Shown: positions 1-64,000 of the stretch, in pieces
Numbering within the stretch: the first letter of the stretch is position 1
Layout of the letters: every line of letters begins with the position of its first letter
Origin: Minutocellus sp. GHC0000111
Lineage: Eukaryota
Reading direction: 5' to 3'
Assembly: GCA_977018835.1 (NCBI GenBank)
Contig: OZ361259.1
Location: 4,464,001 to 4,528,000, forward strand
DNA length: 64,000 nucleotides
Translations under genes and position numbers: made by a program
Notes under the pieces: model-generated
Told to the model about the DNA's origin: nothing
Database searches by the model: none
What the model saw: only the letters and a program-made list of their open reading frames with translations

Positions 1-692
1 TTGATGTCAACGTTGAGTATGGACTGATAGCCTTCCCGGCCGCCCCAGAAAACAAGGTTTTCCCCACCAAGAGTATGCGTCACATCCATAACCTTCTTCA
101 CCTGAGATGCCCCATAAGCAAACAAATGGGCGTCAGGATTGGTCGCTGCCCCGTTCATGTTCCGCGGGTTTGAGAACATGTTTTGTGTTGCCCACAAGAG
201 CTTGACACCGGTGGACTCTTGCAGCGACTTGAGATGACCAACGATCTCATCAAAGACTGCGTTGGTTTCAGCCAACGTCGAGCGTTCGGGCGACACATCA
301 CGATCGTGAAAGGTATAGTACTCCACGCCGAGCTTGGTGAAGAGTTCAAAGGCCGCGTTGGCACGTGACTTGGCATTCTCGATGCTGTCCGTCTCGTCAT
401 CCCAGTGACGGCTTTGCGTGTTGAAGCCGAACGGATCAGCACCCTTGCCACGGAAGGTATGCCAAAAGCAAACGGAGAAGCGAAGCCATTCTTTCATGGG
501 TTTTCCAAGGATTATTTCTTCGGGGTTGTAAAATCGGAAGCTGAGAGGATCGATGCTCTCTGGCCCCTTGTACACGATCTTTGGCATGTTTGGAAAGTAG
601 GATGAAGGCGGTTGCTGCTTCGGCTTCTTCGTGGCAGGTTCGCCACCATTAGCGGCGTCCTCGGCGCCCTTGGATGTCGGTGCGAAATTCAT
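1..692 (-). CDS. xylA: Xylose isomerase (class II), 5' part; continues beyond the window start
   Basis: Manual translation (absent from the ORF track because it is cut by the window edge): ATG at 692, [75 protein letters not shown], all hallmark XylA motifs. Confidence 0.93.
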
Positions 693-913
693 TTGAGGTT
701 GCGTTATGCAGGATATCTGGCACCAAGGGAACAATAAGCAAGATGAGAAGCAAGTCAAAGAGATACGGAACGCCAAATCCAAAGATCGTGATGCCCAACT
801 GGCTGTGGGGTGTCGAAGGACAGACATGAAATTGGCGGGCGGGAGTGAAATCGTTTGACCGAACGGGCGAGTTGGCCTCATTTTTCTGTCGCAACGCATT
901 GTGGTGTCTATCC

Positions 914-2473
914 ATGCCAAACATGAACACGCCCAGCCCACACTACCATCGCCGCGAGGCTTGCTATGTCAGTGTATGGTCGACGCTGCAAGTTCAAAAA
1001 TGCGAAAGAACTACCTCCCTCAACGAAGTTCGTGCTGCACCAATTTTGGCCACCGCCAAAGAACAAATAACATCGCCCGACACCCACCACCGCTTCGAGG
1101 ACATCGTAGGTCACTTCTGGGCTGGAACGGAATATTTCTTTGAAGTCCGTTGGGAAAATGGCGAGGTTACTAGGGAGCCCATGTCAAATCTGAAGCAGGA
1201 TGACCCGCGCTCATTAGCTGAGTATCTCAACCAATCGGGTCTTGCAAAGAGAAGTAAGACATGTAGCTGGGCAAACGGCGACGAATACATGTCTGGATCA
1301 TCATCCGAGGAGGAAGACGAGGAGCTTGAGCCAAAACAAAGGCGTAACCCAAAAGATACCATTATAGAATCGAGAAGCTATGGACTTCGGAGTGGCTCTC
1401 GGAATGGTGGCAATGTAGGCCTACATGTAGACGAGGAGGTAGATGAAGAAGGTCTTACTGAGGAGCAAATTCTGTGCGCAAAACGTAGCAAGAGGCGTGC
1501 AAAGCTGAATGGTTCGCGAGAAGAGCGTCGAGTAAAACGAAAGATCGAAGTGGCGCTCGATCTTGCTTCACAGTGTGCAGAGTTTACCAAGTTGGCTGAC
1601 GAAGAAGGCGTGTTGTTGCACATGCTTGGTCAGCTAGGTAACGACTCGAATATCGGTTCGTTTGAACAGAGCTCTGATGACAAGCTCTTTCGATGCCCTG
1701 TATGCCTAGACCCTTTTGATTCGTTGTTATCTGATTTGCATTTGAAGCGAGATTCTAATCTACCTGTTCGCTCGGCCGTTTGTTCGCACAAATTATGCTG
1801 TTCTTGTTTGACGCACATGCAGCTTGCGAACTCAAGCGGTGCTTCAGTATGCAAGTGGTTGAAATGTCCCGTATGCAAGCAGAACACAGCATTTGACGCG
1901 GTTTCTATGCCCATCGATGTATTTGTTTGCCAGTGCATGGATCGAATTGAAGCAAAGACGTATACTCTCTCGGCTGCCATCTCCCTCTCATCAGACCAAC
2001 ATCGTACAGTCGCCGGCTTATACGCAAGAGCCAGCAAAGGAAGCAACCTGAATAGATTGTCCTCAGATCAATCGTCAAAGAAGTTATTGGCCACGAAACG
2101 AAAGCTTGTCCAGGCACAAAAAGCTATCAAAAGAAAATCAGAAGCCTTGGAAGTTGTAGAAAAAGAGTTGTTATCGACAAAAGGAGAGCTGGCTCATGCT
2201 CGTGAGGCTCTAAAGCAGTGGTCTCGTGAAGCAAATGACGACGTTGATACCAAGGAGACTTTGTGCGTGAAGGAAGATCTGATTGCTCTTCGACCAAGTG
2301 TAGCGCGAGCAAAGCTCAAGTATCAAGAAAAATATCATGGGCGGGCCGAGAATTGGTTTGGCAGACTTGAGGATTTGATTGGTTCCAGTGTCGCGGTCAT
2401 TGGCGATTACGAAGCCAGAGAAAGGGTTGAAATGAGAAGTTCTGGTGCAAGAGAATGCAAGGCTCGCCAGTGA
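914..2473 (+). CDS. RING-finger protein with an N-terminal chromo-like segment and a C-terminal coiled coil
   Basis: [17 protein letters not shown] (C3HC4 RING); [31 protein letters not shown] chromo-like motif; first in-frame ATG at 914; probable frameshift near 2435. Confidence 0.65.
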
Positions 2474-2791
2474 AATTTCCAAACTGAAGACGCAATTGCA
2501 GGTCCGCTCAGGAAATTCGAAGAGATGCAATTCAACATCAGTGCTGGAAGATATTATATAACTTCTTGTGCCGAGAATTGGTTTGGCAGACTTGAGGATT
2601 TGATTGGTTCCAGTGTCGCGGTCATTGGCGATTACGAAGCCAGAGAAAGGGTTGAAATGAGAAGTTCTGGTGCAAGAGAATGCAAGGCTCGCCAGTGAAA
2701 TTTCCAAACTGAAGACGCAATTGCAGGTCCGCTCAGGAAATTCGAAGAGATGCAATTCAACATCAGTGCTGGAAGATATTATATAACTTCT
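2345..2791. repeat. Tandem duplication, 225-bp period (2345-2566 / 2570-2791)
   Basis: Two essentially identical copies, each beginning gccgagaattggtttggcag and ending atataacttct. Confidence 0.95.
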
Positions 2792-3096
2792 ACAAGTACC
2801 TACTACGTAGCTTGCTAGTAGGTCAGTGCGTAGTCAGACGTTATAAAAGAGTGTACCACTGGAGGGAAAACTATTAACACAATGCAGTCAGTATTGTCTG
2901 CAAAAGTCCGTTTGTGTAGTTTATGGTTTGTTTCCATTTGTGCATTTTATAGTTGTCTTTCCATATTATTTATTTCTAGAAATAGAAGTTCCCAAGTACG
3001 ATTGTAGCCCTTCTCGAATTTCCTCGCTAGCTAGCTACTTGAATGAAATCTGTTCATCCATTAATATACCATCCACGGTAAGGCGATAAATGATGG

Positions 3097-3591
3097 CTAA
3101 TGCTTCTTTGTCTTGGCATTGACGGCGCTGCTCTTTCCGTGGCCCTTTGTGGCTTCGGCCTTCTTCTTATCATGAGCCTTGCTGTGGTGAGCATCCTTGT
3201 GGGGGTGCTCGCCTGATGCGTCCTTCTTCTTTGCCTTGGAGAGCTCGATCTTGTGGTTTGTAGCGAAGAGAACTTCCTCCTCGCTCAGCTCAACGCCATC
3301 GCGAATTTTGTTACGTAGATATTTCATGTGGCGTTTCTCGTCGTGGCTGTAGTGAACTTTTGATGCCTTCTTCTGGTCAAATACAACGTTTTCGTCCTCC
3401 CTCTCCTCGACGACGGGCTTGGGCTGAGGAGCGGCCTTGGGAGGAGGAGCAACCGCCACCTTCTTGCTTCCTCCATTAAGAACGGCGTTCTTCTTGGCGG
3501 CGTCGGCCTTCTTCTCTAGTTCCTTTATCTTTTTTGCACTGGCACTGGACTGGGCGAGCTTGGCGGGGGAGATCTTGGTTCCTCGGGGCAT
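3097..3591 (-). CDS. Small Lys/Ala-rich hypothetical protein
   Basis: ATG at 3591 (MPRGTKIS...), natural-looking composition, uninterrupted ORF. Confidence 0.6.
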   Translation of the reverse strand: MPRGTKISPAKLAQSSASAKKIKELEKKADAAKKNAVLNGGSKKVAVAPPPKAAPQPKPVVEEREDENVVFDQKKASKVHYSHDEKRHMKYLRNKIRDGVELSEEEVLFATNHKIELSKAKKKDASGEHPHKDAHHSKAHDKKKAEATKGHGKSSAVNAKTKKH

Positions 3592-4116
3592 GGTGACTGC
3601 GGTGTTGTTGCTTGGAGTTGAGCGCTGCTTGGGGGACGTAGCTTTTGCTTCGGTTTGTTGTTTTGGTTCGAATAATGAGCTCAAGAGTGATGCTTTGGCT
3701 TTTGGCTTTGATTTGTAGCTGGCCGCACTTGCTTCTTGTTATTTTTTCCACGCGTTGTGATGTGGTATGGATCTTCGGTAGAGAGCCGATCTTTTCTGCT
3801 CACACGAACGAACACATATCTTTTATCATGCGGATCTCCAGAGGAGTTCTCGTTGCTGTGCGGCCTTTTTTTGCGGACGTGAATCCAAGATAATTCCTCG
3901 CAACACGATCTCAAAACCGCACATCTTTCATGATGCGGTTACCTGTAGTCGTGGAGATACATCAGGTTCTCGTCTATTTCATGTGCGGTTTCATTGTGCG
4001 GTCTGCGGGCTGGGCCTTTTGACACTAGACATGCTCTGTGTCCCGTTGTGACCGGGAACAACAAAAAACGCGATTGATCATTCGATTTTCAACAGTAGGG
4101 TCTTGAACTTTTCCAT

Positions 4117-5298
4117 CTACTTTATTTTCAATGCTGCTGCTCGAGAAGAATCGTCAATTGGTATCCATTCCGTTGGGTTATCGTAGGCACCGGACCACAG
4201 ACGGTTGCTGTGAATCACAATTCCACTCTTCTGTGTAGGTCCCAAAAAGGCAGCCCACCAAGAGAAAGTCCCTCCCGAAGCAACAATGTGGTCGCACGAC
4301 GATAAGACCGCCAAATCAAGCATCGGATCGCTGCTTCCTACGTACTGAAACTCATCCGATGCAAACATTCCGCCCTCTCGTTTGTGGTCATTGAACCATC
4401 TATATCCCTCAGATCCCTCTGACGCTAACAAGAATTTTATTCTTGGGCTGCCTGAACTCACCAACGAGCCGAGCTCTTCTCTCATCCTCTCTATTGCTTT
4501 GACATAGTAGTCGTCTCCTGGTGCATCGCAGTAACTGCAATCGATTTTGTCGCCTCGGCGTGCATGAATTCCAACAATAATATCGCCATCTCGGCGGAAA
4601 GGTTCCAGAACTGCCGCGGCTTTCTTCACATATTCCTCGTTGAAGTTCAACATGGCCAAAACTTCATCTTTGACGTGCCGAAAGTTACCGTAGCTTTGCA
4701 TGAAATCAGACACCTCGAGATCGTCTCCGTCATATTTCGACAAATCCCTCTGATCAAAGTTGTTGATGTGGTGTCCTGCTCTAATAGGTTTGGATTTTAC
4801 CTTCCAGTGCTTGTCACAAAAAGTAAAGGGACCCTTGAAGTAGCGCTCAATTATATGTATTGAAAAGCGGGAGGGAGCGCGTGGTAACTTGTCAATTACA
4901 TCCAGTGAAAGAGTATTTATGCAGAAATTGTAGCCATATTTCGCTGCTATGCCATAACCACTGGCGAGGGAGAACAAATCGTTTCCTATTCTTCCACCTG
5001 TATAGCGCAGCTTGAGATATGGTCCAGGCAGCCGCTTGGCTACTTCGGGCGTAGGCGGTGGTGTCGGCATAGAAATTTCTTGCACCGTCGCTACGATAGT
5101 ATGCCCTTTATTTTTCAGGTGGCGTCCATTTGCGATTGCGTCGGCGGAGGAGTCCTCTGCGAGTGAAAGGCTTTGCAAGGTTTGTAGCCGACCATTGTCC
5201 GAGAAAAACAATATTGCAGCGCCGCCGCACGCAAGGAAAAGTATTGCGGCGGTGGTGGCCCTCCGATCACGCCGATGACACGGATCAATCGGGCGCAT
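4117..5298 (-). CDS. Glycosyltransferase family 11 (alpha-1,2-fucosyltransferase-like), type II membrane protein
   Basis: GRIGNDLF, VGIHARRGD and DLAVLSSCDHIVASGGTFSWWAAFL motifs; N-terminal TM segment. Confidence 0.88.
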   Translation of the reverse strand: MRPIDPCHRRDRRATTAAILFLACGGAAILFFSDNGRLQTLQSLSLAEDSSADAIANGRHLKNKGHTIVATVQEISMPTPPPTPEVAKRLPGPYLKLRYTGGRIGNDLFSLASGYGIAAKYGYNFCINTLSLDVIDKLPRAPSRFSIHIIERYFKGPFTFCDKHWKVKSKPIRAGHHINNFDQRDLSKYDGDDLEVSDFMQSYGNFRHVKDEVLAMLNFNEEYVKKAAAVLEPFRRDGDIIVGIHARRGDKIDCSYCDAPGDDYYVKAIERMREELGSLVSSGSPRIKFLLASEGSEGYRWFNDHKREGGMFASDEFQYVGSSDPMLDLAVLSSCDHIVASGGTFSWWAAFLGPTQKSGIVIHSNRLWSGAYDNPTEWIPIDDSSRAAALKIK

Positions 5299-5317
5299 CG
5301 TTAGCGTTCCTCGCAAA

Positions 5318-5703
5318 AAGAATTGGTCGGTGGTGCTCTAGAGCTAGCTGCGTAGGAACTTAAGTTCCTATCCGGCAATGGCTGTGGTTTGCTGGCAGTT
5401 GTTCTTCCTTGCGAGTTTCGATAAACAAAATGCTGGCGCCAAATTCCCAATTGCCCATTCAGCATGCGTGATCAAAATGACCTCGCGATCGCGGCGGCGA
5501 AGGCAAAATTAAGAATTGGTCGGTGGTGCTCTAGAGCTAGCTGCGTAGGAACTTAAGTTCCTATCCGGCAATGGCTGTGGTTTGCTGGCAGTTGTTCTTC
5601 CTTGCGAGTTTCGATACACAAAATGCTGGCGCCAAATTCCCAATTGCCCATTCAGCATGCGTGATCAAAATGACCTCGCGATCGCGGCGGCGAAGGCAAA
5701 ATT
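5318..5703. repeat. Tandem duplication, 193-bp period (5318-5510 / 5511-5703), upstream of the GT11 gene
   Basis: Two copies beginning aagaattggtcggtggtgctc; one substitution seen (ataaac vs atacac). Confidence 0.95.
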
Positions 5704-8387
5704 CTGGCCGACCGGACGCCGGACGGACTTTATCTAAAGAATCCCGGAAACCGGATTTTTCCAACATCCCACTTCCATCACGATGTGCCCAGACTCTAGC
5801 TACGTAGTAGGAGACGACCCCCAAGATGATATTCACCAACCATGCCCACCTCATTATCTCTTCTATATATATGCCGCTTGGCTTGTGGACCTTCATTTCA
5901 GTCTCAATTTCCTGAAACTCGTGAAAATCGACTATCGGCGCATGTCATCGGCCGACCTCGACCTCCATGACAGCTACAATTGCAAAGAAAAAGTAACGAC
6001 GGCGTCGACTTGATGAGAGATTGCCGAGATTTGACGGCTTGGTAGGTCGGTTCAATGCAAGCATGGGGCGGTGGCGTGACAGTGTTATTGAGTTCGGACG
6101 CACGGCAGTCGCAAAATGCCGATGCCGTTTGAAAAAACAAGAATCTGACTTCATCGCAAAAGCGGTCCTCAATGTCAATATGGGTATAGTGGGAACCAAG
6201 CCGATTTGAGGCACATAAGAACTTTTGATATTTCGCTACCATGCCACTACTGGAGTGATTGATGTGCTTCTCCTGCGAGTTGGGTATCAGCAAGCTGACA
6301 TTATATTGGGCTTTGTGGGTTTGCCGAAATATTTCCGGTATTGGGACAGGCGCCAAAATCAGATGATGTGCAATAGTTCTTGAAATTCAATAGAGAAACG
6401 CAGATTCTCGTTCAATCTTGTCGATGTTTGTACTAAAGAGTGGAGGAGCACGTGTTGATTTTTTAGTTTGTGTCTGGAACCCACTGCATTCTCACACAAT
6501 GACAAGTAACACCAGAACTTCCAGATTCTCATCAACTTGTCCACCGCGATGTCATAATCGCCTTGGGTACAACAATCTTCCCCAAATTGACGATAACGAG
6601 GCTTCAAATCGAACAGTGTATATATATACTGAAATTCAATAGCGTCTTTCTGTGGTTTAGGTCGATAGTTTGGCCAAACTGTGTCATGTTGTAATTTTTC
6701 GAGGGTGAGTTTTATTCTTCTGGAAGGTCAAAATTACCAACATGATGATAGTTTGGGATCATGCACGCCCAGTCACTACATCGGTACCTTCTTCCAACCT
6801 TCATATGGTGTGAGGTGGCTCATTGATGGAAAGTTTCGCGGGGTTGCTGCAACAATTGGTAGTTTTGTAAGTATCGCAATGTTTCGTGGAGGTCGACGCC
6901 AGAACTCGAGGGGCATTGAGCCCAAGACTCAAAATTGATACTGAACAACAATCAACTACAACTACTGCAGGGGAAGGGCATTCATTGACTTCCCTTGATG
7001 CATGTGAGCGGCCTCTGTGTTCATGGAAGGTCCTTTGTACCGGTATGGAAAGAAATTAGGGGAAATCAATGTGGAAATTCATTCATTTTTGGGCGTTTCT
7101 CGATGGTCGTCAACCTCCACGAAGATTAGAGCTTTATGGATCGACTAATAGTCGCTAAAGCAATATCACTCGAATAGAGACGCGTCATGGTATGTATCTA
7201 GTGGGTCTTTGTGGATATTAACTGTAGTGAAGTGACTTGCTTGGCTGCTGGCAGTCGTTTGATTGGTGAGAACAATTTCCGATGGACGGACAAAGGAGAA
7301 AAGTGACCTCGTTGAGCCATAATAGGCGCGCTTGCGCGATGAGTTGCAATGGAACACACCGCCCAAGCCCTATAAACCTTATGTTGGTAACACACAACCC
7401 AAAGAACCTGCTCTATGTTGCAATTTGACCTCACTTTCCGGTAACTTTTATATCATCGCCTCCCCAGAATCCCTGAATTACCGCCAAAGGACCTGTCCGA
7501 GCAGTAACAGTAAGAATTGAGAGCAAGCCATAGTCCAAACCTTCGCCCAAGCGCTTATCATCCCCTGTATATATCGTCATGCAACGAAAGCAAATGGAGT
7601 GAGACAATGCACCCACCAGGCAAGAATAAAACCCTCCCAACCCTCCCAAAGTCAAAAATTTGCGCCGCAGACCCTCTGGGAGCACGGAAACTTCGATGTG
7701 GGCACCATCTTATCGCTCAAACCTCGGCCAAAGCCTTCACAGGATCTTTTGGATATATCTTTGGGTAACAAAAGCAGATAAAACGATAATCTGGCCCAGG
7801 AGGCGAGATTTGAACCCGCTTATCCCGCCCAGAATCCCAGTTGTCGCCGCTTTCGACCCGAATCAAGCACAATAGACGCCCTTGCATGACAAGCATAAAC
7901 CTCGACTCACGCTTTAAAAACCTTGTTCGGGTAAAATGGAAGGTATTGATGGCATCTTATGTCGCAATCTGTGCTTATTTGCTGAGATTTCAATATCTCC
8001 GCTTCGCCGAGGCTCTCGATTTTTTTCGTCCACGACCTCTGGGAGCTGCTGAAATAGTGATAATTGGTAGGAAAGTTACAGACCAAACCTCGCACGAAGT
8101 GCTCACACAATTTTATACATCGGGAGGCAATGTAAGCAAGCGAAGTGAGAGATCTACCCTATGAGGCAAGCTTAAAACCCTCTCAGTCCGCCCAGAAAAT
8201 AAAAATCGATGTGCATTTTGGGATTGATTTTTAGCAGATGGACGGCAGATACGGCAGTCTCAGAAGCATGATGAAGCGAAAAAAGAAATGTGCTGAAATA
8301 GCAATCTGTACAGAAACAGCGATCACATGCGGGGAGGAAGCGGCCATCTATTTTATTTGAACAATGGTAAGTCTGCAAAAGACAACA

Positions 8388-10994
8388 TCAGAATGGCACA
8401 TCGTCGTAGTCTTCCGGCTTTGGAGGTGCTGACTTTCTCATCTGGTGCATTATCAGGCCTTGCCGTATGTTATCATTAAGCGGAGCGCTGCTTGTCCGAG
8501 TACTAGCTGTTGTGGACGTACCGCCCGAATCATTGCCAGTTGAACTGCTTTCGCTAACATCAGAGGCAGACACTCCCAGCCTTCTCCTCAATCGCATTGT
8601 AAGATCATAAAATCCCATTTCTTCATAGAAGTTGAATAGTGCCACGCTCGAGAGTGGAGCCATCTTGAGCTCGCTCACTGTAGTGTAGTGATCAGGCATG
8701 GTCATTACGTCGAGAGGAACTGCCCTATCCAACTCGACTAGTTTGCGCGACAGCACGGCCTCTTCTGTGTTACTCAACAATTTTTCACGGCGAGCCTTCT
8801 GTTTGATCTCTCCAGCACGCTCCAAGAGAACTTCGAGCGAACCATATTCATTGATCAAAGTGCTTGCAATCTTGGGACCGATCCCAGGGACGCCGGGAAT
8901 GTTATCGGACTTATCACCGGCGAGAGCGAGCACATCGCCAAGAAGATTCGGTGGGACACCAAACTTTTCCACAACGACATCATAGGTTACTCGGATCATT
9001 GCCTTCGGGTCGATCATGTTGATGCTGGGCTCCTCACCGGGTGGCGTGACGAGCTGCATCAGATCCTTGTCACCGGTCAGTACGTGGACGTTGATCCCCT
9101 CCTCTCTCGCCATGGTAGCCAGGGTAGCAATGACGTCGTCGGCCTCGAAGGATGGTGCTTCGATCTGATCAATCCCGTAGGCAGTGGCAGCCTCACGGAT
9201 GAGGTCGAATTGCGGTACAAGGTCTTCCGGGCATGGCCCTCGATTGGCCTTGTAGTCGGGATACATTTCATGACGAAAGTTCTTGCCCTTTGAGTCGAAG
9301 ACAAGGACGATTCGCGGTTGATCACCTGATAGAGATCGGTTCAAGACGAGCCGGTTGAGCATGTTACAAAAGCCAAGAACGGCTCCGACCGGCATGCCAT
9401 CGGCTCGGTGCAAGGGAGGCATAGAATAGTACGCTCGAAAGATGTAGGCCGATGCATCTACAAGCAACAATGGATTAGATCCATTGGCGTCGTCGAATTC
9501 GAGCATTTCCGAAGAGTCTGTGTCGGCATTCGAGCTAGATTGAGCTGTTGCAGCAGCGGCCGGTGAAGGGGGCGGGGCTTTGTGAAAGTCTTCGACGTGG
9601 ATGCCATTTTGTTTGTTCTCAATTTGCTTTTTGGCCCGTTTCAGATCTCGCTGTGCCTGTCGATACTGCAGAATGAGGTCGGCCATCCGATTTCCAGCGC
9701 TGGCCATGGCATCCAGCACGTCCTCGTTGGTGCTTTGGCCGGCATCGCCGAACAGCACGTTGGAAACCTGCTTGGGTGAGTTGATGTTGAACTCCTCCCC
9801 ACCGTTCTCGACATACACACTCTTCTCGATCGATTCGCTCTTGGATGTTAAAATGTCCACCTGGGCCATTTGTCCGTTTCCATTGGACGAGCCAGACATG
9901 ATTTGCACCACATCTGCGGTTGGTTTCGGTACTGTGTTCCCTGCAGGAAGAGGTGCCGATGGCGTTGTGGCCATAATGTCTGCATATCGATCCAACGAGG
10001 ATGGTGTTGTCTTGGTAGTTGTTTCTTCATTACTGGTGGACTCCACAGGATCGTCAATAGAATCTTGCATCTTTGCCTCCTTTTTTAAATATGCTGGCGC
10101 CTCCGATGCCATGGTGGGTGATTCGTCACCACTAACCTTCTTGCTGATACTGCTTCCAGAAGGTAGCTCCTCGTCATCATAATAATCCAAAGGCGGCTCC
10201 AAGAAGGCACCATCGGGCAATTCTTCATCCCCATTCAACGTCCCCACGTACCCCGACACGCCCATCTCCTCGTCTTAGTAGTCATAATCGTACTCCATCG
10301 GGGGAGGTATGGCCCGATCCTGCCACTGCGGTGCCAGTGTGGCTTTGGGCCCTGTCCTGTTATCACCACTCCCATTGCTTTTTGGTGTTGCAGCTTTGGC
10401 ATCACCACTATTTTTCCTCGGCTGCTGTGCCTTGGCCACGGGCGCATTGGGCTGTGGAAATGCCTTGGCCGTCGCTGGCTGCGTCGGTTCCTCGCTCTCG
10501 ATTGCCGATGCTTGCTGGCGATACGTGGCTGGTGGTCGTCTAGTACCCGCCCCAGGACGCTTATTGTTGTTGCTATTATTGCCTGGCATATTCCTGGCAG
10601 GAGGAGCAGGACGCGGCGTCGCATCGAAGAACAATTCGTCAAACGCCGCCAATCGTCGCTTGGGAGGGGATGCAGCAGTTGCATCCTCTGATGATTGCTG
10701 ACCATCATCGGCATCGTTGGTAGCAGCAGCTGCCGCCCTCACGGTCCTACTACGAGCAGGCCGACGAGCAGCAGACGCCGCCACGGCGAACGATCGGCGG
10801 ATGGCGGTGGTGGTGACACATGATGTGTCATGATGACCCAATGGCAACAAAGATGCACCAAACACCGATTGAGACGCCCCAACTCCGCATTTGGTGGCTG
10901 ACGCAACAAAGGCTGGTGTATTCCTATATGTAGAGGTGCGGCACGCGGCAGAGGCGGCAGTGGAACGGAGGAGGGTCCCGAAGACGGTCCTCAT
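8388..10994 (-). CDS. Organelle-targeted 5'-3' exonuclease (Pol I N-terminal/flap-endonuclease family); in-frame TAA at 10275-10277
   Basis: LLLVDASAYIFRAY, FRHEMYPDYKANR, FEADDVIATLA, TGDKDLMQL, LAGDKSDNIPGVPGIGPKIA; upstream ORF 10275-10994 is in the same frame (YDY*DEEMG) and has a transit-peptide-like N-terminus. Confidence 0.85.
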
Positions 10995-11368
10995 GACAAT
11001 GAGGGCCGTAAAAGATACGCCCTTGCGCTTCCTTTTTGTTGGAGTTGTTTGAATTAATCTCTCTAACACCAAATTATGCCCCGCCGGAGTTGATGGGCCG
11101 GTCACCGTTGATAGAGGGGGTTGGCCACGGCTCTTGGTGGTGGGTCGTCTCCTCATCTTGGGAGAATGAGAGGCTGCTGCTGCGGCTGCTGGCTTCAGAT
11201 GAGCAGGCCGGCCGGCTCGCGATCGCGACCGGCAGACTTTCGCCTGTCACTCTCGCTCATTTTTTGAACGAACTCAACCTCGAGATACCAACAGAACCCG
11301 CCGCCGCCTCCGTGCTCTGCACATCCCTTTTTCCCCGCACCCAATTGCACACATATATCGTTTCCATC

Positions 11369-12334
11369 ATGGCCCGCGTCCGCCCCCTCTCGCCCGGGCA
11401 GCAAAAGTTCCTCCAAATGCTCATGGCCCGTCACGTCCTATCGGACTCCGAGGCCCAGGCACTCTACACCGCCCTCTCCCGTCAGGCCCAGGAAGAAGAC
11501 GAGGCGCCCCTCGGCCGCTCCCTCGAACACTGCCTGGGTGTCATCAACGACAGCCTTTCCGCCGGGTTTGGGTTGGAAGTCAAGACCGTCAGTCTCGACA
11601 AGCGCTGTGCCGGTCCTATGGACGAGGATGCTGATGCCAAGGACGAGGCCGAGGAGGAATCCTCGTCGGCCGGTGGTGCACGAAAGTCGTCCGCCAAAAA
11701 GTCCGCCAGTAAGAACAAGAACAGGAACACCGCCCGGTACCACGCCGTGGCCAACAAGGTGGCCGATCCGGCGTCGAAATCCACCTTCATGACGGCCACG
11801 GCCGCGTCGGCCCCGCACCATTCCGCCAACATCCGCACCCCGCACGAGATGGCGTACCTCCGTCTAATCGTGGAAAAGATCGTCGAACGCGGCATGGACA
11901 TGGACGAGGCCGGGGGTGCCGAGGGCGTCGGTGCCGGCAGCCGCGGGTGTTTGGGACGGATCTCCGTTCTGAATTTGAGGAACGAACTGGAGGGTCCCCA
12001 CGAGGGCAAGGTCAGCCTGGCCCAGGCCCAGCATGCGTTGTCGTGTCTGATTGGGGAGAAGTGGCTCGTGGCGACCAACCCCCCCGAGGATGACGAGGAC
12101 GAGGACGACGACGAGGAGGGCGACGAAGAGACCGAAACTCCCAACGCCGGCAAACGCAAGCGAGGTGGGCGCAAGAGCCGCGGAGGTCGGACCAGCCTCG
12201 ATGGGTTGGGCGGCGACGGACCGGCCCTGTCGCACGTCATGGTCGGCCCTCGGACGTACATGGAGCTTCCCGACCTTCTCAAAGATTGTGGCCTGGAACG
12301 TGTTCCGCAATTCATTCTCCACAGTGGAAGGTAA
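11369..12334 (+). CDS. NSE1: SMC5/6 subunit NSE1-like protein (winged-helix part; no RING seen)
   Basis: QKFLQMLMARHVLS, INDSLS..GLEVK, YHAVANKVAD, SLAQAQHALSCLIGEKWL and VGPRTYMEL match the Nse1 pattern. Confidence 0.72.
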   Translation: MARVRPLSPGQQKFLQMLMARHVLSDSEAQALYTALSRQAQEEDEAPLGRSLEHCLGVINDSLSAGFGLEVKTVSLDKRCAGPMDEDADAKDEAEEESSSAGGARKSSAKKSASKNKNRNTARYHAVANKVADPASKSTFMTATAASAPHHSANIRTPHEMAYLRLIVEKIVERGMDMDEAGGAEGVGAGSRGCLGRISVLNLRNELEGPHEGKVSLAQAQHALSCLIGEKWLVATNPPEDDEDEDDDEEGDEETETPNAGKRKRGGRKSRGGRTSLDGLGGDGPALSHVMVGPRTYMELPDLLKDCGLERVPQFILHSGR

Positions 12335-12961
12335 ATGCATTGTTGGTGTTTGGTACTATTTATCTACGCCACACGAAGGAGAAATTTACCATGTGTGTAT
12401 ATATATTTTGAGAGAATCCGGACAGAAGAGAGAAAGAGACCTCGTTATTGATTGATCCATGCGCAAGAAAATTACCTCCAGGACCAGTACTTGCTCTCAT
12501 ATGACTGCATAGAAGGAGTTCTACCTAGGGATCGAAGGGAAGGAATACCTTCTATTTTCATTGATATCTAGCTAGTCCATCCTTGTTGGCGTTGGTGTTG
12601 TCCTGCTTTTGTTATTTTGAATGACCTGCGAGGTCACATTGCTACACACATGCAAAAGCACAAGCACAGCGCATCTAGATCTATTCATGCATGTGCTGCA
12701 AATGAACATCACAGTAAAAGTAGAGAAAGCCGTTTCCCATGTCGATGACCATGGCGTATCGGTAGGTCTTCTCTCTCGTGTGCATCTCACTCCTGGCTGA
12801 CCGATTTGCAAATTCATTCATTCATAGCCCAAAAGCCCAAAATCAACAATGCGTCTGGCCGTCACCGCATCCACCACGGAAGGCAAGGCTGGCATATTGA
12901 AGGAATACCTCTAGCTAGGTATTGGCCAATTTCCTTGGACCAGAGCAAGCGAAGTAGAAGA

Positions 12962-13918
12962 ATGAGAGCTCTATTTGCCACCCTAACACCTCTGGTTTTG
13001 CTCCCGGCACTGTGTTCGGCGCTCACCCTCCCCACTCACCCGTCGCTATCGTGCAAGGGGCCTCATTCTCGACGGCACGACGCTGCAAAAATTGTCCTCC
13101 AGGCACGAGGTGGAGACGACAACAATGATGCTCCATCGCGCATTCCGTCCGTGTCATCAGTAACCAAATCCATATCCTATGGCTATCGCGCGCGTGTTGC
13201 AGCTGATCCAAATTTCCTGATCAAGAGCTTTCTGGAGGTGGCCTTGGCGGCGGGTACTCAGATGATGGCCGAGGTCTCACGTCGAGGTGCCAAGGGCTGC
13301 ATTACCGAGATCGACTTTGTCGTTGCTGGCGTCCTCACTGCGATTGCCGGCAAGTACTACAGCTCTTGGAGAGTTGCGCCGACAGCAACGCCTGATGGTG
13401 ATGGTGATGGTGATGAGACGGTAACTTCAACTTCAGTCCAATCAGGAACGCAGAAGAGCAAGGATGGTTTCTGGTCGAGAGTCCCAACCAATGCCTTCCA
13501 GCCCTATCATTTGGATGGCAAAACTCGGCCGACGGTGGCAGAGCGCTTTGGGGCACTTTTGGCACCTATTCCCACTCTGTTCCGAGCCGGGGTGATTGCC
13601 TCAGCCATTGGCTATGGTTTGACGAACTTTCTCATTTCGCTTCGTACTTTATTGCTTCCTGACTATGTCTCACCGACTATCAATGTGAACATCGTACACG
13701 CATGTGTATATACGGGTGCATTTATGAGCATCGTTAGCAATATCCGCTACCAGCTTCTTCAAGGAATAATCGAACCGCACATTATAGACCGGCTCTTTCA
13801 GCGATTGCCGCCCCTCCAAGCTGCGGCGACCTTTGGCGTTCGCTTCGCCAACGGACTGTTTGGGAGTGTGATTGCCATTGCTGGAATGAAATATTTCGGG
13901 TTGCAAAAGTTAAAGTAA
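12962..13918 (+). CDS. RETICULATA-related (DUF3411) plastid membrane protein
   Basis: RARVAADPNFLIK..E..AE..RRG..EIDFV, PTNAFQ, FMSIVSNIRYQLLQG; signal peptide. Confidence 0.85.
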   Translation: MRALFATLTPLVLLPALCSALTLPTHPSLSCKGPHSRRHDAAKIVLQARGGDDNNDAPSRIPSVSSVTKSISYGYRARVAADPNFLIKSFLEVALAAGTQMMAEVSRRGAKGCITEIDFVVAGVLTAIAGKYYSSWRVAPTATPDGDGDGDETVTSTSVQSGTQKSKDGFWSRVPTNAFQPYHLDGKTRPTVAERFGALLAPIPTLFRAGVIASAIGYGLTNFLISLRTLLLPDYVSPTINVNIVHACVYTGAFMSIVSNIRYQLLQGIIEPHIIDRLFQRLPPLQAAATFGVRFANGLFGSVIAIAGMKYFGLQKLK

Positions 13919-13945
13919 CATCAGTTTGCTGCTTCGTAGTAGTGT

Positions 13946-14848
13946 TTATGCTTTAGGGCTATTTCCCTTTCGAGGGATCAAAAAGACATCGTCTGGGTCT
14001 TGTTCACCCAATCGTTTGCCAACCCAGGCCTTGGACACCACCCTTATCGGGCGCATTCCCTTGAAGCGATCGAGCTTGACGTACACATTGTCGGCTGTCT
14101 TTCCAATCATGATCCCAGTTCGGCCCATATCGGGACCCTTTACCAAAATGACCAAATCACGAACATCTGGCGGGTCCTTCTTCGGATCAGCATATACCAG
14201 TGAGCTGGGCTTGATGCCCTTGAAGTACTTTTCGTTGGAAATGATGTCATCGTAATAAGTATACAGACCTCCGACCTGCATGTATCGATCAAAATGGAGC
14301 GACATGTCGGAATATGCAACGTAGGCGTCGTCTAAATCCTTTCGCAGTGTGGCCTGGCGGAGTCGTTCCACCGAGGCAAAGAATCGACCAACTTCATATC
14401 GCAATGCCACACGCAGACCCTTGTCCGTGGGTTCATCGGTCGGAAATGCCGAGTCTGTAAATTTGGTGAAAACCGGCACAAACGACCGAAGTTGGGAGGG
14501 ATACGCCGCAACCAAATCCCACTGTTCCTGCATTAAGTCTCGTTGCAACTCGTCCATTACACTGCCAACAGATCTGATGGTATTGGGCATGCCACCGAGG
14601 CGGGTCTTGGACTTTTGTTCGGGCTGAGCAATGGCCGTCTCGGCTCCGGCAAGACCAACAGCCGCACAGGCCGTGAACAGGAAGGTCCGCCGCGAGGGCA
14701 TATTCTCTGCAGGCGTGTCATCAGTTTCTTGCATTGATTCATGCAGCCTCATATCTATGCGTCCTGCATGTAACTCTCCACCCGAGATGAATGCAAATGC
14801 ACCCGCAGCAATTGATGCAAGAAGGCACAATCTAAATTGATGCCTCAT
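13946..14848 (-). CDS. Predicted thylakoid-lumen protein with a C-terminal KOW-like motif
   Basis: Signal peptide ending GAFAF, twin-Arg segment SRRTFL..AIA, C-terminal DLVILVKGPDMGRTGIMIG. Confidence 0.6.
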   Translation of the reverse strand: MRHQFRLCLLASIAAGAFAFISGGELHAGRIDMRLHESMQETDDTPAENMPSRRTFLFTACAAVGLAGAETAIAQPEQKSKTRLGGMPNTIRSVGSVMDELQRDLMQEQWDLVAAYPSQLRSFVPVFTKFTDSAFPTDEPTDKGLRVALRYEVGRFFASVERLRQATLRKDLDDAYVAYSDMSLHFDRYMQVGGLYTYYDDIISNEKYFKGIKPSSLVYADPKKDPPDVRDLVILVKGPDMGRTGIMIGKTADNVYVKLDRFKGMRPIRVVSKAWVGKRLGEQDPDDVFLIPRKGNSPKA

Positions 14849-15039
14849 TTTTGCAACACGAATAGGCAGTGGAGCGAAGCGGACTTGCGAAATAAGAGCG
14901 AAGGAGCGGCTTTCGACTGGGATGCCGGCAACACCTCACGTTTGCCGGGATGATTCAGACGAAACCTTCGTCGTGTCAGGAGAGCAGCCGCACTGTGTTG
15001 ATGGCCATGAGATGCGTTTAGCGCAATTTTCGCGCCGAA

Positions 15040-15570
15040 TTGTGGGTACCGCACGGTGGGGATGAGCTGGCGACAGTGGTTAGCAGCAGGCACTAAAACT
15101 GCATTCCTGTAGTGCCCAGTTTTTCTGCTGACCACCACCTTCGCCTCCTCTCGTCTCAACTGACCAAGCCACAACCATCTGCGATTGCTGCCGTTGCAAT
15201 TGCTAAGTCAGCTTACAGTACCGGCTCCCAGAGCCTGTCTCTCTCTCTCTCAGTAGTTAGTTAGTTTTAAATTCCCTCAAACCCGTCTAAGAAGTTTCAT
15301 TTACCGCCGGTAAACACCGGCGGCGAACGAAACTAACTAATAACTACTACTGAGAGAGAGAGAGACAGGCTCTGGGAGCCGGTACTGTAAGCTGACTTAG
15401 CAATTGCAACGGCAGCAATCGCAGATGGTTGTGGCTTGGTCAGTTGAGACGAGAGGAGGCGAAGGTGGTGGTCAGCAGAAAAACTGGGCACTACAGGAAT
15501 GAATGCAGTTTTAGTGCCTGCTGCTAACCACCGTCGCCAGCTCATCATCCCCACCGTGCGGTGCCCACAA
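15040..15570. repeat. Long inverted repeat (15040-15267 vs 15330-15570): 3' terminus of the element paired with its extended internal complementary region
   Basis: About 228 bp of reverse-complement match with 2 substitutions and 4 micro-duplications, separated by a ~62-bp spacer. Confidence 0.95.
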
Positions 15571-15762
15571 CGATGATACATCGAACACAGTACCTCCCTC
15601 CGCTGATTCTCCCAACTCTATGCAACTTAGTAGAACATGAAATGCAGTTTAACTACGTGAACTGGAGCTGGCATTGGCGGTAAATGAAACTTCTTAGAGG
15701 GTGAGGTCCCTCTCCCCCTCCTCCTTTCCGTAGCACAGATCGGCCAATAATGTGTGTCGTGC

Positions 15763-17049
15763 TTAGGTGAACAGGGCGAAGGGGGGCATTGGAGTCCCGA
15801 AGCCGGCATTTCGGCCAATACTGTTGATGCCGGCTAAGGATTGGCGGCAATTTGGGGTCCTTGGGTCTTCGCGATGGCTCGTCGAGTGTGCGTGGGGCAC
15901 GTTGAAGAAGGAACCTCGTTGGATCATGCGTGTGGAGACTCCGGATGTAAATTCTTGGACCTGGCGACGGATGTACTTGAGGAAGGCGTCACTGGACCAC
16001 CGCCCTACCAGCATGATTGTGTACGTGGGAACATCATTTAGACACACTGCCATTGCTGCTCCGCTGCGAATGGAGTGTGTGATCCGAATTCAGAGGGATG
16101 GCAGCCCAGGACGTCCTCTCCAATCACTGTGGCCGACGCTCGGATCTTGTCAACTATTCGGGTGGCAGGAATGTGTTTTAACACGCCGTTGACCACGAAG
16201 GCATTTACCGGCGCATCGCTGTTGGTGCTAGGGTGCCCTAGGACTCGTTTCACCAGGGCAGCCCAAGCTCGAACTGGGCAGAGGGTGGCGTCGTGGGTGC
16301 AGTGTTGCGTGATCGTGACGTCACGCTCGTCGTTCTTCTGGAACTCAAAGGTGACGGAGACAGAGTCTGCTGAGAGGAGGGACCGGTCGTTGTGATGCAT
16401 GCGCCGTCGGCCGCGGCAGAACTGGATGTTGCGGAGGCGGAGCAGCTTGGTCCTGCGCTCACCGCTGACTCTGGGGTGTTCGCAAGACCTCATCGCGAAG
16501 AAGAAGGCGCCGACGGCTAGTTGCCCGACTGCACGGTCCTCTTCCGTTTCCCTGACGGAGGCGATCTCTCGGAGGAGCCGGCAGGTGATCGCCTTCTCCG
16601 GCCGCTCGGTCGGGTCGGACTGGCTGCATCCTCGGAACTGCCGCTGTAGAAGGAATGAATGAAGGCTGGCCGATGTCGTCTTTCCCTGGGTCCCTGCGCT
16701 GGTTGTGCCGGAAGGAGGACGAGCATGCACATGAGACGGTGTCTCGGACTGTCGACGCAGCCAGTCGCGAAAACTTTGGCCCCGAAAAGCTGGCTTGTCG
16801 GACGGCGTGGGCAAAGGTGCAGAGAATGACTGTTCAGTCTCGGGGTGATGCCTTGTCGAGGAAGACGTCGTCCCCGGTCCCGATGAGCTGCAGGAACTCA
16901 GTCCAGCGGCTCCACGCGAGAGCGTGCTTCTCGGCAGTGGCCGTTGTAACAACTGCTTCCTGACGGGCAGCGTCCGCGCCTGCGAGACAATCCAGGAAGT
17001 AATCTCGTTGGGTAGTGGTGCAATCCTGAAATTTGAGGGAAGCTGACAT
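15763..17049 (-). pseudogene. Tyrosine recombinase of the retrotransposon (one stop, frameshifts near 16655 and 16078)
   Basis: AWSRWTEFL N-terminus overlapping the RNaseH frame; FFFAMRSCE, LCPVRAW, (T)HSIRSGAAMA, GRWSSDAFLKYIR give the R..HxxR..W..Y catalytic set. Confidence 0.88.
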
Positions 17050-19117
17050 TCGGGAGATGACAGAAGCAACTTCGTGAGGTCAGCATCAGAGAGATCGGCA
17101 TCACGAGAAAGAGAATCGGCCTCCGGATTGCGCTTCCCCTGGAACCACTGTGAGCACAGCATGGCGTTGGTCTCGATGAGCATGTCGGCTAGTTTCCGCG
17201 CCGTGACCAGCTTGACCGCTACGTCGGCATCCTTCTCGCCGTGAGACACGAAGTTCGACTTCCTGAGCCATCCCTCGGCCGTGGCGCTGTCGGTCCCCGA
17301 CAGCACGCAGGAGAGGGTTGGCAGGTTGCCCTCGATGTGGTCGATCCATGGGCCGATGCCGGCGGCGAGGAACTCCAGGTAATTGAGGGTGAACCGGCCC
17401 CATGGCTCCTCGGGGAGGGCAAATCTCCACGCTCTGCCGGATGAGGACCATCCGCCGATGCCGTGCTCGCAGGCGTCACTTGTGTGCTCGTGGGTGGGGC
17501 AACGGTGCGTGAGGAGGTTCATGCTCATGCCATCGGCGGCCCTTCGGAGGAAGCGGAGCCATGGGTTGAGGTCTTCTGCATCCTCAGAGTCGAACCGTTG
17601 GCGGCCGTGGCGGCGGGCCTTCCAGAGCCGATCCCGAAGGCGGCTGAGGAAGTGTCGTGCGGCTGGAATGATGTGTCCGACGTGGTTTAGCCTTCCGACC
17701 AAGGTGTCCAGCTCTGATCTGGTGGCGCCGCGGGCTCTGAGGAGCCGAAGCATGTCATCGCGCCAGGCCAGGTGCTTGCTCCAAGGGAGCCTCAGCAGGA
17801 GCCGCCGGGTGTCAGCATCCCACCCCAAGAGACACAGTGCTTCGGAAGGCGTCCCCTCGGCGAGCAGCTTCTTGATGGAGGCAAGGTCATCTCTGGGCAG
17901 TGGCTCGCTGTCGGACACCGGTCGGCCAAGCGCGTGGATGGCGAGGAGGGTGGCAGCGGACATCCGATCCTTGTTGTCGCCCAGGTCAGGGGCTGCGGCG
18001 ATGAAGTCATCGATGTGCGGCTCGACGATGCCATCCTTGTTGTCGGGAAGGGTTACGATCATGTCCAGGGCCGGCGCGAACGGCACATCGTCGCCCTCCA
18101 CCTTGGGGCGACCCAAGTGCTTCTGCTGGGGGCTATGGAGCTCTGACGGGTCCCAGTTCGAGCATTGCAGGAGGGCCCTGGCCAGGTCGGCCGCCGATTC
18201 GGACATGTTGCACCACTCGCTCGGGCAAGGGCGGCCGCCGAAAGTCAGCCGGAGGGACATGAGGGCAATGCCATCCAGGGTGGTGATCGTTTTGACGGCC
18301 GTGCTGGGAGCCAAGTGGGCCCGGCGACACGCAGCCTTGAAATCGACCTTCTGCAGGAGGATGGGAGCACGGGGATGCTTGTGACGGGCGTCTACGATGT
18401 AGTGGATCACTCGCCGGAGGGCATGGCCGAACACCACTGGCTGGTGGTCCTCCATGCGCACTCTGTTGTTGACGGACCGTGCGGTGCCGATCTCGAAGGA
18501 TTGGTCGTGAGTCAGGCGGTCCTTGGGCATGATCTCGCCAGCCTCGCTGATCGTGTTCTGTGCTGCCAAACCCATCGGAGCCACCTCCGCTCCAGGAATG
18601 AGGGGCGCGACCTTTGCTGGCAGAGGGAGGGCGAAACCGCGGGTCACGTCGTCGAGAACTTGGTCCTTGAGCACCTCCGGCCTATCCCTGGCCGATTTGT
18701 GGTTGCCTCGGCCGATGTTCTTTTTATCACGCTGTCCAGTCTGCTTTCGTCGCTCACCGGATCGAGGGCCCAGTCGGATCCACTGTCGAGAATGGAGCGG
18801 AAGCGGGGCCACAGCGGGTGCCGGCCAAGAGTCGGCTCCAGAAGACTCAGGTCTCTGAACTCCGATCCCGGTTGGAGTGGCGACCCGCCCTGCGCCTCGA
18901 GTGCCCTGCTCAGAGAACGATCGTGTTTCTTGAGGACCGACCAATTGTGAGCGGCGGCCTCCGTGAAGAGCTCAAATCTGAACTCCGTGGGCTTCGGTGT
19001 GGCCGACGGGGACTCGACTGCTCGTCGGACGTGCTGCACCAAGGTGGAAACATCGAAGATGGGCTCTAGTTCCCACGTGGAATTGCATGAGGCGAGAAAA
19101 AGGTGAGATGTGTGCAT
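16660..19117 (-). pseudogene. Reverse transcriptase-RNase H of the retrotransposon (frameshift near 18722, catalytic motif HIDD)
   Basis: KDRLTHDQS, KVDFKAACRR, LRLTFGG..CPSEW, HIDD, LLGW..DT, LVGRLNH, SDACEHGIGG, NYLEF, TDSATAEGW, QGKRNPEADSLSR. Confidence 0.9.
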
Positions 19118-19724
19118 GCTGCACGTTCACGAGCATGCGGGTCTGTCCGACCGTGGTGGGCCCATTGTGGGCGCTGGGCTGCTCCGTTTGTTGTAGGTGT
19201 TCCTTCACCTGTTGGTCTCACTTGCCATTTTGGCGTGTCGGTTCTGCTTCTTCCTTGCTGTGCGTAGGGGAACCAGGGGGAGACTGTGCTTCGGGTTGGG
19301 GCTGCTTGCCTAGGAGATCCTTCTCTCGCTGGCCTAGCCAGTCGAAGAGGTTGTCGGTGGCTTCCGCACCGCCAGCGTTAGTGGTGCTGGAGCCAGAGCC
19401 TGAGATGCTGTTGTGGGCGCAGGCATCACCGCTGGTGTTAGGGGGACCAGGACCCGACCGAAGGTCACTGCTAACGCCTCGGCCTTCTGCTCCGGTGTTA
19501 GGGGCACCGGAGAGCCTGGATTGGTTGCTGATGTCGTTGCGACCGCACACGCCGGATTTTGGGGCACCGGACAACCTTGGGCGGCTGGAGCCACCGGGGC
19601 GGATCGACGCCGACGTGTCTGGCTGCACTCGACGGCGCTTGGAGGGACGAGCTCGGCCGGCTGGCCGAGATGTTTCTCCAGCATCCTCCGAGGGTGGGCC
19701 ACGCCTCCGTGCCCACCCGATCCG

Positions 19725-21782
19725 TCATTCCTCCGCCTCCTCGCACTTCCGATCGCATTTCTCGACGTGCTGCTCGACGGGTCCTCTCTCCGATGCCTTA
19801 AGAGGCCTCTTGACATGCGACTTCTTGAGCTCACACGAGGATCCGGCGCCGCAGACACCTATCAGGATGAATGGAGGGCAGAATTTACAGCCATTAATTT
19901 CAGGTCTGTCCTCATAGGGCTCGGATTTCTTGCCATGCCGTTTTGCAAAGTTGCCGGGGTTGATGTCGAACGTGACGAAGTGTTCGCACTGGTGGGCTCT
20001 GCCGCTGGCGCCGCCCGTCTTTTGCTTCTTTTTCGGACTGGTTCTTGGCTCTGATTTGTCAGAGTCGGAATCCGAGGAAGGGGTGGGAGCGTCGGCCGAT
20101 TGGACGAGCTTGATGTGGCTGGGGTAGACGAAAGGATTCTGAGTCTTCATCATCTTTTTGGACTCGTCGGCCATTGAGAAGCAAGAGAGGTCGTTGCCGG
20201 CGTCGTCGGGGGAACGGAGACAAGCTTTCCAGAATGCATGGATGGAGGCGTCGACATTGTGGAACATCGCCAGCCAGAACTTCTCGCCATGGCTCTCGGC
20301 GATGTCGCGGTGCTGGTCCTCGTGTGTCTTCATGTGACTGAGGACCCTGGCGACGTAGCGAGCGGGCTCGGAATCCTCTCCGGCAAGGAAGGAAATGCCA
20401 GCGCCGAAGGCCGAGATGTGACGTTTGGCACCGTCGCACTCGGTTGAAGACCAGTAGTTCTGCTTCAGAAGAGCCTTCACCTGAGTCGAGGCATGTCCTT
20501 TCTTTTGAGAGGCGGCGAGGCACAGGGGCGCATTGCTGCTGCTGGAGTTTGCCGGGCTAAAGGCGAAGACAGAGAAGCCATCGTAGATTTTCTTGTCGCT
20601 CTTCCCGAAGCCAAAGAGGCGGACATAAGTGGTGAGGCCCTGGAGAGATGTCCTGACTCCGGTCTTGCCCTTTACATGCAGCTCGAGGCCGACGGCTGCT
20701 TGCGTGAGGTTTGACTCTTCCAGCAGTGCTTTCAATCCTTCGGGAAGATTCGAGTCGATCGCTGCTACATCATCGTCATGCTCGGTCGAGACCCGGCAGA
20801 AAGCGGCACAGGCCTTGAGGATGGCGCCATTCATCGAGTGCTTCTTGTCGACCTTGTCAGTGCAGGCCATGACTGCGCCGGTGAGGGAGGATGCTTCGGA
20901 CGCGGCCCTAGTCATGGCGTTGGCCGCGGCAGCAACTGCAGAGTCGGTCGGGGCGCCACCGGCTGGTGGTCCGTCGCCACTGGCGCCAGTGATGTGCCGA
21001 GCGTGCATCTCACTGGCGCATGTCTTGAGAGCCGGGTCCGTCGTTGGGTGCAAGCTGACGGCCGGGATGTCACCTTGCTCGGACGTGGCGACAAACCACA
21101 GCCACTTGACGACGTGTTGAACAGCCTCATTGGAGCGAAGACCTGCTGCGCCATGACCCTCGTCGTCACCGCTGTCTGATGCGTCATCGCTGCCGGCGGC
21201 GTCCTCATCCAGCCGACGTTTGATGGCGGACAGGATGGCCCAAGGCGATGCCTCGTGCTCTTCCAGAACATTCTGCAGAATCGAAGGTGGCAGCAGCACA
21301 AGGGACTTAAACTTCGTGGAGGCACTCCGGTGGCGGGTGTTGGAGCCTTCCTGGGTGAGACCGGTTAGGGCGGCTTCTGACGGTGCCCCCAGCGTGGCTT
21401 CCACCGATGGGGCTAGGACCTCCTTGTGCCGCAAGAGGCTAGGTTGGGCCAACGATGTTGGCGGGGCTGCATCGTCGATCCCGAGGAGCCCACCCAACCT
21501 GACGTCGGGCTGCATGGTGGTGCCTCCCTGAGCCACGGCATGGTGAATTACCACGACTTTCCCTTCTGGATGGTGGTGGGCCAGCATGGACAAACCCTCA
21601 GCGTCGCGGATTTGCTGCTGGATCGCTCGGGCATGGCTCTGGACCACAGCGGCCGTGGGGTCGGTTTCACAGACGTTGTCGGCGAGGAATATCTGGAAAT
21701 CTCGAGCTACGGCGGCGTCGGCCCCGGCCGGTGTCTCTTGTGCCAGCAGGACTGACTTCCAGGTGTTGAAAGATGAAGCCAT
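19725..21782 (-). CDS. gag-like ORF of the retrotransposon
   Basis: Long ORF upstream of RT with a C-terminal Cys/His knuckle (FCPPFILIGVCGAGSSCELKKSH); position typical of gag. Confidence 0.65.
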   Translation of the reverse strand: MASSFNTWKSVLLAQETPAGADAAVARDFQIFLADNVCETDPTAAVVQSHARAIQQQIRDAEGLSMLAHHHPEGKVVVIHHAVAQGGTTMQPDVRLGGLLGIDDAAPPTSLAQPSLLRHKEVLAPSVEATLGAPSEAALTGLTQEGSNTRHRSASTKFKSLVLLPPSILQNVLEEHEASPWAILSAIKRRLDEDAAGSDDASDSGDDEGHGAAGLRSNEAVQHVVKWLWFVATSEQGDIPAVSLHPTTDPALKTCASEMHARHITGASGDGPPAGGAPTDSAVAAAANAMTRAASEASSLTGAVMACTDKVDKKHSMNGAILKACAAFCRVSTEHDDDVAAIDSNLPEGLKALLEESNLTQAAVGLELHVKGKTGVRTSLQGLTTYVRLFGFGKSDKKIYDGFSVFAFSPANSSSSNAPLCLAASQKKGHASTQVKALLKQNYWSSTECDGAKRHISAFGAGISFLAGEDSEPARYVARVLSHMKTHEDQHRDIAESHGEKFWLAMFHNVDASIHAFWKACLRSPDDAGNDLSCFSMADESKKMMKTQNPFVYPSHIKLVQSADAPTPSSDSDSDKSEPRTSPKKKQKTGGASGRAHQCEHFVTFDINPGNFAKRHGKKSEPYEDRPEINGCKFCPPFILIGVCGAGSSCELKKSHVKRPLKASERGPVEQHVEKCDRKCEEAEE

Positions 21783-21798
21783 GGTGATCAATGCTCGA

Positions 21799-23343
21799 TC
21801 ACCTTGCCTGTCGCCTTCGGCGTCGGTCCTCTCGGCGCTGGATGTGGTTCAGATCGGCCGTGAGGGTGAGGATGCGGTCGGCGATGTCGGGCTCTCCAAA
21901 GGCGGATAGAAGGATGTTGAATGCCTGACGCGGTGGCTCTGATGCCAAAATATCGGCGGTGATGTCTCGCAGGCGGACAGGTGCCTCGAGATCGTCGGGG
22001 CGCCGGTGAATTGATGCTCTTGGCCAGACGCGGCAGTGGGCACCCTCCCAGCGATTTGGATCGGCCGCATCGTCTAGCCACCTCGGATAGACTCGATGGT
22101 AGGTGCCTACCCAGCGGTGTGAGGGGGACGCCGTTAGGTCTGCCAGCCTTCCCCAGTGTTCGTACGGGTTGACCTCCACTCGGTGTCCAAGAGGATTGCT
22201 GTCAGGCCGAGTGTGTCGGAGTCGAGCGCTGGTGAGGCTCTCGAATCCACTGTCCCAGTTGATAATAGCTTCAGTGAGTTGGTCCGGTCGTAGGTGCTGC
22301 CGTCTCTGGAACGGGTACGGCGAATCCAGCGGGAACTGGGTGATCAGGGCGAAAGGGCCGATGCTCCAATGCCACACTGACGCCAGCCCGCTCGGTTCGG
22401 TCGTGTGCGTCACGTGGGTAGAAGAGTGGCCTTACCTCCCACTCGAAATAAGTGAGCGGCAGCGTTGGTGGAAGGTCGCTCCCCCGTGAACCTATGCAAG
22501 CGTGCGGTGTCGGCTCTAGAGGTCTGCGCCCTCTCTGGCCGCGATGCGCCGTCTTTCTTTTCGGTCGGCCTGGTAGTGGAGGATGCACTGCGTGAGCCGG
22601 CAGAGCTGGGGCCAGATGCAATGGTGTTGCCGCGCTGCTGCTACCGATGCCTCCGGACACCTTCGCCCCCGATGCTGTTGAACCACGACGCCTCCGTCTG
22701 CCCGTGGTAGTCGGCACAGTGCACTGCTCAGGTCCAACTCAGTTGCCGTCTCGTGTGCCCGGCGGATCTCAGGTTCGGCAAGGCGCGTGGCTATCAGCCA
22801 GATGTTGACGAGGTACGTGGGCCAGTCCGGTGACACCAAGAAGGCTTGTTGCTCGAGGTACTCGGCGACCAGACCGTGCGCTACTGGAGTAAGGTGTGAA
22901 ACGGCTGCTGCTGGGGATGGCTGGCACCCCGTGGCTCTCGATGGGAGGCAGCCTGTGGCGCGCTCGACGAGATCGGTGAGGTACTCGGTAACGTCGATTC
23001 GGCCCTCGGCAAAACTTTTCCACCAATCCAGTGCGTCTGTGGTCAGTCTCTCGGACGACGCCCTGGCTGTGAAGAAACTTCTGCGCCCGGGCCGAATCTG
23101 ACGTCTGAGTCTGTCCCAGCCTCGTGGAAGGTCAGGAGAGTCTCCTCGGACGATGAGGTCTCTTGCCACTCCGAACAACACGTGATCCAGTTCCGGTCGA
23201 TCTGGTTCGGCCATGCACTGTTCCGCCGTCGTAGAGACTGGTATCGGATCTACGTGCACTATCAACGGAGCTGAGCCGTGGCCGTTTGACTCCGGAGTCG
23301 ACTGCGGTCTCTGGACTAACAGCAGTGGTGGTGTGTCGGCCAA
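21799..23343 (-). pseudogene. Additional ORF(s) of unknown function at the 5' end of the retrotransposon, broken into pieces
   Basis: Consecutive minus-strand ORFs 22516-23343 and 21799-22413 between the 5' ITR and gag. Confidence 0.45.
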
Positions 23344-23381
23344 TAATTACGAACTCGTAGAGAGTAGCACCAACCTAATGC

Positions 23382-23529
23382 TAAAACTAACTAACTACTG
23401 AGAGAGAGAGAGACAGGCTCTGGGAGCCGGTACTTTAAGCTGACTTAGCAATTGCAACGGCAGCAATCGCAGATGGTTGTGGCTTGGTCAACTCAGCGGA
23501 GGGAGGCACTGTGTTCGATGTGTCATCGT
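23382..23529. repeat. 5' terminus of the element: ITR (23382-23490) plus a 37-bp extension (23493-23529) complementary to 15570-15606
   Basis: 109-bp reverse-complement match to 15161-15269 (1 mismatch); tcagcggagggaggcactgtgttcgatgtgtcatcgt matches the reverse complement of 15570-15606 with 2 mismatches. Confidence 0.95.
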
Positions 23530-23729
23530 GAGTTGGTCTGGAACTCTGGTCCCGGAACGGAAATTAAGATTGGTCCCGCACTGTCAGATAACGGTTTGCA
23601 CGTAATAGACTTTCTAGATCTATTGATTCGATTTCTCGACTTCTCTTGTTTACTTGTAGATCTACCTTTCTAAATAACACACATGAATTAATATTATTCC
23701 CTCAGAACCTTTACTCTAAAGACCGATGG

Positions 23730-26339
23730 TCATACATTGGAAGTCTTTCCAGCTCCAAGTCCGATCTGCTCGGAAATCGGAACGAGATTGGCTAGCGTCT
23801 GACCAATGGCATCGGCAAGAGAAGACCCAATGAATTTCTCATCTTGAGTCTCGTCATCTTCATCGCCAGAGCCACTATCGAATGTGCCGTCTCCATCTAC
23901 GCCCATTGATCTCTCTTTCGTCCATGCAACTTGCTTGGCTACAGGCCCCCCTCCCAGAATACTCCGCAGAGCATCAGATTTGCCAAGCTGCTTATGGAAC
24001 CACTCCATTCGTTCATCGAGCTTCGTGTTGTCCCGCTCGGCTCTCTTCCTTGCCTCGTATCGAGTGATGGCGGCTGCCTTGATAAACCTCTCTGTGGCAG
24101 CTTCCCAACTGAACTGATGTGCAAGCTCCGGGGTCAAGGGTTCGGGATCATGGGCGAGCGCCCACTTCAGACTTGCTGCAAACTCCCACTTATTCCGATA
24201 CATGAGGCAGTTGGGGAATTGTCGGAACCACATGTTCGAAGGATGGTACGGAATGATGGCGAATTTTCCCATCGCTAATGCCTCAGCAGTTGTAGTGCAA
24301 AGTACCTCTGTCACGGAAGGGTTGATGAAAATCTTGTGGCGTTTGATTGACGCATGATCCACTCGGCCTGGAAAGGTCGCAGGTATTGGTCTCCTTCTGA
24401 ACTCGTGCCGGCTGGAAGGTAGATCGAATTGAACCGAATCAAGCGATGGACTTATCTTGGGAATACTAGGAAGAATACCAAGCAGCGACTCAGTTTCGGT
24501 CTCTTCAATTTCATCCGCTCCTGGTTCCGATGATGACTCGTCACTCTCGTCGCTGGCGCTGCCTGATAAACTTGAACTTGCATGCTTTCTTCCGTGATAT
24601 GCTCGCATAATCTCCTTCTGTTCGGGGCCACTCCCGTAGATATCAATAGAAAAGTAATCTCCGGTAACTTGACGGTAGAAATCCTGCAGCTCCAGCATTT
24701 TGTCAAGGCCCTTGGCCCAAAGAAGCTTTCCGATGAAGTACGCCTGTACCGAATCTTCGGCATCACCAGTCTCTTCGTCATTGGTCATTTTGGATAGTGT
24801 TTCATTGCCTCTTCGACGACCTTCGTCCAAGAAGTCCGCACGTACGCCGTGTACGTTGGAAATCATTTCCTTTTCTGGGGCAAAGCTCTGCAGTACGCCT
24901 GACAACTTAATCACCTTGTGACAATAGGCACGGATCATTGCGGAACTCATTACTGCAATAGCTGGTGCCGTCCACAGACCATGGTACTGAGAAGATGCGT
25001 AGCTCACATAGTTGGTATGGACGATGCCTACCGAGTATTCAAATTTCTTTGCCCATCCTTCTCCCGGGGCGCGGTACCAATTTAGGTGCTCTGGCTCTTC
25101 CAACACAACAACGTCGGCATCTTCCTCAGGAATGAGAGAAATCAAATCGCCCATGGCAAAGATTGATTTTAGACCAGGATGATACCTCGCTGGATACCAC
25201 AGTATCCGAAGGCCCGACTCTTCATCGGCCTCGGCGGGCATGCCCGCATCGTCGCGCAGCCATGACCGAATGTATTGCTCTTGCGCTGTTTGATTTGCAA
25301 ACTGATTGGACGAACCATACAACTCAAGTCTATCTTCCTCCAATTCCAACCACGGAATCACCAATGTCACCCATTGTTGTTCGTTTGGTTCGCTCATGGT
25401 TGAGATGTGATTGTTGAGTTCTCGTAAGTTTCTACATAAGTAGGCCGCTCGAAGGAGAGGATTCACCGCAGTGCCTGTAAACCATGGAAGCGACGCCGTA
25501 GTGACTACAAACACTTTTCGACCCGGGCGAGTCAAATCAGACTGGTGTGTAATCTCTAAATCATGACTCGGTATGGTGTCATCATGATCCGTCTCGCTGG
25601 ATATGGCGGCGTCCATTTCCGATCGCAAAAGAGCCTGCGAGACCAGTTCGATACTATCGTAGAAGCTTGCCTTGGCCTTGTTGGACGTATGATTTGTCCA
25701 CATCGACCATTCTCGGAACGCCTCTCGACTCGGTAACGTCGTTTTTGCCAGAGTGGCCTTTGCCGTGGCCTTGAGCTTGTGTCGACCTCGCCGTACTTTC
25801 TGACGGACCTTCCTATGTAGCCTATTGGAACTTGCTGCTTCTACTTTTGCCTTTGACTTTGATTGTTTCGGCCTCTTATTTCTTCCTGCGGGATCATTGC
25901 TACCATTCTCTTTTGGATCAGATGAACCACCGCGTATCTCATTAAGCATTTTGTCAACATTTGTTCCTTCCACTTTTGCGTTCGTTTTTCTACGCTTTGA
26001 TTCAGGAAACTCATCACCAACGCCATCCTTTTGGCCAAATGCACCACCGCGTATGCAGAGATAGCCTGCACACCAAATTGCATTCTCATTGGTCCGCATC
26101 GTTCCTCGCCGTTTTTGCAGCGGTCGCCATCGTGACCAGTTCCCTCCGTCAGCCCGTCCACCAGCAAGCGTGAACGCCACGGACGAGTATAGAAGAAGCA
26201 AAGGTATGTGGGTTCTACGCGCTCTCATCGTTTCAACCAAGTGCCGCCCTCTCGACATGGGCATAAGATGTGATGGATACCCCAAACAGCCAAACAGGAA
26301 GCACACAGCAACACACAGCAAGCAATGCCGAGAGGTCAA
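23730..26339 (-). CDS. DGD1: Digalactosyldiacylglycerol synthase (GT4); start uncertain
   Basis: VVTTASLPWFTGTAVNPLLRAAYL, LEEPEHLNWY, GIVHTNY, YCHKVIKLS, NVHGV, YFIGKLLWAKG, FINPSVTEVLCTTTAEALAMGKF. Confidence 0.93.
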   Translation of the reverse strand: MTSRHCLLCVAVCFLFGCLGYPSHLMPMSRGRHLVETMRARRTHIPLLLLYSSVAFTLAGGRADGGNWSRWRPLQKRRGTMRTNENAIWCAGYLCIRGGAFGQKDGVGDEFPESKRRKTNAKVEGTNVDKMLNEIRGGSSDPKENGSNDPAGRNKRPKQSKSKAKVEAASSNRLHRKVRQKVRRGRHKLKATAKATLAKTTLPSREAFREWSMWTNHTSNKAKASFYDSIELVSQALLRSEMDAAISSETDHDDTIPSHDLEITHQSDLTRPGRKVFVVTTASLPWFTGTAVNPLLRAAYLCRNLRELNNHISTMSEPNEQQWVTLVIPWLELEEDRLELYGSSNQFANQTAQEQYIRSWLRDDAGMPAEADEESGLRILWYPARYHPGLKSIFAMGDLISLIPEEDADVVVLEEPEHLNWYRAPGEGWAKKFEYSVGIVHTNYVSYASSQYHGLWTAPAIAVMSSAMIRAYCHKVIKLSGVLQSFAPEKEMISNVHGVRADFLDEGRRRGNETLSKMTNDEETGDAEDSVQAYFIGKLLWAKGLDKMLELQDFYRQVTGDYFSIDIYGSGPEQKEIMRAYHGRKHASSSLSGSASDESDESSSEPGADEIEETETESLLGILPSIPKISPSLDSVQFDLPSSRHEFRRRPIPATFPGRVDHASIKRHKIFINPSVTEVLCTTTAEALAMGKFAIIPYHPSNMWFRQFPNCLMYRNKWEFAASLKWALAHDPEPLTPELAHQFSWEAATERFIKAAAITRYEARKRAERDNTKLDERMEWFHKQLGKSDALRSILGGGPVAKQVAWTKERSMGVDGDGTFDSGSGDEDDETQDEKFIGSSLADAIGQTLANLVPISEQIGLGAGKTSNV

Positions 26340-26949
26340 CGTGGCGGTCAGGCCCTTTCAGTTAGTTGCCATCTGTTTTTCGCGTCATAAAGATATTAAT
26401 ATTGGCCCTCAAAAACTCCTTCGAACCGCCAAAAGATTCTCACCTGATCGCGCCGTTACTTTTTGACATCGACTCTTCGACGAGCTCGAAGAAGTTCTCA
26501 CATCTTCAAAAATTGAAGCAAAACACCCAAGCAACAAAGCACGAAAGCTATTCGCCGACGAAATATCACACTATCTAAGAGTGAGTGCTTTTCTGAGCAG
26601 CTTGCGCAGCGATAGTGTAACAGGCGACAGAGATTGCTGAAATATGTCCTCGTTGGCGGCAAGACACCATTCCTACTATGAAGATTAGTCTTAGTTGATG
26701 CATTTGATGTCAAGATTGTCAAGATCGCTTGTGATTCTGCGATAGGCTGTTGAGATATCGCTCATGGACTAAGCGATGGCAATTGGGTCTCTTTACCCTC
26801 GTTCTCAAGCTGGTGTAATGTCTTCCTCTCTTCTCGTCTTCTGTTTTTGGCATTTCTACGATCGTATTCGACAACTTTTGTTTTTTCATCGTCACGATTT
26901 GACTTATGGCCTCATTACAACTTCAATACATTCCAACAACCAGACAATC

Positions 26950-27075
26950 ATGCCCGCCGCAGGACTTAACCAACCCAAGCCGAAACGTTTCAATCCTCAT
27001 CATACGCCCAAGAAACCCAAGGGCAAGGACAAGAAGAAGAGCAACAGGCTCGGGGACGCTCTTCATTTTGCTTAG
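26950..27075 (+). CDS. Possible 41-aa basic microprotein
   Basis: ATG in a caatcATG context; MPAAGLNQPKPKRFNPHHTPKKPKGKDKKKSNRLGDALHFA; lies alone in an otherwise gene-sized gap. Confidence 0.35.
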   Translation: MPAAGLNQPKPKRFNPHHTPKKPKGKDKKKSNRLGDALHFA

Positions 27076-27528
27076 TTACTTACGTAGCAAGACTTTTGCT
27101 GCCCAGCTGACTGACGTTGGGAGCTTTACATGAATTGTGATGAATTGCAGCTGTTTGTTATTGTATGCATTAGAATTGAGGCCACGAAAGATCGAAATTC
27201 AGGTCGGTATGTCTTCATATCACTGAAATGAAATGAGATCGAGCAAATGCGCCACCAAAAATCGAAGACAAAATTTTCGAGTGAACATACTAGTAAAATA
27301 GGAAATGTTTTTACCCAAACTCCATGTAGTCTTATTTCCTACATACTAATTCCTGTTCCTCCGATGTTGCCACGAATACATTCGCAGGTCATCTCTGATA
27401 AACAGATATTTTCCTACTTCAGAGAGAATGCCATGGCTCATCAAAACTTCAGGACGAATTCCGACCTCTCTCGATATAGCTAATAGCTCTATATGGATGC
27501 ATGCAATTCAAAATCGTAATTTGAAGAG

Positions 27529-28284
27529 CTAGAAATCGTCGCGTTCAATATCCTCAACAAGCGCCTGGATTTCGTCCTCGTCGAGTTCTTCCAAGTACGC
27601 TTCGCAATGACAGCATTTTCATAATCCTTCAGTTGCTTTGCCTATTGCGTCGAGCCATCAACCCATCATCATACCCAAATTTCCAACGAGAACAACAAGA
27701 AAAAGTTAGTGATTAATATGCACGCATTCAACGGCATTAACATAAATCCAAGCAACAATTATCCATTCAAATATGCATATATTCAAAACGAAAAAAAACA
27801 TCTTTCTAAAAAGCAAGCTTCCTCAAAGCAAACTCACGTAGGTCATGTCCTTGGTTGCTACCCGGAAAATATATGTTGATACCCAAAGAACAGTTGTCAC
27901 AGCAGTGAAACCAACGCCGATATTTCGTCCCGCTTCGACGTCGTCCCAGCCCAAGGCACTCGTCCCAACCTGATACACGATGATGGGGACGATGAACAGA
28001 ACCAAACTGAGGAAGAGCGCGCCACCCTTGGTACCCGGATCAAGAAGCATGGGAAGACTCGACTTTTCACCACCCTCCGACGAGTCGGCCATAGCCAGCG
28101 GAGTGCCAGTTGGTCTTCCCCCAAAGGTTTGAGGAGAAGCCGGAGAGAGAGCACCGACCGGTTCCTTCAGGTGAGAGGCATGATGATGTGCCGAGACGGC
28201 GCTGGTCGATGTCTGGACCGTAAAGGCCGAGGCAGATCCCACTGCAGCGGCGGCGAAGAGAAGAGCTGATGATATCCGTGCCAT
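27529..28284 (-). CDS. DUF3007-family plastid membrane protein, one intron (27642-27837); 2-nt frameshift near 27596
   Basis: ASAF transit motif; WVSTYIFRVATKDMTY|AKQLKDYENAVIAKR / LEELDEDE; GTGAG...ATAG intron. Confidence 0.85.
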
Positions 28285-28574
28285 CTTGACAATTGAGCTG
28301 GCAATAGAGTAGGTTTCGCTACAGTGCTTGGGGCGGAACGACACGGCTGACCGCCATGGTCGTCCACGTCAGTGAAAGAAACTCCCAACTCCGTGTTATG
28401 TCCACAGGGTGTCTTTACACCAAAAATGCTGATCGTCACAGCCTCCCCAACAGCCAACGAACGCCAGCCCAAGCAAAACTCCCAAGCAAGATCTCGAGAA
28501 GCCGCCAAAAGGAGGCGGGAGAAAGATAGACCAGTTTTTGAATTATTTTAGATTCATTCTTAGTTTGCCACTCT

Positions 28575-29761
28575 CTACGCTCCAAATCCACCTCCGCCAC
28601 CACCTTTCTTCTTACCGCCCTTTTTCCCTTTTTCCCTCGTCCTTCCACGGCAAAGCCGCTCTTCTTGCTGCCGTTGCTAGTAGACTCCCCAACGTCTGGA
28701 AATAATCTTGCCATTTTTACTCGCTCTTCTGCCATCCATCGCGTCCCGGCGTCTTCACTCAAAAGTTCTGGCATTTCAAGGCAATCATAAACAAATTGGA
28801 TCGCATCACGTTCAGCTTGGGTCAAATCGGGATGCCATATGCGGAACATTAGAATGTACCTCACCTCATCGGATTCATTGACGGCGGAATGCATAATGCT
28901 GGTATCGAATGCCATGACTTCGCCCTCCATCCATTGTCGTTCTTCGTCACCAATTGTTAGGCGGCATTTTTTGTTTCCATTCTCTGGAAATACTAGCGCC
29001 AAATGCGACGTCAGCACAAAGTTGGTAAAGTCGCTGTGCAGTTTGATATCGCTTCCCGGTTGCATACTGGCAAAGAAGCACTCTGTGGTGGGGATCCCAC
29101 TCTCATGTACGGCTTTGGCTGCTTTTGGGAACAGCTTGGCGTTGACGGGATCCCACATGCCTCGATTTACCAGCACCAGCGTCTTCCACCCTTCGCCATA
29201 TCCCGATGCATCATCCGTCAATGCCCCGGCCCATATGTTATTTCCCTTCTTCGACAGCGAGTCCATATCGGCAGTCACGCTGAGGAACTCCTTCCTGATT
29301 TCATCATACGAATTCTCCAACTTTTTGGCCCAGTCAAATTGTGATGCATCCCAAAACTGCTTACATGTCAAGTCGGCAACGTACGATGGAGCGAGCTGAT
29401 GACAGTTGCTGCTCTTGGGATCCAAAGCGGGTGGGTCCTGTCTGGGGCCCATGAATTCCTTGTGCGCGTAATCCATCTCGGCCCAGCGCCAACTGTCCAG
29501 AACTCGCTGGATGGGTTCGGCGCCGCCGAACTTGTCAATAAGGGCTGCCTCTACCTGACCAGCGAATGTTAGCGGGCTCAAGGGTCGGGTTGGTGGAGGC
29601 GTCGTGTTGATGAGCGCGTCATCGTCCGTTTCAGCTTCTGCTGGAGAAGAGACGCAAAGCCGCGAAGGCCGCGAGATTGGCGATGGCGAACTCGGCACAA
29701 ATGCACGGGAGAGACCGATCGACGCCACGAGAAGCAGCAGATCGGTAGCAGAGCACTTCAT
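28575..29761 (-). CDS. Aspartyl/asparaginyl beta-hydroxylase-domain (2OG-Fe) plastid protein
   Basis: FFASMQPGSDIKLHSD..LTSHLAL..FDTSIMHSAVN..RYILMFRIWHPDL; adding one A in the A-run near 28621 restores the C-terminus GKKGGKKKGGGGGFGA*. Confidence 0.82.
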
Positions 29762-29929
29762 GGTGGGCCGAGGAAATCAAAAGCAAAATGCTGAGACGCG
29801 ACGAGCAAAAGTCGAACATGGCCTGTCCTTCGTCAGGCAAACATCGAAACGGCCATTGCGCAGAAATGTGATGATTCTTAGCGTATCCTGATCCTGAAAA
29901 GCAATGATAACACCCAACTACTAGTTTCG

Positions 29930-31333
29930 ATGCGAGTGAGATGCGATGTATTCGTGGCCAGCGTTTCGGTTGGCGTGTACCTCTTCGCTTTCTTGACGTT
30001 GATGATAAAGATGGAGCAGATACGGCCCAGAGCTGAATTTGAATTATTCATGCAAAATTCAAATCCTCAACACCCGCCTCGAGTACTGTGCTTGGATGGT
30101 GCATGCACAGATGCCCTCCAGCATAGACTGCTCGAACGGCGCATTGCAACTGATCTTGATGATTATGAAATATTCCCATCGGATGAAGTTTCCGATCCCG
30201 AAAGCAAACGGAAGGAGGAGCAACCGATCGACCAGCCAGACCAGTCGGCATGTGTGCCCACAGAGCCTTGGCAAACGACTCACCATCCCCTGTGCAATGT
30301 ATTTCACGAATTCAACTTCGCAACTAGTGTGGATACATCTTCCTTGCACTATGTTGCCTCTGGTGGCTGGCGTGATGTGTGGCGTTTTGATATCAGCACT
30401 GATACGTCGTTGGCACTCAAGATGATCAAGTGGAAGCGAAAGAAATATCGAACATACACGGAACAAACCTACCGTCGGCATATCATCGATGCCGTGGCAT
30501 CCGATCGGCTATTTGGGCACAAAATTGCGACGGGAATATATGGCTTTTGCGGCCTCTCAGTTTTGAATGATTACGGCGACAGTCACTTGTTGAGAGCAAT
30601 CAAGGCATTGGGCGATGTCGATCGCGAACATGGATTTGCCCTCAACTGGAATTCTAACGAGACGCTCACCGCGAGACATTTGATGGCCAAGGGGATAACC
30701 AATTACTCTGACTATCCCGAACACAAACCAAGTCCTGGCTATGGAACACTCTTGCGCTCATGGCCGACTCTGAAACAAAGAGTGCAATATGCTCGAGATG
30801 CCGCCCTCACTATAGCCTCTATGCGAGGTATCGACTGGCATGGGGGCGAAACGTTCAATGTCACTTTGGTTCACCACGACATAAAGCCCGATAACTACAT
30901 AGTGCTGAAGGACGGCGGACTCCGATTGAACGATTTCAATGACGCAGAATTGGTTTTCTACAACACTACGTCTTCTGGCCCATGCCGGTTTCGGCGAAAA
31001 AAACACAATGGCAATTATCAAAGTGCCGAAGAAGCATGGGAGCTGCCGTTGTCTCACGCGGTGGATCTTCACACGCTAGGTGGCGTCCTTTATTTTATTC
31101 TCTTTGGCAAGCGGCCCTACTTCGACTTGGAGCCGGAATTCGCTTTCGCATACTTATCAAAAGAAGTCTTCCCTTTGATTCCGGTTGGCTTCAATATTGA
31201 GGACAGTGGCCATCCTGCGGTGACTGCAATGTTGCAAATGATACAAAAACTAAGAAGCGCGCATCCCGCGGAGAGACCCGAAGCCAGCTTCGCAGTACAA
31301 GAATTGGATTCAGTACTCGAGAGATGGCAATAA
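29930..31333 (+). CDS. Type II membrane/secretory-pathway protein kinase-like protein
   Basis: N-terminal TM; ASGGWRDVW, ALKMIK, LVHHDIKPDNY, LRLNDFN, DLHTLGGVLYFIL. Confidence 0.8.
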   Translation: MRVRCDVFVASVSVGVYLFAFLTLMIKMEQIRPRAEFELFMQNSNPQHPPRVLCLDGACTDALQHRLLERRIATDLDDYEIFPSDEVSDPESKRKEEQPIDQPDQSACVPTEPWQTTHHPLCNVFHEFNFATSVDTSSLHYVASGGWRDVWRFDISTDTSLALKMIKWKRKKYRTYTEQTYRRHIIDAVASDRLFGHKIATGIYGFCGLSVLNDYGDSHLLRAIKALGDVDREHGFALNWNSNETLTARHLMAKGITNYSDYPEHKPSPGYGTLLRSWPTLKQRVQYARDAALTIASMRGIDWHGGETFNVTLVHHDIKPDNYIVLKDGGLRLNDFNDAELVFYNTTSSGPCRFRRKKHNGNYQSAEEAWELPLSHAVDLHTLGGVLYFILFGKRPYFDLEPEFAFAYLSKEVFPLIPVGFNIEDSGHPAVTAMLQMIQKLRSAHPAERPEASFAVQELDSVLERWQ

Positions 31334-31583
31334 TAATAAGATAACAAGGACTCTATAATGCGTGTGATATGTGCAGTGCGTAGCATCCCAGATTTTTCTG
31401 TTGTTAAAATAGCTTCTACTTGGTTCTCTATCAAATAATCGGGGGATCCGAATACAATATGTATGCAAACAAAATTGATCAAAACTGTTGCTGCGTCTTC
31501 GCAGCACTAAAATTCAAAACTGTTGGACCTCGATTCGTTCAAGTCCAGGGCTTCGCTCGCGCAATGCCTTCACTTTGAAGCCA

Positions 31584-33070
31584 TTATTCGCCAAGGTCGC
31601 TGGGGAGCGTTTGATAGTGGTATAGGGACGGAGCACCTCCAGTGTGGATGAAGAGAACACGCTGATCAGGACCGTAAGATCCATCACTGGTAACCGCAAG
31701 AAGACCGGCAGCTCCCTTGCCGGTATAAACAGGGTCGAGGATGATGGACTCAAGACGAGCAAAGTTCTGAATGGCATTGGCCATGTCCTTGGTGGGAAGC
31801 GAGTATCCCTCACCAACATGTCCGTCGTGAATGACGACTTCGTTGTCATCAAAGCCACCGGTGAAGGCGTCGCAATCGGCAAAGTACTTGTCGATGCATG
31901 CCTTGACCTGGCCACGAATACGATTACCTTGCGTGTCTGCATCGAAACGCACGCTGATGCCAATGACGGGGGTATCGATGCCAGCAGCACGAAGACCGGT
32001 GAGAATACCCGTGTGGGTACCTCCACTTCCAGAGCAGGTGACGATGGCATCCCAGAATAGACCTGGCTTGTCCTCTTCTCCATGTGCCTCCTTGAGGGCA
32101 TGACTCTGCTCAATAATTTCGGCGGCCGCTACGCAGTAACCCAGGGCGCCCATCTCGTTGGACCCACCGCCAGGAATGACGTAAGGTTTCTTGCCCTCGG
32201 CCTTGAGCTTGGCAATGAGATCGTCCTGGATAGGAGCAACACCGCCCAGAGGAGCGGGGATCTGCTCAGCGCCCAGCAACGCGAAGGCATAGTTGTTGCC
32301 GCCAGCCTTTGGATTGTACGATCCAGGAATGCGTTCTTCGAGAACGACGTAGCACTCCATACCCTCTCTGGCTGCCGCAGAGGCCGTAAGACGGCAGTGG
32401 TTGGACTGCACAGCGCCCGACGTGACAAGAACATCCGCTCCCTGATCGAGGGCTTCCTGGACGAGAAAGTCTAATGGATAAAAAATGATAAGGAAGCAAC
32501 GCAACAATTTGCAATTCGTCATTGGATGTGAGCAATTGAAAGTAGAGAGAAGTGCAAAAAACAACTGCAACAGCAATGCACCATGTGCTCATTATCAGAC
32601 CAGCGTGGTGACTTACCCAGCTTTCTCGTCTTGGAACCGCCTCCTGCTAGTGGGAGGAGCTGTAAAGAATAAACGAATGATATACAGACATGAGTAAGGA
32701 ATGCGTACCCAATGAGAATAATGCGGACGAATGAGAATTTGGTCGAAAGTAGCGAGAATATCTGAACATTGCAACGTCAACTCACATCGTCGCGCTTCAC
32801 ATAAAGCTGAGGTCCATTCTCCGAGAGGTTAGAAAGTCGAGGCATGTGCTCAATGGGAGTTGCTGCGGTAACATATCCCCGTCGATCGGCCTGGTTCTCA
32901 ATCATCGTTCGAAGTTCCGCCGACGGGAGGGCAGCAGTGCTGCTCGCGGTTGGAGACGAGGCATCGCGAGAGCCAATGAGAAAGGTCCGGAAGGACTTGC
33001 CGCCCTTGACGGACTCGGTCGAGTCGATGGAACGGGACAGTGAGGCGAAGCTTTCTACGCGGGGTGGCAT
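31584..33070 (-). CDS. D-cysteine desulfhydrase / ACC deaminase family PLP enzyme, 3 exons (33070-32786, 32669-32617, 32470-31584)
   Basis: TPIEHMPRL..LYVKRDD|LLPLAGGGSKTRKL|DFLVQEAL..GAVQSNHCR..IPGGGS..SGSGGTHTG..LDPVYTGK..FIHTGG; GT-AG introns. Confidence 0.9.
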
Positions 33071-33277
33071 GGTTCTGAGTTGGTTTGTAGTGCGTTGGTT
33101 GGTGAGAATATGGCGGTATCTTTGTGTTCTTCGTTTTGCATTTGTGCGGTGGCGGAGGCAGAATTCTGCAGAGGAAGCGAAGCAGCACAACAAAGCAGTA
33201 CGCACACGTACGTGCGTGTACGTACGAGCCATGCGCCATTATGCCATCAACGCCATCGCCGCAACATCACAACAGTG

Positions 33278-33556
33278 TAGGGGTGGGCTAAAAAGTATCT
33301 CACTTTTTCCGGGATTTCGCCGGCACAAAAAGTGTGAAAAGTTAGCAGAAAGTTAGTGATGACCACTAATAATTACTAACATCTACTAGAAGTAATCATG
33401 AATAGCCACTAAAAAGTACACTAGTCGCTAGTTAGTACTAACTTTCAAGTATACGTACGCATGTCAGTAGGTAGTGCACGTAGAATTAGTACTAGTTCCT
33501 ACGTAGGGGGGCTACTAACTTTTTGCCTAACTTTTCGGCATTTTCGCCCACCCCTA
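33278..33556. mobile_element. hAT-type non-autonomous element (MITE), 279 bp
   Basis: Termini TAGGGGTGGGC / GCCCACCCCTA; 8-bp TSD caacagtg at 33270-33277 and 33557-33564; subterminal aaaagttag / ctaactttt motifs. Confidence 0.88.
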
Positions 33557-33654
33557 CAACAGTGATGTTGCTGCCGCATCAGCCAGAATCTAAGGTAGAA
33601 TCGATCGGCGCCGCATCGTCTCATTCGGCATTCGGCCCAGCCATACTCGTGGCA

Positions 33655-35105
33655 ATGGTGGCTTCTTCACAACCTCGCTCGTCGTCTTCGGCGTATCTCA
33701 CGTTGGGAAGCGCTCTTGTCTTCTCTGGGTTCGCCGCTTGGTATGCGAATCGCCTGCGCAGTGGAGAGACGAAGACGACCGTACGCATGATTATGACGAA
33801 ACGACGCACTCGGTGATTGATCATTTCAAGAGCCTTGTGATCGACCCAGAAACTTCCGTGGAAGAGGCGAACAAACGTAGAACGGCTTCTTACTATTTGA
33901 AGGCTCGAGAGGCCCACTCAAAATCACTGGTGTTGGGCATATCTGGGCATTCACGGCTGATCAAGTTGCGCCAAAAGGAGCTGGACCGCATCCTCTCCCA
34001 ATGGAACAAGAGAAATCAATCGCATCGGACCATTGTGGCAATGTGCGACGAAACCACGCAGGGCATACTCGACGAGGCTCGTAAGATGATACTGAAACCA
34101 CTGCAGCATTCCAATGATATTGATACCGATGGTGTTTGGATTCCCGATCTCAACATCATGGAAGACATGCATGTGACGGTGGCTTTGCCGTGGTGGTGGC
34201 ATACTATCCGGCCGGGGAACAATGAACTCACCAGGCAAATGGCGCAAAGATTTCGGCAGACGCTACTGCTGAAATTCCACTATCCCTTTCAGATTGAGCT
34301 CGAACGCATCGTCTTGCTTGGTGGCAAGGTATTGGTTGCCTTGTGGCGATGTGTGGGAGAACGGAAAACTGACGATGATCATATTATTCACGATCGGCAT
34401 GGGGAAAGTAATGACCCGATGGTCCGGCTTCGGGAAGAGATTATCCGATGCTTCACAACCGTCAGCCCAGATCAGAGAAGACAACCGCTTACGTATCAGC
34501 ATAGAATGAGCAACCAACAGATGAGTGATTTGGGCAACCAACCACCTCCAACTCCAGTCCGCGGAAAGAATGAGAATGGGACGACGGCCCTTCCAAAAAT
34601 GCCAGATGATGTTGGGTTGGAGAGGCAACATACCATCGAGCAAAGAACACCTGGCATGGGAGCCCCTGGTTCTGCAGATGGATTTATCCACACAACTTTG
34701 TGTCGTCTTCCATTGGAATGCCTCAGCTATTACGATGTGGAGCTTGACAAGATCCACCGCCTTTGTCGCGAGGCCAGTGCTACTTTGAGTGGTCATCGCA
34801 TGGTCATCAATCAGTATCGCTTCTTGGAAACCATGGGTGAAGGTGGAGAGTCCAATCCGTGCTACAAACCGTTATTCGAGGAAATCATCGATGCTCCACT
34901 GAGGCACAAGGTTGACATCGACGGTACAGTAACTGAAAGCAAAAAGTTGCACGTTCCCGGTGCGATTGAACATAAGGAGAGTCTGACCATTGGTCCTGGG
35001 CGCAATTTTTTGAGTGAGCAAATGCCAGGTGGTGATGGCGAAGACGAACAAGGAGGGGGTGAAATCAAGAACACGCTGTCTCAATTGTTTGAACCACCAG
35101 AATAG
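33655..35105 (+). CDS. Membrane-anchored 2H-phosphoesterase-like protein; frameshift near 33767
   Basis: N-terminal TM (frame of ORF 33523) joins the frame of ORF 33738; two HxT motifs (MHVTVA, FIHTTL). Confidence 0.55.
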
Positions 35106-35377
35106 ACAGCGATTGCTGCCCACTGTTACGTACGTACACGTACCTAAATATGTATGCACGCTCTGGTCTCTGCACTTTTTATTTGACTTTCCGCCAGCTG
35201 GCATCTGCGTCATCAGACATACCTCGTAGCAGGCTCTTTCCGAGCAGATGGGTTTGCCAAAAGTTCAAGCCCGCGTCGCCGGACAGCTGCCGATTTGATT
35301 CGATGCATCCAAATTTGAGAATTCGAGCTCAACTGCCCAACCCTACCTAATTCCTAAAACATATATAAATTCTCGCC

Positions 35378-36358
35378 ATGACTCCCCACCGTCCCTCTAT
35401 CGATGGTGCAATGGAAGTATCGACGGGATGCCGCCATACTTCCAATCATTCCGCTACTTTGGGTGCCACTTACGCTACTTCCATGACTGTGCAAGATGCA
35501 CAAAAATATCAATCCGAATCATCGCCTGCCCCCAATAAGAACCAGCAATATGAAGAAACTTCCCCTCAAGATTCTTCAAGTCTAACCACTCATCACTCGC
35601 ACAGGTCTGGCTCCCACAGAAGCAGGCCACGCAGAGGGCATGTCCCACATGGACAATTTGGTTTCGCTGTTAACGGCTTTCACCCCCAGTGGTCGACTAG
35701 TTCTAATCTCCTCCTTGCAAGCCAAGCCAGAGATATGACTGCCTTTCCAGTCAGCCTTCATAATGGCCGGCCAAGCCTCAACGAGCAGGTCGCCACGGCG
35801 ACCAATGATCTTATCACTCGACTTCGCAAAGACGAAGAGGAGAAGAAGAACATCCGTAAGCGACATCTCGCCGAGGTCGCCGTCGCAGCAGCCAAGGCCC
35901 AAAAAAGGCGCGAGCAGGAGAGTCCGACGGCAAAAGAATCTTCCGAAACTACCTCATCGTCAGGCGCCTCTACAGCATCGACTGGCAGTACGCAGAAACG
36001 CCAATCATTCTCATCTCTCTATGGAGACGTATTTATCAAATCTTGCACCGCGCAGATATTGGTTTCCCCTGGAGGACGAATCCTGGCTTGTGAGTAGCAT
36101 ATCTGCCCATTTTATTCTGAAAATATTGGCATGATACAACATTCTTTCGTCATTATTGATGCTTATTCTTGCCTATCCTCATGCCTACGAATTCAATTCC
36201 ATTCTCCAGGGAACGATCGCTTCATCGAAATTTCCGAGCTGAACGCAGATCAAATTGCCGACTCGCTCACGGATGAGAGGAACGAGAAGGCAACCATCTA
36301 TTGCCAGTCGATGGAAAGCAATCATCGAATCGATGCTCTAAACGGATCTAAAAAATAA
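35378..36358 (+). CDS. Low-complexity protein with a PAS-like C-terminal segment, one probable intron (~36092-36209)
   Basis: YGDVFIKSCTAQILVSPGGRILA|xNDRFIEISEL; GTGAG donor and CCAG acceptor. Confidence 0.4.
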
Positions 36359-36561
36359 TTTGAATTTCAACGATTGGTCTGTTCGTCATCCGAGGCGCCA
36401 AAATGCCAAAGAGGCTCAAAATATTATTGGCGGTAACGTCGCGTGGCGCCACATGAATCAGACGACTTGTAGCCTGTACCCTGTGCCCTCTTTGTGCGCC
36501 GCCAACATATTTTGAAGGCCCCGCCGCTTGCATACTCTGTATAATTTTGCCTTCGCCTAGC

Positions 36562-37295
36562 ATGAGTATAACGCAAATAGTTGCTCAACGGGCAGTTGGC
36601 GCCATGTTCCTCTTCGGCGGCGGGGCGAAAGTAGCGGACCCAACAGAGATGGTACGTCCTGCCCGTGTGAGATGTCTTTCACATCAATGACCCAAATAAA
36701 TTCTGGTTATTATTGCGCTCTGGCATACTGCCTTGATCGCTGCCCGTGTGAATGGTGTCTTTATTACCACTTGTGTCTCTCGATCATTCCGGTGATTATT
36801 GCCCTCTGGCATAATGCCTCGACCGCTGCTGTTACTTCTAACCGCTATCCTAACCACCACTTACTTGTGTGTCTTCTCAACAGCTGAAATCATTTCCTGC
36901 CCTGCCGTCTTGGTTCTGGCTACCAGCGGGGCTATGGGAGGCAAGCTCAGGAGGTTTGCTTGTTCTCGGCACTGTTGCATCACAATGGAAAGACCGAAGC
37001 GAAAAGGCAGGGTTACTCCTCTCCCTAACTTATCTGGGCGGGACTCTCTTTGCCAGCACACTACTCCAAGGACTCTGAAGGTCATACCTTTTTGAGTGGC
37101 AAAACCAAAGCAATGGGCAAAGCTGGACGGCTACTGATATTACCTGGTCTCATTACGACGGGCGTTTTAGTCTGGCTTGCTTTCAACAAAGACAATGGCT
37201 CCCCGCCCAAAGAAACCATCGGTCTTTGCTACGCTGCTGGATTTGTATGGGGAATGGTTTGCGAAAAACTCGGAGACAAGTCAAAAGTTGCATAA
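36562..37295 (+). CDS. DoxX-like small membrane protein, intron ~36652-36883, frameshift near 37062
   Basis: MSITQIVAQRAVGAMFLFGGGAKV..EM|LKSFPALPSWFWLPAGLWE..; GTACGT donor and CAACAG acceptor; further TM helices downstream. Confidence 0.55.
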
Positions 37296-37404
37296 GTACG
37301 ACTCTAAATGAGGGAGACCTTGAACAAATGCTATTATACTGAACTCGTGCGATGGAATATATAAATTGTTCGGTTCATCTCTCTCTCTCTCTCTCTCTCG
37401 ATAG

Positions 37405-38127
37405 CTAGATAATCTCTAGGCCTTCCTCGTTTGCCATTCCATCGTCATCACCGGCACCATTTTCGGTCTTTGCATCCTTCACTGCCTCTTGCAACACTGC
37501 ACCGTCAGCCTCCAGGACGAGATCACTATCCGCCGCTGAAGCACTCGTTGGCGATTGTACAGCAGCATCCTCCCCAAGCTCTGCCGTGATTTCCATGGCC
37601 GTTTCGTGAGTCTTCTTCCTCACAAGGGCATATAGAGTGGCAACTGAAATTACAGCCAATATGCCAATAATGACACCAGCGATGGCTGCGTTTTCGTTCT
37701 TCTCTTGTGCTGTGTATGGATATGAGCTGCTGCCATCACTGTTGGTTGGCCAATTCTTTGGGACCGAACCTTCAATAAACTGGCAAAAGTCGCCTACATA
37801 ACCCGCCGGACATTCACATCCGTAGTGAGGATCGTCACCGTGGCTGACCAATTGAATGCACTTTCCATTATTTGTACAAAAGCTCTCGCTGATGCGGCCT
37901 TCCGGGGAGTGAAGGCAGTACGACGTCGCACGATGTTCACACCGAAGTCCAGCATACTTATCATTCCCTATCGAGTCGCAGTCACAACTGTATTGGCCTT
38001 CATCAAGAGCATTTTCCACACACACGCTCCCATTATCACACATATGCCCGTCTGGGCAACGCATATTTCCATGTTCAACTTGGCCATTGTCACGCTGGCG
38101 AAAACGGGATGAGTCATCGATGGCCAT
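37405..38127 (-). CDS. EGF-repeat single-pass membrane protein (5' end uncertain)
   Basis: CDNGSVC..CDC..YAGLRCE and CTNNGKC..CECPAGYVGDFC, followed by a TM helix. Confidence 0.8.
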   Translation of the reverse strand: MAIDDSSRFRQRDNGQVEHGNMRCPDGHMCDNGSVCVENALDEGQYSCDCDSIGNDKYAGLRCEHRATSYCLHSPEGRISESFCTNNGKCIQLVSHGDDPHYGCECPAGYVGDFCQFIEGSVPKNWPTNSDGSSSYPYTAQEKNENAAIAGVIIGILAVISVATLYALVRKKTHETAMEITAELGEDAAVQSPTSASAADSDLVLEADGAVLQEAVKDAKTENGAGDDDGMANEEGLEII

Positions 38128-38513
38128 CCTGCGCGGCCGCGTTCGTCAAATGCGTTCGATATTTTGGTTTGCTCGCTCCTGGCTCGCCGTTATTGGTTCG
38201 GTCAAGAGGTAGCCTTCTTCGAGGGATGTATTTGGGGTGGACGAATGTACTGATTACTGCTATAATAGCTTGGCCGCTGCAGCGCTAGGCCTCGTACGAA
38301 CTCTTACCTAGGTACCTAGGTACCGCGTGTTCGGGAAAAAAAATCATACCGTGGTCAGCGCGAGCATGTTTTGAGAAAATTACTCCTCTAAAATAAGAGT
38401 TGAGAAAAATCGATTGAGGAGTGTCATAAGGGCGTCGATCATCGAAAGCCACATGACATCATAAAGAATGAATTCCAGTTCATCTGTCTCAGCATGTACC
38501 ATTCAAACTAATT

Positions 38514-39665
38514 TTACTCCTTCTTTGCCGCCGCCTCGGCCTTCTTGAGTTGCATTTTCTGTTTATTCTCGGCTGTAATAACCTGCTTCAGCAGCCAAAC
38601 CATTTCGGCCTTGTTTTCGTTGAGATCATCAAGCTCCGACCGAGCCTTCTCGAGGTCTTCCGTCTTGATCTCGCTCATCAGACGACGTTTCTTCTTGGGG
38701 ACGGCAGACGCAGCATCTTCCGACTCTGCCTTGTCATCCTCTTTTGACTTCTCATCGCTCTTGTCGACATCCATGGCCTCACCACCTTCCATAACTTTGG
38801 CTTCGCCCTTTTCGTCGTCCTTTTTCGTGGTATCGGTGGCACCAACTCCATCGCCCTCGCCCCCCTCATTCTTCTCTTCCTTTTTTTCCTCAAACAAATC
38901 CCTGTACTCGTCCAAATCCTCCGGTCGGACCTCCTCCACCGCAATCTCCTCGGCCATGACGTCCTGGATCTTCTTCTCGTACTCCCGCTCCACCTTGCGG
39001 ATGCGATCGGCCAGCTGTCCGTCAAATTCGGCATCAATCTCCTTCATCTTAGCATCGCGGTGCGCTCGAACCTTGATCATGTTCTCCCGCGCCTCACGCA
39101 GAGCCTTCTCGGCGACCTCCCTTTCGGCCTTGGCCTTGGCGGCGGCCTCCTTGGCCTCGTCGACGGCCTTGTCGATGAGGTTGCCATCGACGAGCTCGGC
39201 GGCGCGCTTGGCGGCCCGGGCACGCTTTTTCCGGACGATGACTTCCTTGACGACTGAAAAGGTTTCAACATCCTGCTCCGGCAAGGGCAGCTTGATGTAG
39301 CGAGGGCAGCGCTGGCCGGTGTACGTGCCTGAATTGGACATTCCAATTCCCCAGCCTAGCCCGGCCGTTAGCGAGGGGGCGTCCTTGTTGCGATTGCGTG
39401 CCGAAGTGGACGCGGTGGATTCCACACCAAAGTCAACGACGCTCCCCGCGGCACTGCTGGCGCCTCCGTCGGTCCCACGGAGGGGGGTGAGGGTCCCGCC
39501 CGTGCTGCGGTCGAGGTTGCCGAAGGTGGTGGTCGGGAGGCCGAGGGCCGCCAGGGCGGACGAAGAGGAACGGGCGCTGGTGGACCGCATAGCGCCGCCG
39601 CCGCCGACGGAAGAATCGCCGAAAGAGGCCGTTGACGAAGTCCGAGATATGCCCGCGGTTGACAT
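38514..39665 (-). CDS. Hypothetical coiled-coil protein
   Basis: ATG at 39665 (MSTAGIS), Ser/Gly-rich N-terminus, long E/K/A coiled coil, basic NLS-like PKKKRR. Confidence 0.65.
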   Translation of the reverse strand: MSTAGISRTSSTASFGDSSVGGGGAMRSTSARSSSSALAALGLPTTTFGNLDRSTGGTLTPLRGTDGGASSAAGSVVDFGVESTASTSARNRNKDAPSLTAGLGWGIGMSNSGTYTGQRCPRYIKLPLPEQDVETFSVVKEVIVRKKRARAAKRAAELVDGNLIDKAVDEAKEAAAKAKAEREVAEKALREARENMIKVRAHRDAKMKEIDAEFDGQLADRIRKVEREYEKKIQDVMAEEIAVEEVRPEDLDEYRDLFEEKKEEKNEGGEGDGVGATDTTKKDDEKGEAKVMEGGEAMDVDKSDEKSKEDDKAESEDAASAVPKKKRRLMSEIKTEDLEKARSELDDLNENKAEMVWLLKQVITAENKQKMQLKKAEAAAKKE

Positions 39666-39925
39666 TATTGCTGCCAGATTGTTGTGGTGGGTGTGCGTAT
39701 CTGCAGGGCAGGGAACGGAACACAAGAGATGTGCCGTTTTTTCTTGTGGCTGGCCAGCACCCGCTTCTTTCCACGTCACAGGGTTCGCACTACGACGAAA
39801 AGAAAGTCGAAGGGTGGTTCGCACAGCGGCATCGCCGATGATATGATTCGATTCTTGATGTGATACGTCGAAGACAACCATCCGATCAATCATTCCATGC
39901 CATAACTCAACAGAAGAACACAAGA

Positions 39926-41692
39926 ATGAAACGTATACGATTGACTGAAAGAGCTTCGAATTGGATCGAAGGCCGACGGCAGAAACCCAATGTCGTGCCC
40001 GAGGAGCAAAGCGTTGGCAACCCTCGTGATTACAACAGAACGAAACGCCCATCGGCGGAAACAGAACTCCAGAACGAAGAGGCGGGCGGAGTGACGGTCG
40101 ACATCGACCTTTGCAGCAGCAACGAGGAACGGATCGCTTCGTCGCAAGACGAATCGATATCGCCAACATCATCAAGATGGGGTACAGATCGAGATCGATC
40201 CTCGTCACAAGACGATGTCACAGCCGAACAGTCCATACCGAGACCCGAACCCGAACCATCGTCAGAGAAATGGAGACGTCGCCGCATACTGTCCGTCTAT
40301 CTCCTCACATCGACTTTCCTATACGCCGACCTGGCATTGATGGCTCCGAATTTGTCAGCTATCGCGGAAGAGTTTGGGTTTGATGACGACGAACGAGACG
40401 TAAAACTTGGCGGTGTCATCGCCCTATGCTTCTTTTTGGTTGGTACGCCGGTGGCCCTGCTCATCGGGTGGCTCGCCGATTTTTGCAATCGCAGCCCTCT
40501 GTATGCCATCACCGTCTTCCTCGGCGAGGCAGCCTGCCTTGGTACCTACTTTGTCACCACATATCAGCAGCTCGTGGTAACGAGAACCCTGACAGGGATC
40601 AGCATCGGCGGAGCGCTACCGGTCATCTTCAGCGTCCTGGGAGATTTGTATCCCACAACTCAAAGAAATGCCGTCGCAGCCATTATTACGATTGGAACCG
40701 GGCTTGGTTCGGGAGTAGGACAGGCATTGGCTGGGTTTCTAGGACCAAAGTATGGATGGCGCTTCCCATTTCTTGTCGTGAGCGTACCAGGAATGGTTTG
40801 TTCCTTTCTACTTTTAATGATTCGAGATCCCAAGCGAGGGCAGAAGGAACAGGCACGAATTGAATTTGACGAAGAAAGACGAGCGCAAGCTGTTGATCAC
40901 AACGACGCTACCAATATTGATGGGTCTGCTAATGTGCCCTCCGTATCACAACGGCCTAACGACAAAGTTTCTTGGAAGACGACGTGGGAGATGATAAAGA
41001 CACCGTCTGTACTGCTTATATTTCTTCAGGCAGCACCGGCGTCATTGCCATTCGGATTTGGATCTGTCTTTTTGAATGATTACCTTGCTCAGGACAGAGG
41101 TATCGGGGTTGAGGAAGCAACCGGTGTCCTCATAACATTTGGCGCTGGAAACGCCATCGGTGTTTGTTTGGGAGGGGCACTCGGCCACGTGACCTACAAG
41201 ATCGACAAGCGAGCGCCCCCAATCCTCATGGGGAGTAGCCTTATGCTGAGCTGCATACCGATGTATTTCCTCATCGATTGGGTAGATGCCACGAAGAATT
41301 TGAGCATTGTTGCAGTGCTTGGACTGATAACTGGAGCCTTGGCAACAATGCCGGTTCCTCTCGAAAGAGCGATACTTACAAATGTTACTGTACCCGAATC
41401 TCGGGGCAGAGCCAACTCTTTTCTCTCCATCATTGACGATCTTGGTAAGGGTCTTGGGCCTGCACTTGTTTCTGTTCTCATACAGGCATTTGACCGTCCT
41501 ACAGCTTTCAACATATCCTTGCTTGGGTGGATTGTTGGCGGCTTGATCAGCTTCCTCATTTTCTTCTTTGTTAGACAAGATGAAGATCGGACACAGGAGA
41601 GAGTGAGAGAAGCACTCATTCGAGATGAGGGACTGTGTTTCGAACCTGGGGGTTGGAATTGTAGAGATGCACACTTAGATTTAGCTACGTAG
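39926..41692 (+). CDS. MFS transporter (spinster-like)
   Basis: LYADLALMAPNLSAIAEEFG, GWLADFCNR, RTLTGISIGG, GWRFPF; about 12 hydrophobic segments. Confidence 0.9.
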   Translation: MKRIRLTERASNWIEGRRQKPNVVPEEQSVGNPRDYNRTKRPSAETELQNEEAGGVTVDIDLCSSNEERIASSQDESISPTSSRWGTDRDRSSSQDDVTAEQSIPRPEPEPSSEKWRRRRILSVYLLTSTFLYADLALMAPNLSAIAEEFGFDDDERDVKLGGVIALCFFLVGTPVALLIGWLADFCNRSPLYAITVFLGEAACLGTYFVTTYQQLVVTRTLTGISIGGALPVIFSVLGDLYPTTQRNAVAAIITIGTGLGSGVGQALAGFLGPKYGWRFPFLVVSVPGMVCSFLLLMIRDPKRGQKEQARIEFDEERRAQAVDHNDATNIDGSANVPSVSQRPNDKVSWKTTWEMIKTPSVLLIFLQAAPASLPFGFGSVFLNDYLAQDRGIGVEEATGVLITFGAGNAIGVCLGGALGHVTYKIDKRAPPILMGSSLMLSCIPMYFLIDWVDATKNLSIVAVLGLITGALATMPVPLERAILTNVTVPESRGRANSFLSIIDDLGKGLGPALVSVLIQAFDRPTAFNISLLGWIVGGLISFLIFFFVRQDEDRTQERVREALIRDEGLCFEPGGWNCRDAHLDLAT

Positions 41693-41949
41693 ATCTTGAC
41701 TGTACTGATTGTTCCTTACCGGTGCCATGGGGCGGTTGTTTGTAGAGTCGGATGAGTCCACCCTACCAGAGTTCAGATGGCATGGATCGAAGAAAAGTGG
41801 CCGGCCCATGGCGCACCCGCCACAAGAGCCAGTAAAGAAGAACGCCGCGAGAGTGCATCGTACTCTGGCCAGCTAGCGACGCAGAAGCTGGCATCTACCA
41901 GCGTTAGAAGGCCGAGCAGAAGTTTTGTAATCCACCAGTTCGCCCCGTT

Positions 41950-43236
41950 ATGTCTGCTGCAAAAAAGAGTCCAAGGCGCGCAGCAAGAGCACTCCGAAAC
42001 CGTCCTCTCGTCGACGATAAGCATCTGCATGTCGCACCAACAAAGACAGTCGAACGGCCAAGAACGCAGCATTTGATATTCGTCGGCGCTGTTATTTTCC
42101 TTGCGGTCATATTAACAATATTTACCTACCACTCGAGCCATTACGAAGGCAGCGAGGGACATAGCATTGCCCTCGCTCACAGCAAAGTGGGCCTTTCCAA
42201 TGACAATGACGAGTCCGAGTCAACGCAAATAAAGGCATTAATGACGGTAAAAGAAACCTCTACTTCGTCTCTAATTCATTCCCAATGTGCACGAGGGACA
42301 TCTAATCTCAAAGATCGGCCAATGGTCATCTTCAAGTCCGCTCGAACTGGATCTACGTGGTTGGGATGGACATTCCAAGAGTTAAAATTGAAATCCGGGA
42401 AGCAAGTCCTTCTGACAACAGAAGTGGGAAGCTGTGGCAAAATTTTCAAGAACCAGTTGGCCAAGTGGTTCATTAAATACTTCAACCAGGGACAAAAGAG
42501 AGGCGAGGGAACCGATGGCAATATGTCAAGCACGGGCCGTCATGGTCGGCGGCTCAAGCTGAAGTGTCGAGTCGATGAGGACAGTGATACAAATTACGGG
42601 CCGATAGTAGCAACAATCGACGTGAAAGCTAACCCAGATGATATGCCAGAAGAGGAAATGGTGCCGGATCTAACGCTCGAGCAGTGGGGTGAAGTGTTCA
42701 AAGCGGTACCAAATCTTGCCATCGGGGTGCTGGTGAGAACAAATGCAGTGAAGCGAGCAATTTCCAGTATAGCTGTAGAGGAACAAGTTAAAGTGTGCGG
42801 TGATAAGGTTGGAAAGAAGCTGACAGGCAAGGAAAGATGCATAAAAAAATTATCTGACCAGATTCATTTGAATACCACCGAGCTTTGGAGCCACGTGGAG
42901 AAGTCAGATCGCAAGCGAACGAAACTGCCGGAGCTTGCGGCGAGATTATCAACTAGATACAGCGATGGGAACATTTTCTGTGTCTCATATGAAGAAATGG
43001 AGCTCGATATGCCCAAAGTTATGGAGGATATGGGGCACTTTGTCGGTGCCGATATTGAATCCAAGAGTATATCCGCATTGAGAGAGAAGCAAGTTTCCAA
43101 AAAACGTGGGTCCGACGACCTATCGGAATATATTATGAACTACGATGAGGTCCGACGAAGCCTCTCATCAAACAAATGCATTCTCGAACAGCTTGAGAGT
43201 AAGGCACCAAGGGTGTTTCCCGCGTGTTTAAAATGA
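41950..43236 (+). CDS. Type II membrane sulfotransferase-like protein
   Basis: PAPS-loop-like KSARTGSTWL, LVRTNAVKRAIS, VSYEEM, DDLSEYIMNYDEV. Confidence 0.7.
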   Translation: MSAAKKSPRRAARALRNRPLVDDKHLHVAPTKTVERPRTQHLIFVGAVIFLAVILTIFTYHSSHYEGSEGHSIALAHSKVGLSNDNDESESTQIKALMTVKETSTSSLIHSQCARGTSNLKDRPMVIFKSARTGSTWLGWTFQELKLKSGKQVLLTTEVGSCGKIFKNQLAKWFIKYFNQGQKRGEGTDGNMSSTGRHGRRLKLKCRVDEDSDTNYGPIVATIDVKANPDDMPEEEMVPDLTLEQWGEVFKAVPNLAIGVLVRTNAVKRAISSIAVEEQVKVCGDKVGKKLTGKERCIKKLSDQIHLNTTELWSHVEKSDRKRTKLPELAARLSTRYSDGNIFCVSYEEMELDMPKVMEDMGHFVGADIESKSISALREKQVSKKRGSDDLSEYIMNYDEVRRSLSSNKCILEQLESKAPRVFPACLK

Positions 43237-43492
43237 GTTAAGTTAAGCCACGTAAGCAAAATCTATTGGGCATAATTCTTATTCCAGCACCGCTGGCATA
43301 ACATTGTGCCCTCTAACAGTTTCTCGTTAGACGCGAAACGATACATCCTTGATACACAGCGTCATTCATACGTCGCCTCTTCTTAATACCACACTGTCAT
43401 CCAGAAAATCTTCATCGATACCGCTCGAGAAACAAAGTCAATACACCTTCTACCGTCGTTTATGTGCCTATCGGCGCCGGTTCTGGGCCTCT

Positions 43493-43702
43493 CTATGCAA
43501 AAATGTTGATGAGCTCAAACCACGATGCCGGGCGGGGTTCCGTCATCATTCCGATGGTGACCACCATAGGCGCAAATCCCCAAAGCAGAGCAGTGCGAGT
43601 CTTTTGGAAGATGAAGTCGATGTCCAACAGGCGCAGTCCCATGGCCGGCAGTGATGCGAGGCTGCGCACGCCGGAGGTATTCCTTCTTCTGGGGACGGGC
43701 AT
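43493..43702 (-). CDS. TOM7: Mitochondrial import receptor subunit TOM7
   Basis: 69 aa; WGFAPMVVTIGMMTEPRPASWFELINIF matches the Tom7 GFxPxxxxxG..EPRP pattern. Confidence 0.75.
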   Translation of the reverse strand: MPVPRRRNTSGVRSLASLPAMGLRLLDIDFIFQKTRTALLWGFAPMVVTIGMMTEPRPASWFELINIFA

Positions 43703-43838
43703 TATTTTTGTTTATTATTTCGGGGTTGGGTTAGAAAATGGCAGCCTGACTTTGGGGCTCAAAATCACAAATCACGCAGCAATAAATAAGATGCAGCGAA
43801 TGTTTAGAATGGCAGCAGAGGTCACGTTAGCTCTCTGA

Positions 43839-43842
<4 letters not shown>

Positions 43843-43871
<29 letters not shown>
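43843..43871. repeat. (CT)n microsatellite
   Basis: Pure tc/ct run; a shorter run also lies near 37379-37399. Confidence 0.9.
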
Positions 43872-43875
<4 letters not shown>

Positions 43876-44048
43876 TGTGTGGGTTGTCGAAGTCGAAGGA
43901 ACCGGACAGACGAAATTGGAAGAGGCGGCGGAAAGACGCATTTCTCGCACAGCACACGTACACGCACAGCATGCACATGCACGCAAAACGCCGAAGCGGA
44001 AGGAGAAAGGATGGCGGTAGTACCGGTCTTCCAGCTCCCATTACTACC

Positions 44049-44952
44049 ATGGGTCTCATCAGCTTATATCTCAGTGCGCTCAAGTCGCATCCAATACGGA
44101 CCAATCTTTCGACCGCCGCCCTGCTCATGGTCGGAGGCGACGTGATTGCTCAGGAAATTGAACGACAAGCAAGAAGACACAGCAACAAGAGATACCTTCG
44201 TCGACGCATCGGTGCAAATGCACAACAGGATATCACAATCAATACGACGGAGCATTGATGAAAATGATTGGGTTCGGTCGGCAACCATGGGAATATGGGC
44301 AATATGCTTCTACACACCTGCGTACATGGGTCTCTATGCTGCTCTTGATCGTATACTTCAGAAACGAACGCCATTGGCAGTCAGCTCCAGAGTAGCCGGT
44401 GCAGTCGTTTATTCAATTCCAGTCAACGCCCTGTTCTTTTGTATGGAACGTCTGTTCATCATACCTTGGAATGGTATGGTTTGTGGAATTCACTTTTGTC
44501 TGATGCTGAGGACGAGGCGGAGTGGACGGAACCATCGGATAAGAAGGAGAATTTATTCACGAGGATAAAGACGAGGATAGCCACAAAGCTTCGATTGAAG
44601 AGACAGGAGACTGAAAAACAAATGATTCAAGAGACACATATTGAAGAAATCGAAGAGGAGGAGGCGACCAACGCTGCAATGGAAGAGATCCGACGACGAT
44701 TCTTCCTGCCCTTGCCAGACCGACCGCCACCGTATGATTTGGATATGTTGCTATCAAAGGCGCGCTTAAAAAATTGAGACGGAGCTGATTTCTACTGTCA
44801 AGACGTCGGCTCAAATATGGGTTCCAATCAATTTTGTCAATTTTGCGTTCGTACCAAACCACTTGAGACCATTTGGTCTCTTGTTCTTCTCGGTCTTTTG
44901 GAACTGATATTTGAGTCTTGTTCAACACCGCGATGTTCCACTTCCAGACTAG
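44049..44952 (+). pseudogene. Mpv17/PMP22-family gene with about 3 frameshifts and one in-frame TGA (44905)
   Basis: YLSALKSHPIRTN..GDVIAQ / DWVRSATM / WVPINFVNFAFVP..FWN*YLS spread across three frames. Confidence 0.75.
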
Positions 44953-45013
44953 CTCCCGCCTCTGTCGGTGTTTTTTTTTTTTTTTGCGGCCAGATTTTAC
45001 CTCTTCATACATA

Positions 45014-47317
45014 CGAAGTCCGTTTCGCGAGAAATCGAGCGCAGGGTCGGGACCAAAACAGCGACTTTTTGGGCCCGCAACCGCCTGAATCTTAGATCTA
45101 CCGGCATTGAATACATGTACAATGCAAAGTACATGTATTGCAGCAGCTAGTATCCAGATCTACAATCCAATCTAGTATTATTAAACACAATATAACTTAA
45201 AAGCACCGCAGGACTAATTATCCATGGTTGGATCAGCAGGAGGAGGAGCGATAATTTTCCCATCTATCCGAACCATGCCATTTTCAGTCGGCCTGAAATC
45301 CTTTCGCACCCCAACATGAATGCCTTCACCGTTTCCAAGAAAATCATTGTTGCCTTTCGCAACGATTACCTTCTTTGCAATTCTATGAGCCTGGATGTAT
45401 GCCGATGCGATCTTCCAGTTTTCCAGCCCCATCCAAACTTCCTCCGCTGCATCCCAAGTCTGATCCTCTGTCAAAACCTTCAGCCCCTCCCGATCGCGGC
45501 ACAACATTGTATGCTGCTTTGACATGCAAGGGAAAACAGACAGATCAAGAACATTCATATGGGGCATTTGCGGGGCCTGAGGTTCCCAACGCCATCCCTT
45601 GTCCCGACAGTATCCTTCCACATATTCCACAAATTCAGTCTCGGCATGGGGCCCAGCATTGTCGCCCTGGAAAATAGGGACATAGCCTTCAAACTTTCCT
45701 CCAGGTCCGACCAAAGCCTCAACATCCGGAAATATCTTGTTCTCAAACAAAGCTTTCAGTGGGAACTTGGGATTATCAAGGGTGCCATGGCTGCATCCAG
45801 TCACCGCGCAATCCACAAGGTATAGATCGTCTTTCTTCCGAACCACCGGGCCGCAATATTTGATTCTACCATCTGCCTGCCGCACCGCCTCCCTTACCAT
45901 CTGCCTCGCAATTTTATGCGCCTGAGCCCGAAAAAGTCCAAGCTTGAACGCAATGCCGCCATTCTCAATGCTGTCAATAAAAGCCAAGGCAGTGACAGCC
46001 ACCACCATGCACTTGTTGATGTGATTTCGGTGATATGCCGAGAAGGACCGAGGATCAATACCCAATTCTGCAACTTGCTTGGCATACGATCGAAGAACCA
46101 AGCCCCAAAACCACTTCTCATCGAACATAACAAGGAGAAACTTGCCACCGCCGAGCCCCCAATTGTTTCGGAATTTCCGCGCAAATGCCAAATGTTTCTC
46201 CATCTGATGTGTAGTAAGGAGAGGGATGATCCTTTCGGCATAGTACCGGAACCCTTCCCGCGACATTATCCACCGCCGTATTGCCGAGTAGGAACACCAA
46301 AAGTTGACATCCACCTCCAGCTCCCGCCAAGATTCCCGAGGATTTCGTATCAGAGCATCAACAATAACATCTCGAATGTATGGCTGCATAGCCAGATGAG
46401 ATCTCCTCTTCATCTCCCACATCGCCTTCTCAGATGCAGGTAGAGCACCATACGCCTTCATCCATCCCGAAAATCGTGCACCATGCTCTGCGCTGGACAG
46501 CACCGAATAGTCCACCTTTGCCTGCTCCCTGCACTTGGCAATTGCAAAGAGACATGGTGCAGTATACCGCCGGGTCGCCGTTGCAAGATCGTCGATGACA
46601 GAACGGAAGGCGGCCGAATCAGATGAATCATCGGCACTCGTTGGGAAGCAGTATACCGGTCCAAGTATGCCGATCGCGTCATCGAAATGCTCAGCTTCGA
46701 CTTCCGCCCGAGACACAAATGGATTGAACACATACTCACCGCTGTCTTGGCCATCATCATTGACCAGGAGAAAACTCTCAAGATTGACGGGCCCGAGGAT
46801 TTTGAGAAGCACATGCTCCTCAATGTCGTCAGTCGACTCGTCTGCCGGGCGATAAGGGCCGAGAACATGCCCCTCGACATGGATGATGTCGTGGCAATAA
46901 CTGAATCGGTGTACGACAAGGCCGCGGAGATGTTCCACTCCTCAGTTACCTTCATCTACAAGTTCAACGGCGTGAAGCGGGAGCTAAAGAAGCTCAAGCT
47001 CATCCCGGATTGGCTGTGGTGCGAGATCCGGGACGAATGCATCGTACTGCCGATCCGAGGCGAGTATCATGCCATCGTTCAAGATGAAGACGAGATGGAG
47101 GCCGAACCGTCGCGTCGCACGAACGCGTCCATTTGATTAGAGCCGCTGAAATCTAAAGTCTTATCCGAATTATTGTTTCACATGAAGATAAATCAAAATT
47201 AGAGTAAAAATAGCCATTTTCTTAAATATTTCAGCATGACTATTCTTCGAGGCGCTTTTCAATCCCCTCGAAAGCAGTCAAAAACCGGGCGCTCGATTTC
47301 TCGCGAATCTGACCTCG
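45014..47317 (-). mobile_element. Tc1/mariner-superfamily DNA transposon, 2304 bp
   Basis: 29-bp TIRs 45014-45042 / 47289-47317 (3 mismatches), TA target duplication at 45012-45013 and 47318-47319, internal transposase. Confidence 0.9.
45214..46938 (-). CDS. mariner-like DDD transposase (true start uncertain)
   Basis: FDEKWF, FQGDNAGPH, QAPQMPHMNVLDLSVF; 38 residues between the 2nd and 3rd Asp by my count; HMG-box-like segment upstream. Confidence 0.85.
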   Translation of the reverse strand: MEHLRGLVVHRFSYCHDIIHVEGHVLGPYRPADESTDDIEEHVLLKILGPVNLESFLLVNDDGQDSGEYVFNPFVSRAEVEAEHFDDAIGILGPVYCFPTSADDSSDSAAFRSVIDDLATATRRYTAPCLFAIAKCREQAKVDYSVLSSAEHGARFSGWMKAYGALPASEKAMWEMKRRSHLAMQPYIRDVIVDALIRNPRESWRELEVDVNFWCSYSAIRRWIMSREGFRYYAERIIPLLTTHQMEKHLAFARKFRNNWGLGGGKFLLVMFDEKWFWGLVLRSYAKQVAELGIDPRSFSAYHRNHINKCMVVAVTALAFIDSIENGGIAFKLGLFRAQAHKIARQMVREAVRQADGRIKYCGPVVRKKDDLYLVDCAVTGCSHGTLDNPKFPLKALFENKIFPDVEALVGPGGKFEGYVPIFQGDNAGPHAETEFVEYVEGYCRDKGWRWEPQAPQMPHMNVLDLSVFPCMSKQHTMLCRDREGLKVLTEDQTWDAAEEVWMGLENWKIASAYIQAHRIAKKVIVAKGNNDFLGNGEGIHVGVRKDFRPTENGMVRIDGKIIAPPPADPTMDN

Positions 47318-47404
47318 TAGACATTTCACTTATTTCCATCTCGCTAGATCAAGATTTTTGCTACTCACAACTTTTTGATATTCACGGTGCTAGCTACTAT
47401 ATTT

Positions 47405-48442
47405 TTAGAGGAACAACTGCTGGGACTCGTGGATGGGCTGCTGCGATTCATGGAACCATCCCGATGCGGCCCAGCGCTCTCGTGAGTTGGTGGCCATTAC
47501 TTCATGCGGGAGTGTTACACTGTCGAACAACACCAGGGTCCCTCCTGTCGGCGCTACATCCTTGACTGTCTCCCCAGGGTCAGCCTTGAAGTATGCGGTC
47601 ACAGCAGATTTGGGTTGCTCCAAATAGTGGAACCGCCTACCAAGATCATGATCCTGAATCAGCAAATTTTGTACAAAGAAATCGCTCGTCAAGAACAGAT
47701 ACGGGTCGGACTCGAATTCCTTGGTAAGATATATCCGCCGTTCACCGTCGTCGCTGTCAATGTACATGGCACACTTCCCGCTGATACCACCCCGTCGTCC
47801 ATCCAGGAACACAGGTCGCTCCTTTGGATCGCCCTTGGTCGGTGGCAACCACCCTATTTGCAGATCTCCCAGCGGAGCACCCACAGGCTTGCTGCTGCGG
47901 CTTATCCGTTCGTACGTTCGCAATTCTCCCCCATCTGCATCGGCATCCCAATCCTCCTCGTTAAGATATACCAGCCAACTGATCGATCGACGGGTCGGCT
48001 TGGACCAACCTGTTCGTCCTTTGAGTTCTTCGTGATGCTCATCGACGTGCCGTGCCAGATTGGCACCAGGTCCGAACCTTGTGAAGCTGATCTCATGGTT
48101 ATTGGGTCCATCCGGTGTGTCCAAACCTGGTCGATCCAAACCCTTGGCCAGCTCATATCGAAGCTGGGCGATAGTTGCCGTCAAATCACGTCGGGCGTCG
48201 GCATCTCCCAGTGTGTTGGAGACAAAGGGCCCGTCGCGCTTCTGGGAGGGGATGTACGCCGGTAGTACCGCCCGGTCCTTGCTGGCATCGAATGAAGCCT
48301 TGTCCTTGGCCCCGGCCTTTTGGCCGTAGCCAGCGAGGGCATCGACAATGAAGGCCTTGTCGTCATAGTACAAATTCCGTGCGTCGGACCGTAGACGAGA
48401 TAGCACCGAAGGAGAGAGGTAGTTGGGCAGTACGGCAATGCC
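47405..48442 (-). pseudogene. 2OG-Fe(II) oxygenase (prolyl-hydroxylase-like), apparently 5'-truncated
   Basis: RHVDEHHEE, RRSISWLVYLNEEDW..GGELR, GGTLVLFDSVTLPHEV..RWAASGWFH; upstream of GIAVLPNY the frame is simply antisense to the neighbouring deaminase. Confidence 0.7.
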
Positions 48443-49789
48443 GAGCCTTGTGTCATGTGCGCCGGTGCAATCTACTGGGCTGGTATCAGCAACGTGGTTT
48501 ATGGTTGCAGTGCCGATGCCTTGGAGAAGATCAGTGGCCCGGGTGGCTTTGATATTGACATTCGAAACCTTTACGCACAAGCCAAGGCGGGTTGTCGACA
48601 AATGTGTGTGCGTGGTCCCTGCCTTGAAGAGGAGGCACTTCAAGTTCATAGAGAGAGTGGGTGTTGGGCAAACAGTGAAGAGAAGGAAGAAAATGACACA
48701 AAAGACGATGGAGGAGAGGTATCGGAGGTTGCTTTGGATAGTGAAAAGAAGGAAGAAAATATCTCAAAAGACGATGAAGGAGAGGTATCAGAGGTTGCTT
48801 TGGAGCGATCACTCCTTGCTTCAGGAATTGGATCTGCTGCGGCCATAAAAGGAGCAACTGTACCAACTATTGACATGTCCCTCCCAGACGATATCGTGGC
48901 CGAGCAAATGTGGAAAGCTGCAAATGAAGTTGGATTCTTTACCGTCATCAACCATGGAATTTCCAAGGAATCGATTGATAATATCTTTGCCGCTTCCTTG
49001 GCCTTCTTCTCGCAATCCGTAAAAGAAAAGGAGACGCAATCGCCCTTCGATAGAGCTCTCAACAGTGGATATGAGTATTACAGCCAAGTGCGTCCATCTA
49101 CTGGAACGACCGACCAGAAGGAGTCCATTCAAATCACTGCCCGAGAAGGGTGCATGGGTGGTAGGTGGCCAAGCTTTCCCAATAGTTTCAAGTATGTCGC
49201 TTCGACCATGACAAAAGAAGCGCATGAATTGGCATGCCGAATAATGACACTACTCGAGCCCAAAGCTTGCGCCCATCTGAAGCCAGGCACGTTGGCAAAG
49301 GCCCACAACCTCTGGAGCAACGATGGTCAGTGTACGCTCCGGTTGATACACTATCCACCGATGCGTGCTGATGAGCTTGAAAAGCTGACTCGGCCTGGAA
49401 ACGTTCATTGGAGAGCAGGAGCTCATACCGACTGGGACTGCATCACGTTGCTTTTCCAGCGAGTTGGACAAGCTGGGCTGGAGTGCAGGGCCAATCCCAG
49501 AGCTGAGAGCGGTAATGGTACTGACAGTCAGTGGATTCCCGTTCCATCCGTAGAGGGAGGAATCGCAGTCAACATTGGCGATATGCTCTCGCGGTGGAGC
49601 GATGGAAAATTGTTCTCGAATTTGCACCGCGTGCGAATGCCCACCGTAGAGGAATGTGGTTCGTCGCGGTATTCTGTCGCCTTCTTTGCCCAAGCGGACA
49701 AATCACAAGTGATTACTAGTCAGGAAACCGAGCCAATCACCGCAGGAGACTACATCCTTTCTAGAATCAAATCCAATTACTCCTCGTAG
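48440..49789 (+). pseudogene. Nucleoside/nucleobase deaminase (C-terminal half) fused to an IPNS-family 2OG-Fe(II) dioxygenase, apparently 5'-truncated
   Basis: AEPCVMCAGAIYWAGISNVVYG (no upstream HAE); acidic 22-aa duplicated linker; VPTIDMS..GFFTVINHGI..GAHTDWDCITLLFQ..NIGDMLSRWS..HRV..RYSVAFF. Confidence 0.78.
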
Positions 49790-49877
49790 ATGGACGGAAA
49801 AGGATTAGATGTACAGCTGGAATCGATTTTGCATATTTTTTTGTTCAATGTCGCACTTATTTTCATAAACATCTTAT

Positions 49878-51554
49878 TTAGTTTGTGTTTACCATAACTT
49901 GCTGCGTTTCAGAGACACTCACGCCTCCTACCTTCCCCTTGGTAGCCAAATCGAGCAAGCGTTGGAGCTCCTCCTTGCTCGAAATCTTGCAAGAGTGTCC
50001 CTTTGTACATTGCCCGCGCAAATTATCACCAACAATGTCAACAAAATGATCCCTCACATACGTGTTGACCTCGGTGGCCATCGCCTCTGTCACAGCGAAG
50101 TAATGTCCAAGCACCTTCCACATGCTGGCTCGAATCTTGGGATCCTTGGCCCGTTCTTCCATGAGAATATGCGCCTGCGGCTTGTTGTTTTCCTGCGTGA
50201 CGACGCCCTTCATGCCGGCCGATGTTGGCGTACGTGATCGCAGGGCTCCCATCTTGGGATGTGTTACCATGCGTAGACAGGCCGTTCGATTGTAAAGGCC
50301 GCAATTTCCCGCATCAGAGTCGATTGATGGGCGAGACGAAGGATGATTTGCCACTCTGTAGTGTCTGTTGCCATTGCTACTGCTCCAAACTGTAGCATTG
50401 GGATGCCGTATCCGCTCCACAATGGATTGATGTGGGAACCGGGGTATATCGTCTTCGAGGACACCTACGCTTGATCCCACAGTGAGACCTGCTGTGACGC
50501 ACGCCCTAGGGCTTTTCCAGGGAATGAAGGTGCCATACATGGTGGCATTGGGGCTGGTTTCAGGATTCTCGTCGGGAGGAGTCGGGTCCCACGCAACGTG
50601 ATTGAGGGGACACCAATACAGCCATCTTGCCGTGCCAGGTGGGAGTTCAATCGCAGTAGAATCGCCGTTGCCATCGCCATGATTCTCTTCCTCTTCTTCG
50701 TATCCAGAAAACAAATCCTCCAAAGCATCCCTCTGCAAACTCTCCAAATACAGCATGTTGAGACCATCATCTGCATCCAATCTCGTCTCCAACAGCACTC
50801 GATCATTCCTAGCCGCATGGGCCCTTCTGACCAAATCAACATCGCCGCTATACAATCGTCCCTCTTGGGCAGCCAGCAGTATATCGTCTCCGGCCTGCCC
50901 ACCACGCCACCCGCCGCCCTTGATGCCAATGCCGTAGTTGGTATTGGAACCCACTAACATCACCTCCCGATGCTGTCGAACGAGGTCAACAAGTCGAGAC
51001 AGCATCGCCGTTCCTTCCAGAGCTGGATCGACCTTGATGATCCACAAAAATGGCGGATCGGCAAAGTTGCTGTCCTCTGTACTGGCAGCGTCCTCGCCAT
51101 TGTCTCTGGTCCGTCGTTGCGCTGCGGAGACCGTGGAGTTGTTCATCGTCATCATTGACGCTGACGCCGGATCAGGATCAAACGACGTGAAGGCATACAC
51201 CGACTGACGTAGAACGGTAGGCAAACAGAACTTCTCGAACAGCATCAAGCGGGCCTCGGCCAGATGAGTCAGATGGGCCTGCTCCTGCATGAAGCGGGTG
51301 TTGACGATGTGAATCAGAGGATGAGTCCATTCCTCCTCCTCGTCGTTGTTTTTGTGATTTAGATTGTTGGTGTCTGTGCCAATATCAGCAGCACCGATGA
51401 AACCTCGCAGACTCCCGCTCAGCGGTGCCATTTGCATCTGATGCGCGTCCAGGACCGATATCTGCCACACGCTGAGGGAGATGAAGAGGCCGACTGCGAC
51501 GAGTGCGGCTCCGGCAATTACCACGGTGGGAGCCGGTGCTCGCGGTCGACGCAT
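49878..51554 (-). CDS. Type II membrane putative glycosyltransferase (rhamnosyltransferase-like)
   Basis: TM anchor; NTRFMQ..RLMLFEKFCLPTV..Q..FLWII.VDP; ETRLDADDGL (DxD-like motif). Confidence 0.6.
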   Translation of the reverse strand: MRRPRAPAPTVVIAGAALVAVGLFISLSVWQISVLDAHQMQMAPLSGSLRGFIGAADIGTDTNNLNHKNNDEEEEWTHPLIHIVNTRFMQEQAHLTHLAEARLMLFEKFCLPTVLRQSVYAFTSFDPDPASASMMTMNNSTVSAAQRRTRDNGEDAASTEDSNFADPPFLWIIKVDPALEGTAMLSRLVDLVRQHREVMLVGSNTNYGIGIKGGGWRGGQAGDDILLAAQEGRLYSGDVDLVRRAHAARNDRVLLETRLDADDGLNMLYLESLQRDALEDLFSGYEEEEENHGDGNGDSTAIELPPGTARWLYWCPLNHVAWDPTPPDENPETSPNATMYGTFIPWKSPRACVTAGLTVGSSVGVLEDDIPRFPHQSIVERIRHPNATVWSSSNGNRHYRVANHPSSRPSIDSDAGNCGLYNRTACLRMVTHPKMGALRSRTPTSAGMKGVVTQENNKPQAHILMEERAKDPKIRASMWKVLGHYFAVTEAMATEVNTYVRDHFVDIVGDNLRGQCTKGHSCKISSKEELQRLLDLATKGKVGGVSVSETQQVMVNTN

Positions 51555-52047
51555 TGGCAGGATACGACAATATGTGCAGGGCGTATTATCTGTGGAAGGT
51601 GCCGAGCGAGGCCTCTTTCGAACCAGCGTGCGTGCAGGCGAAACCTTACCAGTATGAGCGGCATTGAGGGCGGAGGACCGACGCAAGCCATTGTTTGTGT
51701 TTGTACACATCGTATTGGTTGCTTGTCGTCCGTTACTTAGCTTGAGTGAAAATTATGGCGAGCACCGGCAATGACGGTTCACCCTCTCGTTCCACGATTT
51801 TTCAAACGATCATTCGAAAAATAAGCTTTCAGTTCAACTTCCAAACATTATTGATAGCGATAGTTGCCGCTGCCGCTGTTCATCGCATCGGAAGCACAGT
51901 ATCGACTGGCTGCTCCCTTTTCGTCTCGTTCCGATCACTTCGTGGTCGTTGCTCGTTGCTCTCCCTGTCGAAGAGGTCTCTCGAACACAAATCGGGGTTT
52001 TGTCTTTCTCCCAGAGGCAACAACAACAAGGGAGCACCAGGGCAACG

Positions 52048-52527
52048 ATGAACGGGGCCAATGTGAATCTAGATGACGGTGCTACGTTCGATGAGCTGAC
52101 GGCAGCCCTCAAGGAGACTCTGAATCGTAAAGGAGTCCTTCGGCAGATTCGATCATCCCTCAGAGCCGAGGCATTCATAGCTTTGCAGCAGGCCGGAGAG
52201 AGCAATGCTGCCGAAGATTTGGAAAGATCTGTCGGCTGCGAAGGAGGAGGGAAATTACTGCTCCGTCCCGAGAATGCTGTCATCAACGAGCTCATTCGAG
52301 AGTACTTAGAGTTCAATGGCTATAGTGGCACGGCTTCGGTGCTGGAGATCGAGGCTGGGGTCAGTACCATTAGTGGCGATGATCAGGAGAATGAGCTGTG
52401 CCGAGAGATGATGAAGATTGAGCTTGGAGTCAATGAGAATACAAATGAAAAGAGGGCGGAGAGGAGCAAGAGCGTTCCTCTTCTCTACGGCATTGTCGAG
52501 GCGTTGAAACGTCGGAAGAATGGGTAG
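52048..52527 (+). CDS. FOPNL: LisH-domain centriolar protein FOPNL/FOR20
   Basis: ELTAALKETLNRKGVLRQIRSSLRAE..NAVINELIREYLEFNGYSGTASVL..E.G..VPLLYGIV. Confidence 0.82.
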   Translation: MNGANVNLDDGATFDELTAALKETLNRKGVLRQIRSSLRAEAFIALQQAGESNAAEDLERSVGCEGGGKLLLRPENAVINELIREYLEFNGYSGTASVLEIEAGVSTISGDDQENELCREMMKIELGVNENTNEKRAERSKSVPLLYGIVEALKRRKNG

Positions 52528-52941
52528 AAGATTTGATTTGATTTATCAATACAAATCTATCTAGCTCGTAGCTCTACCCGGCACGTGTATGTTTCTCCGT
52601 TTTTCCTCCAAACCTACGTAGCTAACAATCAAAACTAGCCAATTGTTATTCGCACTGGTGATTTACTATTGAGACAGGGAGAGTTGTCCGTTGCCTACTC
52701 CAATGCTTCCTGTAGTAACGTTTTGTCGTCATTGCACTCGGTAGAACAAATGCCGCCGCCTTTACCGTATACCACGCAGGGACATTCCTCTTCCACAGCC
52801 AACGGGAGATTCTTGCATGTAAGAAAGGTATCGGCATGTAGATTGGCACGTTTAGATTACCAATTGGGTTTTGGATTTCTAAATTTTATTCATTTATACA
52901 TGTGATGTATTAAATTTATACAAGGTGTCGATCTGCTAGTT

Positions 52942-54620
52942 CTATTCAGAAACAATGGGGGCAGTAGCTGTTGTGGATGTGGATGTGGTCGTCTGAACAA
53001 CAGAATTGTCTGCATCATTATTGTTACTCCACATATCCTCAAGAGCAAGGTCCAAGGCGGTCAGATCAATATATGTTGTGGCCTCGGTGGAATTTCCCGC
53101 ATACAGCAAGTGGTTATATTCAACCCAAGGAATTGTAGAGAAGAGATGATAATACGTCCTTGAAAATGGAATTCCTTCGCATTCCTCACATGGAGGGTGC
53201 ACTTGAGCAGAATCCGGCCCCAAGAGGAACTCGAGAATCCGTGGACGCTTGGCGCACGTTGTAGATGGTATACGATCGGCTGATTCCTTGGTAGTGGGAG
53301 TTGATGATGCGTCCATCCACACTACGTTGGCTAGTCCAGATCCATGGGGACCAATAACAGTGGATGCCGACCGAAACAGCTCGAATTGACGCTCGATGGC
53401 CATGGTAGCTCCATTCTCCTGTCCGTTGAAAATGACGAGCTCTTCGGGACGGTTGTACTTCGCCATCTTGGCGCGAATTGCGGCAATGATGTCGGCTTCG
53501 TGGTTTGGTTCAACGACTCGGCCGTGTTGAGTGTCGGACGAGCCACCGCGGGTATAATAAATGATGGTACCCTTGCTGGTGTCGTGAGTGGCGGGGCGGG
53601 CGTCATTGAGCCACCGCCCAAGAGATTCAATCGGGCGAATGTTGCGGTAGGGTGTTGCAGCCGCCATGACTGTGAGTGTACCGTCATTAATCTGCAGAAG
53701 TTTGTGCCGTTGGAACCATTCAACGCGTTCTCTGACAAAGGTGGGGTCTACTGTGTTGAGAATCTCTTCGTGGCGGGGATGGTACAAAAGAAGGAACTTG
53801 ACATCGGGATCTAGATACTCACGAAGCCAGGCAATAACGGGTAGATGATCATGAAGGAAGTGCCCATAATTGCCTGTGAACCATGAGATGAAGGTGACGT
53901 AGTTTCCATGTAGAAAGCGGTCAGCGGGGCGGTCCTTGTCGGCAGCGTCCGGCTCGATCCAAATAGTCTGGGCGGATATATTGGGAACGACAAACTTTTC
54001 ATTCCATGCTGATGCCTGTGGAAACGGCCCCTCGTCGTCATCAAATGGGAATAACAGCTTGGCACCTTCTGAAAGCACAGCGAAGCGAGGATCATTCTTT
54101 GGATCTTCCTGCCTGGACATCCAAACGTCATGCCCATCGAATTTCCTTGGTAGAGAATTGAAGTTATCTGTTTTAAGAATGAGAAAATACAACGTACATG
54201 TAGCAGAAAAGTGAAGAGAATTTCGGTGTGAGCTTCCGCCATACAAATTATATTTGATGTCATTGATACAGGCTAAAAAGACTTGTGTGCTCACTCACCG
54301 GGAGTGTCGTACAGACGTGCCACTGCTTCGATGAAACCCGTGAAGGACTTCTCGTACCCTTCGTTGTTTGAAACAACATTATCATACAACTTGGGTATAG
54401 CCGGCCATGGACAGCGGGCTTCTTGACCGGTGATGAGCGCACGTAGAATGCGTCCTCTGACGCCAGTAGTAGGATCAGGCCCACCATGATCCTTCAAAGA
54501 TGCAAGCATGGCCATGCCTGACACAGCCATGAGAAGAATGACTGGTCGAGCAGCAACGCACGCACGACGATCAATGAGATGTAGAGCAAAATGGAAAGAT
54601 GATGATTCAGATTGTGGCAT
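52942..54620 (-). CDS. Glycosyltransferase family 61 (DUF563), one intron (~54150-54298)
   Basis: GNYGHFLHDHLP, QFELFRSASTVIGPHGSGLANVVWM, ILEF; exon 1 carries the TM anchor and ends at a GTGAGT donor. Confidence 0.82.
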
Positions 54621-55113
54621 CTATTGTGCTTGTCTAGGATGGTTGAGATGTAATGTAGTAGACGATGGAAGTCGGTGGCATCCGAAATGGACCTTGCCGG
54701 AAATTTCGAGGGCGTTGTATGGCGAAGGTCCCAAGCGCCGGCAGATGCTGGGATATCCCTACTGGAACCGATCCAAGGATGAGCTCCAGGAGCTCTGCAA
54801 TCTGAAAGAATTAGGCCAGGTAGATTGGAAAGATGAAGCCAAGTGGATATTGTATGGCAACGATTCCGACTATGAGGAGGATCAGCGCAAGAAGGGGGGA
54901 CAGATCCAGAATTGTTTCAGCAAGGGGTATCTCGGAGCTTTGGCCGCTGCTGGTCTTGCCGCATGCTGTTGTGGTGGCATGGCCAAAGTCCTGTTTAGAG
55001 ATTAGATATATTAACTACATGAAGACAGATGTTCTCCGAACGAGCTATACGGATTAACATAGCTTTTAGCAATCAAAACTAGCCACGTTCCTCGAAGGGC
55101 GACTGCTCGGACG

Positions 55114-55527
55114 GGGTACCCTCCGTCAGATTCGATCGTCTCTCAGAACCGAGGCATTCATAGCTTTGCAGCAGGCCGGAGAGAGCAATGCTGCCGAAGA
55201 TTTGGAACAATCAAGCGACCCTGATAAAGGAGAAGGGAAATTACCACTCCGCCCAGAGAACGCTGTCATCAACGAGCTCATTCGAGAATATCTGGAATTC
55301 AATGGCTATCGTGGTACGGCTTCGGTGCTGGAGATCGAGGCTGGAATCAGTAGTACATGTAGTGTTAATGGCGATGATCAGGAGCGGAGAGTGAGCTTTG
55401 CCGAGAGATAATGAAGATTGAGCTTGGAGTCAACGAGAATACAAATGAAAAAAGGGTGGGAAGGAGCAAGAGTATTCCTCTTCTCTACGGCATTGTTGAT
55501 GCATTAAAACGTCGGAAGAATGGGTAG
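55114..55527 (+). pseudogene. 5'-truncated, frameshifted duplicate of FOPNL
   Basis: High nucleotide similarity to 52132-52527; lacks the start; frameshift near 55385. Confidence 0.85.
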
Positions 55528-55666
55528 AAGATTTGGTTTGGTTTGATTTGATTTGATTTACTAGTATCAATACAAATCTATCTAGCTCATAAATATAGCT
55601 CTACCCGAGACATGTATATGTTTCTCCTCCAAAGCTACGTAGCTAACAAGCAAACCTAGCCAATTG

Positions 55667-57864
55667 TTATTTGCATTGGTGATCAGGGAGAGTTGTTCGT
55701 TTCCTGTTCCAATGCTTCCTGTAGTAACGTTTTGTCGTCATTGCACTCGGTAGATCAAATGCCGCCCCTTTACCGTATACCACGCAGGGACATTCCTCCT
55801 CTCTCCATTGCATCGCCTCTTCTGATAAGCAGGGGCGATCAAAGCTGAGTGGTAGATTCGTGATCGGGTTCTCGGCCAAGTTCATCCATTCGTAAAGCTT
55901 TCCCCCCTCCTGGTCACAGCAGCTAAACGACGTGCTTTCACAACACACACAGCAATCGCACTGGATACGTGCTTCACTGCCAGGGCAGTCGCCGCAATCT
56001 GCAGCAAACCAACTGACGTTGTTCGTTTTGCACAACTTATTCAGCGACCCACTAAGATTGTCATTCCCGTGCAAATTTAAGCTTTCGAGTCGATTCAGAC
56101 TGGAAATGCTTTCGGGCAGCGTGCCTGATAGGCACTGCTCGGATATAGACAGTTCTTTCAGCTCTTTCAAGTCACCAAACGAGGGGGGTATGGTGCCTGA
56201 AATGGATCCCCCAGAAATGCTGATCCCCTCCAAGCTGTCGGACAGGAATGATACCTCGCTGGGTATAGTCCCAGCCAATCCATTCCACCAGATACTGATC
56301 CGTTGGATGCGCCCTTGTTCGTTGCAGAAAAGCCCCTTGACTTCCAACGCTCCACCGAAGTCGGTGACTTCGCCAACAGATTCGTCGCCAAGTATAGCCC
56401 TATTCCAGTCACATTCATTTTTGCTGGAAAGGAAGCCAAGACGTGCATACCAAGATGGGCCATCGGTCGCCAAAAACAATAAAGCAGACACGTATCGCTG
56501 GCGTAGCTTCCGCGCATGCTCTCCTTCTGATGCGCCATCACCGCTCGCTGACCGCATAAGGGATATACTTATCTGATCCCTCGACATCCAGTCAAGTGCA
56601 GCCAAGCGATTAGGATCACTATCGAAGTCTGAAAAACCACCACCAACAATATTGCGAAGGGAAAGCATGCCACTGCTCGGCAGATCATCATCACTTGCAG
56701 TGCTGCTGGCATTGCTTGAACTCCCCTCTCCGGCTGTGCTTTCGATATTATTAGTCGTCATGCTGGTCTTGGATGTTGTCACCACTACTGTTGTAATCAC
56801 TATAGCCGAAACTGCACAGATCAGTGCGACCCAGAAAACGGTCCTGTGGCGCCGCCCCTTTTCCCGATTATCCCGATCCTCGCGATCCTCCCGATCTCTG
56901 ACGGCGACTTCCAAAGCTTGAGAGGCGAGGGAATATCGCCTTTCCATTTCGGCCATTTGTTCCATCAAGTTAGACTCATTTTCTTCGTTGACGGGCCGAG
57001 CGTCCACAATCACGTCATCATCCACAACGGCAGCTTCCGCGAGGCGGTACACCGAACTTGTCACCTCGAAGATCTCGCTCGATCTCCGCCTTGTTGGACC
57101 GAATAGGCACCGGGGATTGCAACGGCAAAGCGCTCAGGGACGTTGTCAGCGCCTTCCTGTTCGGCCTCGATTATGCGCCGGCCGGCCAAGTCGCTGCTCG
57201 AAATCCGAGGAGGAGTTGGGCCTCTCTCGAACCTACGAGCAAAGTGGGCGTCCAGCCAGGACGAGCCACTGGAACTTCCGCTCGATACCGTCCGTTGGTC
57301 ATGGCCGTCAACCTCATTGTTGCCGTCGTCGTCGCCACCATTGTCTGGATGTTCCAGATCTTGCTGAAGCTGCGGCGGTGCCTCGTTCACATGCTCGGTC
57401 GCTTCTTCAGAGATAAATCTATCGCATGGGACCATTCGGGCATTCGATGACGATGCAAATACAACGGCAGTGGCTCCGCCTGCATTTGTGCCTGCTTTGC
57501 ATGTCTTCGTTGAAGGACCAACAGTGTACCGGTATTGATGAGAAGCAGCACCGGCAACGGCGACAGCACCGACACCGGCAGATTGTTTCTGGCTGCTAAG
57601 GTTGGGCATTGCGATCGGAGCGCTCTGGCTGATGTCGTCGTTGTTGTCGTCGTTGTTGTCGTCGGACGAAATTCCAAAGCTGTCGGAAATAGACTCATCG
57701 GCAGCGGTCTCGTCGGTGGCACATGAAGCGTCAATCGAGCCAACTTCCTTTGGGACATTGTCCCTTTCTAAATCTAGGCCTGATTGCCGGGAGCCTCCGC
57801 TGCTGCTGCTGCTGCTGCTGTCGGCGTCGAGCCCCTCTACCAGGCCCATTTCATCGTCGCCCAT
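55667..57864 (-). CDS. Diatom-type LRR single-pass membrane protein; frameshift near 57080
   Basis: Low-complexity N-terminus with IPGAYSV, TM helix, QRYVSALLFLATDG..W..ECDW..C, LAGTIPSEV / ISGTIPPSFG / LSGTLPESIS LRRs, ADC..CDCC. Confidence 0.82.
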
Positions 57865-58447
57865 GGCTTGGCGATGCAGGAAACTCCTACTCGTACTTGC
57901 TTTACTCTCGGTTGGCTACTGTTGGCCTTTTACGTTGACTGCAGGGCTACTCTAGTACTCTACTAGACTCGACGACTCGACTCTAGCTACGTAGTACGCG
58001 TATGTGTGTGTTGTCAGTCGTAGTTTTCTAATGTGTGTAAACGTGGAGGAGGCTCTAAAGTTGCTTACGTAGTAGTAGGTAATATGTGTGTGTCTGCGTG
58101 TGCGGCGTGAATAGAAAGTCGCACTTTCGAGAAAAAGTACTCACAATGACGGTAAATGACTCGACATTTCCGGCATTTCCGCCGGCATTTCCGGCATTAC
58201 TACACTTCATTATCGCAGAACTACGACTAGCTACGTACAAGTTGTAGCTAGCTAGTCGTAGTTCTGCTGAAAGCGTACTATGATGGTGACTGCACTATAA
58301 ATTTAGTCTTTCTTTGCACTACACGTAGTAGTAGGCAGCAGACCCAGTCGGCAGCAGCTTGAATCGAGCTGCTGCTGATGCGATACATACTACGTAGCTA
58401 GCTAGAGCCTAGCTACGTAGCTCTAGCTCTAGAGAAGCAGACCATAC

Positions 58448-59458
58448 ATGCATGTACTTTTGTTTGCCAATATGTCGACAATTCCGCATTGTCTTTTATC
58501 AGGCCTACTCTTCGCGATGGCGACGGCACCGGCGGCGGCATTGACCAGCGAAAGGCTCGAAGTGGAACAGTTAGAGGCACTTGTCCCAGGAATTGGCACG
58601 CCTGTGCCACTGATCGGAAGCAACATTGACGGAGAGAGTGTGTTCACAAACTTCGTCACTGCTCACAATGAGGGGCAGTTCTTCATTCTGTACAATGGCA
58701 TGATGACCTACGAAAAGCCCTCGGCGGAAGCGTTCGAGGTGACCACTTTGCTCTGGTGCAGCGATCTGGTCTTTAGCGCCTTGGCAGGTGTCTCCGACCG
58801 GGCTGTTGGATACTCCGGCCGGTGCATCATCGTGCGGTTGACCGAGCCGACCGACTTTGTTGACTCCGGGGCGGGAGTATCGGACTATGAAGAGCTGAAC
58901 ATCAACGATTTTGTGGACACGTTCGGCATATCCACCGTCTTCATTCCTCAGATGAACGTCCTCCAGGGCGTGATGCACAAGCATACTGACAACTACGTCC
59001 GCATGTTCTGGGACGATGGCCGACCGACCATGGCAATGAATGGTTGGGAAAATCACGACGAAGGAGATGACTCGCCAAATGCCCATTCCAGCTCTTGGTC
59101 CAACGTTGCAACGTGTAGGTGGCTATCTGCGGAGCAGACAGCTTCGTTCCTGAGAGTAGAAACTTCGAATCTTTCCCCCGAAAGGTTCGGCGATATTTAC
59201 GAGCAAGTGTGGAACAAAATGAATAAGCCAATCGAGTCAGTCGAGCCAGACACAGCGGACAAGGAAGCTGGGGGCGATAATGAGAAATCAGATGAAGAGA
59301 CAAAAGATGAGGAAACGGAAGAGGAAGAGCAAGGAGACGGCACCAATAGCTCCGACGCTAGTAGCGGCCAAATCCCAAGGAGAGCGAGAAGAAAGCTGAC
59401 CAGCATTCCTGAACCGGGCACTTTATTCTCTTTTTCCCTCAGACTTATCTGTTTGTAG
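58448..59458 (+). CDS. Hypothetical secreted protein
   Basis: Signal-peptide-like N-terminus, globular middle, acidic tail. Confidence 0.6.
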   Translation: MHVLLFANMSTIPHCLLSGLLFAMATAPAAALTSERLEVEQLEALVPGIGTPVPLIGSNIDGESVFTNFVTAHNEGQFFILYNGMMTYEKPSAEAFEVTTLLWCSDLVFSALAGVSDRAVGYSGRCIIVRLTEPTDFVDSGAGVSDYEELNINDFVDTFGISTVFIPQMNVLQGVMHKHTDNYVRMFWDDGRPTMAMNGWENHDEGDDSPNAHSSSWSNVATCRWLSAEQTASFLRVETSNLSPERFGDIYEQVWNKMNKPIESVEPDTADKEAGGDNEKSDEETKDEETEEEEQGDGTNSSDASSGQIPRRARRKLTSIPEPGTLFSFSLRLICL

Positions 59459-59686
59459 CACGTAGATCTAGATCTACATGTTGGCGTTAAGAAGTAGAGC
59501 AACGATAATTGGTTATGGAGCACCAAGAGGATGCGTACATAGATCTACGTATACATACATGTAGAAAAAGGTTTGTTCATAAATGCCGATCCGATGCGAC
59601 CTACAAGTAGAGCTATCTAGCTATAGAGCTACATAGATCTAGTTCTGTATAAATCTATATTCTTCTCAAAGCCAGTGTCTACGTAG

Positions 59687-61945
59687 CTAACAATCAAAAC
59701 TAGCCACGTTCCTCGAAGGGCGACTGCTCGGACGGGGACGGGGAGTTTCGCACACTTCGCACTTGTCCCTGGATCCGATGTTGATCTCGTTGTAAAATGT
59801 GCACGCGCCACACGACCAGGGCCCTATAGTACTGGGAGTGCTGTTGTTGCGGATGCTCCGAGTATCGACCGATGGAGGTTGGTACTGTTGGGGCTGCGGC
59901 GTCTGATGATGCGATTGCCGAGGACTTGGTTTCCTCTTCTTGGCCGACGACGATGATGATTTTTTGGCTGAAGCCGAAGCGGAGGCCGATGATGCGGATG
60001 TCGAGCCGACCAAACAGTCGGAGCTGCTCGATGCTCGCACGGTGCGAGGAGATTCCGACGACGGGGAGCGCGAGATTTGCGCCTCGCGATCGTCGTCATT
60101 ACCATTCCTGCCGTCATTTGTCGAGTCCTGAGGCTCGTTGATACCATCTTCCGCGGCCCTGGCCGCCTCCGCAGCACTCGGCTTGCGATCGTCGTCCTCA
60201 TCTTCGTCGCTCCCGTCGTCCAACACAATGGGCTCCTCGGCACCATCGTCGGCGGCGGCGTCGTCGTCCTTCTTCTCCTCCTCTTCCTGAGCTTCCAAGG
60301 CCTGCTCGTCCTCCTCCCACTTCCTCTTCTTTTTGCTGCTACTGCCATTGGTAGCACCGGCATCCTCCTCCTCGCCCATCCTCCACCCCTGCTCCTTGCA
60401 CCGCTTCCTGCCCTCGGCCAGCAGGGCGGCGAAGCCGGACTTCATCTTGTCGGGAATATCGGCCGCACGACTGCTGGTTGCACCGCTAGTACTACCACCA
60501 GCAGTACCACCAGTACCACCCTCCTCATCTCCATCGCCACCGCCGCCGCCACCATCGACCTTCTCCTCGTTCCACTTGGCATTCAATCGCCTCATCTCCT
60601 CCGTCACTCTGCCGCTGCCGTTCATCATGGCCGCCCTCCTCTCCCTCTCTTTCGCCCGTTCCTCCGCGTGGACCTGCTCCACCAGCTGGGCAATCGGTGC
60701 CGGCTGGGTGGACAGGCACTGGGCGTTGTACAGCATCCGGAAGGCCCGGTAGCGATCCTTGAGGACGTCCAGGCCGCTGCTGCTGCTGCCACTGTTGGCA
60801 CCACCAATGCCGTTGCCGCCGCCCTTGGTGCTGGTCGACAGGTGGTAGTCGCCCAACAATTTGACCAGCTGGGGCTTCTTGAGGAGGTGGATGTTGCCGG
60901 CGATGGGACGGGCCCGATCGAGCGTCCGGGGGTCGATGGTCGAGCGGTGGGCGGTGAGATATTCCGCGTCGGACGGGTAGGATTTGGCTGCAGGTGGTGC
61001 GGGTGCTGGTGCTGCCTTGCTGGTGGCGGAGGAGGCTGATGAACGAGCGGGTGCCTTCCTTTCGCTGCTGGTACTGTTGTTGCTCTTGCCACAACTACGA
61101 CCGCCACTCTTGGGAACGAACTCGACGTCGGTGTCGGAATTGCTACCGTCGTCGTCGTCCTCCTCGGCATACTCCTCGCCCGAGCCCTCGTCTTCGTCGG
61201 ACGACGGCGAATCACCGACGTCGTCGTCGATATTGGTATTGTCCGCAGAGGCAGCAGCAGTCGTGGCGCTGGCACGGCGGGAGCTGCTCCGCCTCGGCCG
61301 CTTCTTGCCGCCGGCCGACGACGACGCTGATGCCGACGACGACGATGAATTTGACGAAGCCGTCACGGACGCGGCCGCCCTCTTCTTCCCGCCGTCGTCC
61401 TTTGCGCCATTCGCATTGTTGTCACCGCTGCCATTTGCCGCCGCTGACTCATTATTATTACCACCGCCGCTCGAGGAAGACATCCACATCCGATCCCGCA
61501 CCTGTCCCCTCACGCTGCCCCAAAGGCGACAGACGGCCTCCAACGTCGGGTTCGCCCTCACGTCCTTCTCGTCGCATTTCTGTCGGCACTTGGGACAGCT
61601 CTGGCCGGTCGTCGTGCCGTTCCTGGCCAGCGATTGGAACTTGAGATTCTGGCCAAGGCACAGGGAGCAGAAGGTGTGCCCGCATTTGAGCACGACCGGG
61701 ACGGAGAGGGGGGCGGCGTGGCAGATGGGGCAGGTCAGGTGGGCGTCGAGGGCGGACAGCTGCGACAGGAGGGGGGAGAGGGCGGGGTCGGCGGTGGTGA
61801 TGGAGGAGCTGGAGGAATTACCGCTGTTGGGATTTTGCAGCCAGTTGATCGAGTCGTCGGCGTCGTCCATCTCGCCGGCGAACGGCGCGGCGGCGGCGGC
61901 GGAGGCGGAGGCAGGCCGCTGAGAGGCCTTCTTCGGCGGGGCCAT
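59687..61945 (-). CDS. RAD18: RAD18-like RING E3 ligase with a SAP-like region and a C-terminal RanBP2/NZF zinc finger
   Basis: LDAHLTCPICH..CGHTFCSLC..CPKCR; HLLKKPQLVKLLGDYHLST..RYRAFRMLYNAQC..LVEQV..EE; WSCGACTFYN..CEVCETPR. Confidence 0.72.
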   Translation of the reverse strand: MAPPKKASQRPASASAAAAAPFAGEMDDADDSINWLQNPNSGNSSSSSITTADPALSPLLSQLSALDAHLTCPICHAAPLSVPVVLKCGHTFCSLCLGQNLKFQSLARNGTTTGQSCPKCRQKCDEKDVRANPTLEAVCRLWGSVRGQVRDRMWMSSSSGGGNNNESAAANGSGDNNANGAKDDGGKKRAAASVTASSNSSSSSASASSSAGGKKRPRRSSSRRASATTAAASADNTNIDDDVGDSPSSDEDEGSGEEYAEEDDDDGSNSDTDVEFVPKSGGRSCGKSNNSTSSERKAPARSSASSATSKAAPAPAPPAAKSYPSDAEYLTAHRSTIDPRTLDRARPIAGNIHLLKKPQLVKLLGDYHLSTSTKGGGNGIGGANSGSSSSGLDVLKDRYRAFRMLYNAQCLSTQPAPIAQLVEQVHAEERAKERERRAAMMNGSGRVTEEMRRLNAKWNEEKVDGGGGGGDGDEEGGTGGTAGGSTSGATSSRAADIPDKMKSGFAALLAEGRKRCKEQGWRMGEEEDAGATNGSSSKKKRKWEEDEQALEAQEEEEKKDDDAAADDGAEEPIVLDDGSDEDEDDDRKPSAAEAARAAEDGINEPQDSTNDGRNGNDDDREAQISRSPSSESPRTVRASSSSDCLVGSTSASSASASASAKKSSSSSAKKRKPSPRQSHHQTPQPQQYQPPSVDTRSIRNNSTPSTIGPWSCGACTFYNEINIGSRDKCEVCETPRPRPSSRPSRNVASFDC

Positions 61946-62393
61946 CGCGTCCGAGGAAATGCAGGTGGGGGAGGAAGCAACGGCAGGTACAGCCGGTACG
62001 CACAATAATACCAAAGGCTGACCTCTCTCTCGCTCTCGTGACTCTCGGTTTTGAGCTTGGCGCTTGCTGGACAAGCAATTTGCTTACTTGCCAGGAGCAG
62101 CGGCAGCAGCAGCAGCAGCAGCAGGCAGGCAGGCTCTCGTCCTTCAAAAACTAGCTCCGTGCGTCGTCTTTCCACCGTTCGACAAGCAAAATCGCAAAGA
62201 TCGCACCAGCCATCAGATCACTGCTCATGGTCGCTTGCAATCCCTAGCTAGGGATTGCAAGCATCTCAGGTAGACTCTGAAAGATAGACTGAATTAATTG
62301 ATTGAGCGCACACGCACGCATGATCAAAGCAGGAAGAGCCTTTTCCCGAAACAGAACACAACCGAACCGAACCTCCGCCCAGCCATCCATCCA

Positions 62394-64000
62394 ATGAGAC
62401 CGATTGCATCGGCGGTGCTGCGAGAAAAGATGGTATCGTCGGCAGCTTCGACTTCTTCTGCGACACCCTTGCCACTGGTCAGTGCCGCTAGCAGTGCAAC
62501 CAGCACCGCCACCACAACTTCTTCCATCCTTTCGACAATTCTGTCCTACCTTACCGACCACAAATGGGCAGTGTTCGGGATCGGCCTGGCAGCGACACCT
62601 CTAATGGCGTTGTTGCAGGGGACGTACTTTTTGATACGCTATCGGCTCCAATTTGGCAGCGACGTGCCGGTGCCCGTGTTGCCGGCACATGGTGTGGTGC
62701 TCGTGGTCGACAGGGAGGAGGAGGAGACAGATGGCAGTGGCACATCTCAATGTATCCGAAATGTGGACATCACCTACCGAGATGATGGCGATAGCAGCAC
62801 CGATGCCGATGAGAACAAAATGAGGACATGGGGAACAATAGCAACCGCAACACCGCAATCCTCCCGCCCAAACACAAAGCAAGCCCCCCTCCGCCTGCTG
62901 GTCATCGGTGATTCCCTCGCCGCGGGAGTGGGCGTCCTATCTCCCTCGTCACCGGCACCGCTCCTTCCCGAAATTGTGGCCCGATCGCTGTCCAGAGCGT
63001 TGGGTGGAAAGCCAATCTTTTGGACCTGTGTGGCAGAGCCCGGTGCCAGTTCGGGCTGGATCTTCCGTGAGTTGGCCAGTCGAAGCTTCCTGCAGGATGG
63101 TTAAGAAGGGAGCATGCAAATGGATTGCCGCGAAGCAAGTGAATTTGCAGACGAAAACAAGGTTTCAACTGCTCAAAATGTGTCTTCTGCGCCATCCTCA
63201 GTCATTCAAAAAGCACTGGCACTGTCGGCGGGGGGTGATACAATCATAAGCAACATTGATGAAGCCGATAGAGAACTGGCTGAATGGTGCAGAATGCTGC
63301 AAGTGCATAGCAAGCGGTTGCACACCGACGTGATGGGGGAATATGATGTAGCAGTAGTCATGACTGGTCTCAACGATCTAAAAGGTGCGATACTTCTTAC
63401 CGGGGATGAGATTGAATTTAGAAGACAAGCGCATGCTAGGGGTGGTGACTACACGGCGGAGCTGAAGAGAGTTGTCGATGCCTTGAGCGATAAGATGAAG
63501 CAGGGATTTACTGAATACGTTCAAAATGTACGATTGCGTGTTGGGTCGATGACTTCATCCCGCAAAGAAACCACTGCGGCAAGTACTGATGTTGATGAAA
63601 TGCAACAGAGCGAGTCGTCGAGGCACCCCTTGCTGCCTACTGATGAATTATCCTCGACTCAATAAGGCGCCGCAGGCGAATTTGCCGAGGAGAAGAAGGC
63701 CCATAGTGTCGAAAGCAAGGGGGGCGGAGAACAATACCCGCTCGTGGTTCTGACAGCATTGCCATCCAACTTGCCAGTGCTGCAGTGCCCACCCTTTATT
63801 TGGCTGTTGAAACCTCTGATTAGATGGACAGATCGGATTAAGCGGAAACTTGCTGGGCGATTTCCGCATGCAATGCTTTTTGTGGAAGCTCCCAAACGCT
63901 CGGAAATGAAAAACTATGAACAGAAACGGGGAATATTTTGGTTGGAGCATGAAAAGGAAGAACTTCTCCTATCTCTCAAGCTGGCGCCAGAGTGTGAATG
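62394..64000 (+). pseudogene. SGNH/GDSL hydrolase-like membrane protein with in-frame TAA (63102, 63663) and frameshifts; runs off the window end
   Basis: LRLLVIGDSLAAGVG, PGASS, DVAVVMTGLNDLKG, YPLVVL.ALP; coding-like sequence continues across the stops. Confidence 0.7.

Follow-up and report, generated by a model that had tools for sequence, protein, structure and literature searches.

Within a window of 64,000 nt of the diatom Minutocellus sp. GHC0000111 (the whole stretch analysed; contig OZ361259.1, positions 4,464,001 to 4,528,000 of the forward strand) lies a retrotransposon poor in the dinucleotide TA, which raises the question of what process removed it. Mutational defence against repeats is regarded as a speciality of fungi (RIP) and animals (APOBEC), with cytosine as its target.

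The TA-poor DNA belongs to a complete DIRS1-type tyrosine-recombinase retrotransposon (Table 1), one of roughly 30 copies of a young family in this diatom. Its borders are given by an empty-site joint (15039->23529), which was present in all four sequencing runs and makes the insertion polymorphic, and by loose ends of other DIRS copies in run contigs (15035-15038 and 23528). Inverted terminal repeats (ITRs), an internal complementary region (ICR) with circle junction, reverse transcriptase (RT)-RNase H and tyrosine recombinase are all common to this element, DIRS-1 of Dictyostelium and DIRS1-like elements, as described in PMC3266345 and PMC7192593; the diatom element differs in its extended ICR and its extra 517-aa 5' ORF, and Pfam detected no methyltransferase domain after its RNase H. 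The ICR is complementary to both ends of the element and holds three short insertions that the right terminal repeat lacks. Neither the RT nor ORF1 and ORF2 gave a match in sequence searches of Pfam and PDB. The RT-RNase H is assigned by its predicted fold (AlphaFold pLDDT 92.5), for which Foldseek ranked RTs of retroviruses, caulimoviruses and Ty3 highest (E 7.8e-10), and ORF2 is a putative gag, named from its position. Alignment of the tyrosine recombinase ORF located the R, HxxR and C-terminal Tyr; PF00589 matched weakly, under the curated cut-off, in 7 of 20 aligned members, and a PDB sequence search gave no match. In the window copy ORF1 is interrupted twice, at 22526, where 2 nt are duplicated, and at 22362, where 11 nt are deleted. 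In RNA run X5 the element-to-flank depth ratio resembles that of DNA-like runs and is hence uninformative on expression.

Table 1. Coordinates of the DIRS1-type element and its parts, in positions of the window (o/e, observed/expected TA)
Feature	Position	Strand	Remarks
Whole retrotransposon copy	15040..23528	-	From empty-site joint and loose ends
Right inverted terminal repeat and right extension	15040..15269		TA kept, o/e 0.88
Internal complementary region (ICR)	15330..15615		Circle junction near 15570; TA kept, o/e 0.82
Tyrosine recombinase ORF (start approximate)	15766..16660	-	Frameshifted at 16075
Near-saturated core	16050..21850		50 TA remain, 1 of them in RTAY context
RT-RNase H ORF (ends approximate)	16600..19108	-	YxDD appears as HIDD (18017); reading frame shifted at 18721
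ORF2, 707 aa stop to stop	19725..21848	-	Gag position, no Pfam match; TA o/e 0.25
ORF1	21793..23343	-	No Pfam match; 517 aa where sister copies are unbroken; zone of partial mutation
Left inverted terminal repeat	23377..23528	-	TA mostly kept, o/e 0.75
Tandem duplications, window copy	15542, 16075, 16653, 16713, 16948, 18721, 19247, 21194, 21571, 22526, 23359		From indel comparison

The initial annotation of this DNA had counted 6 TA in 17041-18360 against 10 in the host segment 60001-60540, and both counts are exact (o/e 0.14 and 0.56); across 2,644 windows of 1,320 bp in host DNA, the TA o/e never falls below 0.31. It had also read a 968-aa ORF with two Tyr codons. The two Tyr stand, and the ORF measures 977 aa from stop to stop and is a chimera: frame shifts caused by short duplications, at 18721 and at 16653, fuse RT-RNase H to the tyrosine recombinase. 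Host ORFs are themselves variable in TA (o/e 0.33-0.68 in 22 ORFs, 0.33-0.46 in the GC-rich ones), and the 50 TA of the core, set against 82 expected from three GC-matched host ORFs (Poisson p 9e-5), amount to a deficit of only about two-fold when taken alone; the case rests on the copy data. Within the window the four-base context is sharper, with an RTAY o/e of 0.02 in the core versus 0.80 in host DNA, and YTAR spared (0.39 versus 0.34). Between the element's own repeats, three of five substitutions in the well-aligned parts exchange TA and CA/TG (15047, 15577 and 15591), as first reported, and three TA sites distinguish the termini from the ICR, the change running either way. At the six swap sites among the 38 in-element differences listed, of 116 rows, contigs from four public runs have CA where the window has TG, or TG where it has CA, and not TA, which excludes an assembly artefact. 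Spreading into the flank had the support of one SNP (14997) and is not claimed.

Sister copies were compared as proteins, silent changes and most of the DNA context coming from the window copy. At 30 Tyr codons these proteins hold 217 Cys, 211 His, 153 Tyr and 4 other residues, with a single Arg, the product of a double hit, among the 585 observations. Outgroups have Y (64) or F (45) and no H or C in 109 sequences at HIDD, Y in 97/109 at KAACRR and 84/109 at LCSQW, and Tyr in 22/23 at RSCEH, 14/22 at FRGCSQ and 23/25 at MAVCL. These six of the eight motifs first listed as former Tyr positions hold; the other two are mostly F outside the family (QFCRG, F 12 and Y 2 of 23; LGCHP, F 19/20). Because the outgroups hold Y or F, the direction of change is from TA to TG or CA. 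Linkage among 250 site pairs was no higher than in permuted data (mean r2 0.047 in both), all four gametes occurred in 241 of the 250, and minor alleles outside the main TA columns were 109 singleton versus 10 shared, a star-like pattern. Ancestral TA has been converted to TG or CA separately in each DIRS copy. The protein P0157, rejected as an allelic copy, is most likely the window's own locus called through a frameshift, its contig being as long as that of the host protein of the window; it was kept in the linkage test and left out of the strand-symmetry, context, Tyr-codon and singleton counts. No intact RT copy occurs among the members listed (in one cluster, 16 of 31 members are unlisted).

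The two directions of change are balanced (TG 323, CA 348), and neighbouring sites were changed the same way in 273 of 534 cases, with 275 expected, leaving no sign of strand clustering. The TG share per copy is not overdispersed (p 0.76 in RT, 0.38 in ORF1), whereas the load per copy is, ranging from 0/15 to 14/15 Tyr kept (p 8e-7), as one ongoing two-strand process predicts. His:Cys is 201:159 after a 5' purine versus 10:58 after a 5' pyrimidine (p 1e-10): the altered A favours 5'-TAY, that is, a 3' pyrimidine. Favoured TA sites (RTAY) in the RT are about 98% converted, 5 of 232 being kept, against 0.95% for AA, a difference of some 200-fold per strand, and the 5'-neighbour series of the changed A runs T >> A > C > G, with a weak tail AA > CA > GA. 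A spectrum lacking a TpA excess, one objection foreseen in the initial annotation, is therefore absent, and the annotation's central description, of a TpA-specific, both-strand, copy-independent and element-confined change running counter to RIP, is borne out by copy counts, linkage, outgroups and context. Some single sites are strongly skewed in direction (30:3, 5:28), which the TAY context alone fails to explain; a rule based on the -2 base gave no explanation on inspection. C>T changes reach 0.51% at CpG versus 0.15% at other C (not before A), which suggests CpG methylation of the DIRS copies.

The load is uneven along the element as well as between copies. TA is kept at the element ends (terminal repeats and ICR), including a 230-bp terminal hairpin, and ORF1, though unpaired, is half spared. 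A linked host duplicate (n=1), some 650 bp long and around 90% alike, retains 27 shared TA and has one CA/TG swap. With this duplicate and the element's perfect terminal repeats both keeping TA, the term 'repeat-targeting', in the sense of RIP, is not supported. Private to the window copy are at least 11 tandem duplications, each exact and 2-4 nt long, within 15542..23360 (11 of the 12 indel rows listed, of 55). By a rough measure covering 25 of 30 proteins, the load of indels is correlated with that of TA changes (rho 0.58, p 0.002), and sister proteins show 15 in-frame insertions and no deletions.

Our data are consistent with a model, to which we assign a probability of roughly 55%, where TA would be converted to TG or CA in each copy after insertion, by a host deaminase, presumably of the TadA/ADAT type, acting on the adenine of 5'-TAY in silenced DNA. 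New DIRS copies would be CpG-methylated and silenced, and the putative enzyme would be drawn to the central part of the silent domain, where its substrate would probably be transiently single-stranded DNA. The adenine would become inosine and be read as G at replication; a single hit abolishes TA, and each site would thus end as TG or CA and almost never as CG. Nicking or slippage in repair could leave the 2-4-nt duplications. Change at TA makes no stop codons; copies would be inactivated by frameshifts and by missense changes in their Tyr, Ile, Val and Leu codons, and the process would in this way act as a genome defence, the function that we infer for it. The natural motif of TadA is UACG (PMC12255301), and the diatom pattern resembles TadA/ADAT2 editing in turning A into I (G) within a TAC-like motif and in the recoding of Tyr to Cys and Thr to Ala; however, TadA edits RNA loops at a low level, whereas the diatom change has become fixed on both strands of the chromosome. 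A deaminase-like fragment at 48404 was considered as the enzyme and rejected, as nothing ties it to the process.

Alternatively, editing could occur during retrotransposition, a single-strand deaminase acting on the RNA (giving TG) and on the single-stranded antisense cDNA (giving CA) while the paired ITR and ICR are shielded. We consider this unlikely, although the single-stranded cDNA of DIRS-1 is long-lived (PMC7192593), TA persists in the terminal hairpin, copies are star-like, and the insertion is near saturation while still polymorphic. His:Cys is 37:17 in lightly and 39:36 in heavily mutated copies, a trend (p 0.07) in the direction expected of a two-stage, RNA-then-cDNA process. Two exposures should nevertheless scatter the TG share, which is binomial while load is overdispersed, and would require coincidentally equal rates on RNA and DNA. 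That the unpaired ORF1 is half spared also speaks against it, as does the departure of the termini, in both directions, from the ICR template from which DIRS rebuilds them on cDNA (PMC7192593), and the chlorarachniophyte Bigelowiella natans has the same spectrum in resident DNA.

About as unlikely is a lesion of thymine, in which the T of 5'-RTA would be oxidized or otherwise modified in silent chromatin and mispair with G. RTA is TAY on the opposite strand, the data are symmetric, and the sequences fit an altered A and an altered T alike. Thymine-modifying dioxygenases mark transposons in dinoflagellates, a point in favour of such a lesion. Against it, nothing in the analysis implicates a dioxygenase, and the neighbour series of the changed A is deaminase-like, polynucleotide deaminases having a 5'-neighbour preference that resembles it.

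The polymerase-eta signature raised in the initial annotation fares worse, and we regard it as improbable. A translesion polymerase of this kind, recruited by repair in methylated repeats, would misinsert G opposite T; AA is indeed the second most changed context, and short duplications would suit a slipping polymerase. The TA:AA ratio of polymerase eta is only a few-fold, whereas here 0.95% of AA stands against about 98% of favoured TA, and patch synthesis would cluster changes on one strand, a clustering that is not seen. Polymerase eta is a known A:T mutator at the WA motif (SBS9), alike in changing A:T to G:C and in favouring TA and AA over other contexts (PMC11507097). In the diatom only TA, of these two, is a hotspot.

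A prior mark, 6mA placed on the TpA adenine of the element and then deaminated or misread, would account for both dinucleotide specificity and chromatin targeting. It seems very improbable: eukaryotic 6mA lies mostly at ApT, and Pfam detected no domain of an adenine methyltransferase within the element. Finally, the probability that the pattern is a family trait, or reflects GC-biased conversion or faulty assembly, is negligible, in spite of the low TA of GC-rich host ORFs, since copies split between His and Cys at the same codon without linkage (removing the family-trait objection that the initial annotation had foreseen), the change follows TAY rather than A/T generally, and the states are confirmed by independent runs.

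TpA hypermutation is not categorically new, and the diatom pattern matches a process described in B. natans, where integrated viral DNA undergoes TpA-specific hypermutation, the same spectrum arises de novo in integrated DNA of mutation-accumulation lines, ADAT2 is proposed as a candidate, and TpA-poor RT and DDE genes are remarked upon (Mettrop et al., bioRxiv 10.64898/2026.01.13.699255, 2026 preprint). Both cases show A:T to G:C change at TpA, to TpG or CpA on both strands, confined to foreign DNA with host genes spared and uneven between lineages. The diatom differs in being a stramenopile rather than a rhizarian, and in the target, a multi-copy retrotransposon family near saturation rather than two viral inserts; the 3'-pyrimidine preference, the end-sparing gradient and the 2-4-nt duplications are unmentioned in the text of the preprint consulted, and the words 'diatom' and 'stramenopile' are absent from it. 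For diatoms the initial annotation knew of no described system of this kind; the process itself is described, in B. natans (bioRxiv 10.64898/2026.01.13.699255). Literature on diatoms, algae and transposons, mostly outside subscription journals, yielded no diatom report.

RIP of Neurospora crassa likewise degrades transposon copies in place by dense, dinucleotide-specific transitions, but is a premeiotic, duplication-triggered change of C to T clustered by strand, whereas the diatom change is A to G, unclustered by strand, spares a host duplicate and creates no stop codons (PMC7296669 for RIP). RIP is rejected on the A:T to G:C direction with Tyr outgroups, the 273/534 strand count and the TA kept by the duplicate and inverted repeats. 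ADAR hyperediting is strongest in long RNA duplexes and favours a 3' G; ADAR-type editing of dsRNA is rejected, as the 230-bp hairpin keeps TA and 3' purines are disfavoured.

More tentatively, and as a reading that we find possible but would not bet on, diatoms may possess a natural base editor of DNA adenine that finds its targets through silent chromatin, reads 5'-TAY and sterilizes transposon families faster than insertions fix, the 2-4-nt duplications being scars of repair; taken with the Bigelowiella case, it would represent an old, SAR-wide defence mirroring RIP by other chemistry. Adenine-side mutation, so far reported from one species in a preprint, is extended by the diatom data to transposons and to another major lineage. 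They would point toward a natural DNA-acting adenine deaminase, of relevance to base editing, and supply a screening aid for any genome: the TAY motif and one number, RTAY against YTAR. Transposon ages, GC content and short-read consensus sequences are misleading in such diatoms, since what the majority of copies spell is already a dead mosaic of His and Cys.

Beyond the window, 41 of 44 related metagenome loci are without the signature in pooled counts (RTAY 0.73), although RTAY is low (0.27-0.41) at four loci (L035, L040, L001 and L022), and 48 pattern matches in viral contigs gave no confirmed case. A second family, 38% identical, carries the same TA signature in three other metagenome contigs.

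The TA signature in the window copy of the element is real and strong. In the core (16050-21850) there are 50 TA dinucleotides, where GC-matched host ORFs predict 82, and the counts with which the initial annotation had argued for TpA to CpA/TpG hypermutation proved exact. Six of its eight motifs at supposed tyrosine positions lie at outgroup Tyr columns; the other two lie at Phe columns and drop out. The 977-aa ORF is a chimera created by a frameshift.

The element is a DIRS1-type retrotransposon as defined in the available text of PMC3266345, because it carries inverted terminal repeats, an internal complementary region (ICR) with a circle junction, a predicted RT-RNase H recognised by fold, and a tyrosine recombinase recognised by motif and a weak Pfam match. 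Contigs of 4/4 runs join 15039 to 23529, so there is an empty site, which makes the insertion polymorphic. Within the element, contig depth, a rough guide to copy number, is ~30x that of the flank. In contigs of three runs 15287 is joined to 23511 at single-copy depth, which marks another genomic copy with an internal deletion. The best named relatives of the flanking host protein (12749-13918), among 120 hits listed out of 253, are from diatoms (Trieres, Odontella, Chaetoceros, Cyclotella and Cylindrotheca). Runs containing window 14001-24000 are labelled sponge metagenome, marine metagenome or a coded organism, and contigs of 4 of the 20 were aligned to the window; the diatom is possibly associated with a sponge.

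Features located in the window
Feature	Position	Strand	Details
DIRS1-type retrotransposon	15040-23528	-	8,489 bp
ORF with Tc1-type transposase HTH match	45214-46941	-	PF01498 E 2.6e-6, below cut-off
C-terminal half of zinc deaminase domain fused to 2OG-Fe(II) oxygenase	48404-49789	+	PCxxC; PF00383 E 1.8e-4, below cut-off
Diverged direct duplicate of host gene end	52137-52793 and 55120-55801		3 kb apart; TA retained

The sequences establish the specificity, direction, independence, symmetry, motif and gradient of the process. A homology search with cluster look-up returned 175 proteins, 48 of which match the element at >=85% over >=100 residues; these come from long contigs, apparently of one same assembly, and some may derive from one copy because they are fragments. 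Their often-variable columns are those accounted for by an ancestral TA (His/Cys/Tyr, Val/Ala, Thr/Met/Ile, Thr/Ala, Ser/Gly and Leu/Pro). The YxDD tyrosine column reads His in 28, Cys in 5 and Tyr in 1, and exclusively Tyr or Phe in 109 outgroups. With one duplicate dropped, mean r2 over 250 testable pairs of 24 sites was 0.047, compared with 0.047 when permuted, and four gametes occurred in 241/250 pairs. With three redundant proteins dropped, TG (323) and CA (348) were similarly frequent, neighbouring sites agreed in direction in 273/534 cases, compared with an expectation of 275, and per-copy TG shares were binomial (p 0.76). Outside the main TA columns, 109 minor alleles were singletons and 10 were shared. 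The copies therefore radiated from a TA-intact source and were mutated one by one, leaving almost no descendants, the exceptions being two near-identical pairs (P0012/P0158 and P0131/P0164). All RT proteins in this set of 48 have at most 4 Tyr; an intact source could lie among 16 further members of one cluster.

At Tyr codons the sense A stands in TAY without exception. Where the antisense A is also in TAY, it is struck as often as the sense A (His:Cys 201:159), whereas outside TAY it is seldom struck (10:58; p 1e-10). At the DNA level, RTAY is depleted: its observed/expected ratio (o/e) is 0.02 across the core, where 5.8 kb contain a single such site, versus 0.80 in host DNA; for YTAR the values are 0.39 and 0.34. 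In the RT region, Tyr codons with a 5' purine retained Tyr in 5/232 observations. Arg occurred at Tyr codons once in 585 observations, which shows that a TA site is apparently immune once hit. Background A>G per observation was 0.95% after A, 0.58% after C and 0.13% after G. C>T reached 0.51% at CpG and 0.15% at other C not before A, an excess which suggests that element copies are methylated; 11 of 38 listed window-versus-majority differences are of CpG type.

The terminal repeats and ICR keep their TA (o/e 0.75-0.88), and ORF1 is about half converted, its first 150 bp being nearly intact. Copies keep between 0/15 and 14/15 Tyr (load heterogeneity p 8e-7, 26 proteins), with a homogeneous His/Cys split (p 0.38). 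Short duplications accompany the TA changes: 11/12 listed indel rows (of 55) in the window copy are exact 2-4-nt tandem duplications and none of the 12 is a single-base indel. Sister ORF1 proteins carry 15 in-frame insertions and 0 deletions, and indel load, a rough measure, correlates with TA load (rho 0.58, p 0.002, 25 of 30 proteins). Assembly error is an unlikely source of these duplications; on inspection, none was seen centred on TA.

The process very probably acts on DNA after insertion (probability about 0.85), since the strand split is binomial while load is overdispersed, and since the termini differ at TA in both directions from the ICR, their template in the replication model outlined in the available text of PMC7192593. 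Counting against this reading, lightly loaded copies lean toward His (p 0.07). A putative TadA/ADAT-type enzyme would deaminate adenine in the inserted DNA, a mechanism we lean towards with some reserve, given the TAC-like motif of TadA (excerpt of PMC12255301). Polymerase eta, which the initial annotation had also named, is less favoured as the source, because it would be expected to strike AA far more.

The process works like RIP, yet it did not pass the tests that define RIP in the excerpt of PMC7296669. It is a variant of one known from a single preprint: in its available text, Mettrop et al. 2026 (bioRxiv 10.64898/2026.01.13.699255) describe TpA-only A:T to G:C mutation of integrated viral DNA in Bigelowiella natans, at ~6e-7 per site per generation, and propose ADAT2 as the enzyme. 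Literature searches found no diatom report of TpA hypermutation, and the excerpt of PMC9998398, on diatom methyltransferases, names RIP for fungi only and never mentions TpA. A second supergroup lineage now shows TpA hypermutation, with family-wide independence, the TAY motif, the end-sparing gradient and co-occurring duplications added.

Among at least 44 related metagenome loci, L013, L014 and L015 form one family (RT 38% identical to that of the element) with the signature visible at the DNA level. Pairs of these loci, 97-98% identical, are separated by 10-20 CA/TG swaps each and differ at 28-36% of their TA sites versus 2-6% of their CG sites; His/Cys and Thr/Met swaps also occur, and RTAY stands at 0.19 versus YTAR at 0.53. 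In 2/3 the C-terminal Tyr of the recombinase is replaced by Cys. The other 41 loci pooled give an RTAY of 0.73, so the process appears lineage-restricted. P0017, a protein 52% identical to the RT, has Cys/His at 3/7 conserved Tyr columns and is a possible third, partly mutated family. A related DIRS family (L019 1-1173 and L024 1-1401) shows the opposite regime, methyl-C decay, with 37/41 CG sites differing and a CG o/e of 0.18 in L019.

Elsewhere in the window, the two parts of the linked host duplicate still have 27 TA in common; an additional 50-nt piece of it lies at 59688. The Tc1-like ORF looks untouched, its TA o/e of 0.47 and Tyr share of 3.3% both being normal, and is read as young, domesticated or otherwise exempt. 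Next to the insertion (14997, at a distance of 43 bp), the TG of the window is shared by a fourth run, and three runs show TA in their empty-site contigs; an ordinary SNP or spread of the process into flanking DNA could explain this. Head to head with the deaminase-oxygenase ORF lies an oppositely oriented 2OG oxygenase ORF (47405-48763), possibly marking a rearrangement junction; no HxE half of the deaminase domain was seen adjoining it. Host tandem duplications lie at 2345-2791 (222 nt, 100%) and 5318-5703 (193 nt, 99%).
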